DNA of 64,000 nt from Candidatus Eiseniibacteriota bacterium (GCA_965224245.1 OZ245046.1:4064001-4128000), one strand, 5' to 3'; counted from the stretch's first letter, positions 1-64,000 are shown. The notes: generated by a model from the sequence alone, not told the origin. Translations and numbers: made by a program.

Positions 1-1
1 G

Positions 2-226
2 CTTGCCGATCTCTACGCGCTGAGCCGCCAGCACGTCGATCCCGATTACGCGCATCCCGAGAGCTCGCTCCGGGCGATGCGCCCGTGGCGCGGACGCGTG
101 CGCCGGAGCCTGGGCGCGCTGGCCGGACGCGGGCTGGCCCGGGAGATCGAAGGCCGATGGGCCATCACTCCCCGCGGCCGCGAGGCGGCCGCCGAGATCA
201 TCCGGGAAGGGCGGGTCGTGACGTGA
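2..226 (+). CDS. C-terminal part of a probable Mn/Zn/Fe ABC transporter permease with winged-helix tail (partial at window edge)
   Basis: Frame 2 reads LADLYALSRQH...RRSLGALAGRGLAREIEGRWAITPRGREAAAEII*, a wHTH-like ending (W-x-x-T-x-x-G). Its TGA overlaps the GTG of the next permease. Confidence 0.6.
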   Translation, partial: LADLYALSRQHVDPDYAHPESSLRAMRPWRGRVRRSLGALAGRGLAREIEGRWAITPRGREAAAEIIREGRVVT

Positions 227-1335
227 GCGGACCCCAGATCGAGATCCAGCTCATCGCGATGGTCACCTCGGTCGCATGTGCGATCCCGGGGGTGTTCCTC
301 GTCCTCCGGCGGATGGCGCTCCTGTCCGACGCCATCAGCCACGCGATTCTGCTCGGCATCGTCATCGCGTTCTTCGTCACGCACGACCTGAACTCGCCGA
401 TCCTGCTGCTCGGGGCCGCCGCCACCGGCGTCCTGACCGCGACGCTGGTCGAGATGCTGCAGCGGACGCGTCTGTTGAAGGAGGACGCGGCGATCGGTCT
501 GGTGTTTCCGGTGCTGTTCAGCATCGGCGTGCTGCTGATCTCGCGGTACGCGGGCCAGGTGCACCTGGACCTCGACATGGTGCTCCTGGGTGAGGTCGCG
601 TTCGCGCCGTTCGATCGCGCGTCCTGGCTCGGCGTGGATCTGGGTCCGAGCACGCTGGTCACGATGACGGTGATCCTCCTCGGCAACCTCGCGCTGGTCC
701 TGGGCTTCTACAAGGAGCTGAAGCTCGCCACGTTCGACGCCGGACTGTCGGCGGCGCTCGGGTTCTCCCCCGCGCTCGTGCACTACGGTCTGATGTCGTC
801 GGTGTCGATCACCGCCGTGGGGGCATTCGACGCGGTGGGCGCGATCCTCGTGGTCGCGCTGATGATCGCACCCGCCTCGGCGGCGTACCTCCTGACCGAC
901 GACCTGGCGTGGATGCTGGTGATCGCGTCCGGCATCGGCGTCGTCAGCGCCATCTCGGGCTACTGGGTGGCACACGGTCTGGATGCCTCGATTGCCGGCT
1001 CGATGGCATCGATGGCCGGTGTACTCTTCCTCGTCGTGTACGTGGCCGCACCGCATCGTGGGCTGGTGGCGGTGGTCCGGCGCCGGCGCGGACAGCGAGC
1101 ATCGTTTTCGCGGACGATGCTGGCCATTCACCTGTTCCAACACGAGGGCGCCGCGGACGAGGCGATCGAGTGTCGACTCGATCACCTGACCGATCACCTT
1201 CGCTGGTCACCGCACGACGCGCGGCGGATCGTGCGCGAGGCCGAGGACCGGCGGCTGGTGACGGTCGCGCCCCACGGTGGGCTTCGCCTGACCGACCGGG
1301 GCCGCGAGCTGGCCCGAGAGGTGGTGGTGCGATGA
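223..1335 (+). CDS. Metal (Mn/Zn/Fe) ABC transporter permease, ABC-3 family, with C-terminal DtxR-like wHTH
   Basis: Motifs GVFLVLRRMALLSDAISHAILLG, KEDAAIG, KELKLATFD and VGAILVVALMIAP. GTG start at 223 in a GTGA overlap. Confidence 0.9.
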   Translation: MSGPQIEIQLIAMVTSVACAIPGVFLVLRRMALLSDAISHAILLGIVIAFFVTHDLNSPILLLGAAATGVLTATLVEMLQRTRLLKEDAAIGLVFPVLFSIGVLLISRYAGQVHLDLDMVLLGEVAFAPFDRASWLGVDLGPSTLVTMTVILLGNLALVLGFYKELKLATFDAGLSAALGFSPALVHYGLMSSVSITAVGAFDAVGAILVVALMIAPASAAYLLTDDLAWMLVIASGIGVVSAISGYWVAHGLDASIAGSMASMAGVLFLVVYVAAPHRGLVAVVRRRRGQRASFSRTMLAIHLFQHEGAADEAIECRLDHLTDHLRWSPHDARRIVREAEDRRLVTVAPHGGLRLTDRGRELAREVVVR

Positions 1336-2066
1336 GCGATCGTGACACACGGTCCCGCCGGGATGCCGGCGCCCTCGGACGCGCGCGGGAGACCATCCCT
1401 TCCGAGTCGGTCGACGACTACCTCAAGGCCATCCACGAGCTCGAGGAGACCAGCACGCGCGCGACCACGAGCATCCTCGCCAAGCGCCTCGGCGTGACCC
1501 CGGCCTCGGTCACCGGCATGCTCCGGAAGCTCGCCGAGGCCGAGCCGAGCCTCGTCGACTACCGCAAGCACCACGGGGCCCGGCTCACCGAGCACGGGCG
1601 CCGGCGCGCCCTCGAGGTGCTGCGCCATCACCGTCTGATCGAGACGTTCCTGCACGACACGCTCGGCTACTCCTGGGACGAGGTGCACGCCGAGGCCGAG
1701 CGGCTCGAGCACGCGATCTCCGAGACGTTCGAGGAGCGCATCGCCAAGCAGATGGGCGATCCCGAGGTGGATCCGCACGGACACTCGATCCCCCGCAAGG
1801 ACGGCACGCTCCCCGATCGCGCCGCCGAGACCCGGCTCGCCGAGCTTCCGTCGGGGGGCAGCGGCGTGGTGAGCTGCGTGAACGACGAGGACCCGGCGCT
1901 GCTCCGGTACCTGGCCGATCTCGGCCTCCGGCTGGGCGTGCGGGTGACCATCGTCTCGCGGGCGCCCTTCGACGGTCCGATCATCGTGCGGGTCGACGAG
2001 GCGACCGATGCCCGGCCGGTCAGCCGTCGGGTGGCGGCGCAGGTGCTCGTTTCGCACGTCGTCTAG
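1332..2066 (+). CDS. mntR: DtxR/MntR family metal-dependent repressor with FeoA domain
   Basis: SESVDDYLKAI, VTPASVTGMLRKL, RHHRLIETFL, EAERLEH, DPHGHSIP and a FeoA-like C-terminus. ATGA overlap with the permease. Confidence 0.92.
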   Translation: MSDRDTRSRRDAGALGRARETIPSESVDDYLKAIHELEETSTRATTSILAKRLGVTPASVTGMLRKLAEAEPSLVDYRKHHGARLTEHGRRRALEVLRHHRLIETFLHDTLGYSWDEVHAEAERLEHAISETFEERIAKQMGDPEVDPHGHSIPRKDGTLPDRAAETRLAELPSGGSGVVSCVNDEDPALLRYLADLGLRLGVRVTIVSRAPFDGPIIVRVDEATDARPVSRRVAAQVLVSHVV

Positions 2067-2256
2067 TGCTCTCGTGTCCCTTGCGTACGTGCTTCTTGCC
2101 CTCTGCGCGCTCGGGGGAGACCCCTGCCCACCCCAAGGGCAAGCCCCCCTACGCAAACGATGGGAGAGCCCCGGCGACCGCTCGTGAAACCGATCCGCGA
2201 CTCCGATAGTATGCAGGTCGCCCTCACCACTGGATCCGCCCGGGATCGGAGGAGCC

Positions 2257-3426
2257 ATGCCGCCGAGCTCACAGGTCAAGATCGCGTTCGTCATCGGTGC
2301 GCTGGGCGTGGGCGGAGCCGAGCGTCAGCTCCTGAAGAAGATCGTCCTGTTGAAGGAGCTCGGCCTCGACGTGTTCCTGGTCACGCTGGCCGAGGGCGGC
2401 AGGCTGACCGACGACTACCGCCGCGCGGGATGCCGGCTCTACGAGCTGCCGCGCGAGCACTCGTTCGAGCTCCGGCGCGTGCGGCGCCTGGCGGAGATCC
2501 TGCGCGCCGAGAAGCCGGACGTCGTGCACGGCGAGCAGTACAACCCCGGCGCCTACGCGCGGCTGGCGGGCTGGATGACCGGGGTGCCGGTGAAGGTGCA
2601 CGCCATCCGATCGGCCTATCCGCGCATCCGCAAGCGCTACCGGATCGCCGAGTTCTTCCTCCGGCGCATCACCGACGCCTACATGGTGAACGCGTCGGCG
2701 ATCAAGGAGCGGACGATCGCCATTCACGGCATCGCGCCCGAGAGGATCCACGTGATCCTGAACGTCTACGACGCCGATGCCTCGAACACCCCGGCGCGGA
2801 CGCCGGGCGAGGTCCGCCGCGAGCTGAGCCTCCCCGACGACGCACCCGTCATCGGAATCGTGGCCTCGCTCGAGCCCGAGAAGAACCACGCGCTCTTCGT
2901 GGAGTTCGCCGCGCGCCTGCATCGCGACCGCCCCGACGTCCGCTTCCTCGTGATCGGCGACGGCCCGCGCCGCGCCGCGACCGATGCCCGCGTGCATGAG
3001 CTCGGCCTGGGCGACGTGATCCACTTCCTGGGCACCCGGCGCGACGTCCCCGACCTCCTGCAGGTCCTGGACGTGTCGGTGAACTGCTCGGTCCGCGAGG
3101 GGCTCTGCAACGCGATCATCGAGTCGATCGCGGCCGGGGTTCCGGTCCTGGCCAGCCGTGTCGGCGGCACGCCCGAGATCGTCACCGAGGGCGTCCAGGG
3201 CGAGCTCTTCACTTCGAACGACGTCGACGGCATGCTCGCGAGCTTCGCAACGCTCGCCGGCGATCTCGACGGATACCGGGCCCGCTCGGCCGGGGCACGC
3301 GCCGCGTTTCTCTCGAACCTCGAGGGCAAACGCATCGCCCGGCAGATGCGTGACATCTACCTCGACTGCCTCGAGCGCCGCGGACGCCTTCCGGCGAACG
3401 CGCGGCTCGAGGCGGCCGGTCACTAG
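2257..3426 (+). CDS. Glycosyltransferase family 4
   Basis: GGAERQL N-terminus, EKNH, IGDGP, EGLCNAIIES, VGGTPE. GGAG RBS upstream. Confidence 0.9.
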   Translation: MPPSSQVKIAFVIGALGVGGAERQLLKKIVLLKELGLDVFLVTLAEGGRLTDDYRRAGCRLYELPREHSFELRRVRRLAEILRAEKPDVVHGEQYNPGAYARLAGWMTGVPVKVHAIRSAYPRIRKRYRIAEFFLRRITDAYMVNASAIKERTIAIHGIAPERIHVILNVYDADASNTPARTPGEVRRELSLPDDAPVIGIVASLEPEKNHALFVEFAARLHRDRPDVRFLVIGDGPRRAATDARVHELGLGDVIHFLGTRRDVPDLLQVLDVSVNCSVREGLCNAIIESIAAGVPVLASRVGGTPEIVTEGVQGELFTSNDVDGMLASFATLAGDLDGYRARSAGARAAFLSNLEGKRIARQMRDIYLDCLERRGRLPANARLEAAGH

Positions 3427-3443
3427 GCCATCGAGGACGACCG

Positions 3444-4586
3444 GTGAGAATCCTCCTCTTCGCGCCCGCGGTCTCGATCCACATGCGCTACTGGGCCGAG
3501 GCATTCACGGCGCGCGGGCACACGCTCACGTTCCTGACCGCGCATCCACCCGAGGACGAGGCGGGCTTCCCCGCGCCGCTCGAGGTCGTCCGGGCCCCGA
3601 CCGGCATGGCCAAGTCGGGGTATCTCCGGACCGTGCCGCGGGTCCGCCAGGTGGTCCGCGCGTTCCGGCCCGACGTGACGATCGCGTACTACGCCACGTC
3701 GTACGGCTTCCTGGCCGCGCTGGCCGGCGTGCACCCGCTGGTCGTGGCCACCGCGGGCAGCGACGTCCTGACGCCGATGTTCAAGCCGGCGCCGATCGGA
3801 TGGCTCCAGCGCCTCGCGGCGCGGCGCGCGCTCACGCATGCCGACACGGTGCTGGCCTGGTCGCGACACCTGGCCACCGCGGCCTTCGGGCACGGCGCGT
3901 CGCCCGATCGCACGGTCGTGCAGTGTCGCGGGATCGACCTGTCGCGGTTCGCGTATCGCGAGGATGGGCCGGCGCCCGGGACCGGCGACCGGCCGCTGCG
4001 CATCGTCTCCACGCGCGGGCTCAAGCCGGTGTATCGCCTCGATCGCCTGATCGAGGCCGGCGCCGCGCTCGTCCAGCGCGGACACGACGTGGATCTGGCC
4101 GTCTTCGGCGACGGACGCTCGCGCGCGGCGCTCACGGATCTCGCGGAGCGAGTCGGTCTCGACCCCGCGCGCGTGCTGCGCGGCCGTGCCGAGCCCGACG
4201 TGATCGCCCGCGCACTGCGGGAGGCCGATCTGTACGTGAGCTTGTCCGAGAGCGACGGGCTCAGCCACTCGCTTCTGGAGGCGATGGCGTGCGGGGCGTA
4301 TCCGATCGTGTCGGATCATCCGTCGTACGCGGAGTGGCTCGTCGACGGGGAGACCGGACGTCTTCTCGACTCGTGCGCGCCGCTGGCCGACGCGATGATC
4401 GAGGTCATGGCCGACGCGGCGCATCGCGAACGCGCGGCCCGGGCCAACCGCGCGCGCGTGGAGCGGGACGGGGACATCCTCGCGAGTATCGGGCGCCTCG
4501 AGGCGATCCTGGCCCGGACGGCCGGGCTCGTGCCGAATACCCGGGTAAGCAGCGCCGGAGACCCCTCCACCGGGACGGGGACGTGA
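3444..4586 (+). CDS. Glycosyltransferase family 4
   Basis: GSDV, STRGLKPVY, DGLSHSLLEAMACG. Confidence 0.88.
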   Translation: MRILLFAPAVSIHMRYWAEAFTARGHTLTFLTAHPPEDEAGFPAPLEVVRAPTGMAKSGYLRTVPRVRQVVRAFRPDVTIAYYATSYGFLAALAGVHPLVVATAGSDVLTPMFKPAPIGWLQRLAARRALTHADTVLAWSRHLATAAFGHGASPDRTVVQCRGIDLSRFAYREDGPAPGTGDRPLRIVSTRGLKPVYRLDRLIEAGAALVQRGHDVDLAVFGDGRSRAALTDLAERVGLDPARVLRGRAEPDVIARALREADLYVSLSESDGLSHSLLEAMACGAYPIVSDHPSYAEWLVDGETGRLLDSCAPLADAMIEVMADAAHRERAARANRARVERDGDILASIGRLEAILARTAGLVPNTRVSSAGDPSTGTGT

Positions 4587-5689
4587 CCACGCCGACCGAC
4601 CGGACCCGGATCGTGTACTTCGCCGGCGGCCACCACGTCGGCGGCATGGAGAGCCACCTCCTCCACCTGATCGCCGGCCTCGATCGCGATCGCTTCGACC
4701 CGATCGTGTGCACGCTGGCCATGGGGCCCGCGTTCGCCGAGCGCCTCGCGACCCTCGACCTCTGCACGGTGGACGTGGGGACACCCCGGCTGACCCGCCC
4801 GGCGGCGATCCTGCGCCTCCGGCGCTTCCTCACCCTCCTTCGTCGCGAACGGCCGCGCCTCCTCCACACGTACGGGTACACGTGCGACGTCGTGGGTCCG
4901 GCGCTGGCCCGCCTCGTCCCCGGCGTCCGGACGATCACGACGCGGCGGGGCGAGGACACGTCGCCTCGCCATCAGGCGATGCGCTCTCGCGTCAACCGCG
5001 TGACCGCGCGCATCGTGTGCGTCTCGGAGGAGACGCGCGCGTTCACCGAGCGCGCCGAGTCGCTCCACGGCACGCCGGTCGACGTGATCCCGAACGGCGT
5101 CGTCATCCCGCCGCCGACCACGCGTGAGCCGTCCCCGCGCCTTCGCATCGGGACGCTGGGTACCGTGAAGCCGATCAAGGGCACCGACCTCCTCGTGGAC
5201 GCGTTTCTGGGGCTGGACGCGTCGCGCGAGTGCGAGCTCGTCATCGGCGGCCGCACCGATCGCTCGGCCGCGTGGGCGCGCGATCTCGTCGCGCGTGTCG
5301 AGGCATCGCCGTGGCGCGAGCGCGTACGCTTCGCGGGGTACCAGGACGATCCCGCGGCGTTCTATCCGGCGATCGACGTGTTCGTCCTGCCGTCACGCTC
5401 GGAGGGCATGTCGAACTCGCTCCTGGAGGCGATGGCCTTCGGTCTCCCGGTGATCGCGACCGACGTGGGCTCGAACGCCTCGGTACTCCGCGGGGACGGC
5501 GGCGCGGGTGGCCTCGTCGTGCGTCCGGAGGTACACGAGATCCGGCGGGCGCTCGAGCGCATGCTCGACGAGCCGGAGGCGCGCGCGAGGTGGGCGTCCA
5601 ACGCACGCCGGACGGCCGAGACGCGGCATTCGCTGGCCGCGATGGTCTCGGCACACGAGGCGCTGTACGAGCGCGTTCTCGCGAGCTGA
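4583..5689 (+). CDS. Glycosyltransferase family 4
   Basis: GTG start overlaps the previous TGA. GGMESHL, KPIKGTD, EGMSNSLLEAMAFGLPVIATDVG. Confidence 0.9.
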   Translation: MTTPTDRTRIVYFAGGHHVGGMESHLLHLIAGLDRDRFDPIVCTLAMGPAFAERLATLDLCTVDVGTPRLTRPAAILRLRRFLTLLRRERPRLLHTYGYTCDVVGPALARLVPGVRTITTRRGEDTSPRHQAMRSRVNRVTARIVCVSEETRAFTERAESLHGTPVDVIPNGVVIPPPTTREPSPRLRIGTLGTVKPIKGTDLLVDAFLGLDASRECELVIGGRTDRSAAWARDLVARVEASPWRERVRFAGYQDDPAAFYPAIDVFVLPSRSEGMSNSLLEAMAFGLPVIATDVGSNASVLRGDGGAGGLVVRPEVHEIRRALERMLDEPEARARWASNARRTAETRHSLAAMVSAHEALYERVLAS

Positions 5690-5784
5690 CGGGACCTCGA
5701 TCGACCGTTCGTCCCCAGCGCGAAGCCGAGGTGCCGTCTCGATCCCGTATACTTGCGACCTGCCCTGGATTCGAGGAGGTGGTC

Positions 5785-8096
5785 GTGCACCGGTCCGGTC
5801 CGATCGTCCTGGGCGCGATGCTGGCGGTGGCCGCTGGTGCGCGCGCGGAGTGGTCGGACGCGTTCCGCGCGCCCGGGATCACCTCGACCGTCCTGTCCGT
5901 GTATCGATACGGGGGCGACCTCCTCGCCGGCGGCCCACACGACGACCTCGACGAGTCCATCCTCCGCTTCGACGGCGACGAGTGGCATCCGATGGGATCG
6001 GGGCTTCAGTGGTTCGGCGACCTCTTCTCCGACCCCGGCGTCTACACGATGACGACGTTCCAGGGAGAGCTGGTCGTCGGGGGACTGTTCCAGTACTCCG
6101 GCCTGCGCGCGGTCGAGGGCATGGCCCGCTGGGATGGCTCGGACTGGCAGCCGCTGCCCTACGGTCCGGGGTTCGTACGCGGTCTGGTCGAGTTCGAGGG
6201 AGAGCTCGTGATGGCCGGCGGATTCGCCTCGCTCGGTGGCGTCGAGTACCCGGCGGTGGTCACGTGGAACGGGACCGACTACACCCCGCTCGGGGACTGG
6301 GATAGCGGAGCGTGGACCGAGGCACTGGCGGTCTACCACGACGAGCTCTACGTGATCGGCATCCTCTGCACGGACCCGGCGTGCGCACCCGAGGGAATCG
6401 TCAGCCGCTGGACGGGATCGGGCTGGGAGGAGATCGGGACCGGATTCTACTCGTGGGCCACCGAGGCGATCGTGTTCGACGACCGGCTGATCGTCGCGGG
6501 GTACTTCGACGACATCAACGGTGTGCCCGCGGGCAACATCGCCGCGTGGGACGGAGAGACGTGGGACACGCTCGTGGGCGGAGTCAGCCGCGGCGGCGAA
6601 ATCGCCCAGGTCCAAGCGCTCGGGAGCTTCGGCGGCGAGCTTCTGGTCTCCGGCGTGTTTTCGCAGGCGGGTTCGACCCCGGCCACGAACGTCGCGCGCT
6701 GGACCGGCACCGAGTGGCTGGCGGTCGAGGGTGACATGAGCGGCTACGGCTTCGCCCTCTTCACCGAGCCCGACGCCATTCACATCGGAGGATTCTTCTC
6801 CGAGATCGGTGGCACAGGCGCGTGGAACGTGGCCTCGTTCGACGGCTCCGCGTGGTCGCCGTGGCGAGGCGGCAATGGCGTCGCCGGCACCGTCGGGGCG
6901 ATGACCGTCTGGGACGGTGACCTCGTGGCGGCCGGCGCGTTCGATCCCGCCGGCACGAGCGGCGCGAGGTACGTGGCCCGCTACGACGGCACCGGCTGGC
7001 TCCCCGTGGGCAGCGCCCCTCCTCGCGACGTCCGCGACCTCGAGGTCTTCGACGGCGACCTCATCGCCGCCTACGGCCAGTCGGCGGCCGACTCACCGCA
7101 CGTGCTCAGGTTCGACGGATCTGACTGGGTGTCGCTGGGTGATGGTGCCGGCTTCGTGGGTGGCGCCGGTCTCGCGCTGGAAACGTTCGACGGCGAACTG
7201 TACCTCGGCGGCGAGTTCCTGGCGTACGACGAGACCTCTCTCAGATACCTGGCGCGCTGGAACGGAACGACGTGGTCCTCGGTCGGGGAGCCGTCAGCGC
7301 GCGTCCGGGATCTCGTTCGCTGGAACGGCCTCCTCGTCGCCGGGGGAGACTTCACGTCTGTCGGCGGCCTCGCCGCCGGCCAGGTCGCGACCTGGAACGG
7401 AGACACGTGGTCCACGCTCGGCTTCGGCCCCGGTGGCCACGTCGTCGCGTTGACCGTGCACGACGGCGAGCTCGTGGCCGCGGGCGAGTTCGGTGCGCAC
7501 CGGGTCTCGCGCTGGAACGGACTCACCTGGAACGCCGTTCCCGGGACCTTCGATCGCGAGCTCGCGGCCATCCGCGCGATCGGCGACGAGCTCTTCGTCG
7601 GCGGGCGGTTCGCCGAGGTGGACGGCCAGCCGATCGCCGGGGTGGCACGCTGGAACGGATCGAGCTGGGAGTCCGTGGGAGGCAGCCTGACCGGTGGCGT
7701 CGGTCGCGCCTACGATCTCGAGTCGGCACACGGCGGCCTGTACGTGGGCGGATCGTTCACGTCGGTCGGAGGCGTGGAGGCGAACGACATCGCCCGGTGG
7801 GACGAGGCATTCGTGGCGGTCGACACCGACCCGCCGGCGGGGCCCGCGCTCATCCTCCCGAACCCGATCGGCGCGTCCGACCCGATTCGGGTCGGGGGTA
7901 CCGGCGAGCGCCCGGCCCTCGTCTCAGCATACGACGTGCGCGGACGGCGCCTGGGATCGGCACGCGTGTCGAGCGACGAGACGACGCTGGCCCGGATCGT
8001 CGGCTCGTCTCCGCCGCTTCCGGGGGCCGGCATCGTGTTCATCCGCGTCGAGACGCAATCGGGGGTTCGACAGCCCGGAGCTGGTACCGCCCGTGA
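5785..8096 (+). CDS. Secreted beta-propeller repeat protein with FlgD/T9SS-like C-terminal domain (3' end apparently frameshifted)
   Basis: GAGGAGG RBS then GTG. Signal peptide ends ARA-EW. Many W-x-G-x-x-W...GG-x-F repeats, then PNP...YDVRGRRL...GIVFIRV. The open frame continues to 8658 into the convergent NRDE gene; the likely true end is near the TGA at 8094-8096. Confidence 0.75.
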
Positions 8097-8253
8097 CCAC
8101 GGGGCCGACCGAAGCCGCGATTGCTCCGCGAGCAAGTGCCGCAACGCCAAAATCGACATGTACCTGGGAACAGGTTCGAGACGAACGCGGCCGACATCCT
8201 TGGCCGCCACGCCGACCGACCCCGGCACGCCCTGGCGCTCCCCTGATGTCGCA

Positions 8254-8997
8254 TCACTCGATCGCCTCGACGAGCGGTGTCGCATCCGGCGGACCATCGG
8301 CGAACCACACCCGGGTATCGCCGGCGGCCCCGAACGCGACCACCAGCGAGGAGCGGGTGCCGAACACCATCTCCGGCCAGTGGACGCAGAGCGCCGCGGC
8401 GGGGGTCTCCTCCGGCGGCGCGGGACGGGAGAGAAGCGACTGCAGCGCATCGATCATCCCGGCCGGATCCGATTCCCCCGTCCACCGGGCCGCGACGTCG
8501 TCGATGGCAGCGCGGTGAGATCTCTGGCGCGGCGAGCGGTCGGTGTTGAGGCCGCTGGCCGTCCACACCGCGGTGCGGTCGGAGATCGGCTCCACGAGCG
8601 TCGGCTCGTCGCCGCCCAGCGCGTGCGCGACGCCGCGACCCGACGCGATCACCGATAGAAACGGACGGTAGGTCCCCGCCGCGATGCGCGAGGCGTCGGC
8701 CTCGGCCGCCCCGGCGTCGCCCGCCTCGAGAAGGTCGAGTGCCAGAAGCCCACGCGACCGCTTCCCCGGAGCCGGTCCCAGCGATCGCTCCCGGTTCAGA
8801 AGCAGCACCGCGAATCCGCGATCGTGCACGCCGGCCCAGGTGCCGCCGCCGGAGACGTCGAGGCCGCCCCGCCAGGGCTTGCCGGGCCAGTGGCGACCGA
8901 GCGCTCGGGCCTCTCGGTCGAGCCGCTCGTCGCGGTTGGCGGCGAGGAGGACCGGCCAGGCCGCGCCGGGACGCTGGAGGGCGATGAGGGTGCACAT
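8254..8997 (-). CDS. NRDE/TANGO2 family protein
   Basis: MCTL start, AANRDE, GGTWAG, SRGLL, FGTRSS. Confidence 0.9.
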   Translation of the reverse strand: MCTLIALQRPGAAWPVLLAANRDERLDREARALGRHWPGKPWRGGLDVSGGGTWAGVHDRGFAVLLLNRERSLGPAPGKRSRGLLALDLLEAGDAGAAEADASRIAAGTYRPFLSVIASGRGVAHALGGDEPTLVEPISDRTAVWTASGLNTDRSPRQRSHRAAIDDVAARWTGESDPAGMIDALQSLLSRPAPPEETPAAALCVHWPEMVFGTRSSLVVAFGAAGDTRVWFADGPPDATPLVEAIE

Positions 8998-9080
8998 GGC
9001 CGGAAAGGGTATCCGGTGGGCGCGGATGTGTCATCCACGCCCCGTCGAGTGGTGGCTGCTGTGGCCGCGCCGGCCGTGTC

Positions 9081-9677
9081 CTAGTCGATCCTCGCGTCGG
9101 CGGCCAGCGCCCCCTCCGCGCGTCGCCGTGGATCGGCGTCCGCGAACAGGCGCTGCATCGCCGACTGCTCCAGCGGCAGGCGATGGAGCAAGAGATCCGC
9201 GAGCTGGCCGAGGCTCAGATCGTCCGGTAGCTCGAGGTTCTGATCGATGCGACGCTGGATCGCCTCGACGAGGCGTGTCTCGAGCTCGGTCGTGTCGCCC
9301 GAGAGCCGCTCACCGCCGGGGGGCTCGGCCTCCTCGATCACGTCGACGGCGGCCATCCGGTAGAGCCGATCGGATGACACCTCACGGATGCGCACACGCG
9401 CGATGCCGGCGAGCACGATCACGTAGCGCCCGTCGTCCAGCTCCCGGTGCTGGACGATCTCGCCCAGACCGCCGACCTCGAACACCGGGGGCGAGCCCAG
9501 CGACTCGGATTCGTATCCCTCGGCAATCGCGGCCATCACGATGCGGCCCTGACCGTCGAGGATGTCGGTCACCATCTGACGGTAGCGCTCCTCGAAGATG
9601 TGGAGCGGGACCGCCGTTCCCGGGAACAGAAAGAAGTTCGGGAGCGGAAACATCGGGAACGTGGGAGAAGCGGGCAT
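9081..9677 (-). CDS. LON peptidase substrate-binding (N-terminal) domain protein
   Basis: PMFPLP..LFPG..PLHIFEERYRQM and DGRY.I.L.G..R. Confidence 0.88.
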   Translation of the reverse strand: MPASPTFPMFPLPNFFLFPGTAVPLHIFEERYRQMVTDILDGQGRIVMAAIAEGYESESLGSPPVFEVGGLGEIVQHRELDDGRYVIVLAGIARVRIREVSSDRLYRMAAVDVIEEAEPPGGERLSGDTTELETRLVEAIQRRIDQNLELPDDLSLGQLADLLLHRLPLEQSAMQRLFADADPRRRAEGALAADARID

Positions 9678-9797
9678 CGAACGATCCGGATGATGGTGAA
9701 CCGTCGCACGCCGGATCGGCGCACGGCGTCACTCTAACATGGATCGATCGCTCGGTTCGCGATGGCACGAGACGGAGGCGCGTGCGGACGGAATCGA

Positions 9798-12392
9798 TCA
9801 GTCCTCGCGTGCCGCGAGCATGTCGGGCGCATCGGATTCCCGAACGACGTGGAACGTGCCGCCACCCGGGGATCGGAACGTGAGGAGCGACGCGTCGTCC
9901 ACGACGCCGGTCGCCTCGAACCCCGAGTCCGTTTCGGTGATGCGGTACGTGCCCGGCGCCAGGTCCGCGACGTGGTGGAGCACCGGCTCGTCGTGGCGGA
10001 AGCCGTAGATGGCCTCGGTGTCGACGTCCTCGTCGCGGCCGAACACGTTCACGCGACCGTTGCCCGGATGGCGGATGACGCATCCGACGCGGGCCTCGTC
10101 CACGTCGTCGAGGTACTCGACCGGGATCGCCACGGTCTGGTCGCGCCCGGTGAGCTCGTACACGTGAAGGAACGTGTGCTCCTTCCGACCCGTGGCCTCG
10201 ATCTCCATCCGCCAGAACCCCATGATGCCGAGCTCGATCAGCTCCTCTTCCTCGCCGGCGGTGATGTAGTCGTCGCGCCAGACCGCGTTCTCGCCCATCT
10301 CGCGGAGGTAGAACTCGGCGCTTCCGGCGGTGTTCCAGTTGCCCGACGCGTCGGCGCCGCCGACGCGAACCAGCTTGCGACCCGGACCCCCGGCGCTCGC
10401 CGGCTTCGGGTAGAGGACGGTCGCGAATGCGCGGGAGTCGCCCTTCGTCCACATGTACCGGACGCCGTTGTCGGTCGACTGGCCGTGGGTGCCCCCGAAC
10501 TCACCGGGATGCGTGGCCTCGCCGCCGTTCCACGTGCCGTCGAGAAGCGTGTAGCCGGCCTTCGACGGGCAGTGCATGACCACGCGCTTCGTCGCCGAGG
10601 GATTGACGCTCGTCACCCGATCACACAGGACGACGTAGCGCCCCACCTGGAACAGGATCTGGCGGGTGACGTTCTCGGCGGTCTGCCCCGCGGGCCAGAG
10701 ATCGGCCTTCCGGGTGTTGGGATAGGCCGTCGTGATGTCGGCGTAGAGGTAGACGTCGTAGCCGTCAGTGTTACGGAATCGCTCCACGAACCCGAACTCG
10801 TGCTCGCGGTCGTATGCGTCCTCGGCGGTGTAGATGCCGGCGCCGCCGGTCGTGCCGGGAGCCGGCGCTTGCATTCCCTCGCGCTGGTTGTCCGCGTAGT
10901 CCTCGTCGGTGATGTACGGGTTGTCGGGGTCCACGATCAGGATCGTGTTCTCGGAGATCGGCTGCGAGCCGTAGATCTGCGTGTGACGGAAGTTGGTGCC
11001 GTCGTAAACGCCGGTCGACGCGGTCAGGATGTCCTGTCCGCGGAAGAGCGCGAGATGTCCGTTCGAGTGGAGATCGTGCCCCATGCCCTTCGGACCGCAC
11101 AGGAACGAGCCGTGAACGGTCGACTGATCACCGGTCGAGAACGCCCACGAGCTCCGGAAGTGCGCATACTGGGAGTTGTACCCGTCGAGAGGAGTGAGAT
11201 CGCCGAAGTAGCGCCCCAGCGGCACCGTGTCGTGCGTGGGCTGCGCGCGCGCGAGGGACTTGTCGTTGTAGTAGATCAGGAACCACGGGATCGGGATGTC
11301 ACCCACCTCTTCCGACGCGCGATCCAGGAACCACAGCGTGTTGGGATCCCGATCCATCACCGCGCCGGGATATGCGAACCAGACGAACGTCCCGTGAAGG
11401 TGATCCATGTCGTGGCTGTCGCCGGTCTCGTCGGACTCGTAGAAGTTGGGGCGGGTCATGTACATGACCCAGTCGTCCATGTTCCGGAAGTGGTAGCCGT
11501 ACGTGACCAGCGGATCCTCGTCCAGGATCGCCGTGCGCCAGGCCAGCGCGGAGCTCGTGTCCTCCTCGGGACGCTCCCAGCGATACCCGGAGTACGTGCC
11601 GCAGAAGTTGTGCGCCCGCGCCTCCATGTCGAGCTTCTTGTACGCGTGCGCGTATGCGATCCGGGTGTCGACGAGGGCGTGATCGAGCCCCTGCGTTCCG
11701 CGGACGGCCACCAGCGTGTTGAAGAGGCTGTCGCAGACCCACGGCTGCTTGTAGTAGTGCGGCCACGTCGACGGCGGGTACTCGGAGTCGCCGTGAAGAT
11801 ACGTCCACGCCTCCTCCACGTTGGCGATCAGCCACTGCGCGATCTCGTTGCGGAGCGTCGGATTGGTCGACGAGAGCTCGTCGTACAGATGGTCGAACGC
11901 CATCACGTAGCCGCGCCAGTTGGCGTTGCGTCCGAAGAGGTTGAAGTCGATCGACGGCCCGATGCTCCCGCCGTTCCGGTTGCGGGCGTACTGGACGGCC
12001 GCCTCCCACCACGTGACGATCGTGTTGCGATACGCCGCGCCCTCCGCCCGGTGGGCGTTCAGGAGGTACGCTGCGGCCAGGTTGCTGAATCCGACCGAGT
12101 ACGCCTTGATCGCGTTCTTTGACCAGTTCGCCGCGTCCGCATCGGGAACGTCGTCGGGGCCGTACCCGTCGGCCAGCGCGACGAGCCGTGCGTACTCGTC
12201 GGCGTGGCTGCCCCACTCGGCGGCGAACTCGGCCTGGTTCGTGCCGTCGACGATCGCGCACCGTGCGCGCAGGCGCGGCAGGTCGGCGTCGGTGACGAAC
12301 ATGCGCGGATGCTGCGCAGAGACCTCGAACGCGCCTGATGATTGGGGTGCGGCGAGGGCCGCCAGGGCCAGAAGGGCGATCAACCGTCTCAT
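9798..12392 (-). CDS. Secreted heparinase II/III-like (alginate/heparin lyase-fold) protein
   Basis: Signal peptide MRRLIALLALAALAAPQSSGA, HPRMF motif, HFRSSW, GHDLHSNGH, ENTILIVDP, RQILF...CDRV. Confidence 0.65.
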   Translation of the reverse strand: MRRLIALLALAALAAPQSSGAFEVSAQHPRMFVTDADLPRLRARCAIVDGTNQAEFAAEWGSHADEYARLVALADGYGPDDVPDADAANWSKNAIKAYSVGFSNLAAAYLLNAHRAEGAAYRNTIVTWWEAAVQYARNRNGGSIGPSIDFNLFGRNANWRGYVMAFDHLYDELSSTNPTLRNEIAQWLIANVEEAWTYLHGDSEYPPSTWPHYYKQPWVCDSLFNTLVAVRGTQGLDHALVDTRIAYAHAYKKLDMEARAHNFCGTYSGYRWERPEEDTSSALAWRTAILDEDPLVTYGYHFRNMDDWVMYMTRPNFYESDETGDSHDMDHLHGTFVWFAYPGAVMDRDPNTLWFLDRASEEVGDIPIPWFLIYYNDKSLARAQPTHDTVPLGRYFGDLTPLDGYNSQYAHFRSSWAFSTGDQSTVHGSFLCGPKGMGHDLHSNGHLALFRGQDILTASTGVYDGTNFRHTQIYGSQPISENTILIVDPDNPYITDEDYADNQREGMQAPAPGTTGGAGIYTAEDAYDREHEFGFVERFRNTDGYDVYLYADITTAYPNTRKADLWPAGQTAENVTRQILFQVGRYVVLCDRVTSVNPSATKRVVMHCPSKAGYTLLDGTWNGGEATHPGEFGGTHGQSTDNGVRYMWTKGDSRAFATVLYPKPASAGGPGRKLVRVGGADASGNWNTAGSAEFYLREMGENAVWRDDYITAGEEEELIELGIMGFWRMEIEATGRKEHTFLHVYELTGRDQTVAIPVEYLDDVDEARVGCVIRHPGNGRVNVFGRDEDVDTEAIYGFRHDEPVLHHVADLAPGTYRITETDSGFEATGVVDDASLLTFRSPGGGTFHVVRESDAPDMLAARED

Positions 12393-12641
12393 CGTGGGTC
12401 CTCGGTGGTGCCCGCGGTCGACCGCCGGGGCTCGTGGTGCGGTGAAGTCTCGGTTCGACCGCGGATGCAAGACGCAAGCGCCCTGGCACACTCCAACCCG
12501 GGGGCGGCAATCGGGTTCACTCTGGTTTCAACATTCGTCGTCAAACGTCCACCAGCAGAATCGATGCCTCGTAGCCGGCCGAGGCCAGCCGCCCCGCAAG
12601 ACGGGATCGCCGGTCATCGAACGACGATCGGACGAGATCGA

Positions 12642-14210
12642 TCACGGCGACCGGCGGCGCGGCTGGTGCTCGGGTCGCAAGAGATCCAGGATCGTCTTCA
12701 CCGGCGCGAACGTCTCGATCGGAACCTCCACGAATACCGTGTTCCAGCGAGCCATCGACCCGTTCCAGAGTCCGGGCCGCTCCAGGGCGACGAGGTCTCG
12801 TCCCCCGTGCGACTTCGTGGAGACGAACACCGCGCGGGGCTCGACGAACGCGTCCAGCCGCCGCGGCCGGCCATCGCGTGCGCGCAGCACGCACACCAGG
12901 TCCACCGGATTGAAGTGGGTGGCCGCGCGCACGATCGCGTCCTGGTCGGGATCGGTCCGGTCCACCTGCGAGGTCTCGACGATCTGGAGCGTGCAGCGTC
13001 CGTCGGGCTCGCGGACCCAGAACGGTCCCCCGCCGGGCTCGCCGTCGTTGCGGACGACTCCGGCCACGCGGATCGGGCGGTCGAGCTCGTCGATCAGCGC
13101 GCGGCGAGCGGCGGCCGGGTCGGCCGGAAGCACGCCGGGAGCCACGTCGTCGCCGCGCGCGAGCTCGTCGCGGAGAAGCGCCGACGCGCGGTCGATCGCT
13201 CCCTCGGCCCCGGCCTCCAGATCCGCGAGGCACCGGTTCACGTCGGCCTCGAGCCTCGCGGCAAGGCCGATCAGCACGCGCTTCCAGTGCGTCACGAGCG
13301 GCTTCCGGTCGTCGGGGAGGATGTTGTCGATGTTCTTGACCACGACGACGTCACCGCCGGTGCGCTCGAGGTTCGACAGGAGCGCACCGTGTCCGCCCGG
13401 GCGGAAGTGGGGCGATCCATCGACCTCGCGCACGATGGCGCCGGTCCCGTCCACGGCGATCGTGTCGGTGGAGCTGGACTGATGCGAGAACGTCACGTCG
13501 AACCCGGTGTCCACCGCGTCGCGGAGCCGGGGCGCCACCGACTCGAACGTGCGGCGGAACGCGTGCTCGTGCTCGGGAGAGACCGTCACGTGAAGCCGAC
13601 AGCGCCCGGCGCGATCGCGCGCGTAGCCGACGGCCTCCCAGAGCTGCTCCTCGAACGCGGTCCGGACCGCATCGCCGTAGTCGTGGAACGACAGGAGCCC
13701 CTTCGGGCGGGATGCGGCGTCGAACCCGTCGCGTGACAGGAGAAGCCGGAGGTACTCCCCCGCGTGCGCGTCGGTCAGGGCGTCGGGGTCGAGCCCGACG
13801 CTCCGGAGGACCGCCGACATCTCACGGCGGATCGGTAGGCGATCGCGCTCGGTCCACAGGCGAACGAACGCGGCGGCGTCCGGGTCGTCGCCGGTGGCCA
13901 GACGCCGGGCCTCGTCGACTCCGTCGAGGCCGCGATCGCGCGCGGCGAGGAGGCGCTTGAACATGCGCGTGGCCGCGCCGGAGGCCGGCACGAACTTCCC
14001 GACGCGCCCGGCCGACGCGACGTCCTCGCCCCCGGCGGCCAGCGCGATCTGCGCGTCGTCGTCGAGACGCCGGATACCGTCGCCGGGGGTGCAGGGACGA
14101 TCCAGGCACGTGGGTGGCGGCGGCTCGCGAAGCAGCCGGAGCTGCCGCTCGGCCTCCTCGAGGGTGAGACCGTGCGCCTCGATCGCGCGCCGGTCGGACT
14201 CGTCGAACAT
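12642..14210 (-). CDS. DUF4301 family protein
   Basis: KFVPASGAATRMFK, FRPGGHGALL, KNIDN, GEPGGGPFWV, HFNPVDLVC, LERPGLWNGSMA, TFAPVKT. Confidence 0.88.
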   Translation of the reverse strand: MFDESDRRAIEAHGLTLEEAERQLRLLREPPPPTCLDRPCTPGDGIRRLDDDAQIALAAGGEDVASAGRVGKFVPASGAATRMFKRLLAARDRGLDGVDEARRLATGDDPDAAAFVRLWTERDRLPIRREMSAVLRSVGLDPDALTDAHAGEYLRLLLSRDGFDAASRPKGLLSFHDYGDAVRTAFEEQLWEAVGYARDRAGRCRLHVTVSPEHEHAFRRTFESVAPRLRDAVDTGFDVTFSHQSSSTDTIAVDGTGAIVREVDGSPHFRPGGHGALLSNLERTGGDVVVVKNIDNILPDDRKPLVTHWKRVLIGLAARLEADVNRCLADLEAGAEGAIDRASALLRDELARGDDVAPGVLPADPAAARRALIDELDRPIRVAGVVRNDGEPGGGPFWVREPDGRCTLQIVETSQVDRTDPDQDAIVRAATHFNPVDLVCVLRARDGRPRRLDAFVEPRAVFVSTKSHGGRDLVALERPGLWNGSMARWNTVFVEVPIETFAPVKTILDLLRPEHQPRRRSP

Positions 14211-14263
14211 GTCGGTCGCTCCCTCGCCGGTGCTCGGACCCGGAGGTCATCCGGCTCGGAACA

Positions 14264-15313
14264 CTAGCGTCGTCGTGTCCGCGCCAGCAGCACGTCGAAT
14301 ACGCCCAGCATCTCGGCCTCGAAGAGCGTCCACGAGAACCGGCATCCGTCGGGCGAGTACTTCGGCTGGTGCACGTTCAGTCGCGGAACCCGATAGGGAT
14401 CGGTGTCGGCGCGACAGGGCCCTTTCTCGATCGTGAACGCCGAGTCGAAGCCCGCCTCGCGCACGGCGTCTCGAATGCGTGCGTCGAAGTCGCCGTTTGG
14501 ATACGCGAACGCCAGACTCTTCGACGCCGGACGGACGGGCGAGGTTTCGCGCCCCGTCGGTCGCGCGTCCAGCGCGGCGTTCAGCGATCGCCGGCAATCG
14601 ACGAGCTCGCGCGTGACCTCGGCGTCGGTGCACGTGGTCAGGATCGGGTGGGTCACCGTGTGGCCGCCGAGCTCGGCGCCCTCGTCGCCGAGGCGGATCG
14701 CATCGTCCCAGGACATGGCGCGCGGGATGGCGTCCGCGGCACCCCGCGCCGCGACGTCGGCCCCGAGCGCCTCGAGGGCAGCCACTCGCTCGGCGTTCGG
14801 GAGCGTCTTCAGCGATGCGATCACGGCCTCGGTCTCGTCACCGAAGGTGGCCTCACCCGACGGTGCCCGGGTCGCCGACGCGCCCTTCGCCGCGGCCACC
14901 ACGTCCCACCACATCGCGCGCTCGCCCGCCACGAACGCGGTGGTCAGGCAGAAGAGCGCGGGCACCCCGGACTCGCGGAGGATCGGCCAGGCGACCGCCG
15001 CGTTGTCCGCGTAGCCGTCGTCGAACGTGATCACGGCCCGCGGGCGGTCGGCCGGCGTGGCCGGGCGGGCCTCGGCCCACGACACCACGTCGTAGCGCCG
15101 GGTCAGGCCGCGCACGAGCGCCCGGAACGCCCCGGGCGGCACGGCCAGCGGCAGCGGAGCGGATCCGGTGCCGGCGACGCGGTGAAACAGCAGGATGGAC
15201 ACCTCGCCCCGCCGCGCGCGCCGCCGCCGGAGCCAGGCCAGCACCCCCAGCGTGCGAAACGTCCAGGCCACCGCCAGCTTCGCGAGCTGCACGATCCGAT
15301 GGGTCGTGCTCAT
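14264..15313 (-). CDS. Polysaccharide deacetylase (NodB/CE4)
   Basis: ITFDDGYADN, GGHTVTHPIL, FAYPNG. Confidence 0.9.
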   Translation of the reverse strand: MSTTHRIVQLAKLAVAWTFRTLGVLAWLRRRRARRGEVSILLFHRVAGTGSAPLPLAVPPGAFRALVRGLTRRYDVVSWAEARPATPADRPRAVITFDDGYADNAAVAWPILRESGVPALFCLTTAFVAGERAMWWDVVAAAKGASATRAPSGEATFGDETEAVIASLKTLPNAERVAALEALGADVAARGAADAIPRAMSWDDAIRLGDEGAELGGHTVTHPILTTCTDAEVTRELVDCRRSLNAALDARPTGRETSPVRPASKSLAFAYPNGDFDARIRDAVREAGFDSAFTIEKGPCRADTDPYRVPRLNVHQPKYSPDGCRFSWTLFEAEMLGVFDVLLARTRRR

Positions 15314-15504
15314 CGGCGGGCGTGTCCGGGCACGCACGACGTCGATCGCGGGGATGCATCGGCCGGCGATGGCGGCGAGATCGGTCCGCCGGCGCGGACG
15401 AGCGGTTGTCTCAAATCCCAGCCCTTCGTAGACTCCATCCGGTCGAACGGCCGCGCAGCCGCCGGCACGCCAGCGAAACCGGTGTCTCCATCGAAAGCAC
15501 GAAC

Positions 15505-16467
15505 ATGAAGCGGATACTCGTTACCGGCGCCCTCGGACAGATCGGATCGGAGCTCACCGCCGCTCTTCGCGAGCGCTTCGGCGCCGACGACGTCGTCGCC
15601 ACCGACGTGGCGAGCGCCGCGAGCGGAACGCTCGCGACGTCCGGACCGTTCGAACAGCTGGATGTTACCGCCGCCGACGCGGTAGCACGAGCTTTTCGGC
15701 GACACGAGATCGACACGGTCTATCATCTCGCCGCGCTGCTCTCGGCCACCGGCGAGCGCAAGCCCGATCGATGCTGGGAGGTCAACGTCGACGGTACCCG
15801 CAACGTGCTGGACGCCGCGGTGCAGCACGGTGTCTCGCGGGTGCTGATCCCGTCGTCGATCGCGGTGTTCGGGCCGGAGACCCCGCGAGACGACACGCCG
15901 CAGGAGACCGTCATCCGACCGCGTACGATGTACGGCATCACCAAGGTCGTGGGCGAGCTCCTCGGCGAGTACGTCTCGCGGACCACCAAACTCGACGTGC
16001 GCGGCCTGCGCTACCCGGGGATCATCTCCAGCGAGACGCAGCCCGGCGGCGGTACGACCGACTACGCGGTCGAGATCTTCTACGAGGCCGTCAGGCACGA
16101 TCGCTACACCGCGTTCGTCCGCGAGGACGTCCGCCTCCCGATGATGTACATGCCCGACGCCGTCCGCGCGATCATGGAGCTGGCCGAAGCCGATCGCGCC
16201 TCGCTGCGACACCCCACCAGCTACAACCTCACCGCGATGTCGTTCTCGGTGGGCGAGCTGGCCGCCGAGATCCGCAAGCACCGGCCGGGGTTCACGTGCG
16301 CCTACGAGCCCGACTTCCGTCAGGCCATCGCCGAGAGCTGGCCCCGCACGATCGACGACTCGGCCGCGCGGCGGGACTGGGGCTGGAGACCGCGGTACAC
16401 GCTGGCCGACATGACGCGCGACATGCTGGAGCGGCTCGAGGCCCGGCTCGCCGCCGGGACGCTGTAG
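15505..16467 (+). CDS. SDR-type L-threonine 3-dehydrogenase (NAD-dependent epimerase family)
   Basis: TGALGQIG, HLAALLSATGE, PSSIAVFG, YGITK, LRYPG, GGGTTDYAV, MMYMPDA, RQAIAESWP. Confidence 0.85.
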   Translation: MKRILVTGALGQIGSELTAALRERFGADDVVATDVASAASGTLATSGPFEQLDVTAADAVARAFRRHEIDTVYHLAALLSATGERKPDRCWEVNVDGTRNVLDAAVQHGVSRVLIPSSIAVFGPETPRDDTPQETVIRPRTMYGITKVVGELLGEYVSRTTKLDVRGLRYPGIISSETQPGGGTTDYAVEIFYEAVRHDRYTAFVREDVRLPMMYMPDAVRAIMELAEADRASLRHPTSYNLTAMSFSVGELAAEIRKHRPGFTCAYEPDFRQAIAESWPRTIDDSAARRDWGWRPRYTLADMTRDMLERLEARLAAGTL

Positions 16468-16787
16468 ACCGGCCAGGATCTCAGCGCACGTCGATCGACC
16501 GGGAGTGCGAGATCGGGGTGGGGCGTCCTCGCGAGAGAGCCGGGAAACGATCGCGCGAATGAACGAGACGGTCACGCCGGGGATCCTGCTCGCGATCACC
16601 TCTGGATACACGGCAACGGACGTATCAAACGGCGTCCGGCGGCCACCCCTCGTCGATACCCGGTGCCCGGCGGAGATCGCCACCTCGCCCCCGAGGGAGC
16701 GCGACGCTCACGCTACGCCCTGAGTTCTCCAGACCGAGCAGGTTTCGGGTACGACCACGCCGGCCAGGTGAGCGAGGAGGTCGACAG

Positions 16788-18215
16788 ATGTCTGGACGAG
16801 TGATGACGGTATTCCTGGCCGCGGCGCTGGTGACCTCGGCTGCCGACGCGGCGCCCCCGTGCGGCGACTGGTCGATCGTCGAGACGCCGAACCCACCCTC
16901 GGGGCACAACGCACTGACCGGACTGGGCGTCTGGTCGGCCGACGTCGCCTATGCGCTCCGCACCGGTGGCGCCGGCTCGTTCGTGCACGAGTGGGACGGC
17001 GCGGCGTGGACCGAGGTCCCACTACCGGATCTCGCGGTGGAGGGCGGATTCTCTCCGCGCGCGATCACCGCGGTGGACGGGCACGCGTGGATCGCCAGCC
17101 TGGTCGTCACGGGCGTCGGCGGCCCCGGACTCCAGCATCTCCTGTGCTGGGACGGGACCGACTGGGTCACCGAGACCTGGATCGAGCTCGCCCCGACCAC
17201 CGATGGGCTCCCCCGTTCGGGCTCCCCCGAGGACATGGACGGCATCGCCGCGGACGACATCTGGATCGTGGGTATCGCCGACGGGACCGGCGATCCCGTC
17301 GCGGGGAACCCGTTGCTCACCGTCCACTGGGACGGCAACGAGCTCGTGGAGTACATGACACCCGGCGTCGGCAACCGGCAGAACTGGCTCACCGGCGTGA
17401 CCGCCATCGCGCCGGACGACGCGTGGGCGGTCGGGTACTACAACACCACCGGCGGTGGGGGCCACTTCCATGGGCTGGTGTATCACTGGGACGGGTCGAG
17501 CTGGACGCACGTTCCGACGCCCGCGGAGGCACTGGATGGATCGCACCTTCAGGCCGTCGACGCGATCGCCGCCGACGACATCTGGGCGGTCGGCGACGTG
17601 CTCGGGGAGCCGCTCTTCATGCACTACGACGGCTCCGACTGGAGCATCGTCCCCGGCCCGACGACGACGATGACCCAGTCGCTGTACGCGGTAGCCGCCG
17701 CCGCGACCGACGACGTGTGGGCGGTGTCGTACGGCAACGAGAAGCGTTTCTATCACTACGACGGCTTCGCCTGGGAGGCGATGCCGTTCCCGGACGTGCC
17801 CGGCGCCACGAGCATCGACCTGCACGGCGCCATGGACTCCAGCGGCGGCTGTGACGTCTGGGCGGTCGGCGGTCAGACGATCGAGGGTCGGATCTACACG
17901 CTGGCCGCGCACCTCGTCGGCGACGTGGTCAGCGTCGCCGACGTGTCGAGCCCCCCGAGCCTCGTGCCGCAGGCGGCACCGCACCCGTTCACGCAGGCGA
18001 CGCGAATCACGCTCGAGCTTCCGGACGCCTCCGACGTGGAGCTCGATCTGTTCGACACCGCCGGCCGGCGCGTTCGATCGGATCGGCACGCGGCCATCCC
18101 GGCCGGCACCCATACCGTGACGCTGCGCGCCGACGGCCTGGCGCCAGGCTCCTACCTGCTGCGCGCCACCGCGAACGGGATGACGAGCACGCGCAAGCTC
18201 GTGGTCGCTCCCTGA
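16788..18215 (+). CDS. Secreted beta-propeller protein with FlgD/T9SS-like C-terminal domain
   Basis: GAGGAGG RBS, signal peptide, repeated DDxWAVG...HWDG..W, and a C-terminal PHPF...FDTAGRRV...GSYLLR...RKLVV. Confidence 0.8.
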   Translation: MSGRVMTVFLAAALVTSAADAAPPCGDWSIVETPNPPSGHNALTGLGVWSADVAYALRTGGAGSFVHEWDGAAWTEVPLPDLAVEGGFSPRAITAVDGHAWIASLVVTGVGGPGLQHLLCWDGTDWVTETWIELAPTTDGLPRSGSPEDMDGIAADDIWIVGIADGTGDPVAGNPLLTVHWDGNELVEYMTPGVGNRQNWLTGVTAIAPDDAWAVGYYNTTGGGGHFHGLVYHWDGSSWTHVPTPAEALDGSHLQAVDAIAADDIWAVGDVLGEPLFMHYDGSDWSIVPGPTTTMTQSLYAVAAAATDDVWAVSYGNEKRFYHYDGFAWEAMPFPDVPGATSIDLHGAMDSSGGCDVWAVGGQTIEGRIYTLAAHLVGDVVSVADVSSPPSLVPQAAPHPFTQATRITLELPDASDVELDLFDTAGRRVRSDRHAAIPAGTHTVTLRADGLAPGSYLLRATANGMTSTRKLVVAP

Positions 18216-18236
18216 GGCAGTGAGAGCAGGCGCAAA

Positions 18237-18266
18237 GAGGCCGGGGGCGCCACACGCTCCGGCCTC
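18237..18266. terminator. Probable intrinsic terminator hairpin between convergent genes
   Basis: GAGGCCGG...CCGGCCTC inverted repeat with AAA on the left and TT on the right. Confidence 0.5.
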
Positions 18267-18320
18267 GTTCCTCGTTCTCGAGTGCGGTCGACGATGTGCG
18301 TGGACGCCCGTCGGGTCGGG

Positions 18321-19460
18321 TCAGTCGAGACAGTCCCACGGCCGAGCCTCGCACGCGTCGGCCGCGGCCAGGAGTCGCTCCGCGTCGTCGGTGAGGCTCG
18401 CCGAGGTGATGGCCCGTGCCAGCTCGCGCGCCCGCTCGGGCCGGTCCGTCTTCAGGCACGCGTACGCCAGGTGATGGCGGAGCCCGTCGTCCAGGAGGTG
18501 CATCGCCTCGAGCCGGGGCAGCAGCGCCACCGCGGCCTCGTACCGTTCGCTCGAGACCAGGATCGCCGCGCGCTGCGGGATCCGCCGTGCGTCGTCGGCG
18601 ACCCTCGCGTTCCACGCGAGCGCCTCGGAGTACCGCCTGGCCAGCCGGAGCTGATCGGCCACCTCGAACGCGTGTGCCTCCCCCGACTTGCTCTCGATCC
18701 GTGACGCCTCGGCGAACAGCCGTCCCGCCGCCAGGTGATTCTCCAGCGACGCGTGCACGAAGGCGAGCTGGGCGATGATCGTCGCGTCGCGACGGAAACG
18801 GAGGCGTCCCTCTTCCAGCACCGCCGCCGCGTCCTCGAGGCGACCGGCCCGACGAAGCGCCTCCCCCATGACCACCCACGCGTTGGAGTCGTCGAGATTG
18901 ACCTCGAGGAACCGCCTGGCCACGTCCATCGCCGTCTCGTACAGGCCGATCTCGATCAGCATCAGGGCGCGCTCCCGCCACAGGATGTCCGCATCGGGGA
19001 AGCGTTCGCTCCCGAACGCGAGCGTCTCGTACGCTCGCCGGGGCTTTCCCAGCTCGCGCTCGACGCGAGCCCGGAGCTCGAAGTACCCGGGGAGCTGCGC
19101 GCCGGCGCTCGCGCCGCGCTCGAGCGCGTCCAGCGCGCCCTCGTGGTCCGCCAGCGCGTAGCGCGCCTGACCGAGGTACAGCCAGACCCCGAGGCGGTTG
19201 GGGCGCTCGTCGAGCACCGACTCGAACAGCGTCACCGCCGTCGCCGCATCGCCGCGCTCGATCGCGACCAGTCCGCGGAGTGAGCGGACCTCGAGGTCCT
19301 CGCCGCCGATCGAGTCCAGGACGGCCTCGGCACGATCGAGCTCGCCGTCGAAGATCAGCTGGCGCGCGCGCTGGATCCGTTCGACGTCCTGTGCCAGAGC
19401 CCCGCCGAGCGTCACCAACGTCGTTACGATGACCAGAGCCGCCAGTGATGTGAAACGCAT
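18321..19460 (-). CDS. Secreted tetratricopeptide repeat protein, probable TonB-operon partner
   Basis: Signal peptide followed by TPR-like helical repeats (LYLGQARY, WVVMGEAL, LAYACL). Confidence 0.8.
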   Translation of the reverse strand: MRFTSLAALVIVTTLVTLGGALAQDVERIQRARQLIFDGELDRAEAVLDSIGGEDLEVRSLRGLVAIERGDAATAVTLFESVLDERPNRLGVWLYLGQARYALADHEGALDALERGASAGAQLPGYFELRARVERELGKPRRAYETLAFGSERFPDADILWRERALMLIEIGLYETAMDVARRFLEVNLDDSNAWVVMGEALRRAGRLEDAAAVLEEGRLRFRRDATIIAQLAFVHASLENHLAAGRLFAEASRIESKSGEAHAFEVADQLRLARRYSEALAWNARVADDARRIPQRAAILVSSERYEAAVALLPRLEAMHLLDDGLRHHLAYACLKTDRPERARELARAITSASLTDDAERLLAAADACEARPWDCLD

Positions 19461-19491
19461 GGTCCGCCTCGCGACTACTCACCCCTCGCGC

Positions 19492-19500
19492 CACCGCTCG
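19492..19500. repeat. 9-bp direct repeat CACCGCTCG, left copy (right copy at 31959-31967)
   Basis: Exact match. Both copies lie in short intergenic gaps bounding the signalling block. Confidence 0.65.
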
Positions 19501-19537
19501 GACGCGAACACCCGCCGACTCGTCGTTTCGCCGATCG

Positions 19538-20425
19538 TCAGCGACCAGGAGGAGGGGGTGGACCCGGCAATGGATCATCGGCTGGGGAGCTCGTCCCGTC
19601 GTCCCCCGACAGCACGACCGCCGCGGCGTAGCTCAGGACCACGACCGCTGCCAGCTGGACATAGGGATCCTGCACGGCGCGTTTGACGGCTCCCGGAACC
19701 TCGTCGAGCTCGACCGCCATCGTCTGGAGAGATCGTCCGATCAGCACCGTCTCCTCGTACGGGACATGACCGTCCGCACTCGCCCGCACGATGTACTCTC
19801 CGCGCGGCAGCATGTCGACGACGACGGTCGAGTCGCCTTCGAACGTCAGAAGCGTGTCGCTCGGCGAGCCAAGCTCGTCCACAGCGACGAGCGCGATGCG
19901 CGATGGGATCGGCGTGATCGGTGACAACCGGAGCTCCCCCTGGAATCTCGGCGCCTGGTCGATGAAGTACTCGACCATCTCGGGCGGGGCCTGGCCGTTC
20001 TCCGCCGGCCGCAGTCGACGGAGCTCCCACCGCTCGAGACCGCGACGCACCAGCTCCTGGCCATCCTCGAGCCACTGGAACGCGGTCTCGACGTCGGGGT
20101 CTTCGCCGGATCGGTAGCGTCCGGCGTACATGAAGTGTGTCTTGATGAATGCAAGGTAGGCTCGCGAATAGCACTCGCTCTCGACCGGGGTCGATTCGAC
20201 GACATCCTTGAGCATCCGGTAGGCATCTCCATGCTGAGACGCCCGTAGCGCGTCCTCGGCCCGGTCGACGACGGTCTCGCAGGGCGCTGATCCGACGACC
20301 GCGTGCTCGGCGTCGGATGTCTCGTCTGCGGCCATCGAAGCCGACGCGATGCCGAGGAGCCACACCGCAACGATCGACGGTCGTACCGGCTGCGTCACGA
20401 CCTCCCCCCTGTGAGCATCCATCAA
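19538..20425 (-). CDS. Exported protein: helical/TPR-like N-terminus, PEGA/carboxypeptidase-regulatory-like domain, C-terminal hydrophobic segment and Pro-rich tail
   Basis: Signal-like segment IVAVWLLGIASASMA, PRGEYIVRASADGHVP, hydrophobic LAAVVVLSYAAAVVL, ending DDPLPGPPPPPGR. Confidence 0.6.
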   Translation of the reverse strand: MMDAHRGEVVTQPVRPSIVAVWLLGIASASMAADETSDAEHAVVGSAPCETVVDRAEDALRASQHGDAYRMLKDVVESTPVESECYSRAYLAFIKTHFMYAGRYRSGEDPDVETAFQWLEDGQELVRRGLERWELRRLRPAENGQAPPEMVEYFIDQAPRFQGELRLSPITPIPSRIALVAVDELGSPSDTLLTFEGDSTVVVDMLPRGEYIVRASADGHVPYEETVLIGRSLQTMAVELDEVPGAVKRAVQDPYVQLAAVVVLSYAAAVVLSGDDGTSSPADDPLPGPPPPPGR

Positions 20426-20490
20426 CGTCTTCCCCGTATTCTACGGTTCGCTACCGGCATCGTCAACGTTACGGACTTCGGCCAGCTCCG

Positions 20491-22392
20491 TCAGCCGCGG
20501 CGGAAGAGGCGCCCGAGCCAGCCCCCGGTGTTCCTGCGCTCCATCTCCTCGTTGACGAACTGGGCGAATGGCTCGGCGAAGAGGGCGTCGTCCTCGACCA
20601 GGCTCCGGGAGATCAGCTCGCGAACGATGAACTTCTGCGACTCGGGTACGCTCTTCCCGCGCGCGAGCTTGATCACGACCGAGCGTTGCCGCTCGTCGAG
20701 ATGGTCGAGTATGAAGCGGTAGTGGAACCGGGCCTCCTCGTAGAACCCGTGGCGGATCGCATCGAAGTCCGGCTGCTCGCTACCGGATCGAGAGGCCAGG
20801 CTGTCGAATGCATGCGCGCATGCGATCTGCAGATAGAAAGGCATCCGCCCGGCCAGGCTCAGAATCTGATCCGTGTACTGCGCGAGGGGTCGCCCTGCCG
20901 CGTGCGACGGCTCCCGGATGAGATACTCCGCCTCCTCCAGCGAAAACGCGGCGAGCCGGATGACGGAGAAGATGTTGAAGAACGGGGAATCGGACACCGC
21001 CTTGGTGTGACAGAGCGTTTGAAGATCGCTCGATGACGCCGTGACGTAGGCCACGTCGTACTGGTTGGCCAGCGCGCGCATGAACGCGAAAAAGTCCAGC
21101 TCGAAGCTCGCGTTCTGTGTGATCGCGCCGAACTCGTCGAACAGAATGGCGAGCTTGAAGCCCCCCTTTCCCAGCAGCGACACGAGCGACTTGATCCCAT
21201 CGAGGTCACACGTACAGGAGGAGATGTCGACCCGTCCCCGCAGCTCCAGCTGCACCATGTCGAGCAAGAGCCGGACGAACCCCGCGAGGTCCAGCTTCTG
21301 CCCCTGGAGATCGATGAACACCATGATCATGCGATCGGGGGCGGTCAGATACTGTGCCCTGAAGTGCCGCGAGTAGATCGCGTTCAACAGGGATGACTTC
21401 CCGCTTCTCATGTCGCCGACGATGGAGACCGACTGCGGCGTGTCCGCGTTGAGCCGCTCGAACACGAAGTGGAGCGCGTGTCGCCGCCCGACGAACTCCC
21501 GCGGATTCCGGATCGCCGATCGGCACAGGTAGGGATTGTCTCTCCGTCGCCCCGTGTCCCCGGGCGGAAAGGTCACGGTCGAGGCCAGCGACGCGTCTCC
21601 CTCCAGAGCCTCGAGGATCTCGGCCGCGGCCTCGATGCTCTGGAGTCGACTCTCGGGGTTCTTGTCGAGACACCGATTCACGAGATCGATCAATGCACCG
21701 GGCGCGTTCTGAATGTACTCGGACAGCGCGGACGGCTCACGGTGCACGATGTTGTAGAGCGTCGAGACCGCACGGTCACCGAGAAACGGGTTGACGCCGG
21801 TCAGCACCTCGTAGAGGAGCGTACCGAACGAGAAGACATCCGACAGCGTGGACACGGTCTCGCCCTTGACCTGCTCGGGTGACACGTAGGGGAACGTACC
21901 GGCCAGGTACTCGTCCTGGGAGATCGCCTGCAGATCGCGGGCCAGGCCGAGATCCAGGACCTTGACGACTCCGTCGCGGTTCACCATGACGTTCTTCGCC
22001 GAGAGGTCGCGATGGACGATCCCCCTCTCGTGGACGGCTCCGAGGCCGCGCGCGACCTGGAGCATCACGTGCACACCTTCGGCGAGCGTGGGTCGCCGTG
22101 CCTCCAGCATCGCCTGGAGCGTTTGCCCGTCCACGTACTCCATCACGATGTACGGCAAGTCGTTCTCGGTGCCGAGTCGGAACGTCTTCACGACGTTCGA
22201 GTGCTCGATCGCCGCCAGGATCCTCGCCTCGCGTTTGAGTCGCTCGAGCTGGGAGGCCTGCTCGGGCCTCAGCACCTTCACGGCGACGCGGCGCTCCAGT
22301 CCGATGTCCTCGCACAGGTGGACGATCCCGTAGCTGCCCTCACCCAGGGTCTCGATGATGCGATAGTCACGATCGATGACGCGGTCGCTCAT
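20491..22392 (-). CDS. Hanks-type Ser/Thr kinase fused to a C-terminal STAND-like AAA ATPase
   Basis: Kinase motifs GEGSYG, VAVK, HRDLSAKN, DLG, YVSPE. ATPase motifs NPY..., FVGR, Walker A GDMRSGKSS, Walker B LFDEF, GRMPFYLQ. Confidence 0.88.
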   Translation of the reverse strand: MSDRVIDRDYRIIETLGEGSYGIVHLCEDIGLERRVAVKVLRPEQASQLERLKREARILAAIEHSNVVKTFRLGTENDLPYIVMEYVDGQTLQAMLEARRPTLAEGVHVMLQVARGLGAVHERGIVHRDLSAKNVMVNRDGVVKVLDLGLARDLQAISQDEYLAGTFPYVSPEQVKGETVSTLSDVFSFGTLLYEVLTGVNPFLGDRAVSTLYNIVHREPSALSEYIQNAPGALIDLVNRCLDKNPESRLQSIEAAAEILEALEGDASLASTVTFPPGDTGRRRDNPYLCRSAIRNPREFVGRRHALHFVFERLNADTPQSVSIVGDMRSGKSSLLNAIYSRHFRAQYLTAPDRMIMVFIDLQGQKLDLAGFVRLLLDMVQLELRGRVDISSCTCDLDGIKSLVSLLGKGGFKLAILFDEFGAITQNASFELDFFAFMRALANQYDVAYVTASSSDLQTLCHTKAVSDSPFFNIFSVIRLAAFSLEEAEYLIREPSHAAGRPLAQYTDQILSLAGRMPFYLQIACAHAFDSLASRSGSEQPDFDAIRHGFYEEARFHYRFILDHLDERQRSVVIKLARGKSVPESQKFIVRELISRSLVEDDALFAEPFAQFVNEEMERRNTGGWLGRLFRRG

Positions 22393-24575
22393 GGCGCTCC
22401 TCTTTCCGACTCGACTGACGTCGGTTCACGGCTCGTGACCGCCCTCTCGTCCGTGCTCCAGTGAACGAGCTCGCCCGACTCGACGTCGAATGGATGTGTC
22501 TCGCGTGTCGGCGGCTGTCCTGGATACTCGACGGTGATCGTATGCGAACCGGGATCGACCTCGAAGGGCCGGTCGAGATTGCTATAGTTGGAGCGCACGA
22601 TCGGCACCGGATCGTCATCGAGATAGGCCGACACGATCGAGTCGCCCTCGACGACGAGATAGGACTTCGGAACCTCCGAGAGCGTGTATGTCAGCGTCAC
22701 GTCCTGCGTGACGTCGACGACCTCCGTCCGTGGCACGAACCCCGCCGCCGTCACCTCGACCGTGTGCGTGCCATAGGGGACGTCCGAGAACGTGACCGGA
22801 GCAACACGTCGATCGCCGTCCAGGGCAACGGTCGCATTCGGCGGAGTGGTGCGCACGCTGACCTCCAGCCGGATGGGGCTGAGCGGAATCTCGACCTCGG
22901 TACGCTGCCGGAGGTCGATGGACTGCCCCCGCGGCTCGTAGCCCATCATCTCGGCACGGACCGTCGTCTCCGCAAGCAGCCACAGCGAATCGACGCCGAC
23001 CGGACTCGGCCCAATCATCTGTCCGTTCACGAAGACGGTCGCTCCGGTCGGCCGGGTCCGGATCTGGAGCGACACCAGGGTCTCCGGCAGCGAGATGCGC
23101 ACCTCGGCGGTGTCGCGTGCGACGAGGGTCACACTCTCGTCTCGACTCTCATAGCCCTCGGCCGACGCGTGAACCACGTAGTCACCGGCTTCGAGGCTCG
23201 CCTGTAGAAAGCCCGTCGATTGTCTCCCGTCACAGCTGATCGTGGCGTGCTCGGGGAGAACGTGGGCACGAAGCGTCGCGTACGCCTGTAGGATCTCGGG
23301 GCCGTTGTGGTCTTGTCTCGTGACGATGTAGCCGACCGCTCCGATCGCGGCCAGTGAGAGGATCGTTGCCGCCGCGATCAACGGTAGCGGAGTCCGGCGA
23401 CCGCTGCGCATCTTGAGCTCGCTGATGACCTGATAGACGGAGTGGGCTCGACGTATCCACTCGCGCCAGAGATCCATGCGGAAGGCGAAGGCTCCGTCCC
23501 GATCCTTGGTCAGAAAGTCCCTCTTCCAAAGGCCTTCCAGCGTGACCGCGATGTCGTGCTTCGAGAGGCGGATGACGTACGCCTTGCTCCGAAGATAGTC
23601 GTGGATCGTCGGCGCCGTCGACACCTCGGACGGGTCGTTCAGAACCTCGGCCAGCAGCGCCAGCGTCTGCTTCTCGTTCACGGCGAGCCCGTCCCACAGG
23701 AACGTCATCTGCGGATACGGGTTGTCGAGAATCGTGTGGACCACCCGTTCGATCAGGGCATGGGTCACGACGCGGCTCCTGGCCACGTTCAGCTGATCGA
23801 CGAGGCTCTGACAGATGGCCTGCGTGTAGAACGGCTGCCCCGCGGTGAGGCGTACGATGAAGTCAACCGTTCCGGGCTCGTACTCCGCCCGATTTGCGAT
23901 CGGCTCGATGATGAGGCGCTCGGTGTCGCGCCGGGTCAGGTAGCTGATCTTCCGGTACGTCGACTTCCCGATGAAGTGCTGCGCGTGACGACCCATCCGT
24001 CGTCGCTCGAGGTCGTGGGACCCGGTGAAGACGACGTACAGGGAGTGCTGCTCCATCAGCGACGACAGAACGCCGAGGACGTCATCGCTGATGACCCCGG
24101 TCTCGATCTTGGCGTCCAGGAGCTCGAACTCGTCGACCAGGAGAATGAGATTGAAGTCGGGGTTCCGCACCACGACCTCTCGGACGAAGTCGTGGAAGAC
24201 CTGGGCGGCCGGCGTCCCGCTGGAGAAGTCGTGGGTCGGAACCTGGTGTCGCGCCGGGTCGAGCGACGATCGCACCTCGTCGGCCACCCGTTCCAGGAAG
24301 CCTCGTTCGTTGCGGACGACCATCGACTGCATGTCGATCAGGACGGGAATGAACGTCGGACCGAGGCGCCCGGCCTGCACCTGGAACAGGATCGACGTCT
24401 TCCCGCTGCGCCGCTCCCCGCACAGGACGATGAACCCACCCAGGGAGTTCTCGCCCCTGAAGCGACTTCGGATGAGCTCGAACTCGTCCTTGCGACCGAA
24501 GAACATCTCCTTGTCGCGAATCGGGTTCCCCACCACGTAGGGGTTCGGCGAGATCGGCTTGAACATCTCGGACAT
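22389..24575 (-). CDS. STAND-like AAA ATPase with single TM helix and C-terminal PEGA repeats
   Basis: NPYVVGNPI, FFGR, Walker A GERRSGKTS, Walker B LVDEFE, AGQPFYTQ. TM LIAAATILSLAAIGAVGYIV. PEGA-like units TRPTGATVFVNG and TTPPNATVALDG. Confidence 0.85.
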   Translation of the reverse strand: MSEMFKPISPNPYVVGNPIRDKEMFFGRKDEFELIRSRFRGENSLGGFIVLCGERRSGKTSILFQVQAGRLGPTFIPVLIDMQSMVVRNERGFLERVADEVRSSLDPARHQVPTHDFSSGTPAAQVFHDFVREVVVRNPDFNLILLVDEFELLDAKIETGVISDDVLGVLSSLMEQHSLYVVFTGSHDLERRRMGRHAQHFIGKSTYRKISYLTRRDTERLIIEPIANRAEYEPGTVDFIVRLTAGQPFYTQAICQSLVDQLNVARSRVVTHALIERVVHTILDNPYPQMTFLWDGLAVNEKQTLALLAEVLNDPSEVSTAPTIHDYLRSKAYVIRLSKHDIAVTLEGLWKRDFLTKDRDGAFAFRMDLWREWIRRAHSVYQVISELKMRSGRRTPLPLIAAATILSLAAIGAVGYIVTRQDHNGPEILQAYATLRAHVLPEHATISCDGRQSTGFLQASLEAGDYVVHASAEGYESRDESVTLVARDTAEVRISLPETLVSLQIRTRPTGATVFVNGQMIGPSPVGVDSLWLLAETTVRAEMMGYEPRGQSIDLRQRTEVEIPLSPIRLEVSVRTTPPNATVALDGDRRVAPVTFSDVPYGTHTVEVTAAGFVPRTEVVDVTQDVTLTYTLSEVPKSYLVVEGDSIVSAYLDDDPVPIVRSNYSNLDRPFEVDPGSHTITVEYPGQPPTRETHPFDVESGELVHWSTDERAVTSREPTSVESERGAP

Positions 24576-24596
24576 CTCTCGCGCACCCTCGCTTCC

Positions 24597-26699
24597 CTAC
24601 GACGCACCGTGCAGATCGGAGAGCTTGATCCGCACGGAGTCGTGCGCTCGCCTGAGCTCCTCCACAACGTCCCCGGTCGGGCGATCCTCGACCTCGACCA
24701 GGCGTGCGCCGAGCAGAACCCACAGCACCTCTCTCACGTCCCTGGGGAGAATACTCGCCAGAAACTCCAGCGCGACACCTTTGAGAGCCTGATCGGCGCC
24801 ATGGATGCCGTGGAAGGCGATCCGGAGCGGCTCCTGATCGTGACAGAACGACAGAAGCGCAAACACGTGCTGAAGGCTCCTACCCACGCGCGCGTCGAGC
24901 CCGGCCATGTCGAAGGGATGGTTACCGGCGTGCTCGAGAACTCGTCGGGCGCGCCAGATTCGCTCGGACACGACCACCTCCGCCCGCACCCAATCCAGCA
25001 CGCACTCCCAGGGTGTGTCGATGTCGACACCGCGCTCTCGCATCCGCGACAGTGCGCTGGCGCTCTGGAAGCGAAGCTCGAATTCGGGCAACGACAACGC
25101 CTCACGAAGTCCAACGACTGCCAGTCGCGTCGAGGCGTCCGCGAGCAGGCGAGGGATGCGACGGCGGATCACGATGTCCACGCTGCCGTCGAGCAGCAAG
25201 TCCACGACGTGGCCGGAGATCTCGTCCACCGTCGCTCGGAGTGCCGCGAGGGCCTCGTCGGCGACGGGATCCCAGCCGATCAGGGGTACGGCGGCGATCG
25301 CCTCGTGACGCGTCAGCGGCTCCCCCTCCAGCGCCTGTCGCACGAGACCCTCGTCACCCGACTGAAGCGCGGCCACACGATCGGCGGCGAGCCTGAGAAG
25401 CGGCGCGTCGTGTCCCACGCTCGCAATCGACGAGCCGGCGCGGAAACGGGGCGAATGCCCTCGCCACTCGGTGGACAGTCGATCCAGCAGGGCCGCTGGA
25501 TGGTGCCGGCGAAGGTGTCGGATGAGCCAGAGCGACCACGCGGCGGCGGCCGCGGAGAGCAGCATGACCCCGACGCTGCTCCGGGACCCGAACCCGGCCA
25601 CGATCAGCGCCACCACCGCACCGCCGGCCAGGCGGCCGATCTGCTCGCCGCCGACGTCCAGCATCACCTTGATCGACTGGCGATCGCCGACCCTGAGTGC
25701 ACCGTGGAGCTGCTCGCATCCCGGACGGTGAAACGCGTTGCGGAGGCTCCGGGTAACCAGACGCGTCGCCGTCGCGAGCGCGAGCGTCGGCTGCATCGCG
25801 ATCGCGAGCCCTCCCATGACGATCGACACCGGCAACACGGTCACCGCGCGAGCCGGTCCCATCCGATCGACCGCACGATCGGTCACCGAGAGCTGCACGA
25901 TCAGGGCGAGGACGTCGGACGCCACGTAGAAGATCAGGAAGAACCGCGTCAGCGCCTCGGGGCCGCGGATGCTGGCAGCAGCCTCGGTCCGGAATACGAA
26001 GTCCACCCCGGTGAGAGCGATTGACACCAGCACGGCGCTGGCTCCCAGCACTCGCGGGTAGGGGCTGTCGACCATCGCGCGCAGCCATCCCCGGTAGCCG
26101 GCTTCGATGTCCGGGTCCTGATCGACGCCCGCCGCTCCATGTCGCTTCAGGACGAAGCCGACTCCGAGTCCGCTGAGGAGGTGCAGCACGGCCAGCGCGA
26201 GAAGAAGGACGTTCCAGGCCGCGACGTCGGTGACGCGGGTGGTGATCACGGCGCCGGACACGCTGCCGAGCGACGCGGTGGCGGCGATGACGCCCATCCG
26301 TCGGCGCGCGGTGTCGAGATCCAGCACATCGGTCACGAGTGACCACACGAGGCTGATCAGGAACGGGATCAGGATCGTGACGTGGCTGAACAGTACGATC
26401 GTCACGACGTGTGGAACGGCGTCGATCAGGGTGCCTTCCACGGCGAACAGCACGGCACTGAAGACGTAGAGCCAGGCCAGGTGTGCCTGCCGGGCGGCGG
26501 ACGAGACGTGACGCGCGACCACGATCGCGCTCACCAGCGTCGCCGCGGCCGACCCCGCGATCAGCGTCGGCAGCAGCGACGCGTCGAAGGACGAAAAGAA
26601 CGCGGAGTCGCGAACGGCCTTGGCAACGACCTGAGCAGCGGACAGCAGCGTCACCGATGCCACGAGTGCCCAGAGCGCTTGTCGCCGACCACCGACCAT
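24597..26699 (-). CDS. Npt1/Tlc-like (NTT, MFS) transporter with C-terminal HEAT repeats
   Basis: KAVRDSAF, W...DV.D...ARR.MG.I....SLG, RQSIKVMLD, about 12 TM segments. HEAT-like IRRRIPRLL...LRFQSASALSR. Confidence 0.72.
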   Translation of the reverse strand: MVGGRRQALWALVASVTLLSAAQVVAKAVRDSAFFSSFDASLLPTLIAGSAAATLVSAIVVARHVSSAARQAHLAWLYVFSAVLFAVEGTLIDAVPHVVTIVLFSHVTILIPFLISLVWSLVTDVLDLDTARRRMGVIAATASLGSVSGAVITTRVTDVAAWNVLLLALAVLHLLSGLGVGFVLKRHGAAGVDQDPDIEAGYRGWLRAMVDSPYPRVLGASAVLVSIALTGVDFVFRTEAAASIRGPEALTRFFLIFYVASDVLALIVQLSVTDRAVDRMGPARAVTVLPVSIVMGGLAIAMQPTLALATATRLVTRSLRNAFHRPGCEQLHGALRVGDRQSIKVMLDVGGEQIGRLAGGAVVALIVAGFGSRSSVGVMLLSAAAAAWSLWLIRHLRRHHPAALLDRLSTEWRGHSPRFRAGSSIASVGHDAPLLRLAADRVAALQSGDEGLVRQALEGEPLTRHEAIAAVPLIGWDPVADEALAALRATVDEISGHVVDLLLDGSVDIVIRRRIPRLLADASTRLAVVGLREALSLPEFELRFQSASALSRMRERGVDIDTPWECVLDWVRAEVVVSERIWRARRVLEHAGNHPFDMAGLDARVGRSLQHVFALLSFCHDQEPLRIAFHGIHGADQALKGVALEFLASILPRDVREVLWVLLGARLVEVEDRPTGDVVEELRRAHDSVRIKLSDLHGAS

Positions 26700-26786
26700 T
26701 CGCTCGCTCTTTCCGACCGGCGCACCGATCAGGCGACAGGATTGGAACATCGCGACACTTGCGCCAAAGTCGTAGTATACGGCCCT

Positions 26787-27287
26787 ATGCGAGACCATCA
26801 CAACCTGGGGCAGATGACATACGACGAGCTGCGACGCGTCGCGTCCCGGCTGCTCGATCGCGAGGGCGCGACGCGACTCAGCACGGCCGACGTCGTGCAC
26901 GAGGTCTGGATCCGACTCAGCTCCCAGACGTCATCGACGATCCGCGACCGTGAGCACTTCGTGGCGATCGCAGCCCTGGCGATGCGTCGCTACCTCGTCG
27001 ACGAAGCGAGGCGCAGAAAGGCCGCCAAGCGAAACGCGATCGTCGTCCCGATCGACGATCTGCATGACGCGCTCGGGTCGCCCCGGCAGGACGTGAACGT
27101 GCTGGACCTCGATGACGCTCTCTCGCAGCTCGAGTCGACCGAGCCCGAACTCTCGGAGGTCCTCCTCCTTCGCTGCTTCGCCGGGCTGACGCTCGATGAA
27201 ACCGCGTCGACACTGGGTACGACGACCGGCGCCGCGGGCGCGCGCTGGAGGAAGGCCAAGCGACGTCTCGCGGAGTTGCTCGCCTAG
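26787..27287 (+). CDS. ECF sigma factor of the kinase-associated (TIGR02999-like) type
   Basis: YDELRRVA, STADVVHEVWIRL, REHFVAIAALAMRRYLVDEARRRKAAKR, LRCFAGLTLDETA. Confidence 0.88.
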   Translation: MRDHHNLGQMTYDELRRVASRLLDREGATRLSTADVVHEVWIRLSSQTSSTIRDREHFVAIAALAMRRYLVDEARRRKAAKRNAIVVPIDDLHDALGSPRQDVNVLDLDDALSQLESTEPELSEVLLLRCFAGLTLDETASTLGTTTGAAGARWRKAKRRLAELLA

Positions 27288-28264
27288 GTGACCCGCAACC
27301 GAGCGAGACGGCCAGCCACTACCTGAAGCCCCAGTCGTAGGCGGGGTACCACGGTCGCTCCGGTGCAGCATCGCAGGTCGGCCAGGAACGCGCCGGCGTT
27401 CGGATGGCGCGCAGCGGGAGCCTTCGCGGTGGCCCGCGCCAGTACCGCGCGGAGCAGTCTTCCCCGGATGCCGCCGGAGCCCGGTCCTGGGGCCGGATCG
27501 CGCGTGATCGCGACGATGAGCTCGTTCGGCGTCGGGCTCGTCAGACCGTAGGGCGGCCGCCCGGAGAGCACCTCGTGACAGATGACACCGAGCGAGTAGA
27601 CATCGGTGGCTGGGCCCACGAGCCGGCCTTCGACCTGCTCGGGGCTCATGTAGGCCAGCGTCCCGATGAGATCTCCCTGACGGGTCAGATGGGGTGAGCG
27701 GCTGCGACGCTCCGCCGGACGGGCTACCCCGAAGTCGATGATGCACGGGGTGTCGTCGGCTCGCCGGACGAGCACGTTCTCCGGCTTCAGATCCCGGTGC
27801 ACGATGCCGCGGGTGTGTGCGTACGCGACGCCGGAGACCATCCCGAGCAACACGTCGAGACGCCGGTCGCTCGACGGGGCCTCGTTCAACCATGCGCGAA
27901 GCGAAGCGCCCTCCACGTAGTCCAGAACGATGTACGCGCGCGGTCCGCGCGTCGTGGCCACCACGCCCGAGCCGAGGACGCCGACGACGTTGGGATGGGA
28001 GAGGTTCGTCAGGAGACGTGCCTCCCGCTCGAAGCGTTTGCGTGTGACCGAGGGGGCGATGGGCGTCGAGAGGACCTTGATCGCGACGACACCGTCCGGG
28101 CCGTGGGCGCGGTACACGGTGCTGCTCGCGCCGAGGCCCAGGATCTCGCCGACGCGGTAGGGTCCGACGTCGGGCGACTTCAGGAACCCGTCGATCGTCT
28201 CCGGTCCTGCGTCGCGGCGGCCGGGGTCTGCGCCCGTCGTCTCGATGTTCCGCGTCTCGGTCAT
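27284..28264 (-). CDS. Ser/Thr protein kinase, catalytic domain only
   Basis: GLGASSTVY, VAIK, HRDLKPEN, DFG, GTLAYMSPE, DVYSLG. Confidence 0.9.
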   Translation of the reverse strand: MTETRNIETTGADPGRRDAGPETIDGFLKSPDVGPYRVGEILGLGASSTVYRAHGPDGVVAIKVLSTPIAPSVTRKRFEREARLLTNLSHPNVVGVLGSGVVATTRGPRAYIVLDYVEGASLRAWLNEAPSSDRRLDVLLGMVSGVAYAHTRGIVHRDLKPENVLVRRADDTPCIIDFGVARPAERRSRSPHLTRQGDLIGTLAYMSPEQVEGRLVGPATDVYSLGVICHEVLSGRPPYGLTSPTPNELIVAITRDPAPGPGSGGIRGRLLRAVLARATAKAPAARHPNAGAFLADLRCCTGATVVPRLRLGLQVVAGRLARLRVT

Positions 28265-28460
28265 GTCGGCCTCCGGTCGGCGGGCGTGTCGGGCGATCGG
28301 GTCGTCATCATCAGCTACGCCGCCAGATGCCCGGAGTTCCCTACTTTCGTCGTGTATGCGCCTCCAGTGGTGCTTGAGGGCGTCTGGCCGCGCCGATTAC
28401 ACTGACGGGCCGACGAAGTCGTTTCGTGGTCCGTTGGATTTGCATGCCCTGGAGCGATTG

Positions 28461-31400
28461 ATGACGCCTCCCCGACGTCATACCCTGGCAGTCCTGGCAG
28501 CGCTCGCGATCGGAGCCGCGCGCGTCGCCGCGGCGGGCGACGACTGGACGTCGACGGGGTTCGAGGACTGGGAGTCCGGTCAGGACTTCTGGAACGTGAT
28601 CGGCGGACAGTGGCAGGTGGGGGAGCCGACGTACAGCTCGGGTCCCTCCGGCGCGTACTCGGGCGTCGCCTGCGCGGGGACCGACCTCTCCGGACCCACC
28701 GACGTCGGAGCGGACGCCCGGCTCGTGAGCCCGCCGACAGAGCTGGGATCCGGCGAGTCGGTGTACCTCTCGTTCCGTCACTGGTATCAGCTCGGAACGG
28801 GATCGGGTGCCCCCGACAGCGCGTTCGTCGAGCTCCGCGTCGATGGAGACCCCTGGCAGCGGGTGTCGACCGTCTTCCTCGGCGGCTCCAGGGTCTGGTC
28901 GCGCCACCTCGTGGATCTGAGTGCATTCGCCGGTCGGCGAGTCGAGATCGCCTTTCGTTTCCTGGGAAGAGCCTCCACGCCCCGCTCCGGTTGGTACGTC
29001 GACGACATCGAGCTCGTCGAGCGACCCCTCGTCTTCGAGAACCCGAACGACTTCGAGCTGGGGCTCGGCGACTGGTACGCCAGCCACGGACAGTGGCAGG
29101 TCGGGGAGCCGACGTACAGCTCGGGTCCCTCCGACGCGTATTCGGGCGTCGCGTGCGCGGGCACCGACCTCGCCGGACCCACCGACGTCGGGGCGGACGC
29201 CCGGCTCGTGAGCCCGCCGACAGAGCTCGGATCCGGCGAGTGGGTCTACCTCTCGTTCCGTCACTGGTATCAGCTCGGAACGGGATCGGGTGCCCCCGAC
29301 AGCGCGTTCGTCGAGCTCCGCGTCGATGGAGACCCCTGGCAGCGGGTGTCGACCGTCTTCCTCGGCAGCTCCAGGGTCTGGTCGCGCCACCTCGTGGATC
29401 TGAGTGCATTCGCCGGTCGGCGAGTCGAGATCGCCTTTCGTTTCCTGGGAAGAGCCTCCACGCCCCGCTCCGGTTGGTACGTCGACGACATCGAGCTCGT
29501 CGAGCGACCCCTCGTGTTCGAGAACCCGAACGACTTCGAGCTCGGGCTCGGCGACTGGTACGCCAGCCACGGACAGTGGCAGGTCGGGGAGCCGACGTAC
29601 GGCTCGGGTCCCTCCGGCGCGCACTCGGGTATCACCTGCGCGGGAACCGACCTTGCCGGAGCCACCGACTTCGGGACGGATTCTCGGCTCGTGAGTCCGC
29701 CGATCCAGTTGCTGCCGAACACGCTGTCGGACCCGATCCGGCTTTCGTTCTGGCACTGGTACTGGTTTGGCACGGGATCGGGCGCCCCCGACAGTGCGTG
29801 GGTGGAGGTGAGGCGACTGGCCGGGAACTGGAACCGCGCGTCCGACGAGTTCGTCGGGGCCTCGCGCGTATGGACCCGACACACGGTCGAGCTGACCGAG
29901 TACGCCGGCGATAGCGTCCAGGTGGCGTTTCGATTCCGAGGGAACGCCTCCGTGTCCCGATCCGGCTGGTACATCGACGATCTCGTGATGAGCGGCGTCG
30001 GTGGCACGTTCACGTCGTCGGTCGACTTCGGCACCGTGTCCCTGGGTCGGTCCACCGCGCTCCCCCTCACCCTGTACAACTTCAGCTCGGTACCGGTGCC
30101 CATCGTCGCCTACGAGCTGCAATCGTCCGACTTCAGCCTCTCCGAGTCCTTCCGTGACTCCATCGACGCCGGGAAGGCCGTCGTGCCGGCGCACGCCTCG
30201 CTCTCCACGCGGCTCGCGTTCCTCCCGCTCGACAGTGGGGCCCGCGTCGACACGCTTCGATTCGAGGACGACACCGGCGCCAGATACGCCGAGTACGCGC
30301 TCAGCGGGTGGGCGCCCGAGCTCCGCTTCAACGTGCTGACCGGCACGCTGTACCCGGACGGGGAGATCGACGCGGACGACGACCTGTTCGTTCCGGTCCA
30401 GATCGCCGAGTCGCTGGCCGTGGATTCGATCCGGGTGTCGTACTCGCCGTCGGGATCGCACGCCCTCACCCACAAGCGCCTGCAGCTCGCCGGCCGCGAC
30501 GACGGGATCGACACGTACGTGGCGCAGGTCCCACTGGAGGGCGCGATCCCCATCGGGCTCCAGCTGGCCGTGACCGCTCACACCGGCCCCGTCGTGGTGA
30601 GGGAGCCGGAGACCGGCTTTCAGCACCTGCGCATTCGAACCTCCGACGTCGCCTTCCCGGGGACGCTGCCCGCCGGCCGCTACTGCATGATCTCGGCCCC
30701 GATCGAGCTGGTGAGCCGGTCGGTGCTCGGACTGTTCGGAGACGACCTGGGTCCGGTCGATCCGGCTCGGTGGCGGATGTTCGCGTACGATCCCACGCGC
30801 GGATACGTGGAGATGCCAAGCAATGGCTTCGAAGAGATCGAGCACGGACGGGCCTACTGGCTGATCACCGAGAGTGGCGCTCGGCTGGACACGAGCCCGG
30901 TCATGGGAACGACGACGGCGGCGGACGTACCGTTCCAGCTGACGCTCCAGCCGGGATGGAACCAGATCGGAAACCCGTTCGCGTTCCCGATCGTGTGGGA
31001 CGACGTCGGACGCTCGGACCTCGGCGCCATCGGTCAGCCAGTCGCGTGGAACTGCACGGAGGAGAAGTACGAGGACGATACTCCGGAGATCTTCGAGCCG
31101 TACGTCGGCTACTTCATGAGAAACCACGCCGAGGTCGAGCAGCTTCTGACGATACCGCCGACCGCATTCGAGGACGCCACATCGACGTCTCGCGTGCAGC
31201 GCGGTCTGGACATGCAGGAGACCCTCCGGATCGACGCGGAGATCGACGGATCATCCAGCACCGTGGTGGTCGGGTTCCGCGAGGGCGCACTCGCCGGCGC
31301 CGATCCTCTGGATGGCGAGCTGCCCCCGCGCTTCCCCGATTCGCGCATCGAGCTGCGGATCGACAATCGCGACTGGGAACGGTGGCCCGGGTACTATCGC

Positions 31401-31958
31401 CGTGACGTACGGCCCGACGCCGAGGACGGTGCCGTCTGGACCCTCGAGCTGGACTCCCCCGAGAATCGCATCGTCGAGCTCCGGTTCACGCCCGCGCCGA
31501 GATCCACACGGCGCTACCGCGTGGTCGATCTCGAGCGCGACGTCACGATCGACGTCCAGACGCATGATCGGTACGACGTGGCGATCGGGTCGCGGCGCCC
31601 GTATCGTTTGACGCTGCTGGGCGGGGATGCCGCCTTCGTGAACGAGGCCGCGAGCGGCCTGACGCCCCCACCCCCCGGCCGACCGGTGCTCGCCGGTGCC
31701 GTCCCGAACCCGACGCTCGGGAGCGCCGTCGTCGAGTTCGGACTTCCCCGACCCGCGCGGGCGTCGTTGACGGTCTACGATCTCGCAGGGCGACGCGTCC
31801 GATCCGTGCTCGACGACGTGACACGATCCGGCGGATATCACGCCGTGGTCTGGGACGGGAACGACGACGCGGGCCGCCGTGTCCCTGCCGGCGTCTACGT
31901 CTTGCGGCTGCAGGTGGACTCGGTGACGCGGACGCGGAAGCTGACGCTGCTCAACTGA
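28461..31958 (+). CDS. Large secreted protein: three MAM/cleaved-adhesin-like jelly-roll domains, Ig-like domains, FlgD/T9SS-like C-terminal domain
   Basis: Signal peptide. Three ~161-aa units (WQVGEPT...LVSPP...LSF.HWY...GWY.DD). GWNQIGNPF. C-terminal PNP...YDLAGRRV...WDGNDDAGRRVPAGVY...RKLTLL. Confidence 0.85.
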   Translation: MTPPRRHTLAVLAALAIGAARVAAAGDDWTSTGFEDWESGQDFWNVIGGQWQVGEPTYSSGPSGAYSGVACAGTDLSGPTDVGADARLVSPPTELGSGESVYLSFRHWYQLGTGSGAPDSAFVELRVDGDPWQRVSTVFLGGSRVWSRHLVDLSAFAGRRVEIAFRFLGRASTPRSGWYVDDIELVERPLVFENPNDFELGLGDWYASHGQWQVGEPTYSSGPSDAYSGVACAGTDLAGPTDVGADARLVSPPTELGSGEWVYLSFRHWYQLGTGSGAPDSAFVELRVDGDPWQRVSTVFLGSSRVWSRHLVDLSAFAGRRVEIAFRFLGRASTPRSGWYVDDIELVERPLVFENPNDFELGLGDWYASHGQWQVGEPTYGSGPSGAHSGITCAGTDLAGATDFGTDSRLVSPPIQLLPNTLSDPIRLSFWHWYWFGTGSGAPDSAWVEVRRLAGNWNRASDEFVGASRVWTRHTVELTEYAGDSVQVAFRFRGNASVSRSGWYIDDLVMSGVGGTFTSSVDFGTVSLGRSTALPLTLYNFSSVPVPIVAYELQSSDFSLSESFRDSIDAGKAVVPAHASLSTRLAFLPLDSGARVDTLRFEDDTGARYAEYALSGWAPELRFNVLTGTLYPDGEIDADDDLFVPVQIAESLAVDSIRVSYSPSGSHALTHKRLQLAGRDDGIDTYVAQVPLEGAIPIGLQLAVTAHTGPVVVREPETGFQHLRIRTSDVAFPGTLPAGRYCMISAPIELVSRSVLGLFGDDLGPVDPARWRMFAYDPTRGYVEMPSNGFEEIEHGRAYWLITESGARLDTSPVMGTTTAADVPFQLTLQPGWNQIGNPFAFPIVWDDVGRSDLGAIGQPVAWNCTEEKYEDDTPEIFEPYVGYFMRNHAEVEQLLTIPPTAFEDATSTSRVQRGLDMQETLRIDAEIDGSSSTVVVGFREGALAGADPLDGELPPRFPDSRIELRIDNRDWERWPGYYRRDVRPDAEDGAVWTLELDSPENRIVELRFTPAPRSTRRYRVVDLERDVTIDVQTHDRYDVAIGSRRPYRLTLLGGDAAFVNEAASGLTPPPPGRPVLAGAVPNPTLGSAVVEFGLPRPARASLTVYDLAGRRVRSVLDDVTRSGGYHAVVWDGNDDAGRRVPAGVYVLRLQVDSVTRTRKLTLLN
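28605..29620 (+). repeat. 483-bp near-identical tandem duplication inside the CDS
   Basis: CAGTGGCAGG recurs at 28608, 29091 and 29574. Copies 1 and 2 differ at only scattered positions. Confidence 0.95.
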
Positions 31959-31967
31959 CACCGCTCG
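31959..31967. repeat. 9-bp direct repeat CACCGCTCG, right copy
   Basis: Abuts the TGA of the large secreted gene and lies 3 bp from the tonB stop. Confidence 0.65.
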
Positions 31968-31970
31968 CGA

Positions 31971-32621
31971 TCACGACCTCAACGTGAACGTGAACGGCAC
32001 CCGTACCCACACCGCCACCGGCTGTCCCCGGTAGAGCGCGGGCGTGAACTCCCACCGGCGGACCGCGCGCAGAACCGTCGCGTCGAAGAGATCCGGCGGG
32101 TCGGCCTGCTCGATGATCGCGTCGATCACGCGGCCCTCGCGATTGACCAGGATTCGCACCAGCACCGAGCCCTCGAGGCCCAGCTCATAGGCGCGTCTCG
32201 GGTATTCCGGATCGATCTGACGGCGCGCGACGGGAGCCACGTCCACGGCGTCCTCGTCCAGGATCAGGCTCGCCAGCCCGCTGACCTCGTCGATCTCCCG
32301 GCCGAGGATGGGCCTGAGAAGCGACGCCGGGTCGAGGTCGGGCGTCATCAGCTCGCTCGCCTGGATGGCCGACGGAAGCTCGGGCAGCGCCAGCGACGGC
32401 CTGGGTGGGGCGCGGCGCTCGCGCTCGGGCTCGGGCGTCTCCGGGGTCGGACGCTTCTCGGTCGCGGCCAGCGTCACCGACATCGGCCGCAGGATCTCGT
32501 CGGTGAAGGGGACGATCGTCTCGTCCGCGCGCGACTGCACGCGCACGAGAAGCAGCACGCCGACCGCGTTGACGGCCAGGGTCAGGATCGCGGCGAGGAG
32601 ATAGTCGCGTCGGCGCTGCAT
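31971..32621 (-). CDS. tonB: Energy transducer TonB
   Basis: N-terminal TM, Pro-rich linker, PEYPRRA...EGSV.VRILV...G.V...WEFTPA...GQPV. Confidence 0.9.
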   Translation of the reverse strand: MQRRRDYLLAAILTLAVNAVGVLLLVRVQSRADETIVPFTDEILRPMSVTLAATEKRPTPETPEPERERRAPPRPSLALPELPSAIQASELMTPDLDPASLLRPILGREIDEVSGLASLILDEDAVDVAPVARRQIDPEYPRRAYELGLEGSVLVRILVNREGRVIDAIIEQADPPDLFDATVLRAVRRWEFTPALYRGQPVAVWVRVPFTFTLRS

Positions 32622-32626
32622 CGTGC

Positions 32627-33037
32627 TCAGCTCTCGTCGTCCACGGCCACGCCGACGTCGCGGGCGCCGGCGAGGCGGCACTGGTCGACGACGTCGACGA
32701 GCTGTCCCGACGGGTTGCGCTCGTCGATCACAACGAGCACCGACGATCGGCCGGTGCGGGTGAGCCGATCGCGCACGTAGCTCTGGACCATCCACTCCTG
32801 CACGAGCCGATCGTCGACGCGGATGCGGCCGCCGCGGTCGATCGTGACCCGGACGACTCCCGGGTCCACCTCGCTCGCCGTGCGCGCGCCCGGTCGCTCG
32901 ATCTCGAGCTCGTGATCGCGGACGAACGTGGCGCTGACCATGAAGAAGATCAGAAGCAGGAACGTCATGTCGATCAGCGGGGAGATGTTCAGCTCCTCGC
33001 TGTCGCGCACGAGCTGGAACCGCCGGCGCGGCCTCAC
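32627..33037 (-). CDS. exbD: Biopolymer transporter ExbD
   Basis: ELNISPLIDMTFLLLIFFMV, VVDQCRLAGA. GTG start overlaps the exbB stop. Confidence 0.92.
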   Translation of the reverse strand: MRPRRRFQLVRDSEELNISPLIDMTFLLLIFFMVSATFVRDHELEIERPGARTASEVDPGVVRVTIDRGGRIRVDDRLVQEWMVQSYVRDRLTRTGRSSVLVVIDERNPSGQLVDVVDQCRLAGARDVGVAVDDES

Positions 33038-33528
33038 GACGCACGCTCCGCGCGCGGGTGCTGGCGCAGCCAGCGGTGGAGCTCGTTGACGTTTCGCCGC
33101 TGGCGTCCGTCCAGCACGCGCCCCACGAAGAGGCCCGGGATGGCCACGAAGAGCCCCATCTGCGTGGAGACGAGGGCCTCGGAGATGCCACCCGCCACGC
33201 CCGCGTCGGGCGCCAGCCCGCCGGCGCCGGTCAGCGCGGAGAACGTGCCGATCATCCCGTTCACGGTGCCGAGGAGACCGAGGAGGGGCGCCACGTGCGT
33301 GATCGTGCGGATGGTGGGGCCGAAGCGCCCCATCGCGCGCTCGGCCTCGACGATCACCAGATCGGGACGCGCCCCGGGGGCGGCGAGCCGTCGAGACACC
33401 CACGGGAGTGCGTTCCCGAGCCGCTGCACCCGGAGCCCGATCAGAAACCACATCGACAACGCCAGCGCGACCAGCGGGATCATGACGAAGCCGCCGGTGG
33501 CGAGATACTCGAGCGCGCCCGCGATCAC
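33034..33528 (-). CDS. exbB: MotA/TolQ/ExbB proton channel, short form
   Basis: APLLGLLGTVNGMIGTF, GGISEALVSTQMGL. Confidence 0.9.
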   Translation of the reverse strand: MIAGALEYLATGGFVMIPLVALALSMWFLIGLRVQRLGNALPWVSRRLAAPGARPDLVIVEAERAMGRFGPTIRTITHVAPLLGLLGTVNGMIGTFSALTGAGGLAPDAGVAGGISEALVSTQMGLFVAIPGLFVGRVLDGRQRRNVNELHRWLRQHPRAERAS

Positions 33529-34931
33529 GAGCGCCTCTCGCCGCCCGCCGAGACGGTCGCGGCGGCGCCCGTCCCCCCGTCGTGCAACGCGAGCCCCACC
33601 GTGAGCCCGTAGTGCTCCATGTCCGCCAGCAGACGATCCACCCGACCCGACAGCGCGTTGTGCACGAGCAGCACCGGTATGGCCACCGCCAGCCCCAGCT
33701 CGGTGGTGATGAGCGCCTCGGAGATCCCGCCCGAGAGCAGCTTGGCGTTCCCGGCGCCGAACTGGGTCAGCACCTCGAACGTCGAGATCATGCCGGTCAC
33801 GGTGCCCAGAAGTCCCAGCAGCGGCGACACGGCCGCGATCACGCGGAGCGTGGTCAGGAGCCGTTCCAGCCGCGGCGTCTCGCGCAGGATGGCGCTGGCC
33901 ACCGCGTCGTCGATGGCCTCGCGCCCCCGCGCGCGATGGTCGATCGCGGCGACCACGACGCGCCCCACGACGCTCTCGTTCACGCGACAGGCTTCGCGCG
34001 CACCGTCGACGTCGCCGGCGCGGAGCCGGGCCGTGATGTCGGCGATCGAGGGTCGGACGGCGCCCACGCGCGCGAGCGTCACGAGGCGTTCGATCACGAT
34101 CACGAGCGCGACGGCGGCCAGGATCAGGATCGGCCAGACCAGGACCCCGCCCGCGCGCAGAAGCTCTCCGAAGCCGAGCCCTCCACCCTCCTCGACGACG
34201 GCGTCGGCGTCCTCGCTCAGGTGCACCGGAACGAGCGCCGGTGGATCGCCGTCCATCCAGGCCCGGGCGGCGGCCCGCCCGCTCGCGTCCACCACCTGGA
34301 GGACGCCGTTGCCCGCGGGCGCGAGCACGCCGCCGTCCTCGGCAGGGGACAGCGCGGCCACGGTGCCCACGTGCAGGATGACGCCGTGCGTCTCCTCGCC
34401 GTTCGCGTCGAAGAACGTCCCCTCCGCCGATACCACGCGCCCGAGACGATCGGCCCGGGCGAGTCCTCGCGTCAGGAGCCACTCGACCCGCGCGGCCACG
34501 CCGATCGAGTCCGAGGGCCAGGCGATCGTCGTGTCGGCGTCGGCGAGCGTGCGCCAGGCGTGCGTGAGGGTGGTCTCGAGGAGATCGCGCCGCGCCTCGG
34601 TGGCTTCGAGACGCGATTCGAGCGCCAGCGATTCGGTCTCCAGCGCATCGATGCGCGCCCGCACCTGGTCGAGCGTGTCGCGGCGCGCGTCGAGCGTCGC
34701 CTGCAGACGGGCCAGGCGCTCCGCGCCGAGGGTCTCGGTGCGCGCGTACTCGTCCTCGAGCGCCTGGCGCTCGGCCTCCAGCACGGCCTTCTCGCGCGTG
34801 AACGCATCGTCCAGGGGATCCGCCGTGGAAGGCGTCGGCACGATCGCGGCGGTGATGGCGGCCGCGATGGCGGCCGCCATCACCGCCGCAATCGGCACCG
34901 TGACGACGGCGAGTCTCGTGAGTCGCATCAT
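33525..34931 (-). CDS. MotA/TolQ/ExbB proton channel with long periplasmic N-terminus (TtpC-like)
   Basis: Signal peptide and coiled coil, then SPLLGLLGTVTGMISTF and GGISEALITTELGL. Confidence 0.88.
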   Translation of the reverse strand: MMRLTRLAVVTVPIAAVMAAAIAAAITAAIVPTPSTADPLDDAFTREKAVLEAERQALEDEYARTETLGAERLARLQATLDARRDTLDQVRARIDALETESLALESRLEATEARRDLLETTLTHAWRTLADADTTIAWPSDSIGVAARVEWLLTRGLARADRLGRVVSAEGTFFDANGEETHGVILHVGTVAALSPAEDGGVLAPAGNGVLQVVDASGRAAARAWMDGDPPALVPVHLSEDADAVVEEGGGLGFGELLRAGGVLVWPILILAAVALVIVIERLVTLARVGAVRPSIADITARLRAGDVDGAREACRVNESVVGRVVVAAIDHRARGREAIDDAVASAILRETPRLERLLTTLRVIAAVSPLLGLLGTVTGMISTFEVLTQFGAGNAKLLSGGISEALITTELGLAVAIPVLLVHNALSGRVDRLLADMEHYGLTVGLALHDGGTGAAATVSAGGERRS

Positions 34932-35758
34932 GGGGCCGTCACCACACGTCCGACCGGAATCTCGAACGCCCCCGCCGCGGCCGCGCGATCGGCGGCCCGA
35001 AAGAGCTCGGCGGTCGCGCGGGCCCGCGCGTCGTCGTCGAACCACTCGAACCGGAAGCCGTCGTCGGTCTCGACCGCCTGCCCGTAGCGACCATCCTGCG
35101 ATCGCGTGTAGAGGGCGACCATCCCGAGCCGGACGACGTCCACGAGCTCACGTTCGTCCCCGATCGCGATGGCCTGCCGATGTCGGCCGATCCCCCGGCA
35201 GAGACGGATCTCGTCCTCGACGAACTGCCAGAGCCGCGACGCGCACGTCTCGGCGTCCAGGAGCCCGCGCTCGAAGTCGCGCTCGAGGGACGTGAGGAGC
35301 TGCCGGCGCTCGTCGAACCGAAACGGCAGCCGGCGCTCGACCGACCGGATCGCCTGATCGAGGGCCACCGCAACCGCGCGGGCCAGGTCGTCGTCGCTCG
35401 CGCCGCGCGCGAGAGCCGCGCTGCGCCGGAGCGCGACGACGTTCTCGAGATCGGCGAGCCGCAGTCGCTCACGGGTCAGGATCAGGCGGAGCTCCTCGTC
35501 CTCGGCGGCCAGGGCCCGCGCTTCGGCCCGATCATCCTCGCGCGCCCGGCGGATGTCCCGTTCGAGACGGTCGATCTCGGACCGGAGCGAGGCCAGGGCC
35601 TCGCCGGCCTCGGTGAGATCGGATTCGGCAACGGCCCCGCCGAGGATCCGGGTCCCCGGCGTGACGGAGAGCGATGCGCCGGCGCGCGGGCCGAACGCCG
35701 AGATCCCCACCACCACGGCCGTCAGCGCGACGAGAAACGTGCGAGCAGGTCGGATCAC
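34928..35758 (-). CDS. DUF3450 family protein
   Basis: Signal peptide, coiled coil, LPFRFDERR, VRLGMVALY. Canonical position before the large ExbB. Confidence 0.78.
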   Translation of the reverse strand: MIRPARTFLVALTAVVVGISAFGPRAGASLSVTPGTRILGGAVAESDLTEAGEALASLRSEIDRLERDIRRAREDDRAEARALAAEDEELRLILTRERLRLADLENVVALRRSAALARGASDDDLARAVAVALDQAIRSVERRLPFRFDERRQLLTSLERDFERGLLDAETCASRLWQFVEDEIRLCRGIGRHRQAIAIGDERELVDVVRLGMVALYTRSQDGRYGQAVETDDGFRFEWFDDDARARATAELFRAADRAAAAGAFEIPVGRVVTAP

Positions 35759-37371
35759 AGCACCACCTGGCGCACGCGGTCGACGACGTCCCACGTCGCG
35801 ATCTCGTCCAGCGGTGCGTCGGGCACCTGCGCGTCCACGCCGATGATCCCCAGCGCGTGCTGGCGGTCCTTCCGCATCGTCACGGACATGCGCGAGATGT
35901 TGATGTCGTGCTGGCCGAACAGCGTTCCGATCTTGCCGATGACGCCGGGGCGATCGTCGTGGAGCGTCACAAGGAGCGTGCCCTCGGGCTCGAGATCCAG
36001 CGTGTAGCCGTCGATCTCGGTGATCTTGGGTGTCGACGTCCCGAAGATCGTCCCGGCCACGCTGTGGCTGCGCTCCTGTCCGCCGGCGTCCTTCGAGGTC
36101 ACCGTGGCCCGGACCCAGTTCGTGTAGGTGGCCATGTCGGCGCGTGGCGTGGACACGATGCTGCCCACGAGCTCGGTCCCGCACTTCGCGGCGAACTGGG
36201 TCACGTTGACCGCGTTGATGCGATCCATGGTGAAGATGTGCTCGAGGAACGTCTGCGCCGCCGAGAGCAGGATGAGCTCACGATGGCCGTGGTTCTCGTC
36301 GCCGAAGATCTCCACCGCGAACCGCACCGGATCGCCTTCGCGGAGCTGTCCCTGGAGCGAGCCGATCTTGCGGGCCAGGTGCACCGTGGCCCGCGTCAGG
36401 TCGCTCACGTTGGCCAGCCGCACCTGCGAGTTGATGGCGCTGGACGCCGACCCGGTCGTCGCGTACTCGAGAATGAGCTCGGACGCCTCGACGGCCACGT
36501 TCAGCTGCGCTTCCTTCGTGGACGCACCGAGGTGCGGGGTCAGCACGACGTTGTCGAGCCCGAGAAGCGGGTTGTCCTCCGCCGGGGGCTCGCCGTCGAA
36601 CACGTCGACCGCGGCGCCCTTGATGACGCCTTCCTTGCACGCGCCCGCCAGCGCCCGCTCGTCCACGATGCCGCCCCGGGCGCAGTTGATGAAGAACGCG
36701 GTCGGCTTCATCCGCGAGAGCTCGTCGCGCCCGATCAGTCCCTTGGTCTTGTCGTTCTTGGGACAGTGCAGCGAGACCACGTCGGAGCGCTCGAGGAGCT
36801 CGTTCAGCTCGACGGCGTGCACGCCGTGACGCTTGGCGTTGTCGGCGGTGAGGAAGGGATCGTAGGCGACGACGTTCATCTCGTAGCCGCGCGCGATCCG
36901 GGCCACGACGGCCCCGATGTTCCCGAGACCGATGATGCCGAGCGTCTTGCCGCGCAGCTCGGTGCCCGTGTACTTCTTCTTGTCCCAGCGGCCCGCCTTC
37001 AAGGACGCGCACGCGGCCGGTACGTGGCGGGCCAGGGAGACGATCAGCGAGAACGTGTGCTCGGCGGTCGTGGTCGCGTTCCCGTGCGGGGTGTTGGCGA
37101 CCAGGATGCCGCGCTCGGTCGCGTGGGGCACGTCGATGTTGTCGACGCCGATGCCCGCGCGAACCGCGATCTCGAGCCGCTCGGCGGCGTCGAGAACGTC
37201 GGCGGTGAGCTTCGTGGCGCTCCGGATGATGACGGCCTGATACGCGCCGATCTCAGACTTCAGCGTGTCGGGATCCATCGTGGGGCGCACGTCCAGGTCG
37301 ATCCCGTCGGCACGTTCGAGGATCTCGAGGCCGACCGGTGCGAGGTTGTCCGTCGCCAGAACCTTGAGCAT
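35755..37371 (-). CDS. serA: D-3-phosphoglycerate dehydrogenase
   Basis: IIRSATK, RAGIGVDNID, GLGNIG, NCARGG, TPHLGAST, and an ACT domain with HDDRPGVIG. Confidence 0.95.
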   Translation of the reverse strand: MLKVLATDNLAPVGLEILERADGIDLDVRPTMDPDTLKSEIGAYQAVIIRSATKLTADVLDAAERLEIAVRAGIGVDNIDVPHATERGILVANTPHGNATTTAEHTFSLIVSLARHVPAACASLKAGRWDKKKYTGTELRGKTLGIIGLGNIGAVVARIARGYEMNVVAYDPFLTADNAKRHGVHAVELNELLERSDVVSLHCPKNDKTKGLIGRDELSRMKPTAFFINCARGGIVDERALAGACKEGVIKGAAVDVFDGEPPAEDNPLLGLDNVVLTPHLGASTKEAQLNVAVEASELILEYATTGSASSAINSQVRLANVSDLTRATVHLARKIGSLQGQLREGDPVRFAVEIFGDENHGHRELILLSAAQTFLEHIFTMDRINAVNVTQFAAKCGTELVGSIVSTPRADMATYTNWVRATVTSKDAGGQERSHSVAGTIFGTSTPKITEIDGYTLDLEPEGTLLVTLHDDRPGVIGKIGTLFGQHDINISRMSVTMRKDRQHALGIIGVDAQVPDAPLDEIATWDVVDRVRQVVL

Positions 37372-37574
37372 GGCTTCCGACCTCCTGCGAACCCCGCCTG
37401 CGTGGAACGCCAGTTCTTCGGTTCGCGGTTGCGGTGGCTGTCGAATCTGGCCCGAGTCTACCCCCACGGGGTCGACAATGCACTCGCGCATGGGGCGAGC
37501 CGCCGGGGCTCGGGTTGCGGTAGGATGTCGTGGCTGGGGTCCCCCCCGACCGCGTCATCCACAGGAGTGGTTCC

Positions 37575-38012
37575 ATGGCGTCTGTATTCACCAAGATCAT
37601 CCGAGGCGAGCTTCCCGCGCACGTCGTCTGGCGGGACGATCGCGCCATCGTGTTCCTCTCGATCAACCCGCTTCGACCCGGCCACGCGCTCGTCGTTCCC
37701 GTCGAGGAGATCGACCACTGGCTGGACCTGGACGAGGACCTGCGGAACCACCTGATGGGCGTCGCGCACGCGATCGGACGTGCGATCGAGCGCGTGTACT
37801 CGCCCGAGAAGGTCGGGCTGATGCTGGCCGGGCTGGAGGTCCCGCACGCGCACATCCACGTGGTACCGATCTGGACGGTGCGCGACCTCGACTTCGGCAA
37901 CGCCGAGTCCAACCCCCCCGAGGGATCCTTGGCCGAAGCCGCCGCGTCGCTCCGGGACGCGCTGGTGGCGCTGGGCCACGGCGACGCGGTCTCACGCGCC
38001 TCAAGCGGGTGA
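37575..38012 (+). CDS. HIT family protein
   Basis: SVFTKII.GELP, GHALVVP, VPHAHIHVVP. AGGAG RBS. Confidence 0.93.
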   Translation: MASVFTKIIRGELPAHVVWRDDRAIVFLSINPLRPGHALVVPVEEIDHWLDLDEDLRNHLMGVAHAIGRAIERVYSPEKVGLMLAGLEVPHAHIHVVPIWTVRDLDFGNAESNPPEGSLAEAAASLRDALVALGHGDAVSRASSG

Positions 38013-39416
38013 GGGTGCGTCTCCGCTGCCGTTGATCCGCCGCTTGCCGGAGGGCCCGGCCGCCGGCGGTGCGTTGTCGCCACCGTCCGCGCTCGCGGCC
38101 CCGTCGCCGCCGTCCGCGCTCGCGACCCCATCGCCGCCGCCCGCGGTCGTGATGCCGTCGGAGGCCGCGGGGGTGGACTCGTCGAGGCGATTGCGCTCCG
38201 ATACGCACCAGTGACCGAGAAGGCCCCGGAAGTGCGCGACGAACCGGTCGTGCTCGTGGTCGGGGAAGACGCCCTGCACGGTGGACACGAGGAGCGCGTC
38301 GAACGCCTCGCTCTCGAAGTACTCGAGCGCGACCTCCTCCAGGTGACCGAGGTGCGTGGCACAGAACTCCTCGAACGCGTCGGTCTGGAAGTACTCGTGA
38401 GAGAGTGCCTCGTAGGCGTCGAGCTTCTCCTCGTAGGAGAGCGACTCGTCGTCACCGATCGCGTAGTAGCGCCGCTTGTTCATGTCGATCGCCATTCGAC
38501 GCCCGGTGGCGGCCACGAAGACCGACCAGCGGACGAGCGCCTTCATGGCCCACGGGAAGTAGTAGTGGAGGCTCGTGATCGCCACGTCCGGAACGGCGTT
38601 CGCGAAGTCGATGGGATAGGCCACGCCGTCCTTGATGATGGTCTCGCAGGAGTTGAACTCCCAGCGGAAGAACGCGTTCACGAGGCGCCCCAGGATCTGC
38701 GTCTCCCGCCCCATGCGCGGGTCCAGGAAGTTGTGGTCGATGGCGTACCGCTCGTGCATGGGCTTCTCGGGCTGGTAGCGCATGACCATCGTCTGGGGCC
38801 CGATGGACAGCGCGCGGGAGAAGACGTCGTAGTCCACGATGCCCTTCTGGAGGTGCATCATCCGGTCGCCGGACGAGTCGTACGCGGCCCGCAGTGCCTC
38901 GATGTCGTCGACCTTCGTGACGCCGACCCACGCCCCGCCGTCGAACGGCTTCAGGTACATCGGGTAGCCGATCTTCACCCCGATGTCGTGGAGGCTGAAG
39001 AGACGGTTGTACCGCCGCGCGGTCTCCTCGAAGCGCTCGTTCGACGGCCCGATCTTGGGCGGCAAGAGCCACGTGTCGGGGATGTTCACGCCGAGCCGGA
39101 TCATGCCGCAGAACGCGGTGTGCTTCTCCATGGACTGGAACGTGAACGGATTGTTCAAGAGGTAGATCTCGTCCATCATCGCGACCTTCTTCAGCCACTC
39201 GCGAGGATGGTGGTACCAGTAGGCCAGCCGATCGATGACGACCGCGTAGTCGGGCCGGTGGCGCAGGTCGAACGGCTCGATCGGGATGCGGTGCGCCGAG
39301 AACGAGTGCGTCCGGCCGGCGTGCGGGATGGAGAGCTTGGCCCGCTCGAGGAGCTCGGCGAACGCGGTCGGCCAGTCGTTCTCGGTTCCGAGCAAGAGCC
39401 CGATCTTGTGGTTCAC
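38001..39416 (-). CDS. RimK/glutathione synthetase-like ATP-grasp protein
   Basis: VIDRLAYW, NNPFTFQSMEK, GYPMYLKPFDGGAW.GV, EFNSCE, IDFANAVPD. Confidence 0.8.
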   Translation of the reverse strand: MNHKIGLLLGTENDWPTAFAELLERAKLSIPHAGRTHSFSAHRIPIEPFDLRHRPDYAVVIDRLAYWYHHPREWLKKVAMMDEIYLLNNPFTFQSMEKHTAFCGMIRLGVNIPDTWLLPPKIGPSNERFEETARRYNRLFSLHDIGVKIGYPMYLKPFDGGAWVGVTKVDDIEALRAAYDSSGDRMMHLQKGIVDYDVFSRALSIGPQTMVMRYQPEKPMHERYAIDHNFLDPRMGRETQILGRLVNAFFRWEFNSCETIIKDGVAYPIDFANAVPDVAITSLHYYFPWAMKALVRWSVFVAATGRRMAIDMNKRRYYAIGDDESLSYEEKLDAYEALSHEYFQTDAFEEFCATHLGHLEEVALEYFESEAFDALLVSTVQGVFPDHEHDRFVAHFRGLLGHWCVSERNRLDESTPAASDGITTAGGGDGVASADGGDGAASADGGDNAPPAAGPSGKRRINGSGDAPSPA

Positions 39417-39624
39417 GGTTCCCCCCTGGCCGTCGCCGGGCCGGTCCGGATCGATCATTCGACGTCGAGATTGGATGATAGCCCCGGGAAGTCTAGGCGG
39501 GTGAACCAAAACTGTTCAACCTCCCCGGCGGGGACGCCGACCTCCTCATCTGAGGACCGACGGGTGGGTGTCTGGTATGGTCTGGGGCCTCCCCCGAGGT
39601 CGACATGCCGAGGAGCCGCGTTTC

Positions 39625-40410
39625 GTGATCCGACATGCCATCGTGAACGAACTCTACCTGCGCGAAGCCGGTCACGGAGACCCGGTTCTCTACGTGCACG
39701 GGCTCGGTGAGTCGGGCCTGTCGTTCGAGCCCCTGATCGAGTCGAGCGTGCTCGAGGGCTGGCGACACCTCGTTCCGGACCTGCCGGGCTATGGCAAGTC
39801 GATGTGGCCCGATGAGCCGCCGTCGCTGGAAGAGGTCGCCGATTGGCTGGCGGCATGGCTGGGCGAGGTGGTGTCGGAGCCGGTCGTCGTGGTGGGGCAC
39901 GCGATGGGGGGCGTGGTGGGGATCCTTCTGTGCGAGCGGCATCCTCATCGGGTGCATGCGTTCCTGAACGTCGAGGGGAACATCTCGCGGGAGGACTGCG
40001 CGTTCTCGGGGCGGGCGGCCGCGTTCTCGGCGAAGCGGTTCGCGACGAAGGGTCGCGAGACGATGCTCGATACGATCTACGCGGCGGGGATGGCGGAGGA
40101 GGCGTTACGGGGGCTCTACATCGGGACGCGCCTCGCGGATCCGAGGGTGTATCACCGTCATGCGAGGGAGCTGGTGGCGCTGTCGGAGGCGGAATCGCTG
40201 GCGCATCGGTTCGCGGCGTTGACGCCGACGACACAGTATGTCGCGGGGGTGCCGAGGGGGACGTGTGATCACAGCAAGCGGCTCCTGGCCGATGCGGGGG
40301 CGGCGTGGGTGGATGTGCGGGATGCGGGGCACTGGCCGTTTGTGGATCAGAGGAAGGCGTTTGTGGCGCTGTTGAGGGGGTTCTTGGAGTCGGTGTCGGG
40401 GCCGGAGTAG
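39625..40410 (+). CDS. Alpha/beta hydrolase fold protein (nucleophile elbow reads GHAMGG)
   Basis: VHGLG, DLPGYGKS, GHAMGG, AGHWPF. GAGGAG RBS before the GTG at 39625. Confidence 0.85.
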   Translation: MIRHAIVNELYLREAGHGDPVLYVHGLGESGLSFEPLIESSVLEGWRHLVPDLPGYGKSMWPDEPPSLEEVADWLAAWLGEVVSEPVVVVGHAMGGVVGILLCERHPHRVHAFLNVEGNISREDCAFSGRAAAFSAKRFATKGRETMLDTIYAAGMAEEALRGLYIGTRLADPRVYHRHARELVALSEAESLAHRFAALTPTTQYVAGVPRGTCDHSKRLLADAGAAWVDVRDAGHWPFVDQRKAFVALLRGFLESVSGPE

Positions 40411-40476
40411 GTTCTGGACGATCTCTGCGCTGGGAGTCGGGGTCCGGTCCGTTGGGAGTTCATCGTGCGGACGTGA

Positions 40477-40500
40477 GTTCGAGTCCGGACTGGGGAGCCA
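40477..40500 (+). repeat. tRNA-Asn-like 3' fragment (att-like site 1)
   Basis: GTTCGAGTCCGGACTGGGGAGCCA gives T-loop, 3' T-stem, acceptor strand, discriminator G and CCA. No 5' tRNA half upstream. Confidence 0.75.
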
Positions 40501-40501
40501 G

Positions 40502-40570
40502 CCTCCTTCGCTGAAGCTACGGAGGATGGCTCGGGTGATGGGTCCCGCCGTAGCCTTCGGCGAGGGCGGT
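40502..40570. repeat. REP-like inverted pair
   Basis: CCTTCGCTGAAGCTACGGAGG faces CCCGCCGTAGCCTTCGGCGAGG. A related unit lies at 40750-40790. Confidence 0.55.
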
Positions 40571-42772
40571 CCGAGTAGCCAAACTCCAATCAGACGAATA
40601 TCCGGGCGCCTCTCCCTCTGGTCGCGTCGGGCCCTTGCTGCCCGTACAATCGGCCCGGTTTTATCGACGTGGTGTTCACGGCAGGCACCCGTCTCGGCCC
40701 GTATGAAGTCACCGCGCAGCTCGACGCAGGGCACAGTCTCCGCTGAACGTGGCCTACGGCCACCGTTACGGCGGGTCCGCCGTAGCCACGAAAGGACCTG
40801 GCGATGATCGGAAGAACGCTGGGGCCGTATGAGGTCCTTTCCAAGCTTGGCGCAGGCGGCATGGGCGAGGTCTATCGAGCCAAGGACACCAAACTCGGGC
40901 GCGATGTCGCGCTCAAGATCCTGCCTGACGCGTTCGCCCAGGACGCGGATCGACTCGCGCGGTTCAGGCGGGAAGCGCAGGTCCTTGCGGCGCTGAACCA
41001 CCCGAACATTGCCCACATACACGGCCTCGAAGACAGCGGCGGCACGCACGCCCTCGTCATGGAACTGGTCGAGGGTGCGACCCTGGCAGACCGCATCGCA
41101 CAGGGCCCCATTCCCGTCGGTGAAGCCCTGCCGATCGCGAAGCAGATCGCCGAAGCGTTGGAGGCCGCGCACGAGCAGGGCATCATTCATCGCGATCTCA
41201 AGCCGGCCAATATCAAGCTCCGCGACGACGGCACGGTGAAGGTCCTGGACTTCGGTTTGGCCAAGGCACTGGAGTCGCCGGGGACGATGGCGTCAACGAA
41301 CGCGTCGATGTCGCCGACTATCACGTTGCCGGCCATGACCGAGATGGGCATGATCCTCGGCACGGCCGCTTACATGTCGCCCGAGCAGGCCGTCGGCAAA
41401 CCCGCGGACAAGCGCAGCGACCTGTGGTCGTTTGGCGTCGTCCTCCTGGAAATGCTGACCGGCCGCCGGGTCTTCGAGGGCGAGACGGTGTCCCACGTCC
41501 TCGCCTCGGTGTTGAAGGACACGCCGGACTGGACCAGGCTGCCGGCCGACACCCCCGCGGCGATCCGCAGGGTCCTCCGGCGCTGCCTGGAGCGGGATCG
41601 CCGCAGGCGGCTCGCGGACGCCGCCGATGCGCGTCTCGACATCGAAGACGCGCTGGCACCAAACCGTGACGAGCGCGCGTCCCCGCCGGGCACCGCGCCG
41701 GCGCGGCTTCGAACCTTCGCATGGCCCCTGGCGTTCACGGCGGCTGCGGTACTTGCGGTGACCGGCTACCTTCGAGTGGACGGCACCGGGGCAGGCGACG
41801 CTGAGTCGACCTTCCCGATTCAGTTCGGCGTGAGCATCCCCGACGTCGACGTGCGCAGTGCCGTCCCGTCTCCCGACGGACGTATGCTCGCGATCGGAGG
41901 GGTCCGATCTGGCGGGCAGCGGGGTCTCTGGATTCGGCGGCTCGACGACCCAACGGCGAAGGAAGTGCCGAACCTCGACGGGTTCACGGGCTCCGTCGCG
42001 TGGTCTCCGGACGGAACCGAGGTCGCCGCAAGCACCGAACGTGGCGTGGTCGCCATCCGACTCGAGACCGGTATCGTGCGTTCGCTGACGTCCGACGCGA
42101 CCTTTGCTCCCGGATCGTGGGGAGCCGGTGGTTCCATTCTGGCGACGGCGACCTGGGGGCGCGCGCTCGACGTGACGACCGGCGAAATGCTCACCACCGT
42201 GCCGGGTCTGGGTGCTAGGTCCTCCTTCCTTCCTGATGGCCGCCAGTTTCTGTTCAACGGCCCGGGGAAGGCCGCAGTCGGCGGTCCCAAGGGCGTCTAC
42301 CTTGGCTCGGTCGATTCGCCAGGTGAAGCGCGCCTGGTGCTGCCGTTTCACGCGATCGCCCGGTTCTCGGACGGGTATCTGCTGTTCGTCCGCGACGGCA
42401 CGCTCTTCGCCCAGCCGTTCGACCCGGAGCGTGCGGAAGTAGACGGACAGCCGGCGCCGATCGTTGACGGTGTGACGTTCTTTCAGCCGACTGGCTCGGC
42501 GACCTTCGATGTTCGTGGTAGCACGCTCACCTACGAGACGCCTCCTCCCGCGGACGCTCCAGTGTGGGTCGATCGCACAGGGGCTGAAATCGGCGTCCTC
42601 GGCGCGCCCGGAATCTACTACCAACACCCCGTCATCTCTCCCGACGGCCGCCGCGTCGTGACCTATACAGTGGACCGTCGCCAGGGGACGGGCGATTTGT
42701 GGCTGTACGACGTCGCGCGTGAGAGCACCACCCGGCTGACCAACGACGAGAACTCCGAAGGAAGCGTTCGGT

Positions 42773-44125
42773 GGATCCGTCCCGAGTCCTGTGGAAAAAC
42801 GAAAATGGCGTAACCTCCTGGTTGCCAAACCAGACCGCCCACCGGGCGAGGAGGAAACGCCATGGCTCAGTCTACCACCGCTCCGTCCCAACTTCCCGTC
42901 CGTCACGTCGTTCGTGAGCTTCTCCAGCAGCGGATCGCACAGGTCGTCGAGGTCGTGATCGAGGAGGAGCTGTCGGAGCTTCTCGGGTCTTCTCGATACC
43001 AGCGGACCGATGAGCGTCGAGGCTATCGGAACGGGCGAACGTCGCGAACGATCACGACGGAGTCCGGTCCGATGGAGATCTCGGTTCCCAGGGCTCGCGT
43101 CCGCGACGAGTCGGGGAACACCACCGAGTTCACGAGCGAGATCCTGCCCCGCTACGCCCGTCGTACCCGCCGGGTCGACGACGCCATCCTCGGGGTGTAT
43201 CTCGCCGGCGCGAACAGTCGACGTATCCGCAAGGCGCTTCTGCCGCTTCTTGGCGAAGCGAACCTCTCGAAGAGCGCCGTTTCTCGGGTCGTATCTCGAC
43301 TCAAGGCGCTGTTCCAGAGCTGGAGCGAGCGGGACCTGAGCGAGGAGACCTATCCGATCGTCATGCTCGATGCGATCCACCTGAAGGTGCGGCTGGCTCG
43401 CCGGGTGGTGAGCGTGCCGGTCCTGGTGGTGATGGGCGTCGATGAGGCCGGAAACAAGCGCCTGGTGGCGCTTCGACTCGCCGCCAGCGAGGCGGCGACG
43501 AACTGGGGCGCGGTGATCGAGGACCTTGGGGCTCGCGGACTCCCGAGTCCTGAGCTGATCATCAGCGACGGTCACAAAGGACTGCTTCGCGCGGTTGCGC
43601 TCTGGCCCGAAGCTGGCGTTCAGCGGTGCACGGTTCACAAGCGTGCGAATCTCGAGGCGTGCTGTCCGGTCCATGCCCGGCCTGAGCTCGCCCGCGACTA
43701 CCACGCGATCGTCATGGCCACCTCGGCCATGGACGCACGAGGGGCGTACGACGCGTTCCTGGGTAAGTGGCGGACGCTCTGTCCGGCCGTCGCGAGAAGT
43801 CTCGAGGAGGTGGGGCATCAGCTCCTCACGTTCTACGAGTTCCCCAAGCCGATGTGGAAGTCGCTGCGATCGACCAACTCGATCGAGAATCTGAACCGAG
43901 AGTTCCGCCGGCGGACCAAGACCCAAGCGTCGTTCTCGACCGAAGAGGCGGCGCTGACGTTGCTCTACGGTCTCGTTGCGTTCGGTCAGATCAAGATGCG
44001 CAAGATCAACGGACACCAGCACGTGGCCACGATCTCGGCTCGGAGGTGCCGAGACGCCGCGTAACGCGCTACTATCACGCAATCAGGAGGGCGCTACGCT
44101 TTTCCACAACAATCGGGACGCATCC
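42773..44125 (+). mobile_element. IS256 family insertion sequence, 1353 bp
   Basis: TIRs GGATCCGTCCCGAGTCCTGTGGAAAA and GGATGCGTCCCGATTGTTGTGGAAAA. 8-bp TSD CGTTCGGT at 42765-42772 and 44126-44133. Confidence 0.95.
42862..44064 (+). CDS. IS256 family transposase
   Basis: GYRNG, VPRAR, MLDAI, ISDGHKGL, QRCTVH, RSTNSIENLNREFRRRTK. Confidence 0.95.
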   Translation: MAQSTTAPSQLPVRHVVRELLQQRIAQVVEVVIEEELSELLGSSRYQRTDERRGYRNGRTSRTITTESGPMEISVPRARVRDESGNTTEFTSEILPRYARRTRRVDDAILGVYLAGANSRRIRKALLPLLGEANLSKSAVSRVVSRLKALFQSWSERDLSEETYPIVMLDAIHLKVRLARRVVSVPVLVVMGVDEAGNKRLVALRLAASEAATNWGAVIEDLGARGLPSPELIISDGHKGLLRAVALWPEAGVQRCTVHKRANLEACCPVHARPELARDYHAIVMATSAMDARGAYDAFLGKWRTLCPAVARSLEEVGHQLLTFYEFPKPMWKSLRSTNSIENLNREFRRRTKTQASFSTEEAALTLLYGLVAFGQIKMRKINGHQHVATISARRCRDAA

Positions 44126-45158
44126 CGTTCGGTGGTGCCCCGACGGAAAGTCGATCGTCTACGGGTGGGATCGCGACGGTGCGCCCGATGTCTACGCGCT
44201 CGACGTGGACGGCAACGCGTCGCCGCGCCTCGTGTTCGCATCCAAGCGTGTCGACTACCCGCTGGCGTGTCTCCCCGGGAATCGGGTGCTCGTGAAGACG
44301 ACATCCAGAGGAGCCGTGGACTACCACCTCGTCAACCTGGACGGCCGGGTCGAAGACGAGGCGGCGAACGTCTCCAGGCCCGATGGTGGAGTCGTCTCTC
44401 CGGACGGCCGCTGGCTGGCCTTCACGTCGCGAACCTCGGAGGACCTCGAGGTCTACGTCCAGCCGTTGGAGCGCCAGGGAAACGCTTTCCAGGTGTCGCA
44501 TGGCGGCGGGGAGGATCCGGTCTGGGCGCAGGACGGCCGCTCGATCTACTACCGCACGCGCCGGCGCATCTACCAGGCCGCGGTTCGTCCGGGTGCGGTG
44601 TTCTCGAGTGACCGGCCCGTTCTGGTGCTGTCGCTGGACCGCGACATTCAATCGTTCAGTCCCACGCCGGACGGGCAACGATTCCTCGTCCTGTTCGAGC
44701 CACCCGCCGGATTCCTCCCGGTGCAGGTCATCGTGAACTGGCAGGCCAAACTCAATCGTTGACCGCTCCTCATCGAGCGGCACGGGGCCACGGGCGAGAT
44801 TGGCGGCGATAACGGCGCGGAAAACATCTACGACAAGAAGTACTATCGCTCGGTCGAAGAGAGGACTCCCGTTCACGACACCATCGGCGGTGTCTTTACC
44901 GTGGACCAGTATCAGTATCCTCCCCGTTCTTGCTGGGTCCGTATCTCGTCTATTCAGTAGGCCTGGACTTCTTCGTACTGCCACTGCCCATCGGACCCGC
45001 AAACAGCGCCTTTGACTCCATTTTCATGATTGCGGCGATCGTATTCGCGGTCCTGGGGGCCATTGCCGTGGCTGTACGCCCGGCATCCACCGATGGCGTG
45101 TTGTCAGGCAACGAGGCGTTCGAACATCCGGATCCTTGATGCGTGACTCTCCGTGAGG

Positions 45159-45206
45159 AGCGTAAGGGGAGTCACGGTTCTAGTTAGATCCTGTACGGGG
45201 AGCCAA
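45159..45206 (+). repeat. att-like site 2
   Basis: AGCGTAAGGGGA...GTTCTAGTT...TCCTGTACGGGGAGCCAA, matching 51311-51355. Confidence 0.75.
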
Positions 45207-45276
45207 CGTCTGGCAGCGTCTACGGCGTAGTGTCCGAAGACTCGACCGCGTTGCCAAACACTAGCTTACGAGCCCC

Positions 45277-45752
45277 GTGCTAGACCCGTCGCATGTGCGA
45301 ATCATCCATCTCCGGCTCCTGCTGGCCACGTTCTCGACCTGGATCGGGCACCGGCAGGCATCGGTGATCGTGTACCTGATCGAAGAGAACCGCGTCCTCA
45401 AAGAGCAGCTTGAAGCCGACGGCCGGAAGCTCCGCTTCACCGACGACCAGCGTCGGGGACTGGCCGCCAAGGGCAAGCCCCTGGGCCGCAAGATACTCCA
45501 GCAGATCGCAACGATCGTGACACCATCCTCGCTTGGCACCGCCGGCTGATCGCGGCGAAGTGGACGTATCCGCGTCAGCGCGTCGACAGTCCCGGGGTCA
45601 TGAAGGAGATCCGCGAACTCATCGTTCGGATGGCAGAGGAGAACCCGAGCTGGGAATACGCTCGTATCCGGGTTGCCCTCAAACACCTGGACCATCCCGT
45701 GGCACGGAGCACGATCGGCAAGGTGTTGAGGGGAACCCGAGTCCGAGGGTGA
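45277..45752 (+). pseudogene. Frameshifted, truncated transposase (HTH plus integrase-core type), N-terminal part
   Basis: YLIEENRVLKEQL...TDDQRR.LA.K...LGRK.L..IATIVTP, then a frameshift to ILAWHRRLIAAKWTY...IVRMAEENPSW. Confidence 0.75.
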
Positions 45753-45754
45753 CC

Positions 45755-46290
45755 TGGGGTCCACCCCGCACCGCGCGAGACCGCCGTCCGCTCGTTGTCC
45801 ACGCGGATCGTGGCCGGCACGCCCTCCAGACGCCGCAGCGCCTCGTTGTGCACGTGATGCCACGAGAGCTGGTCCTTGCGCCGCGACCACACCCGAACCG
45901 CGTACCGGCTGTAGCTCAGCTGAAGCTCGAACGCGTACAGACGCTCGCGCCGGCCGCCGATCCACACGTCCCGCCACTCGCTCCAGTCCGCCTGCGCTTG
46001 CGCGCCCGGCGGGGTCTCCACGCGTCGGCGGGCGCGGCGCGCGGGCGTGGGGTAGTGCGTGCGAACGAAGCGCTGTACCGAGCGCAGGCTCCCCGTGTAG
46101 CGATGCTCCTCCTGGAGATGATCGTGAAGGGCGGCCACGTTGAGCGGACCGGTGCCACGGGACTCGATCCACCGCGTGATGGCCTCGGCGTGCGCGCTCG
46201 CCAGATGCGGCTGATCGGCCCGGCCGTCGTGGTCGCCCTGGCGGTGGCGTCGGAGATGGTAGCGAACCGTGCCCTCGGTCACGCTCTCCG
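45755..46290 (-). pseudogene. istA: IS21 family transposase fragment
   Basis: VTEGTVRYHL, ETPPGAQAQADW, LSYSR, GVPATIRVDNERTAV. Lacks the C-terminus and istB. Confidence 0.8.
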
Positions 46291-46420
46291 TTGCGCCGAA
46301 CCCACTAACGGCGTCGACCACGATCGAGATCACCCAAGCGCCCTTCTTGTCCCCCTGCACTTCTCTCGAAGCTCGGACGGTTTCGCTCGTCAACAACAAG
46401 CGTGAAGTCGGAGCATGAGG

Positions 46421-47740
46421 TCAGTCAAGAACCGTCAATCTCGTCGTGCCTCGGCGATCCGGCGACCAGTACTTGACGAAGTACACGCCAGGAAGCACGC
46501 GGCGACCGTGGTCATCGAGTCGGTCCCAAGCGATCTCTGTATGCCGTCGGTTTCGGTGGTCGAGCGTCCGCACGAGTCGCCCGGCGACGTCGTAGACTCC
46601 TACACGTCCCTCCGGTGTCGCCGTGTCACGGATCGAGATGATCACATGATGCGTGGACGGATTCGGTGCCGCGCGCAACTCGACTCGGCTGGGACCAAGC
46701 CCTTGTGAAACCGAGAGGATCCCTTGAAGTGTCGCGACCGGTTCGACGGCAACGTAGGGACGCACGAAGACATAGTCAGTACGCGTCGTGGTCGGTTCGA
46801 AGACAGACCAACTGGAGTCAGGCGACTTGCCGAGAAGGCCGAGTCGACCCACCGACACCCCTTCGAAGTCGGGCGACTCTTCGGTGATGGTGCCATTCAG
46901 CGTGCGCGTGAGGGGGCCTGGCGGCACGACAAAGACCTCCTTGAAGTATCCGCTTGAGCCGGGAAACGTGACCACAGTGCCGTCGCTCGGGTCGTTCTCG
47001 TCTCTTGAGGCGGTAGTAGGCGGAACTCGACTCGGGCCGGTGAAGACCGCCGACTCGTAGTCACCCACTCCCTCGCGCCGGAGTGAGGCGTATCCAATTG
47101 AGGAGTAGAGTGGTGTCTCAACGAGCCCGTAGTAAACCACCGAGTAGTAGTAGTCATTGCCTCCCGGTACGATCTGCTGCCGGAACTCGATGATCTTGGG
47201 ACCGTTGAGAACCGACTGAGACTCGATCTCCAGCTCCATGAAGTCCGGACCGCGCCCCATCATGAGCACTCCATCGCTGACTTCCAGGGTCGTGCCTTCG
47301 TCCTGCAAGAGAACCGCCCACTTGCCATCCGTGTCCAGCGCGTCTCCTTCGAAGTCATCGAAGAAGTCGAAGATCGCATCGCCATCCATGCCGCTCGCGA
47401 AGTCCGGGTTGCCATAGAGGAGAAACAGCTCGATACTCGAACCTGGCGAGATCTGCGGTACCAACGTCCAAATGCGACTGGTCCCGGTTGGACTCCACGT
47501 TTCGATCCAATGCGGCAGGTCGTTCGCCTCATGGTCGATGAAGTGAATGTCCCTACCGTCGCTGGTCGCGCCACCGTAGTCGAACGTCGACGGCGTCAGA
47601 TCGACTGCCAGCGGATGGTTCATCAGCTCTACCCCGGTCGCGTCCAGTGCCACGTGCACCACCTGGTAGGTCTCGGCCGCATCTGCGGCAGATGATGAAA
47701 GCACGACCGCGATCGCCGCGATGTGCCTGACGGCGTGCAT
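46421..47740 (-). CDS. Secreted DUF2341-domain protein with FlgD/T9SS-like C-terminal domain
   Basis: DGRDIHF...LPHWIETW...IWTLVP...YGNP...FDFFDDF. C-terminal APNPS...YDVAGRLV...GVYFV. Confidence 0.82.
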   Translation of the reverse strand: MHAVRHIAAIAVVLSSSAADAAETYQVVHVALDATGVELMNHPLAVDLTPSTFDYGGATSDGRDIHFIDHEANDLPHWIETWSPTGTSRIWTLVPQISPGSSIELFLLYGNPDFASGMDGDAIFDFFDDFEGDALDTDGKWAVLLQDEGTTLEVSDGVLMMGRGPDFMELEIESQSVLNGPKIIEFRQQIVPGGNDYYYSVVYYGLVETPLYSSIGYASLRREGVGDYESAVFTGPSRVPPTTASRDENDPSDGTVVTFPGSSGYFKEVFVVPPGPLTRTLNGTITEESPDFEGVSVGRLGLLGKSPDSSWSVFEPTTTRTDYVFVRPYVAVEPVATLQGILSVSQGLGPSRVELRAAPNPSTHHVIISIRDTATPEGRVGVYDVAGRLVRTLDHRNRRHTEIAWDRLDDHGRRVLPGVYFVKYWSPDRRGTTRLTVLD

Positions 47741-47999
47741 TGTCTTCTCCTCTCCGTCGAGGGAGAGTGCTCTTTGGCTCCGGATGAGAGCACCTCCGAT
47801 TCTTGATGCAGATACGGAAACTGTCGTGCGGCTTCAGGCAACGATGCCTGGATAACACAACTGCAAAGGACTCGCACGTCTCCGAAGAGGATACCGTACC
47901 TGCACCGGCCACTCCTGCCCGGCGCGAAGTTCCCCGCGACACTCCGCCTGACGACCCCTCCGGATCAGGAAACGGGAGTGGTCACCGCGCTCGGCCCCA

Positions 48000-49640
48000 T
48001 CACCTCGAGGTTCCGCCTACCGCCCCTTTCGTCATTGTGGCGTCGTAGCGACCCGGGGCGAGAACACCCCCTGGATCGACGGCATGCTTGAGCCGCCCCA
48101 GCACCGCATCGTAATCCAGTTGACTTCGAGGAAGTTGCGTCATCGAGCGAACTCCCAAGCGGTGGCAGTAGAACCCAGCGGCCATGAGTGCGGTGTGCAT
48201 TCGATCGTGACAGTCGAGTGCCTTGGAATCCTCCTCGGTATCGTCGCGATCAAACACGATGGAGGGCAGGACGTAAACACACCTCTCCGAGGGGAAAGTC
48301 AGCGCGATATTGGGTTCAAAGCCAAACTCCATGCAGCATTGCTCGGCAATGTCGATCGCCTGGGTGATCGCGTCCGGATCAAAGGGAACCGCCGGGCACA
48401 GCCACAATAGACCGCATTGATCCCGTTCGGGGTCAGGCGCAGCTGGCACCGGGGTCCTTTTACGCCAGTAAACGCCGTTGGTGCTCTTGTGGGTGGGGTA
48501 GCCGAGGAAGACGGATTCATGCACCAGACTCGTCATCAGCGATCGAACGTCGATCCGAGCCCACCGTTTCAGGGGAGCGTGGAACAGCCCCAGCATGCGT
48601 GCTTTCAGGCGATCGAGTACGACCAGCGGGTCGACGCTCCCACGTAGGCCGTGTTTCAGCGCGGTGCGGTCGGCCTTGGCGTGGGCTGAGCTAGGAGAGT
48701 AGAGGCCTCCGACGCCGACCCATTGCGCCCCGCCGAACGGCAAGTGCAGTTGCTGGAGGTCAGCGGCCTGAAGTGGTTTCCTCCCTCCCGTTAGGCGCCA
48801 TGGAAACTGACCCTCAGACGCCGCGAGCTTGTAGTGGTTCCAGATAGCAAGACTATTCGGCGCGATGATCCCTTGCGCCATCAAGCGCTTCACACGATCA
48901 CAGGTCTGCCGCAATCCATCGGCGTGCCGGATAGCGAACAGGTATGCCTGAAAGTGAGACGGACGTTCGGCCAGCCAAATCGTCGCCTCTGTTACCACAC
49001 CAAGGTTCGATTGAGAGAACAGCCCGTCCAAGCTCGGACCGACACCCCATCGATGAAGGGCACGCGCGCGGGCTCCCTCGAGTCGTCCAAAGCCGGTGCG
49101 TAAGCACTCTCCAGTCGGCAAGACAACCTGAGCATCTGCGAAGTGCGAGAAGCGCTCACCAAGCGGACCTACGCCATCGCCGCGTTCAACGGCATTGCCT
49201 ATGAGACTCGCGTCGGGAGGACCTCCGATCATCGCCAGATACCGCTGAGAACCTCGCTCGCCCAAGAAGCTGGCTACCTGCTGAAACGTCACACCAGGCT
49301 GTACCGTGATGGTACCCATTGCGTCGTCGTAGTCCACAATCTGATCCATGCGGGACAGATCCAGAAGAACTGCGCCGGACTCGATGGGGACCTTGGCTCC
49401 GAGCCCCCAATTGCGCCCGCGGCTCGTCGGGTAGACAGCGATACTGTTCTGGGTGGCAATCCTCAGGCAAGCCTGTACCTGGCCCTTGTCCGAGGGGCGC
49501 AAGATTGCCCGGATGCTTTGCTCGGTCCGGAAGGTCGTTCGCTCAGATGGACCGATCGTCTCACGATCGATGATGACCTGCTCGTGACCAAGAACTCGCC
49601 GCCAACTGGAAATGGCGAACCGAAGCTCTCCGGAGTTCAT
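48000..49640 (-). CDS. FAD-binding oxidoreductase, VAO/p-cresol methylhydroxylase family
   Basis: SRGRNWGLG, VQPGVTF, GNAVERG.G, GPSLDGLFSQSNLGVVT, DPGGVLAPGRY. Confidence 0.85.
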   Translation of the reverse strand: MNSGELRFAISSWRRVLGHEQVIIDRETIGPSERTTFRTEQSIRAILRPSDKGQVQACLRIATQNSIAVYPTSRGRNWGLGAKVPIESGAVLLDLSRMDQIVDYDDAMGTITVQPGVTFQQVASFLGERGSQRYLAMIGGPPDASLIGNAVERGDGVGPLGERFSHFADAQVVLPTGECLRTGFGRLEGARARALHRWGVGPSLDGLFSQSNLGVVTEATIWLAERPSHFQAYLFAIRHADGLRQTCDRVKRLMAQGIIAPNSLAIWNHYKLAASEGQFPWRLTGGRKPLQAADLQQLHLPFGGAQWVGVGGLYSPSSAHAKADRTALKHGLRGSVDPLVVLDRLKARMLGLFHAPLKRWARIDVRSLMTSLVHESVFLGYPTHKSTNGVYWRKRTPVPAAPDPERDQCGLLWLCPAVPFDPDAITQAIDIAEQCCMEFGFEPNIALTFPSERCVYVLPSIVFDRDDTEEDSKALDCHDRMHTALMAAGFYCHRLGVRSMTQLPRSQLDYDAVLGRLKHAVDPGGVLAPGRYDATMTKGAVGGTSR

Positions 49641-49808
49641 GTCACCCTCAGCACTGTTCGTCACGACGGCATGTCGTCGATGTTGGCTGGTGACGGAATC
49701 GTGAACCACGTTGCTTCTGTCCTCTTTCAGGAGAACTTCCTGAGACCGTGTTCGACATCGTCCGCCGGCCTGGCAGCGTGAACCGTACCGGGTTCTCCGG
49801 AGAGCTGG

Positions 49809-51142
<1,334 letters not shown>

Positions 51143-51310
51143 GGAGGTATCCTCTCAAGGAATACACCCTCCGGCAAACCCGGCGTGGTTCACACCATTC
51201 TTTGCGAGAGCGACCCGCATGGCCGTTACGTGGGCTTCCTCGTCCGGGCACATCGCTACGCCACCAGACTACCAAGTTGCCTGATTCGAGTGGCTTGTTC
51301 CGTGGTTAGC

Positions 51311-51355
51311 AGCGTAAGGGGATGAGTTCTAGTTGCGTCCTGTACGGGGAGCCAA
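51311..51355 (+). repeat. att-like site 3
   Basis: AGCGTAAGGGGATGAGTTCTAGTTGCGTCCTGTACGGGGAGCCAA. Confidence 0.75.
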
Positions 51356-51372
51356 ACCTTTCTAACAGATTG

Positions 51373-51396
51373 CCTCGCGACTACTTCGGTTGCGAG
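51373..51396 (+). terminator. Intrinsic terminator following att-like site 3
   Basis: CCTCGCGAC...GTTGCGAGG hairpin followed by TTTTTGTTT. Confidence 0.65.
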
Positions 51397-51569
51397 GTTT
51401 TTGTTTGCGCTGGATTGTTGGCCCGGCGATGCGTAGGCTGGTTTCATCGCCGCGCGGAACCCCAAACCATGTCTAACCGAATCCTCAATACGATCGCACT
51501 TGCACTCCTAGGGTGCTTGCTGAGCGGGAACCGGCGCCGTCCGAAACGTCCCACGCGAGGACCGCTGTG

Positions 51570-53336
51570 ATGAACTCCACGCCCTCCCCGGCCCGGCCCC
51601 TCCGCAGCGCCCGCTTCGCGGCGCTGCTCATCGCCCTCCTCGGCGTGATTCTCTCTCTGCCGACCCTCGACATGGGGCTGGCGATCGACGACTACCACCA
51701 TCGCGCGGCAATCACGGTGGGACGAACGGACGGCATCGCGAGCGAGGGCACCGTCACGGACCTGTTCTCCTTTGCCGACGGCGACCTGCAGACATCCGCG
51801 CAGATGATCAAGGCCGGCCATGTTCCCTGGTGGGCCGATCCGCAGATGAAGGTGAGCTTCTTCCGACCCCTGGCCGCGGCGACCGTTTTATTGGACTACG
51901 CTCTATGGTCCGAGGACGCGCGCCTCATGCACTTGCAGAACATCGTCTGGTTCGGGTTCCTGTTGCTCGTGGTTGGGCGCTACTACCTGCGGGCTTTTCC
52001 CCGCGGGATGCAATGGTTCGCCCTCGCGGCTCTGCTCCTGTTCACCGTCGACGACGCCCACTTCGTTCCGGTCTACTGGATCGCCCAGCGCAACTCGCTG
52101 ATCGCCGGCACGCTCGGCGTCCTGGCCCTGCACGCCTACCACGTGAGTCGCTCGGACGGACGCCGCCCAGTCGGCGCATGGGTCCTGTACTGCGTAGCCC
52201 TGCTCGCGGGAGAGGCCGGCATCCTGGCTTTGGCGTACATCGTCTCCTACGCCATCTTCCTCGACCGGGCAAGCGTGAGGGTGCGCGCCGCAGCGCTCCT
52301 GCCGCTGGTTGCGGTGACCGTCGTCTGGCGCGTAGGCACGGGCTTGGCAGGCTACGGCGCACAAGGCGTGGACTTCTACATCGACCCGGGCCAGGAGCCC
52401 CTACGCTTCCTCGGCGCCGTCGCCTTCCGGCTGCCCGTGCTGATCGGTGGCGTGCTCACCCCGAACAACATCGACCAGACGATCCTGGGCCCACCCGGGA
52501 CGGGCCCCCGCTTCGTCGCCATTGGCCTGGCGTCGCTCCTGGGCCTCGGCACGCTGGCCTGGCCCGTGTTGCGCACCAAACCCCTGGCGCGCACGTTCGC
52601 CCTGGGGATGCTCCTGAGCCTCGTCCCCTGTTGCGCGACCACGCCCCACCGACGGATGCTGCTCTGGGCCTCATTTGGGGCGATGCCTCTCGTGGCTTTC
52701 ACGGCCCACTACTGGTTCCGGGCGACCCGTGCCCGCGGGGCCCTGGTCCTCATTGCCCGGGCGGGTGTGCTGGTGCTGCTAGTGTTCCACGCCGTGCTGG
52801 CGCCGATCGAGTTGCATGCGTCGAAAAAGGTTCGGATGGGGTTCCAGCCGTTGTACCTGGCTCCCCTCGACGATCCCACCCTGGAGGGTGCCACCGTCGT
52901 CGCCATCAACAATCCACTGGCCTTCTTCACCGCGCACACGATCGTCGTGCAGCGTGCCGAGAGGAAGCCGGTGCCCCGGTCGATCCGCGTGCTGTCGCCG
53001 AGTTTCGCCGCGCTGACGGTGGGGCGCACGGACGCCCAAACCTTGCGTATCGTCGCAGCGGGCGGCTGGACCGCCCACCTCTTCGACCGCCTGTGGGTGC
53101 GCGCCGACCATGAGTGGACTGTCGGGCACCGCATCGATTGCGGCGAGTCCGAGGTTGAGGTCGTGGCCCTCACCGATGACGGCCGCCCAGCGGCCATCAA
53201 GGTGCGCTTCGAAGCTGAGCTTGAGGACGCCTCCCTGCACTGGTACCGCTGGAACCGCACGGGTTTCGAGCCATGGACCCCTCCTGCCCCAGGCGAGACG
53301 GTCGAGCTTCCACCAGCGATCCCCGCGGGCAGCTAG
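51570..53336 (+). CDS. Multi-pass membrane protein, GT-C (protein mannosyltransferase-like) superfamily
   Basis: DD motif after TM1, FFRPL, HLQNIVW, V.WIAQRN, many TM segments. Confidence 0.6.
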   Translation: MNSTPSPARPLRSARFAALLIALLGVILSLPTLDMGLAIDDYHHRAAITVGRTDGIASEGTVTDLFSFADGDLQTSAQMIKAGHVPWWADPQMKVSFFRPLAAATVLLDYALWSEDARLMHLQNIVWFGFLLLVVGRYYLRAFPRGMQWFALAALLLFTVDDAHFVPVYWIAQRNSLIAGTLGVLALHAYHVSRSDGRRPVGAWVLYCVALLAGEAGILALAYIVSYAIFLDRASVRVRAAALLPLVAVTVVWRVGTGLAGYGAQGVDFYIDPGQEPLRFLGAVAFRLPVLIGGVLTPNNIDQTILGPPGTGPRFVAIGLASLLGLGTLAWPVLRTKPLARTFALGMLLSLVPCCATTPHRRMLLWASFGAMPLVAFTAHYWFRATRARGALVLIARAGVLVLLVFHAVLAPIELHASKKVRMGFQPLYLAPLDDPTLEGATVVAINNPLAFFTAHTIVVQRAERKPVPRSIRVLSPSFAALTVGRTDAQTLRIVAAGGWTAHLFDRLWVRADHEWTVGHRIDCGESEVEVVALTDDGRPAAIKVRFEAELEDASLHWYRWNRTGFEPWTPPAPGETVELPPAIPAGS

Positions 53337-53464
53337 CCGCCGGTTTACGAACTCTATTGGTGGCAGGAGACTACCAGTGGCCGCCCAGGCAACCAGCTGG
53401 TTCCAGGTGGCGACTGCCCGTGTCTCAGATGCGGTCAAGAGTAGAGTCTGAGCGCAATTGGGGC

Positions 53465-53579
53465 GAGATGTAGCCAACGCGGGGAGCCAGATCATTTCAC
53501 CGGAAATTAGAATCAGCAGGCGAGAAGTGCGGCAACGAACGTTCGCGCTGTTCGAGAAATGTCGCAACCGGGGAGCCAG
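53465..53579 (+). repeat. att-like sites 4 and 5, 89 bp apart
   Basis: GAGATGTAGCCAACGCGGGGAGCCAG and GAAATGTCGCAACCGGGGAGCCAG. Confidence 0.6.
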
Positions 53580-54086
53580 TTTTTGGTGTCGCAATGCCCC
53601 GCAATCGATTAGGTTGTGGGGTTTTAGTTTGCACTGGAGTGTCCGCCCGATCGTGCCGTAGGCTGGTTTCGTCGCAAGACGCGGACCTGAACCATGCGTA
53701 GCGGAATCTTCAAAACGATAGCAGTGGCACTCCTTGGCCTGGGTTTGATCTCCGCGCCAAGTCGCGCTCAGCGTCTTGTCGTGGAGCTGGCGGGTGGCCT
53801 GGTCAATGATCCAGTTCATAACCGAGTCATCGGTGTGGACCCGGTGAAGACGGGTTTATACGATGTGCCGCACAGACTCGACGATGGCTGGCCGGTCGCG
53901 GCTGCGGAGGATCTGGGGTTGGACCGGAGGCCCTTGGCGAAGCTCACCAAAATGCTCCAGAGCGGGGAAGAGTTTCCGAACGTGCAGGGTCTTTTGATTG
54001 TTGAGGACGGTTACCTCGTTTACGAGCAGTACTTCGAGGGGGAGGATCGTCGCTACGGTAAGGACGGAGTGCGACATCCGGTCAAG

Positions 54087-55335
54087 TGGAGTTGACCCGG
54101 TTTCGTGGACACCAAGCCCTTACAATGGGGCGAGGAGGTCCCGATGCCAAGATCCCGTCGATCGTACCCGCCTGAGTTCCGCCGCCAGCTGATCGAGCTG
54201 GTCCGTGCCGGACGAACCCCCGAGTCTCTCGCCCGTGAGTTCGAACCGTCGGCCGGGGCGATCCGGAACTGGGTCAGACAGGCCGATCTCGATGAAGGCC
54301 GCCGGGAGGACGGTGTGACCAGCGAGGAGCGAGAGGAACTCACCCGCCTGCGCCGTGAGAACCGGCAGCTTCGTGAAGAGCGGGAGATTCTAAAAAAAGC
54401 CGCGGCCTGGTTCGCTCGGGAGACCGAGTCAACGCCCCCGAAGCGTTCGCGTTCGTGAAGGCGAATCGGGCCGACCACGCGGTGCGCACGATGTGCCGAG
54501 TGCTGGGCGTCTCCACCAGCGGGTACTACGCGTGGCTTGATCGTCCCCTCAGCAACCGGGCACGGGAGGATGCGGTCTTGCTGGAGATGATCGAGGAGTT
54601 CCACACGCGATCGGATGGGACCTATGGCGTTCCCCGCATCCACCAGGATCTGATCGATGAGGACATCTTCGTGGGAAAGAAGCGGGTTGGGCGCTTGATG
54701 CGCCTCAAGCAGCTCCAGGGCGTTCATCGACGGGCTCGGAGACGGACCACGATCCGTGGCGATGAACCCCCGTCTCAGGATCTGGTGAACCGGCGCTTCG
54801 AAGCCGACGGACCCGATCAGCTCTGGGTGGCGGACATCACCTACGTGCCGACCTGGGTGGGCTTTCTGTTCCTGGCCGTGGTGCTCGACGCGTGGAGTCG
54901 GCGCGTGGTGGGCTGGGCCATGGCCTCGCACCTGCGATCGGAGCTGGTTCTCGAGGCCCTGGAGATGGCCCTTCATCGCCGCCGTCCCGAGAACGTGATC
55001 CATCACTCCGACCAGGGGTGTCAGTACACGTCCTACGCCTTCGGAAAGCGTTGTCGGCAAGCCGGCGTGCGCCCCTCGATGGGATCGGTGGGCGACTGCT
55101 ACGACAACGCTATGTGCGAGAGCTTCTTCGCCACACTGGAGTGCGAGCTCATCGAGCGCCGCACCTTCCGGAACCGGACCGATGCGAGGCGAGAGCTGTT
55201 CCAGTTCATCGAGGGGTGGTACAACCCTCATCGTCGTCACTCCGCCTTGGGGTATCGTTCACCCATGGCGTTCGAGGCGGCTCAGCTCGAGCCGATCCTC
55301 ACATGAAACCTGTCCACCGAAGCGGGGCAACTCCA
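54087..55335 (+). mobile_element. IS3 family insertion sequence, 1249 bp
   Basis: TIRs TGGAGTTGACCCGGTTTCGTGGACA and TGGAGTTGCCCCGCTTCGGTGGACA. 4-bp TSD CAAG. AAAAAAAG slippery site at 54392-54399. Confidence 0.95.
54144..55306 (+). CDS. IS3 transposase OrfAB (-1 programmed frameshift)
   Basis: orfA 54144-54458 (YPPEFR...EILKKAAAWF). orfB contains WVADITY, HSDQGCQY, DNAMCESFF. Confidence 0.92.
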
Positions 55336-55538
55336 CAAGATGGTGTTCGATCGTGACACACTCCACGATCTTCGCTCGGTCACCAAGAGCGTTACTTCGG
55401 CGCTCGTAGGCATCGCATTCGCTGATGACGGCTTACAATCCCTCGATACACCGATCTGCGATGTCTTGCCTCCCCGAGCTGATCTGTGCACCGAACGAGA
55501 TAAGACCATCACGCTTCGCCACGCGTTGACCATGACGC

Positions 55539-56147
55539 CAATCTTGATCAGCCGCAACACGTGCCGATCCACGATGCGACGCGACACCGACTTCATCAGC
55601 TCGGCGTGCGGGATCGTATCGAAGTACCCGGACAGGTCCGCGTCGACCACCTCCCAGTGCCGCGACGTCAACAGCGTGTGGACGTGGCGAACCGCGTCCA
55701 GCGCGCTCTTCTCCGGACGGTAGGCGTACTGCTCGGGTGGGAGGTCGGCCTCGAAGATCGGTGCCAGCACCAGCGTCGCGGCCGTCATCACCACCCGGTC
55801 TCGGATCGTCGGGATCCCGAGCGGGCGCGTTCGCCCCGGCTGGCCCGGCTTGGGGATGTGGACCCGCCGGACCGCCTCGGACGGTAACGCTTCGTTCGAA
55901 GCTCCTCCGTCAGTTCGTCCAACCACCGATCGCGACCGAACGTCTCGATGTCCTCGAACGACTGCCCGTCGACGCCTTCCGCTCCACCGTTGTGACGGCA
56001 GAGCCGATACGCGTACGCGAGCACGTCCGAGCGATACACCTTGTCGTACAGCGTGTAGAACCGGTAGTCGGGCGATCCCTTCGCTTTGGCATGCAACGTC
56101 GCCTGTAGCTTCCCAACCGTTTCCGGAGGTCTCAGGCTCACGGCCAC
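55539..56147 (-). pseudogene. ltrA: Group II intron reverse transcriptase/maturase, frameshifted and truncated
   Basis: RFYTLYDKV, GVDG, a frameshift near 55878, then IPKPG..RPLGIPTIRDRV, YAYRP, VDADLSGYFDTIPH, LRLIK. Confidence 0.88.
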
Positions 56148-56644
56148 TCTCCTGGCTGTCGCTACGTCCTACGTTGACCTCGACCCAAGGCCCCTTCGCT
56201 CCACCGGCATTACCCGGCTTCATCACTACTACGGGCCTCTCCGCCACCCCATACGGCCCGGCCTGTCCCTCGCGGGAGTCCGGTTGAGGTCACGCCCTCA
56301 CCGATGGGGCTTCCCGTGTTGCGATCGACGTCCCTCTCGCATACATGCCGACGCCACTACCCCGGCGGGACCGAGCGGGTGCATCTATCGCTTCTTCCCT
56401 GCTCGACGGCGGCCTTCCCTGAAAAACTGACAGGTCGGCTCCCGCATCTCGGTCTTTCGAGGCCTGCTCAGCGTTCACTCACGTTTCGGCCTGCATGCTG
56501 CGCTGAGTCACCCGAAGTGACTCGTTCCATCGAGGCTTCGACGGACTCGTTACCTCCTCCGCCGCTCGACTGCTTCCGGCTGGAGCGATCCGTTGCCGGG
56601 CGGGGATTGCACCCGCTGGACGTCGCCGCCTTTTCACGGCGCAC
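55539..56644 (-). mobile_element. 3'-truncated group II intron
   Basis: 5' end GTGCGCCG at 56644. Domain-III-like CCCGTAGTAGTGATGAAGCCGGGTAATGCCGGTGGAGCGAAGGGG, followed by the RT ORF. No YADD or domain V/VI. Confidence 0.88.
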
Positions 56645-56728
56645 AGTTTCTCGACCACACGGGGTCCATAGGACTCGGGCGCAATCTGTCCCAGAAGTTC
56701 TGACGACGTACACTCCGACCCGGCACCA

Positions 56729-56833
56729 CCTGGCTCGGTCCCATGCGCTCCTGGCTCGGTCCCATGCGCTCCTGGCTCGGTCCCATGCGCTCCTGGCTCG
56801 GTCCCATGCGCTCCTGGCTCGGTCCCATGCGCT
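56729..56833. repeat. Perfect 21-bp tandem repeat, five copies (CCTGGCTCGGTCCCATGCGCT)
   Basis: Five contiguous identical units with no spacers. Confidence 0.95.
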
Positions 56834-56987
56834 CCGTCCTTCCCGTGCCGTCGAGCCTCCTCGAACTCTCGGTGCAGGGCGATGAGCTGCTACTATTCAT
56901 GTGACTGCAATATGGAGTCGCTCACTACCGCCTCCTAGCCAGTGAAGTCGTTGCCCAGAATACCTGGAGGTAAGCAATCACAACGTC

Positions 56988-59124
56988 ATGGGGACTTGGA
57001 CCGGGCCTCGCTGTTGCACTGACCGCCGTCGTGCCGGGGATGCGAACGTCAATCGCCCAGGAGTGTGGCGAGTTGGAGCCACTGGCCTCGGTCACGATCG
57101 GATCTCCGGTGATCGGGATAGGAAGGACGGACGACCTCGACGTCATCATCGTGGGCGTCGACGATCCATCCGTGCCCAGGCTCCAATCAAGAGAGCCACT
57201 TGCGCTTGACTACATCGATTCGGAGACGACAGGTTGGGGACCGATCTTCCTCAGACTCCTGCCATGGAACACCGGTGGGCTGGCGTACACCGTGCAAGAC
57301 GACGAGCTAGTCAGTTACCGGGTCGGGGCGGACGGATTGCTCAATGGGGTCTACGATGGGAGTAATCACCTCTGTCCTGATGATGAACTTCTGGCTGAAC
57401 CTGCGTTCCACTCGCCCGAACATGGCTCCGCCGCCTTCCGCTCGCTCTATCCGGAGGGGCTCGTGTACGTGGGAGGTGGCCGCGGGTGCGGGATCCATGC
57501 TCCGATCGCGGCCTTCGACCGTTTCGCCCTCTCCAACCTCCGATGGTGGTATGCCCCCAGCGAGCCGCTGGAAGCCATCTATGAGCTGCTCGTCGATCCG
57601 GTACGTGACGTTCTCTTCGCGTCTATCGAGCACCGCGACTATTGGACCTCGCTTGTGGCAATCAACGTCCTCGACGGAAGCGAGCTCTGGCGGGTGGAGG
57701 GAGATCGCATTCGAGGACTTGGTCGTCGTGGTGACCGTCTGTACGCGGTCACCCAGAGCAACGGAATCGTCGAGGCGCGCAGCGCGCTGGACGGCTCTCT
57801 GATCTGGTCGGCAGTGCCCGCATCGGGATGGCCGGTGGTGACCGATCTGATCGTGCCGCTCGAGCCGCCCTACCACGACGCGATCATCACGCGCGACATC
57901 CTGGGTGGCGTGCATCTGTTCCAGGATCTGGGCTCATCCGGAACGCTGGTCTGGACGGCCGAGGATCCTGACACGCTGGCCTCGCGGGCCCATCTTGCCT
58001 TCGATTCCGGATCTGGCACGGTCTTCTCCCACAATAGCTCGGGAGTGATACACGAGATCGACGCCGCGACGGGATCCTTCCGAACATCGTATCCGGCCGA
58101 TAGTGTGTCGAGCCCCCTCACGGCGATGCTGCTGACGTGGCCCTTCGATGACGACGGAAACATGGGAATGTACGCCGCCAACGAACAAGGAACCCTCTCT
58201 CGCCTCTGCGTCAGTCAAGGTGACGTGGTTCGCAACCGGGAGTTCGGACCGATCGAGCGGATCGGTACCGGATTCGGATACCCTTCATTCGAGGATACCG
58301 ATACCGGCAACGCGACGATCCTGCTCCTGACCCTCGATGATCTCGATGAAACTGTGGGGCTCTCCCGTTACGAGGTGGTGGCCACTCGAGATGTCTGGTC
58401 GGATCCGGGTCCGTGCCACACGGGTCGATTGCCGATGCCGTGCTTCCAGGACATGGAGTTCATTCTGATGGCCTGGGAACCCGGCGTGCAGATTGAGGGC
58501 GACATCAGAGACGCGGGGAATCCAGGCAAGGTTTACCACGTTGATGTCACCGATCGCCTGACAGTCGTTCCAAGCTACGCGGTATCACAGTTCATCGTCG
58601 GCACCGAACCGGCGCTCCTCAGCTTTGATCTCGCCGGCCTCGGGATTCAGATCCCCCCGGGCGGTCGTGTAGGGGTGATGGGGCGCGGAAGCGTGGCGAC
58701 GGTGGGCCGCTTCTCCGTGGCAACCATGACTCAGGGAGCTGAGCGCGACAGCATCTATCAGTATCCCCAGGAGCCATCATTCTGGACGTCCGTGCACGCT
58801 GCGGTACGGGTCCTTGGTCGGAACGAACTGCTGGCGGTGGGGGAGACGCCCCGGCCATCCGTGGCACGGTTGACCGCCAGCCCAAATCCGTTCCACGGGA
58901 CGACGACAATCAACGTCCATGCGGGGACCGAGGTGAGTCTGTCGGTCACGGTCTTTGACGTGGCTGGTCGTCGGGTGGAAGAGCTGTTCCAGGGGAGAAC
59001 TACCGGCGCGGAGCTGCAGGTGCGCTGGTCCCCGGAGCAGTTACTCCCCGGCGTGTACTTCGTCCGCACGAAGATCGGGGCGCAGGTGGTCACCAGCAAG
59101 GTGACACTCACCGAACTCCGATAG
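56988..59124 (+). CDS. Secreted PQQ-like beta-propeller protein with FlgD/T9SS-like C-terminal domain (apparent extra base in the signal peptide)
   Basis: DGSELW and DGSLIW repeats. C-terminal SPNPF...FDVAGRRV...GVYFVR...KVTL. The ATG at 56988 is one base out of frame with [11 protein letters not shown]. Confidence 0.7.
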
Positions 59125-59287
59125 CTGTCTTGAGTCTCGAGTGTCCCATCAAGACCTGGATCGTTCGCAGGTGAACGCCGGCCTCGAGGAGGTGGGTCCC
59201 GAAGCAGTGACGTAGCGTGTGGATCCCGCATCCCCGCTGGAGCTTGGCTCGTGCCAGAGCCTTCTTGTACGCGTGCTGTGCGGCGTA
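59125..59287 (-). pseudogene. Tyrosine recombinase/integrase C-terminal fragment
   Basis: Minus strand reads [52 protein letters not shown] (HxxR box and LxGH). Not present in the ORF track. Confidence 0.85.
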
Positions 59288-59322
59288 GCGGCGCGCGGGT
59301 ATGTTGTGTACTCGCGCGCCGC
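59288..59322 (-). terminator. Hairpin downstream of the FG-GAP gene
   Basis: GCGGCGCGCG...CGCGCGCCGC inverted repeat just after the stop codon. Confidence 0.5.
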
Positions 59323-59329
59323 GTGTTGA

Positions 59330-62300
59330 TCACGGAAGCCGAATGAGTTTCTCGGAGAGCACGCCCGCGTCGGTCGCAACGCGAGCGAAGTAGATGCCCG
59401 CCGGTGCCGGCAGTCCGTTCGTGACGCCGTCCCATGCCACGGTGTGCGTTCCCGCGCCCCGGGCGGACTCGTCGACGAGCGCGATCTCGCGGCCGGCGAC
59501 GTCCACGATGCTCACCCGGGCAGCGCCGGCGGCAGCGAGCGTGAATGAGATACTGGCGGTGGCGCGCATCGGGTTCGGTCGGATGGCGAGCTGCGGGCGC
59601 GACAGCACCGCTGCGCCGGCGGCGGAGAGCGCTGCGTCGCCGGTCTTGAACGCCACCATCGAAGACACTGCCGGTGCAAGGGCCATCCATCGCGTCCGCG
59701 GCTGAAAAACGTTGTCGTAGCTCAGACGAAGGCGCCATTGATAGGGCGTCTCACCGGTGAGACCGAGGACGTCGACGGCGGTAGGCATCACGCTGCCCGT
59801 CGCGCCGGGGGTGCCCGTGTCCACGAAGGGCTCCTCGTTGATCGGTGCCGTGTCGATGTCGCCGCCATCGGCGACCATCTGCCACTCGACCGATGCCATC
59901 GTGCGACCCATGGCCGAGCGCGCGTCGATGTGAAGCTGCATGCGATCGCCGTCGGGCGTGCGCGCGCCCAGCGGCAGCGGCGTGCCGTCGAAGCGTGTCT
60001 GACGCGGACGCATGCTGAGGCCACCTTCATTGCGGTAGTAGCTGCCGCCGAGGTAGAGGAACAGGCGCCCGGCATCGGTGCTCGTGCCGTCGTACTGTGG
60101 TGCGCCACTGAGCACATCCGAGAATCCGTCGCCGTTGAGATCGCCCACGGTGCAGACCGCGGTGCCCATCCGCGAACCGTCCTGCTCGGTGACCGCCTCG
60201 AACACGGCGGGGGTCGTCGGGCCCGACGGTGAACCCAGGTAGATGCGCGCCATGCCTTGCGACGGGAAGCTGCCGCTGTACTCGTTTGCACCGGCGATGA
60301 TGTCGCTGTATCCGTCTCCGTTGACGTCGCCCGCGGTATCGAGGGAGTAACCGAGGTTCTCGTTGTGCGACTCGCCCTCGATCTGCACGTCGGCGGCACT
60401 ACTGATGCCGGTGGGCGATCCGAAGTGGATCCAGATACGGCCGACCAGCACACCGGCGTCGCCGTTCATGTTGTCGGCGGCATAGATGAAGTCGTCGTAG
60501 CCGTCGCCGTTCACGTCACCCGCGGGCGCGCTGACGCTCATGCCGGTGCCCAGCTGATTCGACGTGAAGATGTGGTCGGGCGTGCTCGACGGCCCGCCGG
60601 CCGAGCCGTAGAAGACGAAGATGCCCCCCTCGGTCGAGTGCGAGTCGGAGTACTTCACGGCTCCCACGGCGATGTCCGCGAAGCCATCGCCGTTGAGATC
60701 GCCGACGCCCTGTACGTCGCCGAACCACGCGTCCTCGATGTTGGATTCGTAGCTCCAGTCCGGCGTCGCCGACGGCCCGGTGGGCGAACCGTAGTACAGA
60801 TAGGCGGCGCCCTCCTGAGTCTGACCGTTCGTGTACCACATGGCACCGACGAGCACGTCGGCATAGCCGTCGCAGTTCACGTCGCCCGCGCCGCTCACGC
60901 TTGCGCCGAACGCACTGGCGCTCTGTGTGCCCACGACCTGCCACGCCGTGGCCGGCGAGATGCCGGTGGGCGAGCCGTAGTGCACGGCAGCGCGGCCAAC
61001 GTCGGCGAGTCCGCCGTCGTAGTAGGGTGCGCCGAAGATGATGTCCTCGTAGCCGTCGCCGTTCACGTCGCCGGCGCCGTCGACGTCCGTTCCGACGAGC
61101 TCGGTGTCCTGGTTGCCGAGGATGGCCGTGGTGAACACGGGAGATCCGGATTCGTCGCCGTGGAAGACGCGCACGATGCCGCGGTATGGGATCCCCACCG
61201 AGTACACGTTCGTTCCCGCGACGAAGTCGCCGAGTCCGTCGCCGTTCACGTCACCGGCGTAGTTGAGTCGACTGCCGACGTTCTCGTTCTCGGCCGAGCC
61301 GTCGATGGTCCACTTCGGCGGGTACGGCACCGGCGCGTCGTGCTGGCCGTAGAAGGCGAACGCGAGGCCCTCGTCGTTCTCGCCGTTGGACTGATCCGGC
61401 GCGCTCACGATGATGTCGCCGAGACCGTCACCGTTGACGTCGCCGAGCGCCGAGACCGCGTTGCCCATGTGGGCGTCCGTTTCGCTTCCGGAGTAGAACC
61501 ATCGCAGAATGGTGTCGGGACCCGTTGGGCCACCGTAGTACATGTAGGCGCGTCCGGCGCCGGCGAGGCCGGTGTTGTAGTTGCGGGCACCGATGAGTAT
61601 CTCGGCATAGCCGTCGCCGTTGACATCTCCGGCCGTTCGGACCGCGTGCCCGAACAGCGCGTCGGCGCGTCCTCCCTCTTGCACCCACGCCGCCGCGGAT
61701 GAGATGCCGGACGCGGAGCCGAGATAGACCCACGCCGCGCCCTCGCCACTCTGTCCGTTGGAGTAGTTGCGACCACCGACGATGACGTCGCAGTAGCCGT
61801 CGCCGTTCACGTCGCCCGCGGTGCCGACCGCGCGCCCGAAGGCGGAAGCGCTCGGGCCGGACAGCGTCCGGTCGGGTGTGGCGGATGGGCCGGATGGCGA
61901 GCCGTGGAAGATGAATGCCGCGCCGCCGGAGCCCACGCCGGGGCCGCCGACGATGACGTCACCGAAGCCGTCACCGTTGACGTCGCCGGCACCGTACACG
62001 GCATGACCGACAGCGTCGTGGGCGACGTCGGTCTCGTAGGTCCAGTTCGGAGTGGGACTCAGTCCACCGAACGAGCCGAAGTAGACGAACGCCTTGCCTT
62101 CCTTCGTTTGACCGTTGGTGAGCTCGTAGGCACCGACGATCACGTCGTCGTACCCGTCGCCGTTTACGTCGCCGGCCCAGCCGACGGACTCGCCGAAGGA
62201 TGAGACCTCCACGTCGCTCTCGACCTGCCAGCTCGGCGTCGCCGCGGGTCCCGACGGGCCGCCGTGATAGACGAAGGCCGCGCCTTCGCCGACCTGGTCG

Positions 62301-62653
62301 TTCGTCCAGCCCCAGCAGCCGACGATGACGTCGTCATAGCCGTCGCCGTTCACGTCACCGGCGGTCGAGCCGCTGATGCCAAACTGGGAGCCGGGGGATC
62401 CGTCGGCCACCTGCCAGTAGACATCGGTGTCGAGCCCGGTCGGTCCCCCGAGAAAGACGTACGCGGTGCCGTCACCGACCCAGGGTGTGGTGACGAGGGC
62501 GTCGCTATAGCCATCCCCGTTCACGTCGCCGGCGGCGCACACGTCGTGGCCGAAGAGCTCGTCGGCGAGGTTGATTTCGCCGATCCAGTCGGGGGTGGAC
62601 GGGAGGCCGGCCACCGCGGGCGTTGCCATGGAGGCGACCAAGAAACGCAACAT
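59330..62653 (-). CDS. Secreted FG-GAP (integrin-alpha-like) repeat protein with FlgD/T9SS-like C-terminal domain
   Basis: 14 GD(V/L)N(G/C)DG repeats. C-terminal RPNP...DVAGR...WDG...AGIYF...KLIRL. Confidence 0.9.
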   Translation of the reverse strand: MLRFLVASMATPAVAGLPSTPDWIGEINLADELFGHDVCAAGDVNGDGYSDALVTTPWVGDGTAYVFLGGPTGLDTDVYWQVADGSPGSQFGISGSTAGDVNGDGYDDVIVGCWGWTNDQVGEGAAFVYHGGPSGPAATPSWQVESDVEVSSFGESVGWAGDVNGDGYDDVIVGAYELTNGQTKEGKAFVYFGSFGGLSPTPNWTYETDVAHDAVGHAVYGAGDVNGDGFGDVIVGGPGVGSGGAAFIFHGSPSGPSATPDRTLSGPSASAFGRAVGTAGDVNGDGYCDVIVGGRNYSNGQSGEGAAWVYLGSASGISSAAAWVQEGGRADALFGHAVRTAGDVNGDGYAEILIGARNYNTGLAGAGRAYMYYGGPTGPDTILRWFYSGSETDAHMGNAVSALGDVNGDGLGDIIVSAPDQSNGENDEGLAFAFYGQHDAPVPYPPKWTIDGSAENENVGSRLNYAGDVNGDGLGDFVAGTNVYSVGIPYRGIVRVFHGDESGSPVFTTAILGNQDTELVGTDVDGAGDVNGDGYEDIIFGAPYYDGGLADVGRAAVHYGSPTGISPATAWQVVGTQSASAFGASVSGAGDVNCDGYADVLVGAMWYTNGQTQEGAAYLYYGSPTGPSATPDWSYESNIEDAWFGDVQGVGDLNGDGFADIAVGAVKYSDSHSTEGGIFVFYGSAGGPSSTPDHIFTSNQLGTGMSVSAPAGDVNGDGYDDFIYAADNMNGDAGVLVGRIWIHFGSPTGISSAADVQIEGESHNENLGYSLDTAGDVNGDGYSDIIAGANEYSGSFPSQGMARIYLGSPSGPTTPAVFEAVTEQDGSRMGTAVCTVGDLNGDGFSDVLSGAPQYDGTSTDAGRLFLYLGGSYYRNEGGLSMRPRQTRFDGTPLPLGARTPDGDRMQLHIDARSAMGRTMASVEWQMVADGGDIDTAPINEEPFVDTGTPGATGSVMPTAVDVLGLTGETPYQWRLRLSYDNVFQPRTRWMALAPAVSSMVAFKTGDAALSAAGAAVLSRPQLAIRPNPMRATASISFTLAAAGAARVSIVDVAGREIALVDESARGAGTHTVAWDGVTNGLPAPAGIYFARVATDAGVLSEKLIRLP

Positions 62654-63099
62654 CAACGTGCTATGTGGCCTGAGTGGGCTCACGGTGATCCTCCGAGTCA
62701 GAGTGGCCAAGTAAGTCGCGTCTGACGGAGAAACACCCTAAGAGGTGAGAACCGCACGGCTCAGAGTCCCAAGACTCGATCGAACCGAAACGGCGTGACT
62801 TGCGGAGGGTCGACGAAGCGTCCTGCCTGGGCTCCCGGTCGAGACGCAAAACGTAACCGGAGATTCTGAACGCCGGTTAGATTGACGGGCGTGGGTGGCC
62901 CCGGAAGCGACGCCAGCGGAACCGATTGCACGAGTTCGAGAAGCGTCCTGACCGAACCCCGCGTAGGACGCAAAACCGTAACCGGAGAGAAGACGGAAGC
63001 GTCCCGAGTGGGGAGCCGGTTCCGAACTCGCGCGATGCCCTGCGACCGGCTGAGTTCAGGGCGCTCTCGTCTTCGTGCATTCAGGGGACGACCAGCAAG

Positions 63100-63645
63100 T
63101 CACTCCCCGTTCGATACGCCCAGCTGCGCCATGAGATCCATCGCGTTCGCAATCCCACGGTGCTCGACGATTCTGCCGTCGACGACTCGGTCGAGATGTA
63201 TGACCGCCAGGCTGATCTTCCGGTGAGTCGGAGCGACCCCCATCAACTCGCCTTCATGAGTGCCCAGATACCTCCCGACCGTGACCACATGGTCGCCATC
63301 GACGAGAACCTGGTCGAAGACGTGACGGCCATCCGGAAAGGCCGAGAGAAACTGCGAGCCGAAGTCCAGGAAACCCTCCCAGTCCATGGACATGTTGCCC
63401 ATGACGTGAGCGGCGAAGTCGGCGCTGATCGAGTGGCCGAACTCCGGAAGCGTGCCCCGGTCGAACTCGCTGTACATCCGAAGAACGAGTTCCTTGTTTC
63501 CGCCCTCGGATGACACGTCCTGGCTCTTGCTCTCGGAGGACAGCGGCCCCACCAGGAGACCACCCACGACCAGCAGGGCCACCGCGATCTGGGTGGTCCG
63601 GAATCCCCTCTGCAACCAACGTCGTTCCGTAATCGCGGATCGCAT
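63100..63645 (-). CDS. SnoaL-like ester cyclase (NTF2 fold) with N-terminal export signal
   Basis: AFPDG, DGDHVV, GTHEGELMGVAPT, DGRIVEH. AAAGGAG RBS. Confidence 0.85.
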   Translation of the reverse strand: MRSAITERRWLQRGFRTTQIAVALLVVGGLLVGPLSSESKSQDVSSEGGNKELVLRMYSEFDRGTLPEFGHSISADFAAHVMGNMSMDWEGFLDFGSQFLSAFPDGRHVFDQVLVDGDHVVTVGRYLGTHEGELMGVAPTHRKISLAVIHLDRVVDGRIVEHRGIANAMDLMAQLGVSNGE

Positions 63646-63712
63646 GATCACTCTCCTTTGCCAGCGAGGTCTTGCGCCGGGTCGGTTCATGGCCGACCCG
63701 AGCGGGTTCTCG

Positions 63713-64000
63713 TCACGACGGCTCCAGTGCAACGCGAACGAGTGCACGGACCGCCCAGCTCTTCACCTTTCTCGCGGTGTCCTCGTCCAGGGGAATCACG
63801 TCACGAAAGACGATCATCGCTTCCGGCCCGATGATCAGCGCCAGGGCCGCCCGGAGCGTCTCGTACTCATCGTCTCGAAGACGGTGACGCGCCGTGGCCA
63901 GGGCGGCGTCGATCAACGGCAGCCGCCGGTTCTGTCTGCCGGGGATCGTCTCGTCCGTCATGTCGCGTCCAATGGAGTTCGCCAGCAGAATCCTCAGCTG
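63713..64000 (-). CDS. Probable TetR/AcrR family regulator, C-terminal part (partial)
   Basis: RQNRR..LI.AAL...LRAALALIIGPEAMIVFRDV...WAVRALV resembles TetR ligand-binding domains. The HTH lies outside the window. Confidence 0.55.
   Translation of the reverse strand, partial: QLRILLANSIGRDMTDETIPGRQNRRLPLIDAALATARHRLRDDEYETLRAALALIIGPEAMIVFRDVIPLDEDTARKVKSWAVRALVRVALEPS

Follow-up and report, generated by a model that had tools for sequence, protein, structure and literature searches.

Five short repeats in the genome of a Candidatus Eiseniibacteriota bacterium are true copies of the last nine bases of its sole tRNA-Asn gene, and the sites that carry them are probably att scars of phage-like integrative elements that targeted the 3' end of this tRNA, were stacked and then decayed. 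Exact searches of the window, the whole 64,000-nucleotide stretch analysed here, located the 9-base core GGGGAGCCA on the plus strand at 40492, 45197, 51346, 53481 and 53570, and two minus-strand copies at 6997 and 52858. This total of seven was not reached in any of 100 shuffles (mean 0.71, standard deviation 0.90, maximum 4). The complete 6.94-Mb genome (6,936,481 bases, both strands) contains 68 copies, so that about 0.13 would be expected in the 13.1-kb span that holds five. No genome-wide excess of the core was seen (68 copies, against 22 to 710 for 30 permuted 9-mers). All five array cores lie outside coding-like frames, both in a map combining ORFs, GC3 and Pfam matches and under a crude classifier; the latter placed 48 of the 68 genome copies in such frames and 20 outside, 11 of which belong to the array site family. 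The positions, common strand and intergenic setting given by a previous sequence-only reading of this DNA are hence fully supported. That reading had listed five sites; a sixth, with a variant core, was identified here, and the sites comprise the following features, with arm classes as defined below.

40477..40500, plus strand: site 1, T-loop-like block at 40477-40486, five differing bases, and core at 40492-40500
45132..45205, plus strand: site 2, B-class upstream arm at 45132-45196 and core at 45197-45205
51256..51398, plus strand: site 3, B-class arm at 51256-51345, core at 51346-51354 and Dm downstream arm
53481..53489, plus strand: site 4, core preceded by a unique upstream arm; an 80-base spacer follows
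53570..53737, plus strand: site 5, core at 53570-53578, terminator-like hairpin at 53596-53622 and Dm arm
62848..63018, plus strand: site 6, A-class arm and variant core GGGGAGCCG at 63010-63018 (one mismatch)

The assembly encodes a single tRNA-Asn(GTT), at C1:6096072-6096146, 2 Mb from the window array. Its 3' end reads ...CCCGGGGAGCCA and its last nine bases are GGGGAGCCA, bearing out the proposal that the repeat fits a tRNA-Asn tail. Site 1, located 82 nt past the stop codon of an alpha/beta-hydrolase gene, had been described as a clean T-loop/acceptor fragment. This holds for the 10-base T-loop block GTTCGAGTCC, which lies at -15 to -6 in the same register as in the real tRNA-Asn, but the five bases that follow it differ and the site obtains no tRNA model score. 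Measured from core to core between 40492 and 63018, the sites delimit units of 4.7, 6.1, 2.1, 0.09 and 9.4 kb (22.5 kb in all), the shortest being the 89-bp interval noted in the sequence-only reading with its 80-base spacer between the cores at 53481 and 53570. All five array cores are perfect, although their arms have diverged to about 75-83% identity.

The organization of these arms provides evidence for site-specific recombination. For 12 sites, local alignment of the 80-base flanks to the left and right (null mean 7.7, 99th percentile 12) defined two upstream classes, A (C1:6127071, contigs C23 and C10, and window site 63010; scores 27-47) and B (contig C11 and window sites 45197 and 51346; scores 26-37), and two downstream classes, D1 (the tRNA, 6127071, 6193295, C23 and C11; scores 38-78) and Dm (window sites 51346 and 53570; score 28). 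These arms were observed in the combinations B with D1, B with Dm, A with D1, A with other arms and tRNA with D1. In addition, the 21 bases 3' of the core at site 2 are similar to the D1 arm that follows the genuine tRNA-Asn, and a metagenome contig joins a B arm and core to another hairpin-bearing downstream arm. Across the 12-site matrix, the similarity of copies to one another stops precisely at the 9-mer, where the arm classes reassort, and this conjunction is a signature of site-specific recombination at att sites. Among the 66 pairs tested, none involving a window site maintains homology through the core on both sides; the two that do (C23 with 6127071 and with 6193295) are tandem A and D1 joints outside the window. 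Homology ending at the core and arms recombining independently, a feature of accreted tRNA-targeting elements, are therefore both present at these sites.

Two boxes in direct repeat, spaced 124 bases apart, are present in the A arms (AAAAC(C)GTAACCGGAGA, at 62848 and 62972 in site 6); by their arrangement they may correspond to arm-type binding sites. Resemblance to the group II intron fragment is limited to the distal 135 bases or so of the A arm, and interpretation of the arm as intron domains V/VI, which had no Rfam support, was discarded. A scan for the A-arm pattern in contigs of other species returned two matches (a haloarchaeon and a Bacteroidales MAG), close to the chance estimate. No genome homologue was found for the arms of sites 4 and 5, save for the Dm arm that the latter shares with site 3.

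Phage-like elements are found at the tRNA-Asn locus itself. They lie in tandem after the tRNA gene, with GGGGAGCCA repeated at their joints, and the core plus at least 210 bases of tRNA downstream sequence recur directly at C1:6127071 and C1:6193295 (31 and 97 kb after the tRNA), as well as on contigs C23 and C11. The element adjoining the tRNA is phage-like, encoding a large serine recombinase (phrog_95, 414 bits), a Sak4-like protein, an ERCC4 nuclease, a primase, ParB and split terminase pieces. The sequence-only reading had proposed a search for an integrase next to this tRNA; the serine recombinase of the adjoining element is encoded about 11 kb from it. Genome-wide, 8 matches to a short integrase and 12 to PF07508 were detected, and six pairs of short integrase and serine recombinase, 2.4-6.2 kb apart, are distributed over C1 and small contigs. 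A tie between the short integrase and the cores was rejected, as a core (at most one mismatch, with a recognisable arm) lies within 4 kb downstream in only 1 of its 8 copies. Family elements elsewhere in the genome hence carry a large serine and a short tyrosine recombinase, neither consistently located beside a core.

The window array presents a markedly different picture. No PF00589 or PF07508 recombinase was found between 40.5 and 53.6 kb, in agreement with the initial description of its units as integrase-less, and the only PF00589 match in the window, the box II fragment at 59126..59308, lies 5.5 kb beyond site 5 amid unrelated genes. Apart from this 73-codon fragment no integrase was detected beside the array, and neither a common promoter nor an attI-like anchor is present. 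The 64-kb window contains no tRNA gene, and no tRNA model score was obtained, even at E <= 10, for ten sites (the five array sites, the 63010 variant and four genome copies elsewhere), indicating that the array is not at the canonical attB. Anchoring at an intact target tRNA was observed only at C1:6096072, with its joints at 6127071 and 6193295. Rfam searches were performed at gathering level for the window, at E <= 1 for 39.5-58.5 kb, at E <= 0.01 for six loci and at E <= 10 for ten 116-base site loci. They returned only the real tRNA, an ALIL element and a group II D1-D4 piece, and a partial tRNA or known RNA family at the sites was accordingly rejected. The intervals between sites, and the region up to site 6, contain the following features.

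40804..44762, plus strand: unit a, Ser/Thr kinase (Pkinase) with PD40 beta-propeller
42773-44126, within unit a: IS256-family copy splitting the kinase gene, with a 7-base target duplication
45221..46399, no strand assigned: IS remnant interrupting the D1-like arm of site 2
45575-46399, minus strand: IS21-family transposase fragment within this IS remnant
46421..49709, minus strand: unit b, on the opposite strand to the sites
46421-47740, minus strand: DUF2341 protein with T9SS sorting tail, unit b
48000-49709, minus strand: FAD_binding_4 oxidase, unit b
49779..51192, minus strand: IS3-family copy of 1414 bases, ALIL frameshift pseudoknot at 50748-50864
51513..53336, plus strand: unit c, 607-aa protein
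54087..55335, plus strand: IS3-B, second IS3-family copy, within ORF 53694-54095, with a 4-base target duplication
55537..56663, minus strand: group II intron fragment, partial RT ORF and D1-D4 RNA domain at 56479-56618
59126..59308, minus strand: tyrosine recombinase gene fragment, box II region only, 73-codon open frame
59330..62710, minus strand: FG-GAP / FlgD_ig secreted protein gene

Cores bound units a, b and c and the 89-base unit on either side; these units yielded no PF00589 or PF07508 match, although IS transposases are present in them. The kinase, DUF2341 protein and FAD oxidase named in the sequence-only reading were all recovered; its GT-C assignment for the 607-aa product of unit c was not, as this protein yielded no Pfam, NCBIfam or PHROGs match and only a weak Atlas lead. 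The IS256 copy, the IS21 fragment, both IS3 copies and the group II intron fragment had not been noticed in that reading. The IS remnant after site 2 includes a 523-base piece identical to three other loci and a repeated module (45221-45505) with 11 diverged copies elsewhere, ten in C1:6.14-6.35 Mb and one on C3. A small ORF family following site 2 was considered as core-preceded and dismissed, given that none of nine paralogue upstream regions contains the core. The ALIL element and IS3 genes to the left of site 3 had likewise raised the possibility that the core was an IS3 terminal inverted repeat. Four other complete, identical copies in the genome set the end of this IS3 at 51192, 153 bases before site 3, and so exclude it. 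When the flanks of this IS3 were inspected for a trace of rearrangement, just one of the five copies had a 3-base duplication, and no reciprocal partners were found. The Dm arm of site 5 is homologous to 51385-51512, the homology extending into the first 15 or so codons of the ORF truncated by IS3-B. Units c and d were nevertheless rejected as paralogous genes: their proteins do not align (E 0.039 over 44 residues), their homology is confined to the arm and about 15 codons, and the short frame in unit c stops after 33 codons. Two further features connect the region with loci elsewhere, since the tRNA-Asn island contains a copy of the group II intron fragment at 98.8% identity, and on contig C10 a gene of the same FG-GAP / FlgD_ig kind lies ahead of the A arm.

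Genomic islands are known to be built by mobile elements inserting one after another. Taken together, the best reading of the data is that the array is a decayed, IS-eroded stack of tRNA-Asn-targeting elements, reduced to cargo and att scars. Under this model, elements would have integrated serially through a site-specific recombination event inside the 9-base core, each contributing a downstream arm able to supply a terminator to the tRNA (a hairpin also lies 3' of the real tRNA-Asn) and an upstream arm mimicking the T-stem side of the tRNA. Later deletions and IS insertions would have stripped the genes for integration, replication and packaging, leaving core-bounded cargo. In appearance the units are closer to what erosion would leave at the ends of larger phage-like elements than to cassettes captured in that form. 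The recombinase fragment and the five IS and intron remnants are consistent with such decay. The array, 2 Mb from the tRNA, may have been moved by rearrangement or have formed at a secondary site, and the candidate recombinases are the large serine recombinase and the short Xer-like tyrosine recombinase of the family. The earlier proposal of serial accretion on tRNA tails at one att site thus holds as regards the core, the joints at tRNA-Asn and the reassorting arms, but not as regards location, as the array is not at the tRNA gene. Several observations could temper the scar interpretation. The array lacks a tRNA gene, no recombinase could be tied to the core, the arms of sites 4 and 5 are without homologues in the genome, and no window unit recurs elsewhere in it. 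The kinase of unit a belongs to a large, native-looking paralogue family and may therefore not be foreign, and perfect cores amid diverged arms could mean that the sites are still in use.

The latter observation leads to the alternative of a working cassette array, in which a recombinase encoded by phage-like elements elsewhere in the genome would act in trans to excise, reshuffle and capture small, integrase-less units bounded by tRNA-Asn tails, making these units integron-like cis-mobilizable elements. Reassortment of arm classes among the window locus, the tRNA-Asn locus and small contigs, intact terminator-like hairpins at the start of units c and d and the many copies of the candidate recombinases would all suit this scheme. 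We nonetheless regard it as unlikely, for the array has no adjoining recombinase, common promoter or attI-like anchor, its genes lie on both strands, IS insertions cut both arms and cargo, the arms of sites 4 and 5 are unique and no window unit was found in a second genome context. The same absence of an anchor, together with genes on both strands, hairpins within the units and IS-riddled intervals, does not sustain the integron-like gene-capture platform initially put forward. A DNA search of 30 relatives returned matches to the kinase domain, to two genes left of the array and to the IS256, IS21, IS3 and intron copies; in these relatives, too distant for strain comparison, no match overlaps a core or unit boundary. 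The flanking 502-aa protein was found in 9 of the 30, at up to 47% identity, and not in the single same-family genome among them. In Logan contigs from four runs of one sample, in which rare variants are dropped, every site is crossed unbroken, and among the joints listed, which have short sides (<46 letters), none joins cores.

In a broader and rather doubtful version of this idea, genes would be shuffled within the chromosome by a system that uses the tRNA-Asn tail as its recombination site. Modules of one or a few genes, each with its own terminator and leader, would be exchanged in trans among the tRNA-Asn locus, this secondary locus and some eight phage-like elements, driven by the recombinase of the latter and diversifying secreted (T9SS-sorted) and surface proteins.

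Local duplication or gene conversion of a module comprising tRNA tail and terminator, with no site-specific recombination, would account for the downstream block common to sites 3 and 5 (about 130 bases, 75% identity) and the upstream block common to sites 2 and 3. It is quite improbable. Upstream and downstream classes combine freely, with the change of class falling precisely at the 9-mer, which copying of a single module does not predict. The arms also recur at a distance of 2 Mb, on further contigs and, with different partners, in a metagenome contig.

We also considered whether the sites could be functional RNA ends, such as processing or priming signals formed by tRNA-like minihelices with an acceptor-like stem, a long T-arm-like hairpin and an ...AGCCA end. 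The five A-class arms share a 13-pair hairpin that takes in the 5' half of the core, with 81% of cells paired against 33-48% for slid partners, and two pairs show changes on both sides. This covariation score, however, derives from five sequences and was matched in 19 of 500 shuffles, B-class and unique arms have no stable fold (z-scores -2.1 to +1.3) and no Rfam family was matched, making this explanation very improbable. At the window sites the conserved hairpin is confined to the A-arm site at 63010, where its pairing again extends into the 5' half of the core. In 40.3-54 kb, the two terminator-like hairpins that rank highest in strength begin 18 nt past a core, one at site 3 (51372-51398) and the other at site 5. 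Finally, chance clustering of a GC-rich 9-mer, compatible with its ordinary genome-wide frequency, is already refuted by the shuffles, by five copies on one strand and all non-coding where 0.13 are expected, by the tRNA-Asn joints and by the arm homologies that the copies share.

The inferred stack of decayed elements can be compared with several known systems. Integrons encode IntI and carry attI and a promoter at the end of the array, their attC palindromes have GTTRRRY cores, and their cassettes are mostly promoterless and in one orientation. The window array resembles them in its ordered short units, some single-gene, separated by a repeated site in constant orientation. It differs in having no adjoining IntI gene, a fixed tRNA tail with heterogeneous arms in place of an attC palindrome or GTTRRRY core, DUF2341 and FAD oxidase genes on the minus strand and at least two units with their own terminator-like hairpins. 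Enterobacterial asn-tRNA islands (Yersinia HPI, ICEKp1) likewise arise by integration at the 3' end of tRNA-Asn that leaves direct repeats of its tail, but neither their P4-type integrases beside the tRNA nor their direct repeats of about 17 bases were seen here. Cis-mobilizable elements (CIMEs) and streptococcal accretion of integrative elements involve att-flanked units devoid of recombination and transfer genes, which accrete in tandem at one att site and can be mobilized in trans. The window units are similarly att-flanked, free of PF00589 and PF07508 and in tandem at one att type, but they are smaller (down to 89 bases) and lie away from the target gene. Another comparison is with the tycheposon-built islands of Prochlorococcus, whose layout is described in a preprint (10.1101/2020.12.28.424599): elements combining a recombinase, a primase/helicase module and cargo integrate at tRNA genes, later integrations push older ones inward with a partial tRNA copy between them, and scattered remnants, fragmented integrases and further partial tRNAs accumulate. 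Compared at that level of description, tRNA integration, stacking with tRNA tails between elements, remnants and the association of recombinase, primase and cargo are common to both. The present elements differ in lineage, in their tRNA-Asn target and shared core of just 9 bases, and in their large serine and short Xer-like recombinases, terminase pieces and T9SS-tailed cargo, and the window array is detached from the tRNA gene and heavily IS-invaded.

These results make a genomic island in a poorly sampled, high-GC lineage legible as a stack of recombination scars, in which a 9-base tRNA tail splits 22.5 kb into units with arms that can be related to a phage-like family elsewhere in the genome. 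The core and the A, B, D1 and Dm arms constitute a concrete substrate set for finding the recombinase that targets tRNA-Asn in this organism, and bear on whether cargo-only remnants stay mobilizable. If they do, the model of accretion and mobilization would extend to very small, cassette-sized units, and if genes were indeed shuffled on the tRNA tail, this would amount to an integron-like cassette economy built on phage recombinases.

The 9-mer GGGGAGCCA occurs seven times in the window, against an expectation of 0.71 copies: on the + strand at 40492, 45197, 51346, 53481 and 53570 (sites 1 to 5) and on the - strand at 6997 and 52858. None of 100 dinucleotide shuffles reached this number. A search of the assembly (6.94 Mb, 27 contigs) identified 68 copies on both strands, which lies inside the range of 30 permuted 9-mers (22-710), so this 9-mer is not a generally common word; the expectation for the 13.1-kb span is ~0.13 copies. 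A crude frame classifier placed 48 of the 68 copies in coding-like frames and 20 outside them. Eleven of these 20 make up a single family, encompassing the five window sites, three copies at the tRNA-Asn locus of the same contig (C1) and one copy each on contigs C10, C11 and C23. The positions, + strand orientation and intergenic location that the sequence-only reading assigned to the five sites were hence borne out by the motif count and by a map of ORFs, GC3 and Pfam domains. With a one-mismatch site at 63010, the array comprises six cores in a single orientation, extending from 40492 to 63018.

No tRNA genes were detected in the window by ARAGORN, which identified one tRNA-Asn(GTT) in the whole assembly (C1:6096072-6096146; confirmed by Rfam, 71.7 bits). 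The core GGGGAGCCA is identical to the final nine bases of this tRNA, encoded CCA included. A 10-base T-loop block at site 1 also keeps the register that it has in tRNA-Asn; since there are only ~72 copies of this block genome-wide, its presence at the exact tRNA offset is no chance event. The five bases separating block and core are unlike those of tRNA-Asn, and the tRNA model did not score at any of the sites, even at E <= 10. Partial T-arm pieces of tRNA-Asn lacking the 9-mer were also observed on a metagenome contig (L035, 252-285; a 17-base exact T-arm, 120 bases past a core) and, as an inverted 14-base piece, within the tRNA-Asn island (C1:6150997, - strand).

Direct-orientation copies of the core plus at least 210 bases from downstream of tRNA-Asn (arm D1, which opens with a hairpin) lie at four further places: C1:6127071 and C1:6193295, 31 and 97 kb downstream of the tRNA gene, C23:5007 and C11:27229. 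The genes following D1 are paralogs whose DUF5122/Rax2 beta-propeller products bear CARDB and T9SS sorting domains. The first element past tRNA-Asn is phage-like in gene content. Its two recombinases are a large serine enzyme (C1:6106698-6108383; phrog_95, 414 bits), which comes with DUF2924, and a short Xer-like tyrosine enzyme (C1:6104908-6105504); it further encodes a Sak4-like protein, an ERCC4 nuclease, a Prim-Pol/D5 primase, ParB and a terminase split into pieces. Pairs of a short integrase and a serine recombinase, 2.4-6.2 kb apart, were found at six places on C1 and lower-GC small contigs, and genome searches returned 8 short-integrase and 12 PF07508 matches in total, indicating that the genome harbors a diverged family of phage-like elements. 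Numerous small contigs of lower GC appear to represent fragments of such elements. A core lies near only one of the eight short integrases, and the serine recombinase adjoins none. A module that couples a 235-aa ORF to a short Xer-like recombinase (~200-290 aa) is present in at least eight diverged copies (70-90% identity), located at C1:6103916-6108383 and on contigs C3, C10, C11, C18, C22 and C23.

Sequence arms of 80 bases on either side of the core were compared across 12 sites, using a shuffled local-alignment null (mean 7.7, 99th percentile 12). The comparison outlined two upstream classes, A (6127071, C23, C10 and window 63010; scores 27-47) and B (C11, window 45197 and window 51346; 26-37), and two downstream classes, D1 (tRNA-Asn, 6127071, 6193295, C23 and C11; 38-78) and Dm (window 51346 and window 53570; 28). 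The upstream arm of 6193295 matched only that of C23, and the downstream arm of window 45197 resembles D1 only across the initial 21 bases (score 13). These arms appear in the combinations tRNA+D1, A+D1, B+D1, B+Dm, A+other and unique+Dm, and homology thus changes at the 9-mer, as would be predicted for site-specific recombination inside the core. A 2.2-kb metagenome contig carries a B arm and core identical to site 3 over ~37 bases, joined to another downstream arm that again starts with a hairpin. The proposal of a tRNA-Asn att site is supported as regards the core, which is the tRNA 3' end and the point where flanks switch, but no tRNA is present at the array itself.

The A arms contain two direct AAAACGTAAC-type boxes at a spacing of 124 bases, which resembles that of arm-type binding sites; six of the eight genomic occurrences of this motif fall in A arms. 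A 13-pair hairpin in these arms takes in the 5' half of the core, with 81% of cells pairing versus 33-48% for slid partners, and its covariation score, computed on only five sequences, was matched by 19 of 500 shuffles. A pattern scan of other species' genomes for the A-arm arrangement yielded nothing above chance.

Features of the window array (cores on the + strand; units a, b and c are intervals between successive cores)
Upstream of site 1: serA and HIT housekeeping genes close by; alpha/beta-hydrolase gene directly before the site
Unit a: kinase/PD40 gene interrupted by an IS256-family copy (42773-44126, 7-base target duplication)
Site 2 (45197): B+core+D1; an IS21-related remnant interrupts D1 after 21 bases
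Unit b, opposite strand: DUF2341/T9SS-tail protein and FAD oxidase; also an IS3 copy
Site 3 (51346): B+core+Dm
Unit c: single gene, 607 aa, no known family
Sites 4 and 5 (53481, 53570): 89 bases apart, upstream arms unique
After site 5: truncated ORF, then another IS3 (4-base duplication)
55537-56835: group II intron fragment (partial RT, D1-D4 domain) and 21-base tandem repeat
Past the repeat: PQQ-like T9SS protein, then a 73-codon tyrosine recombinase fragment, then an FG-GAP/FlgD_ig gene
Array end (63010): A arm with variant core GGGGAGCCG

Once the IS256 copy and seven bases are removed, the kinase/PD40 frame of unit a is open over 865 codons; four more near-identical copies of this IS exist in the genome. 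Next to site 2 lies a repeated module (45221-45505) whose 90-codon ORF belongs to no known family; diverged copies of the module (77-92% identity) number 11, ten in C1:6.14-6.35 Mb and one on C3. Seven of the 11 matches begin no more than 6 bases from one query position, and the module may represent a MITE or the end of an IS21-type element. A 523-base piece of the IS21 transposase fragment (45762-46284) is 100% identical at three other loci, with flanks that are not, and two of these loci adjoin weak tyrosine-recombinase matches. The IS3-family element of unit b (49779-51192, 1414 bases, with an ALIL frameshift pseudoknot) is found at four other loci; a 3-base target duplication can be recognised at only one of the five complete copies, a hint that IS3 copies have recombined with one another. 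The unit c protein matched only hypothetical Myxococcota-rich clusters in the Atlas, the rank-12 cluster having PMT_2 on 11% of its members.

The group II intron fragment shares 98.8% identity with a copy at C1:6165342-6166469; five to six units of the 21-base repeat (56708-56835) come after it, and ~90-135 bases at its end are also similar to distal A-arm sequence. Many large secreted proteins with FlgD_ig or Por_Secre_tail C-terminal domains (T9SS-type sorting signals) are encoded at window 28245-31958, 46421-47740, 57031-59124 and 59330-62710 and at island loci, in the window's native part as well as among element-end cargo.

The simplest account of the window array is that phage-like elements targeting tRNA-Asn would have integrated serially, subsequently losing the genes for integration, replication and packaging and being invaded by IS elements, so that the residue would be end-proximal cargo between att scars. 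Among the terminator-like hairpins of the region, the best two begin 18 nt past the site 3 and site 5 cores, and downstream arms opening in this way fit elements designed for a place immediately after a tRNA gene. Both loci contain identical copies of IS3 and near-identical copies of the intron fragment, which makes it plausible that a rearrangement moved the array away from the tRNA; integration at a secondary site, rather than at tRNA-Asn, is equally possible. Pure decay is harder to reconcile with five perfect cores flanked by arms that are just 75-83% alike, although the arm differences may predate integration. The suggestion of an integron-like platform was not supported, since the array has neither an adjacent integron integrase nor attC-type sites and its units, unlike integron cassettes, are neither uniformly oriented nor promoterless.

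A preprint on tycheposons describes Prochlorococcus islands in which a partial tRNA separates successive integrations and through which remnants, broken integrases and further partial tRNAs are scattered (10.1101/2020.12.28.424599). The window array agrees with the picture drawn there. It also agrees with the concept of accretion and cis-mobilizable elements for streptococcal integrative elements.
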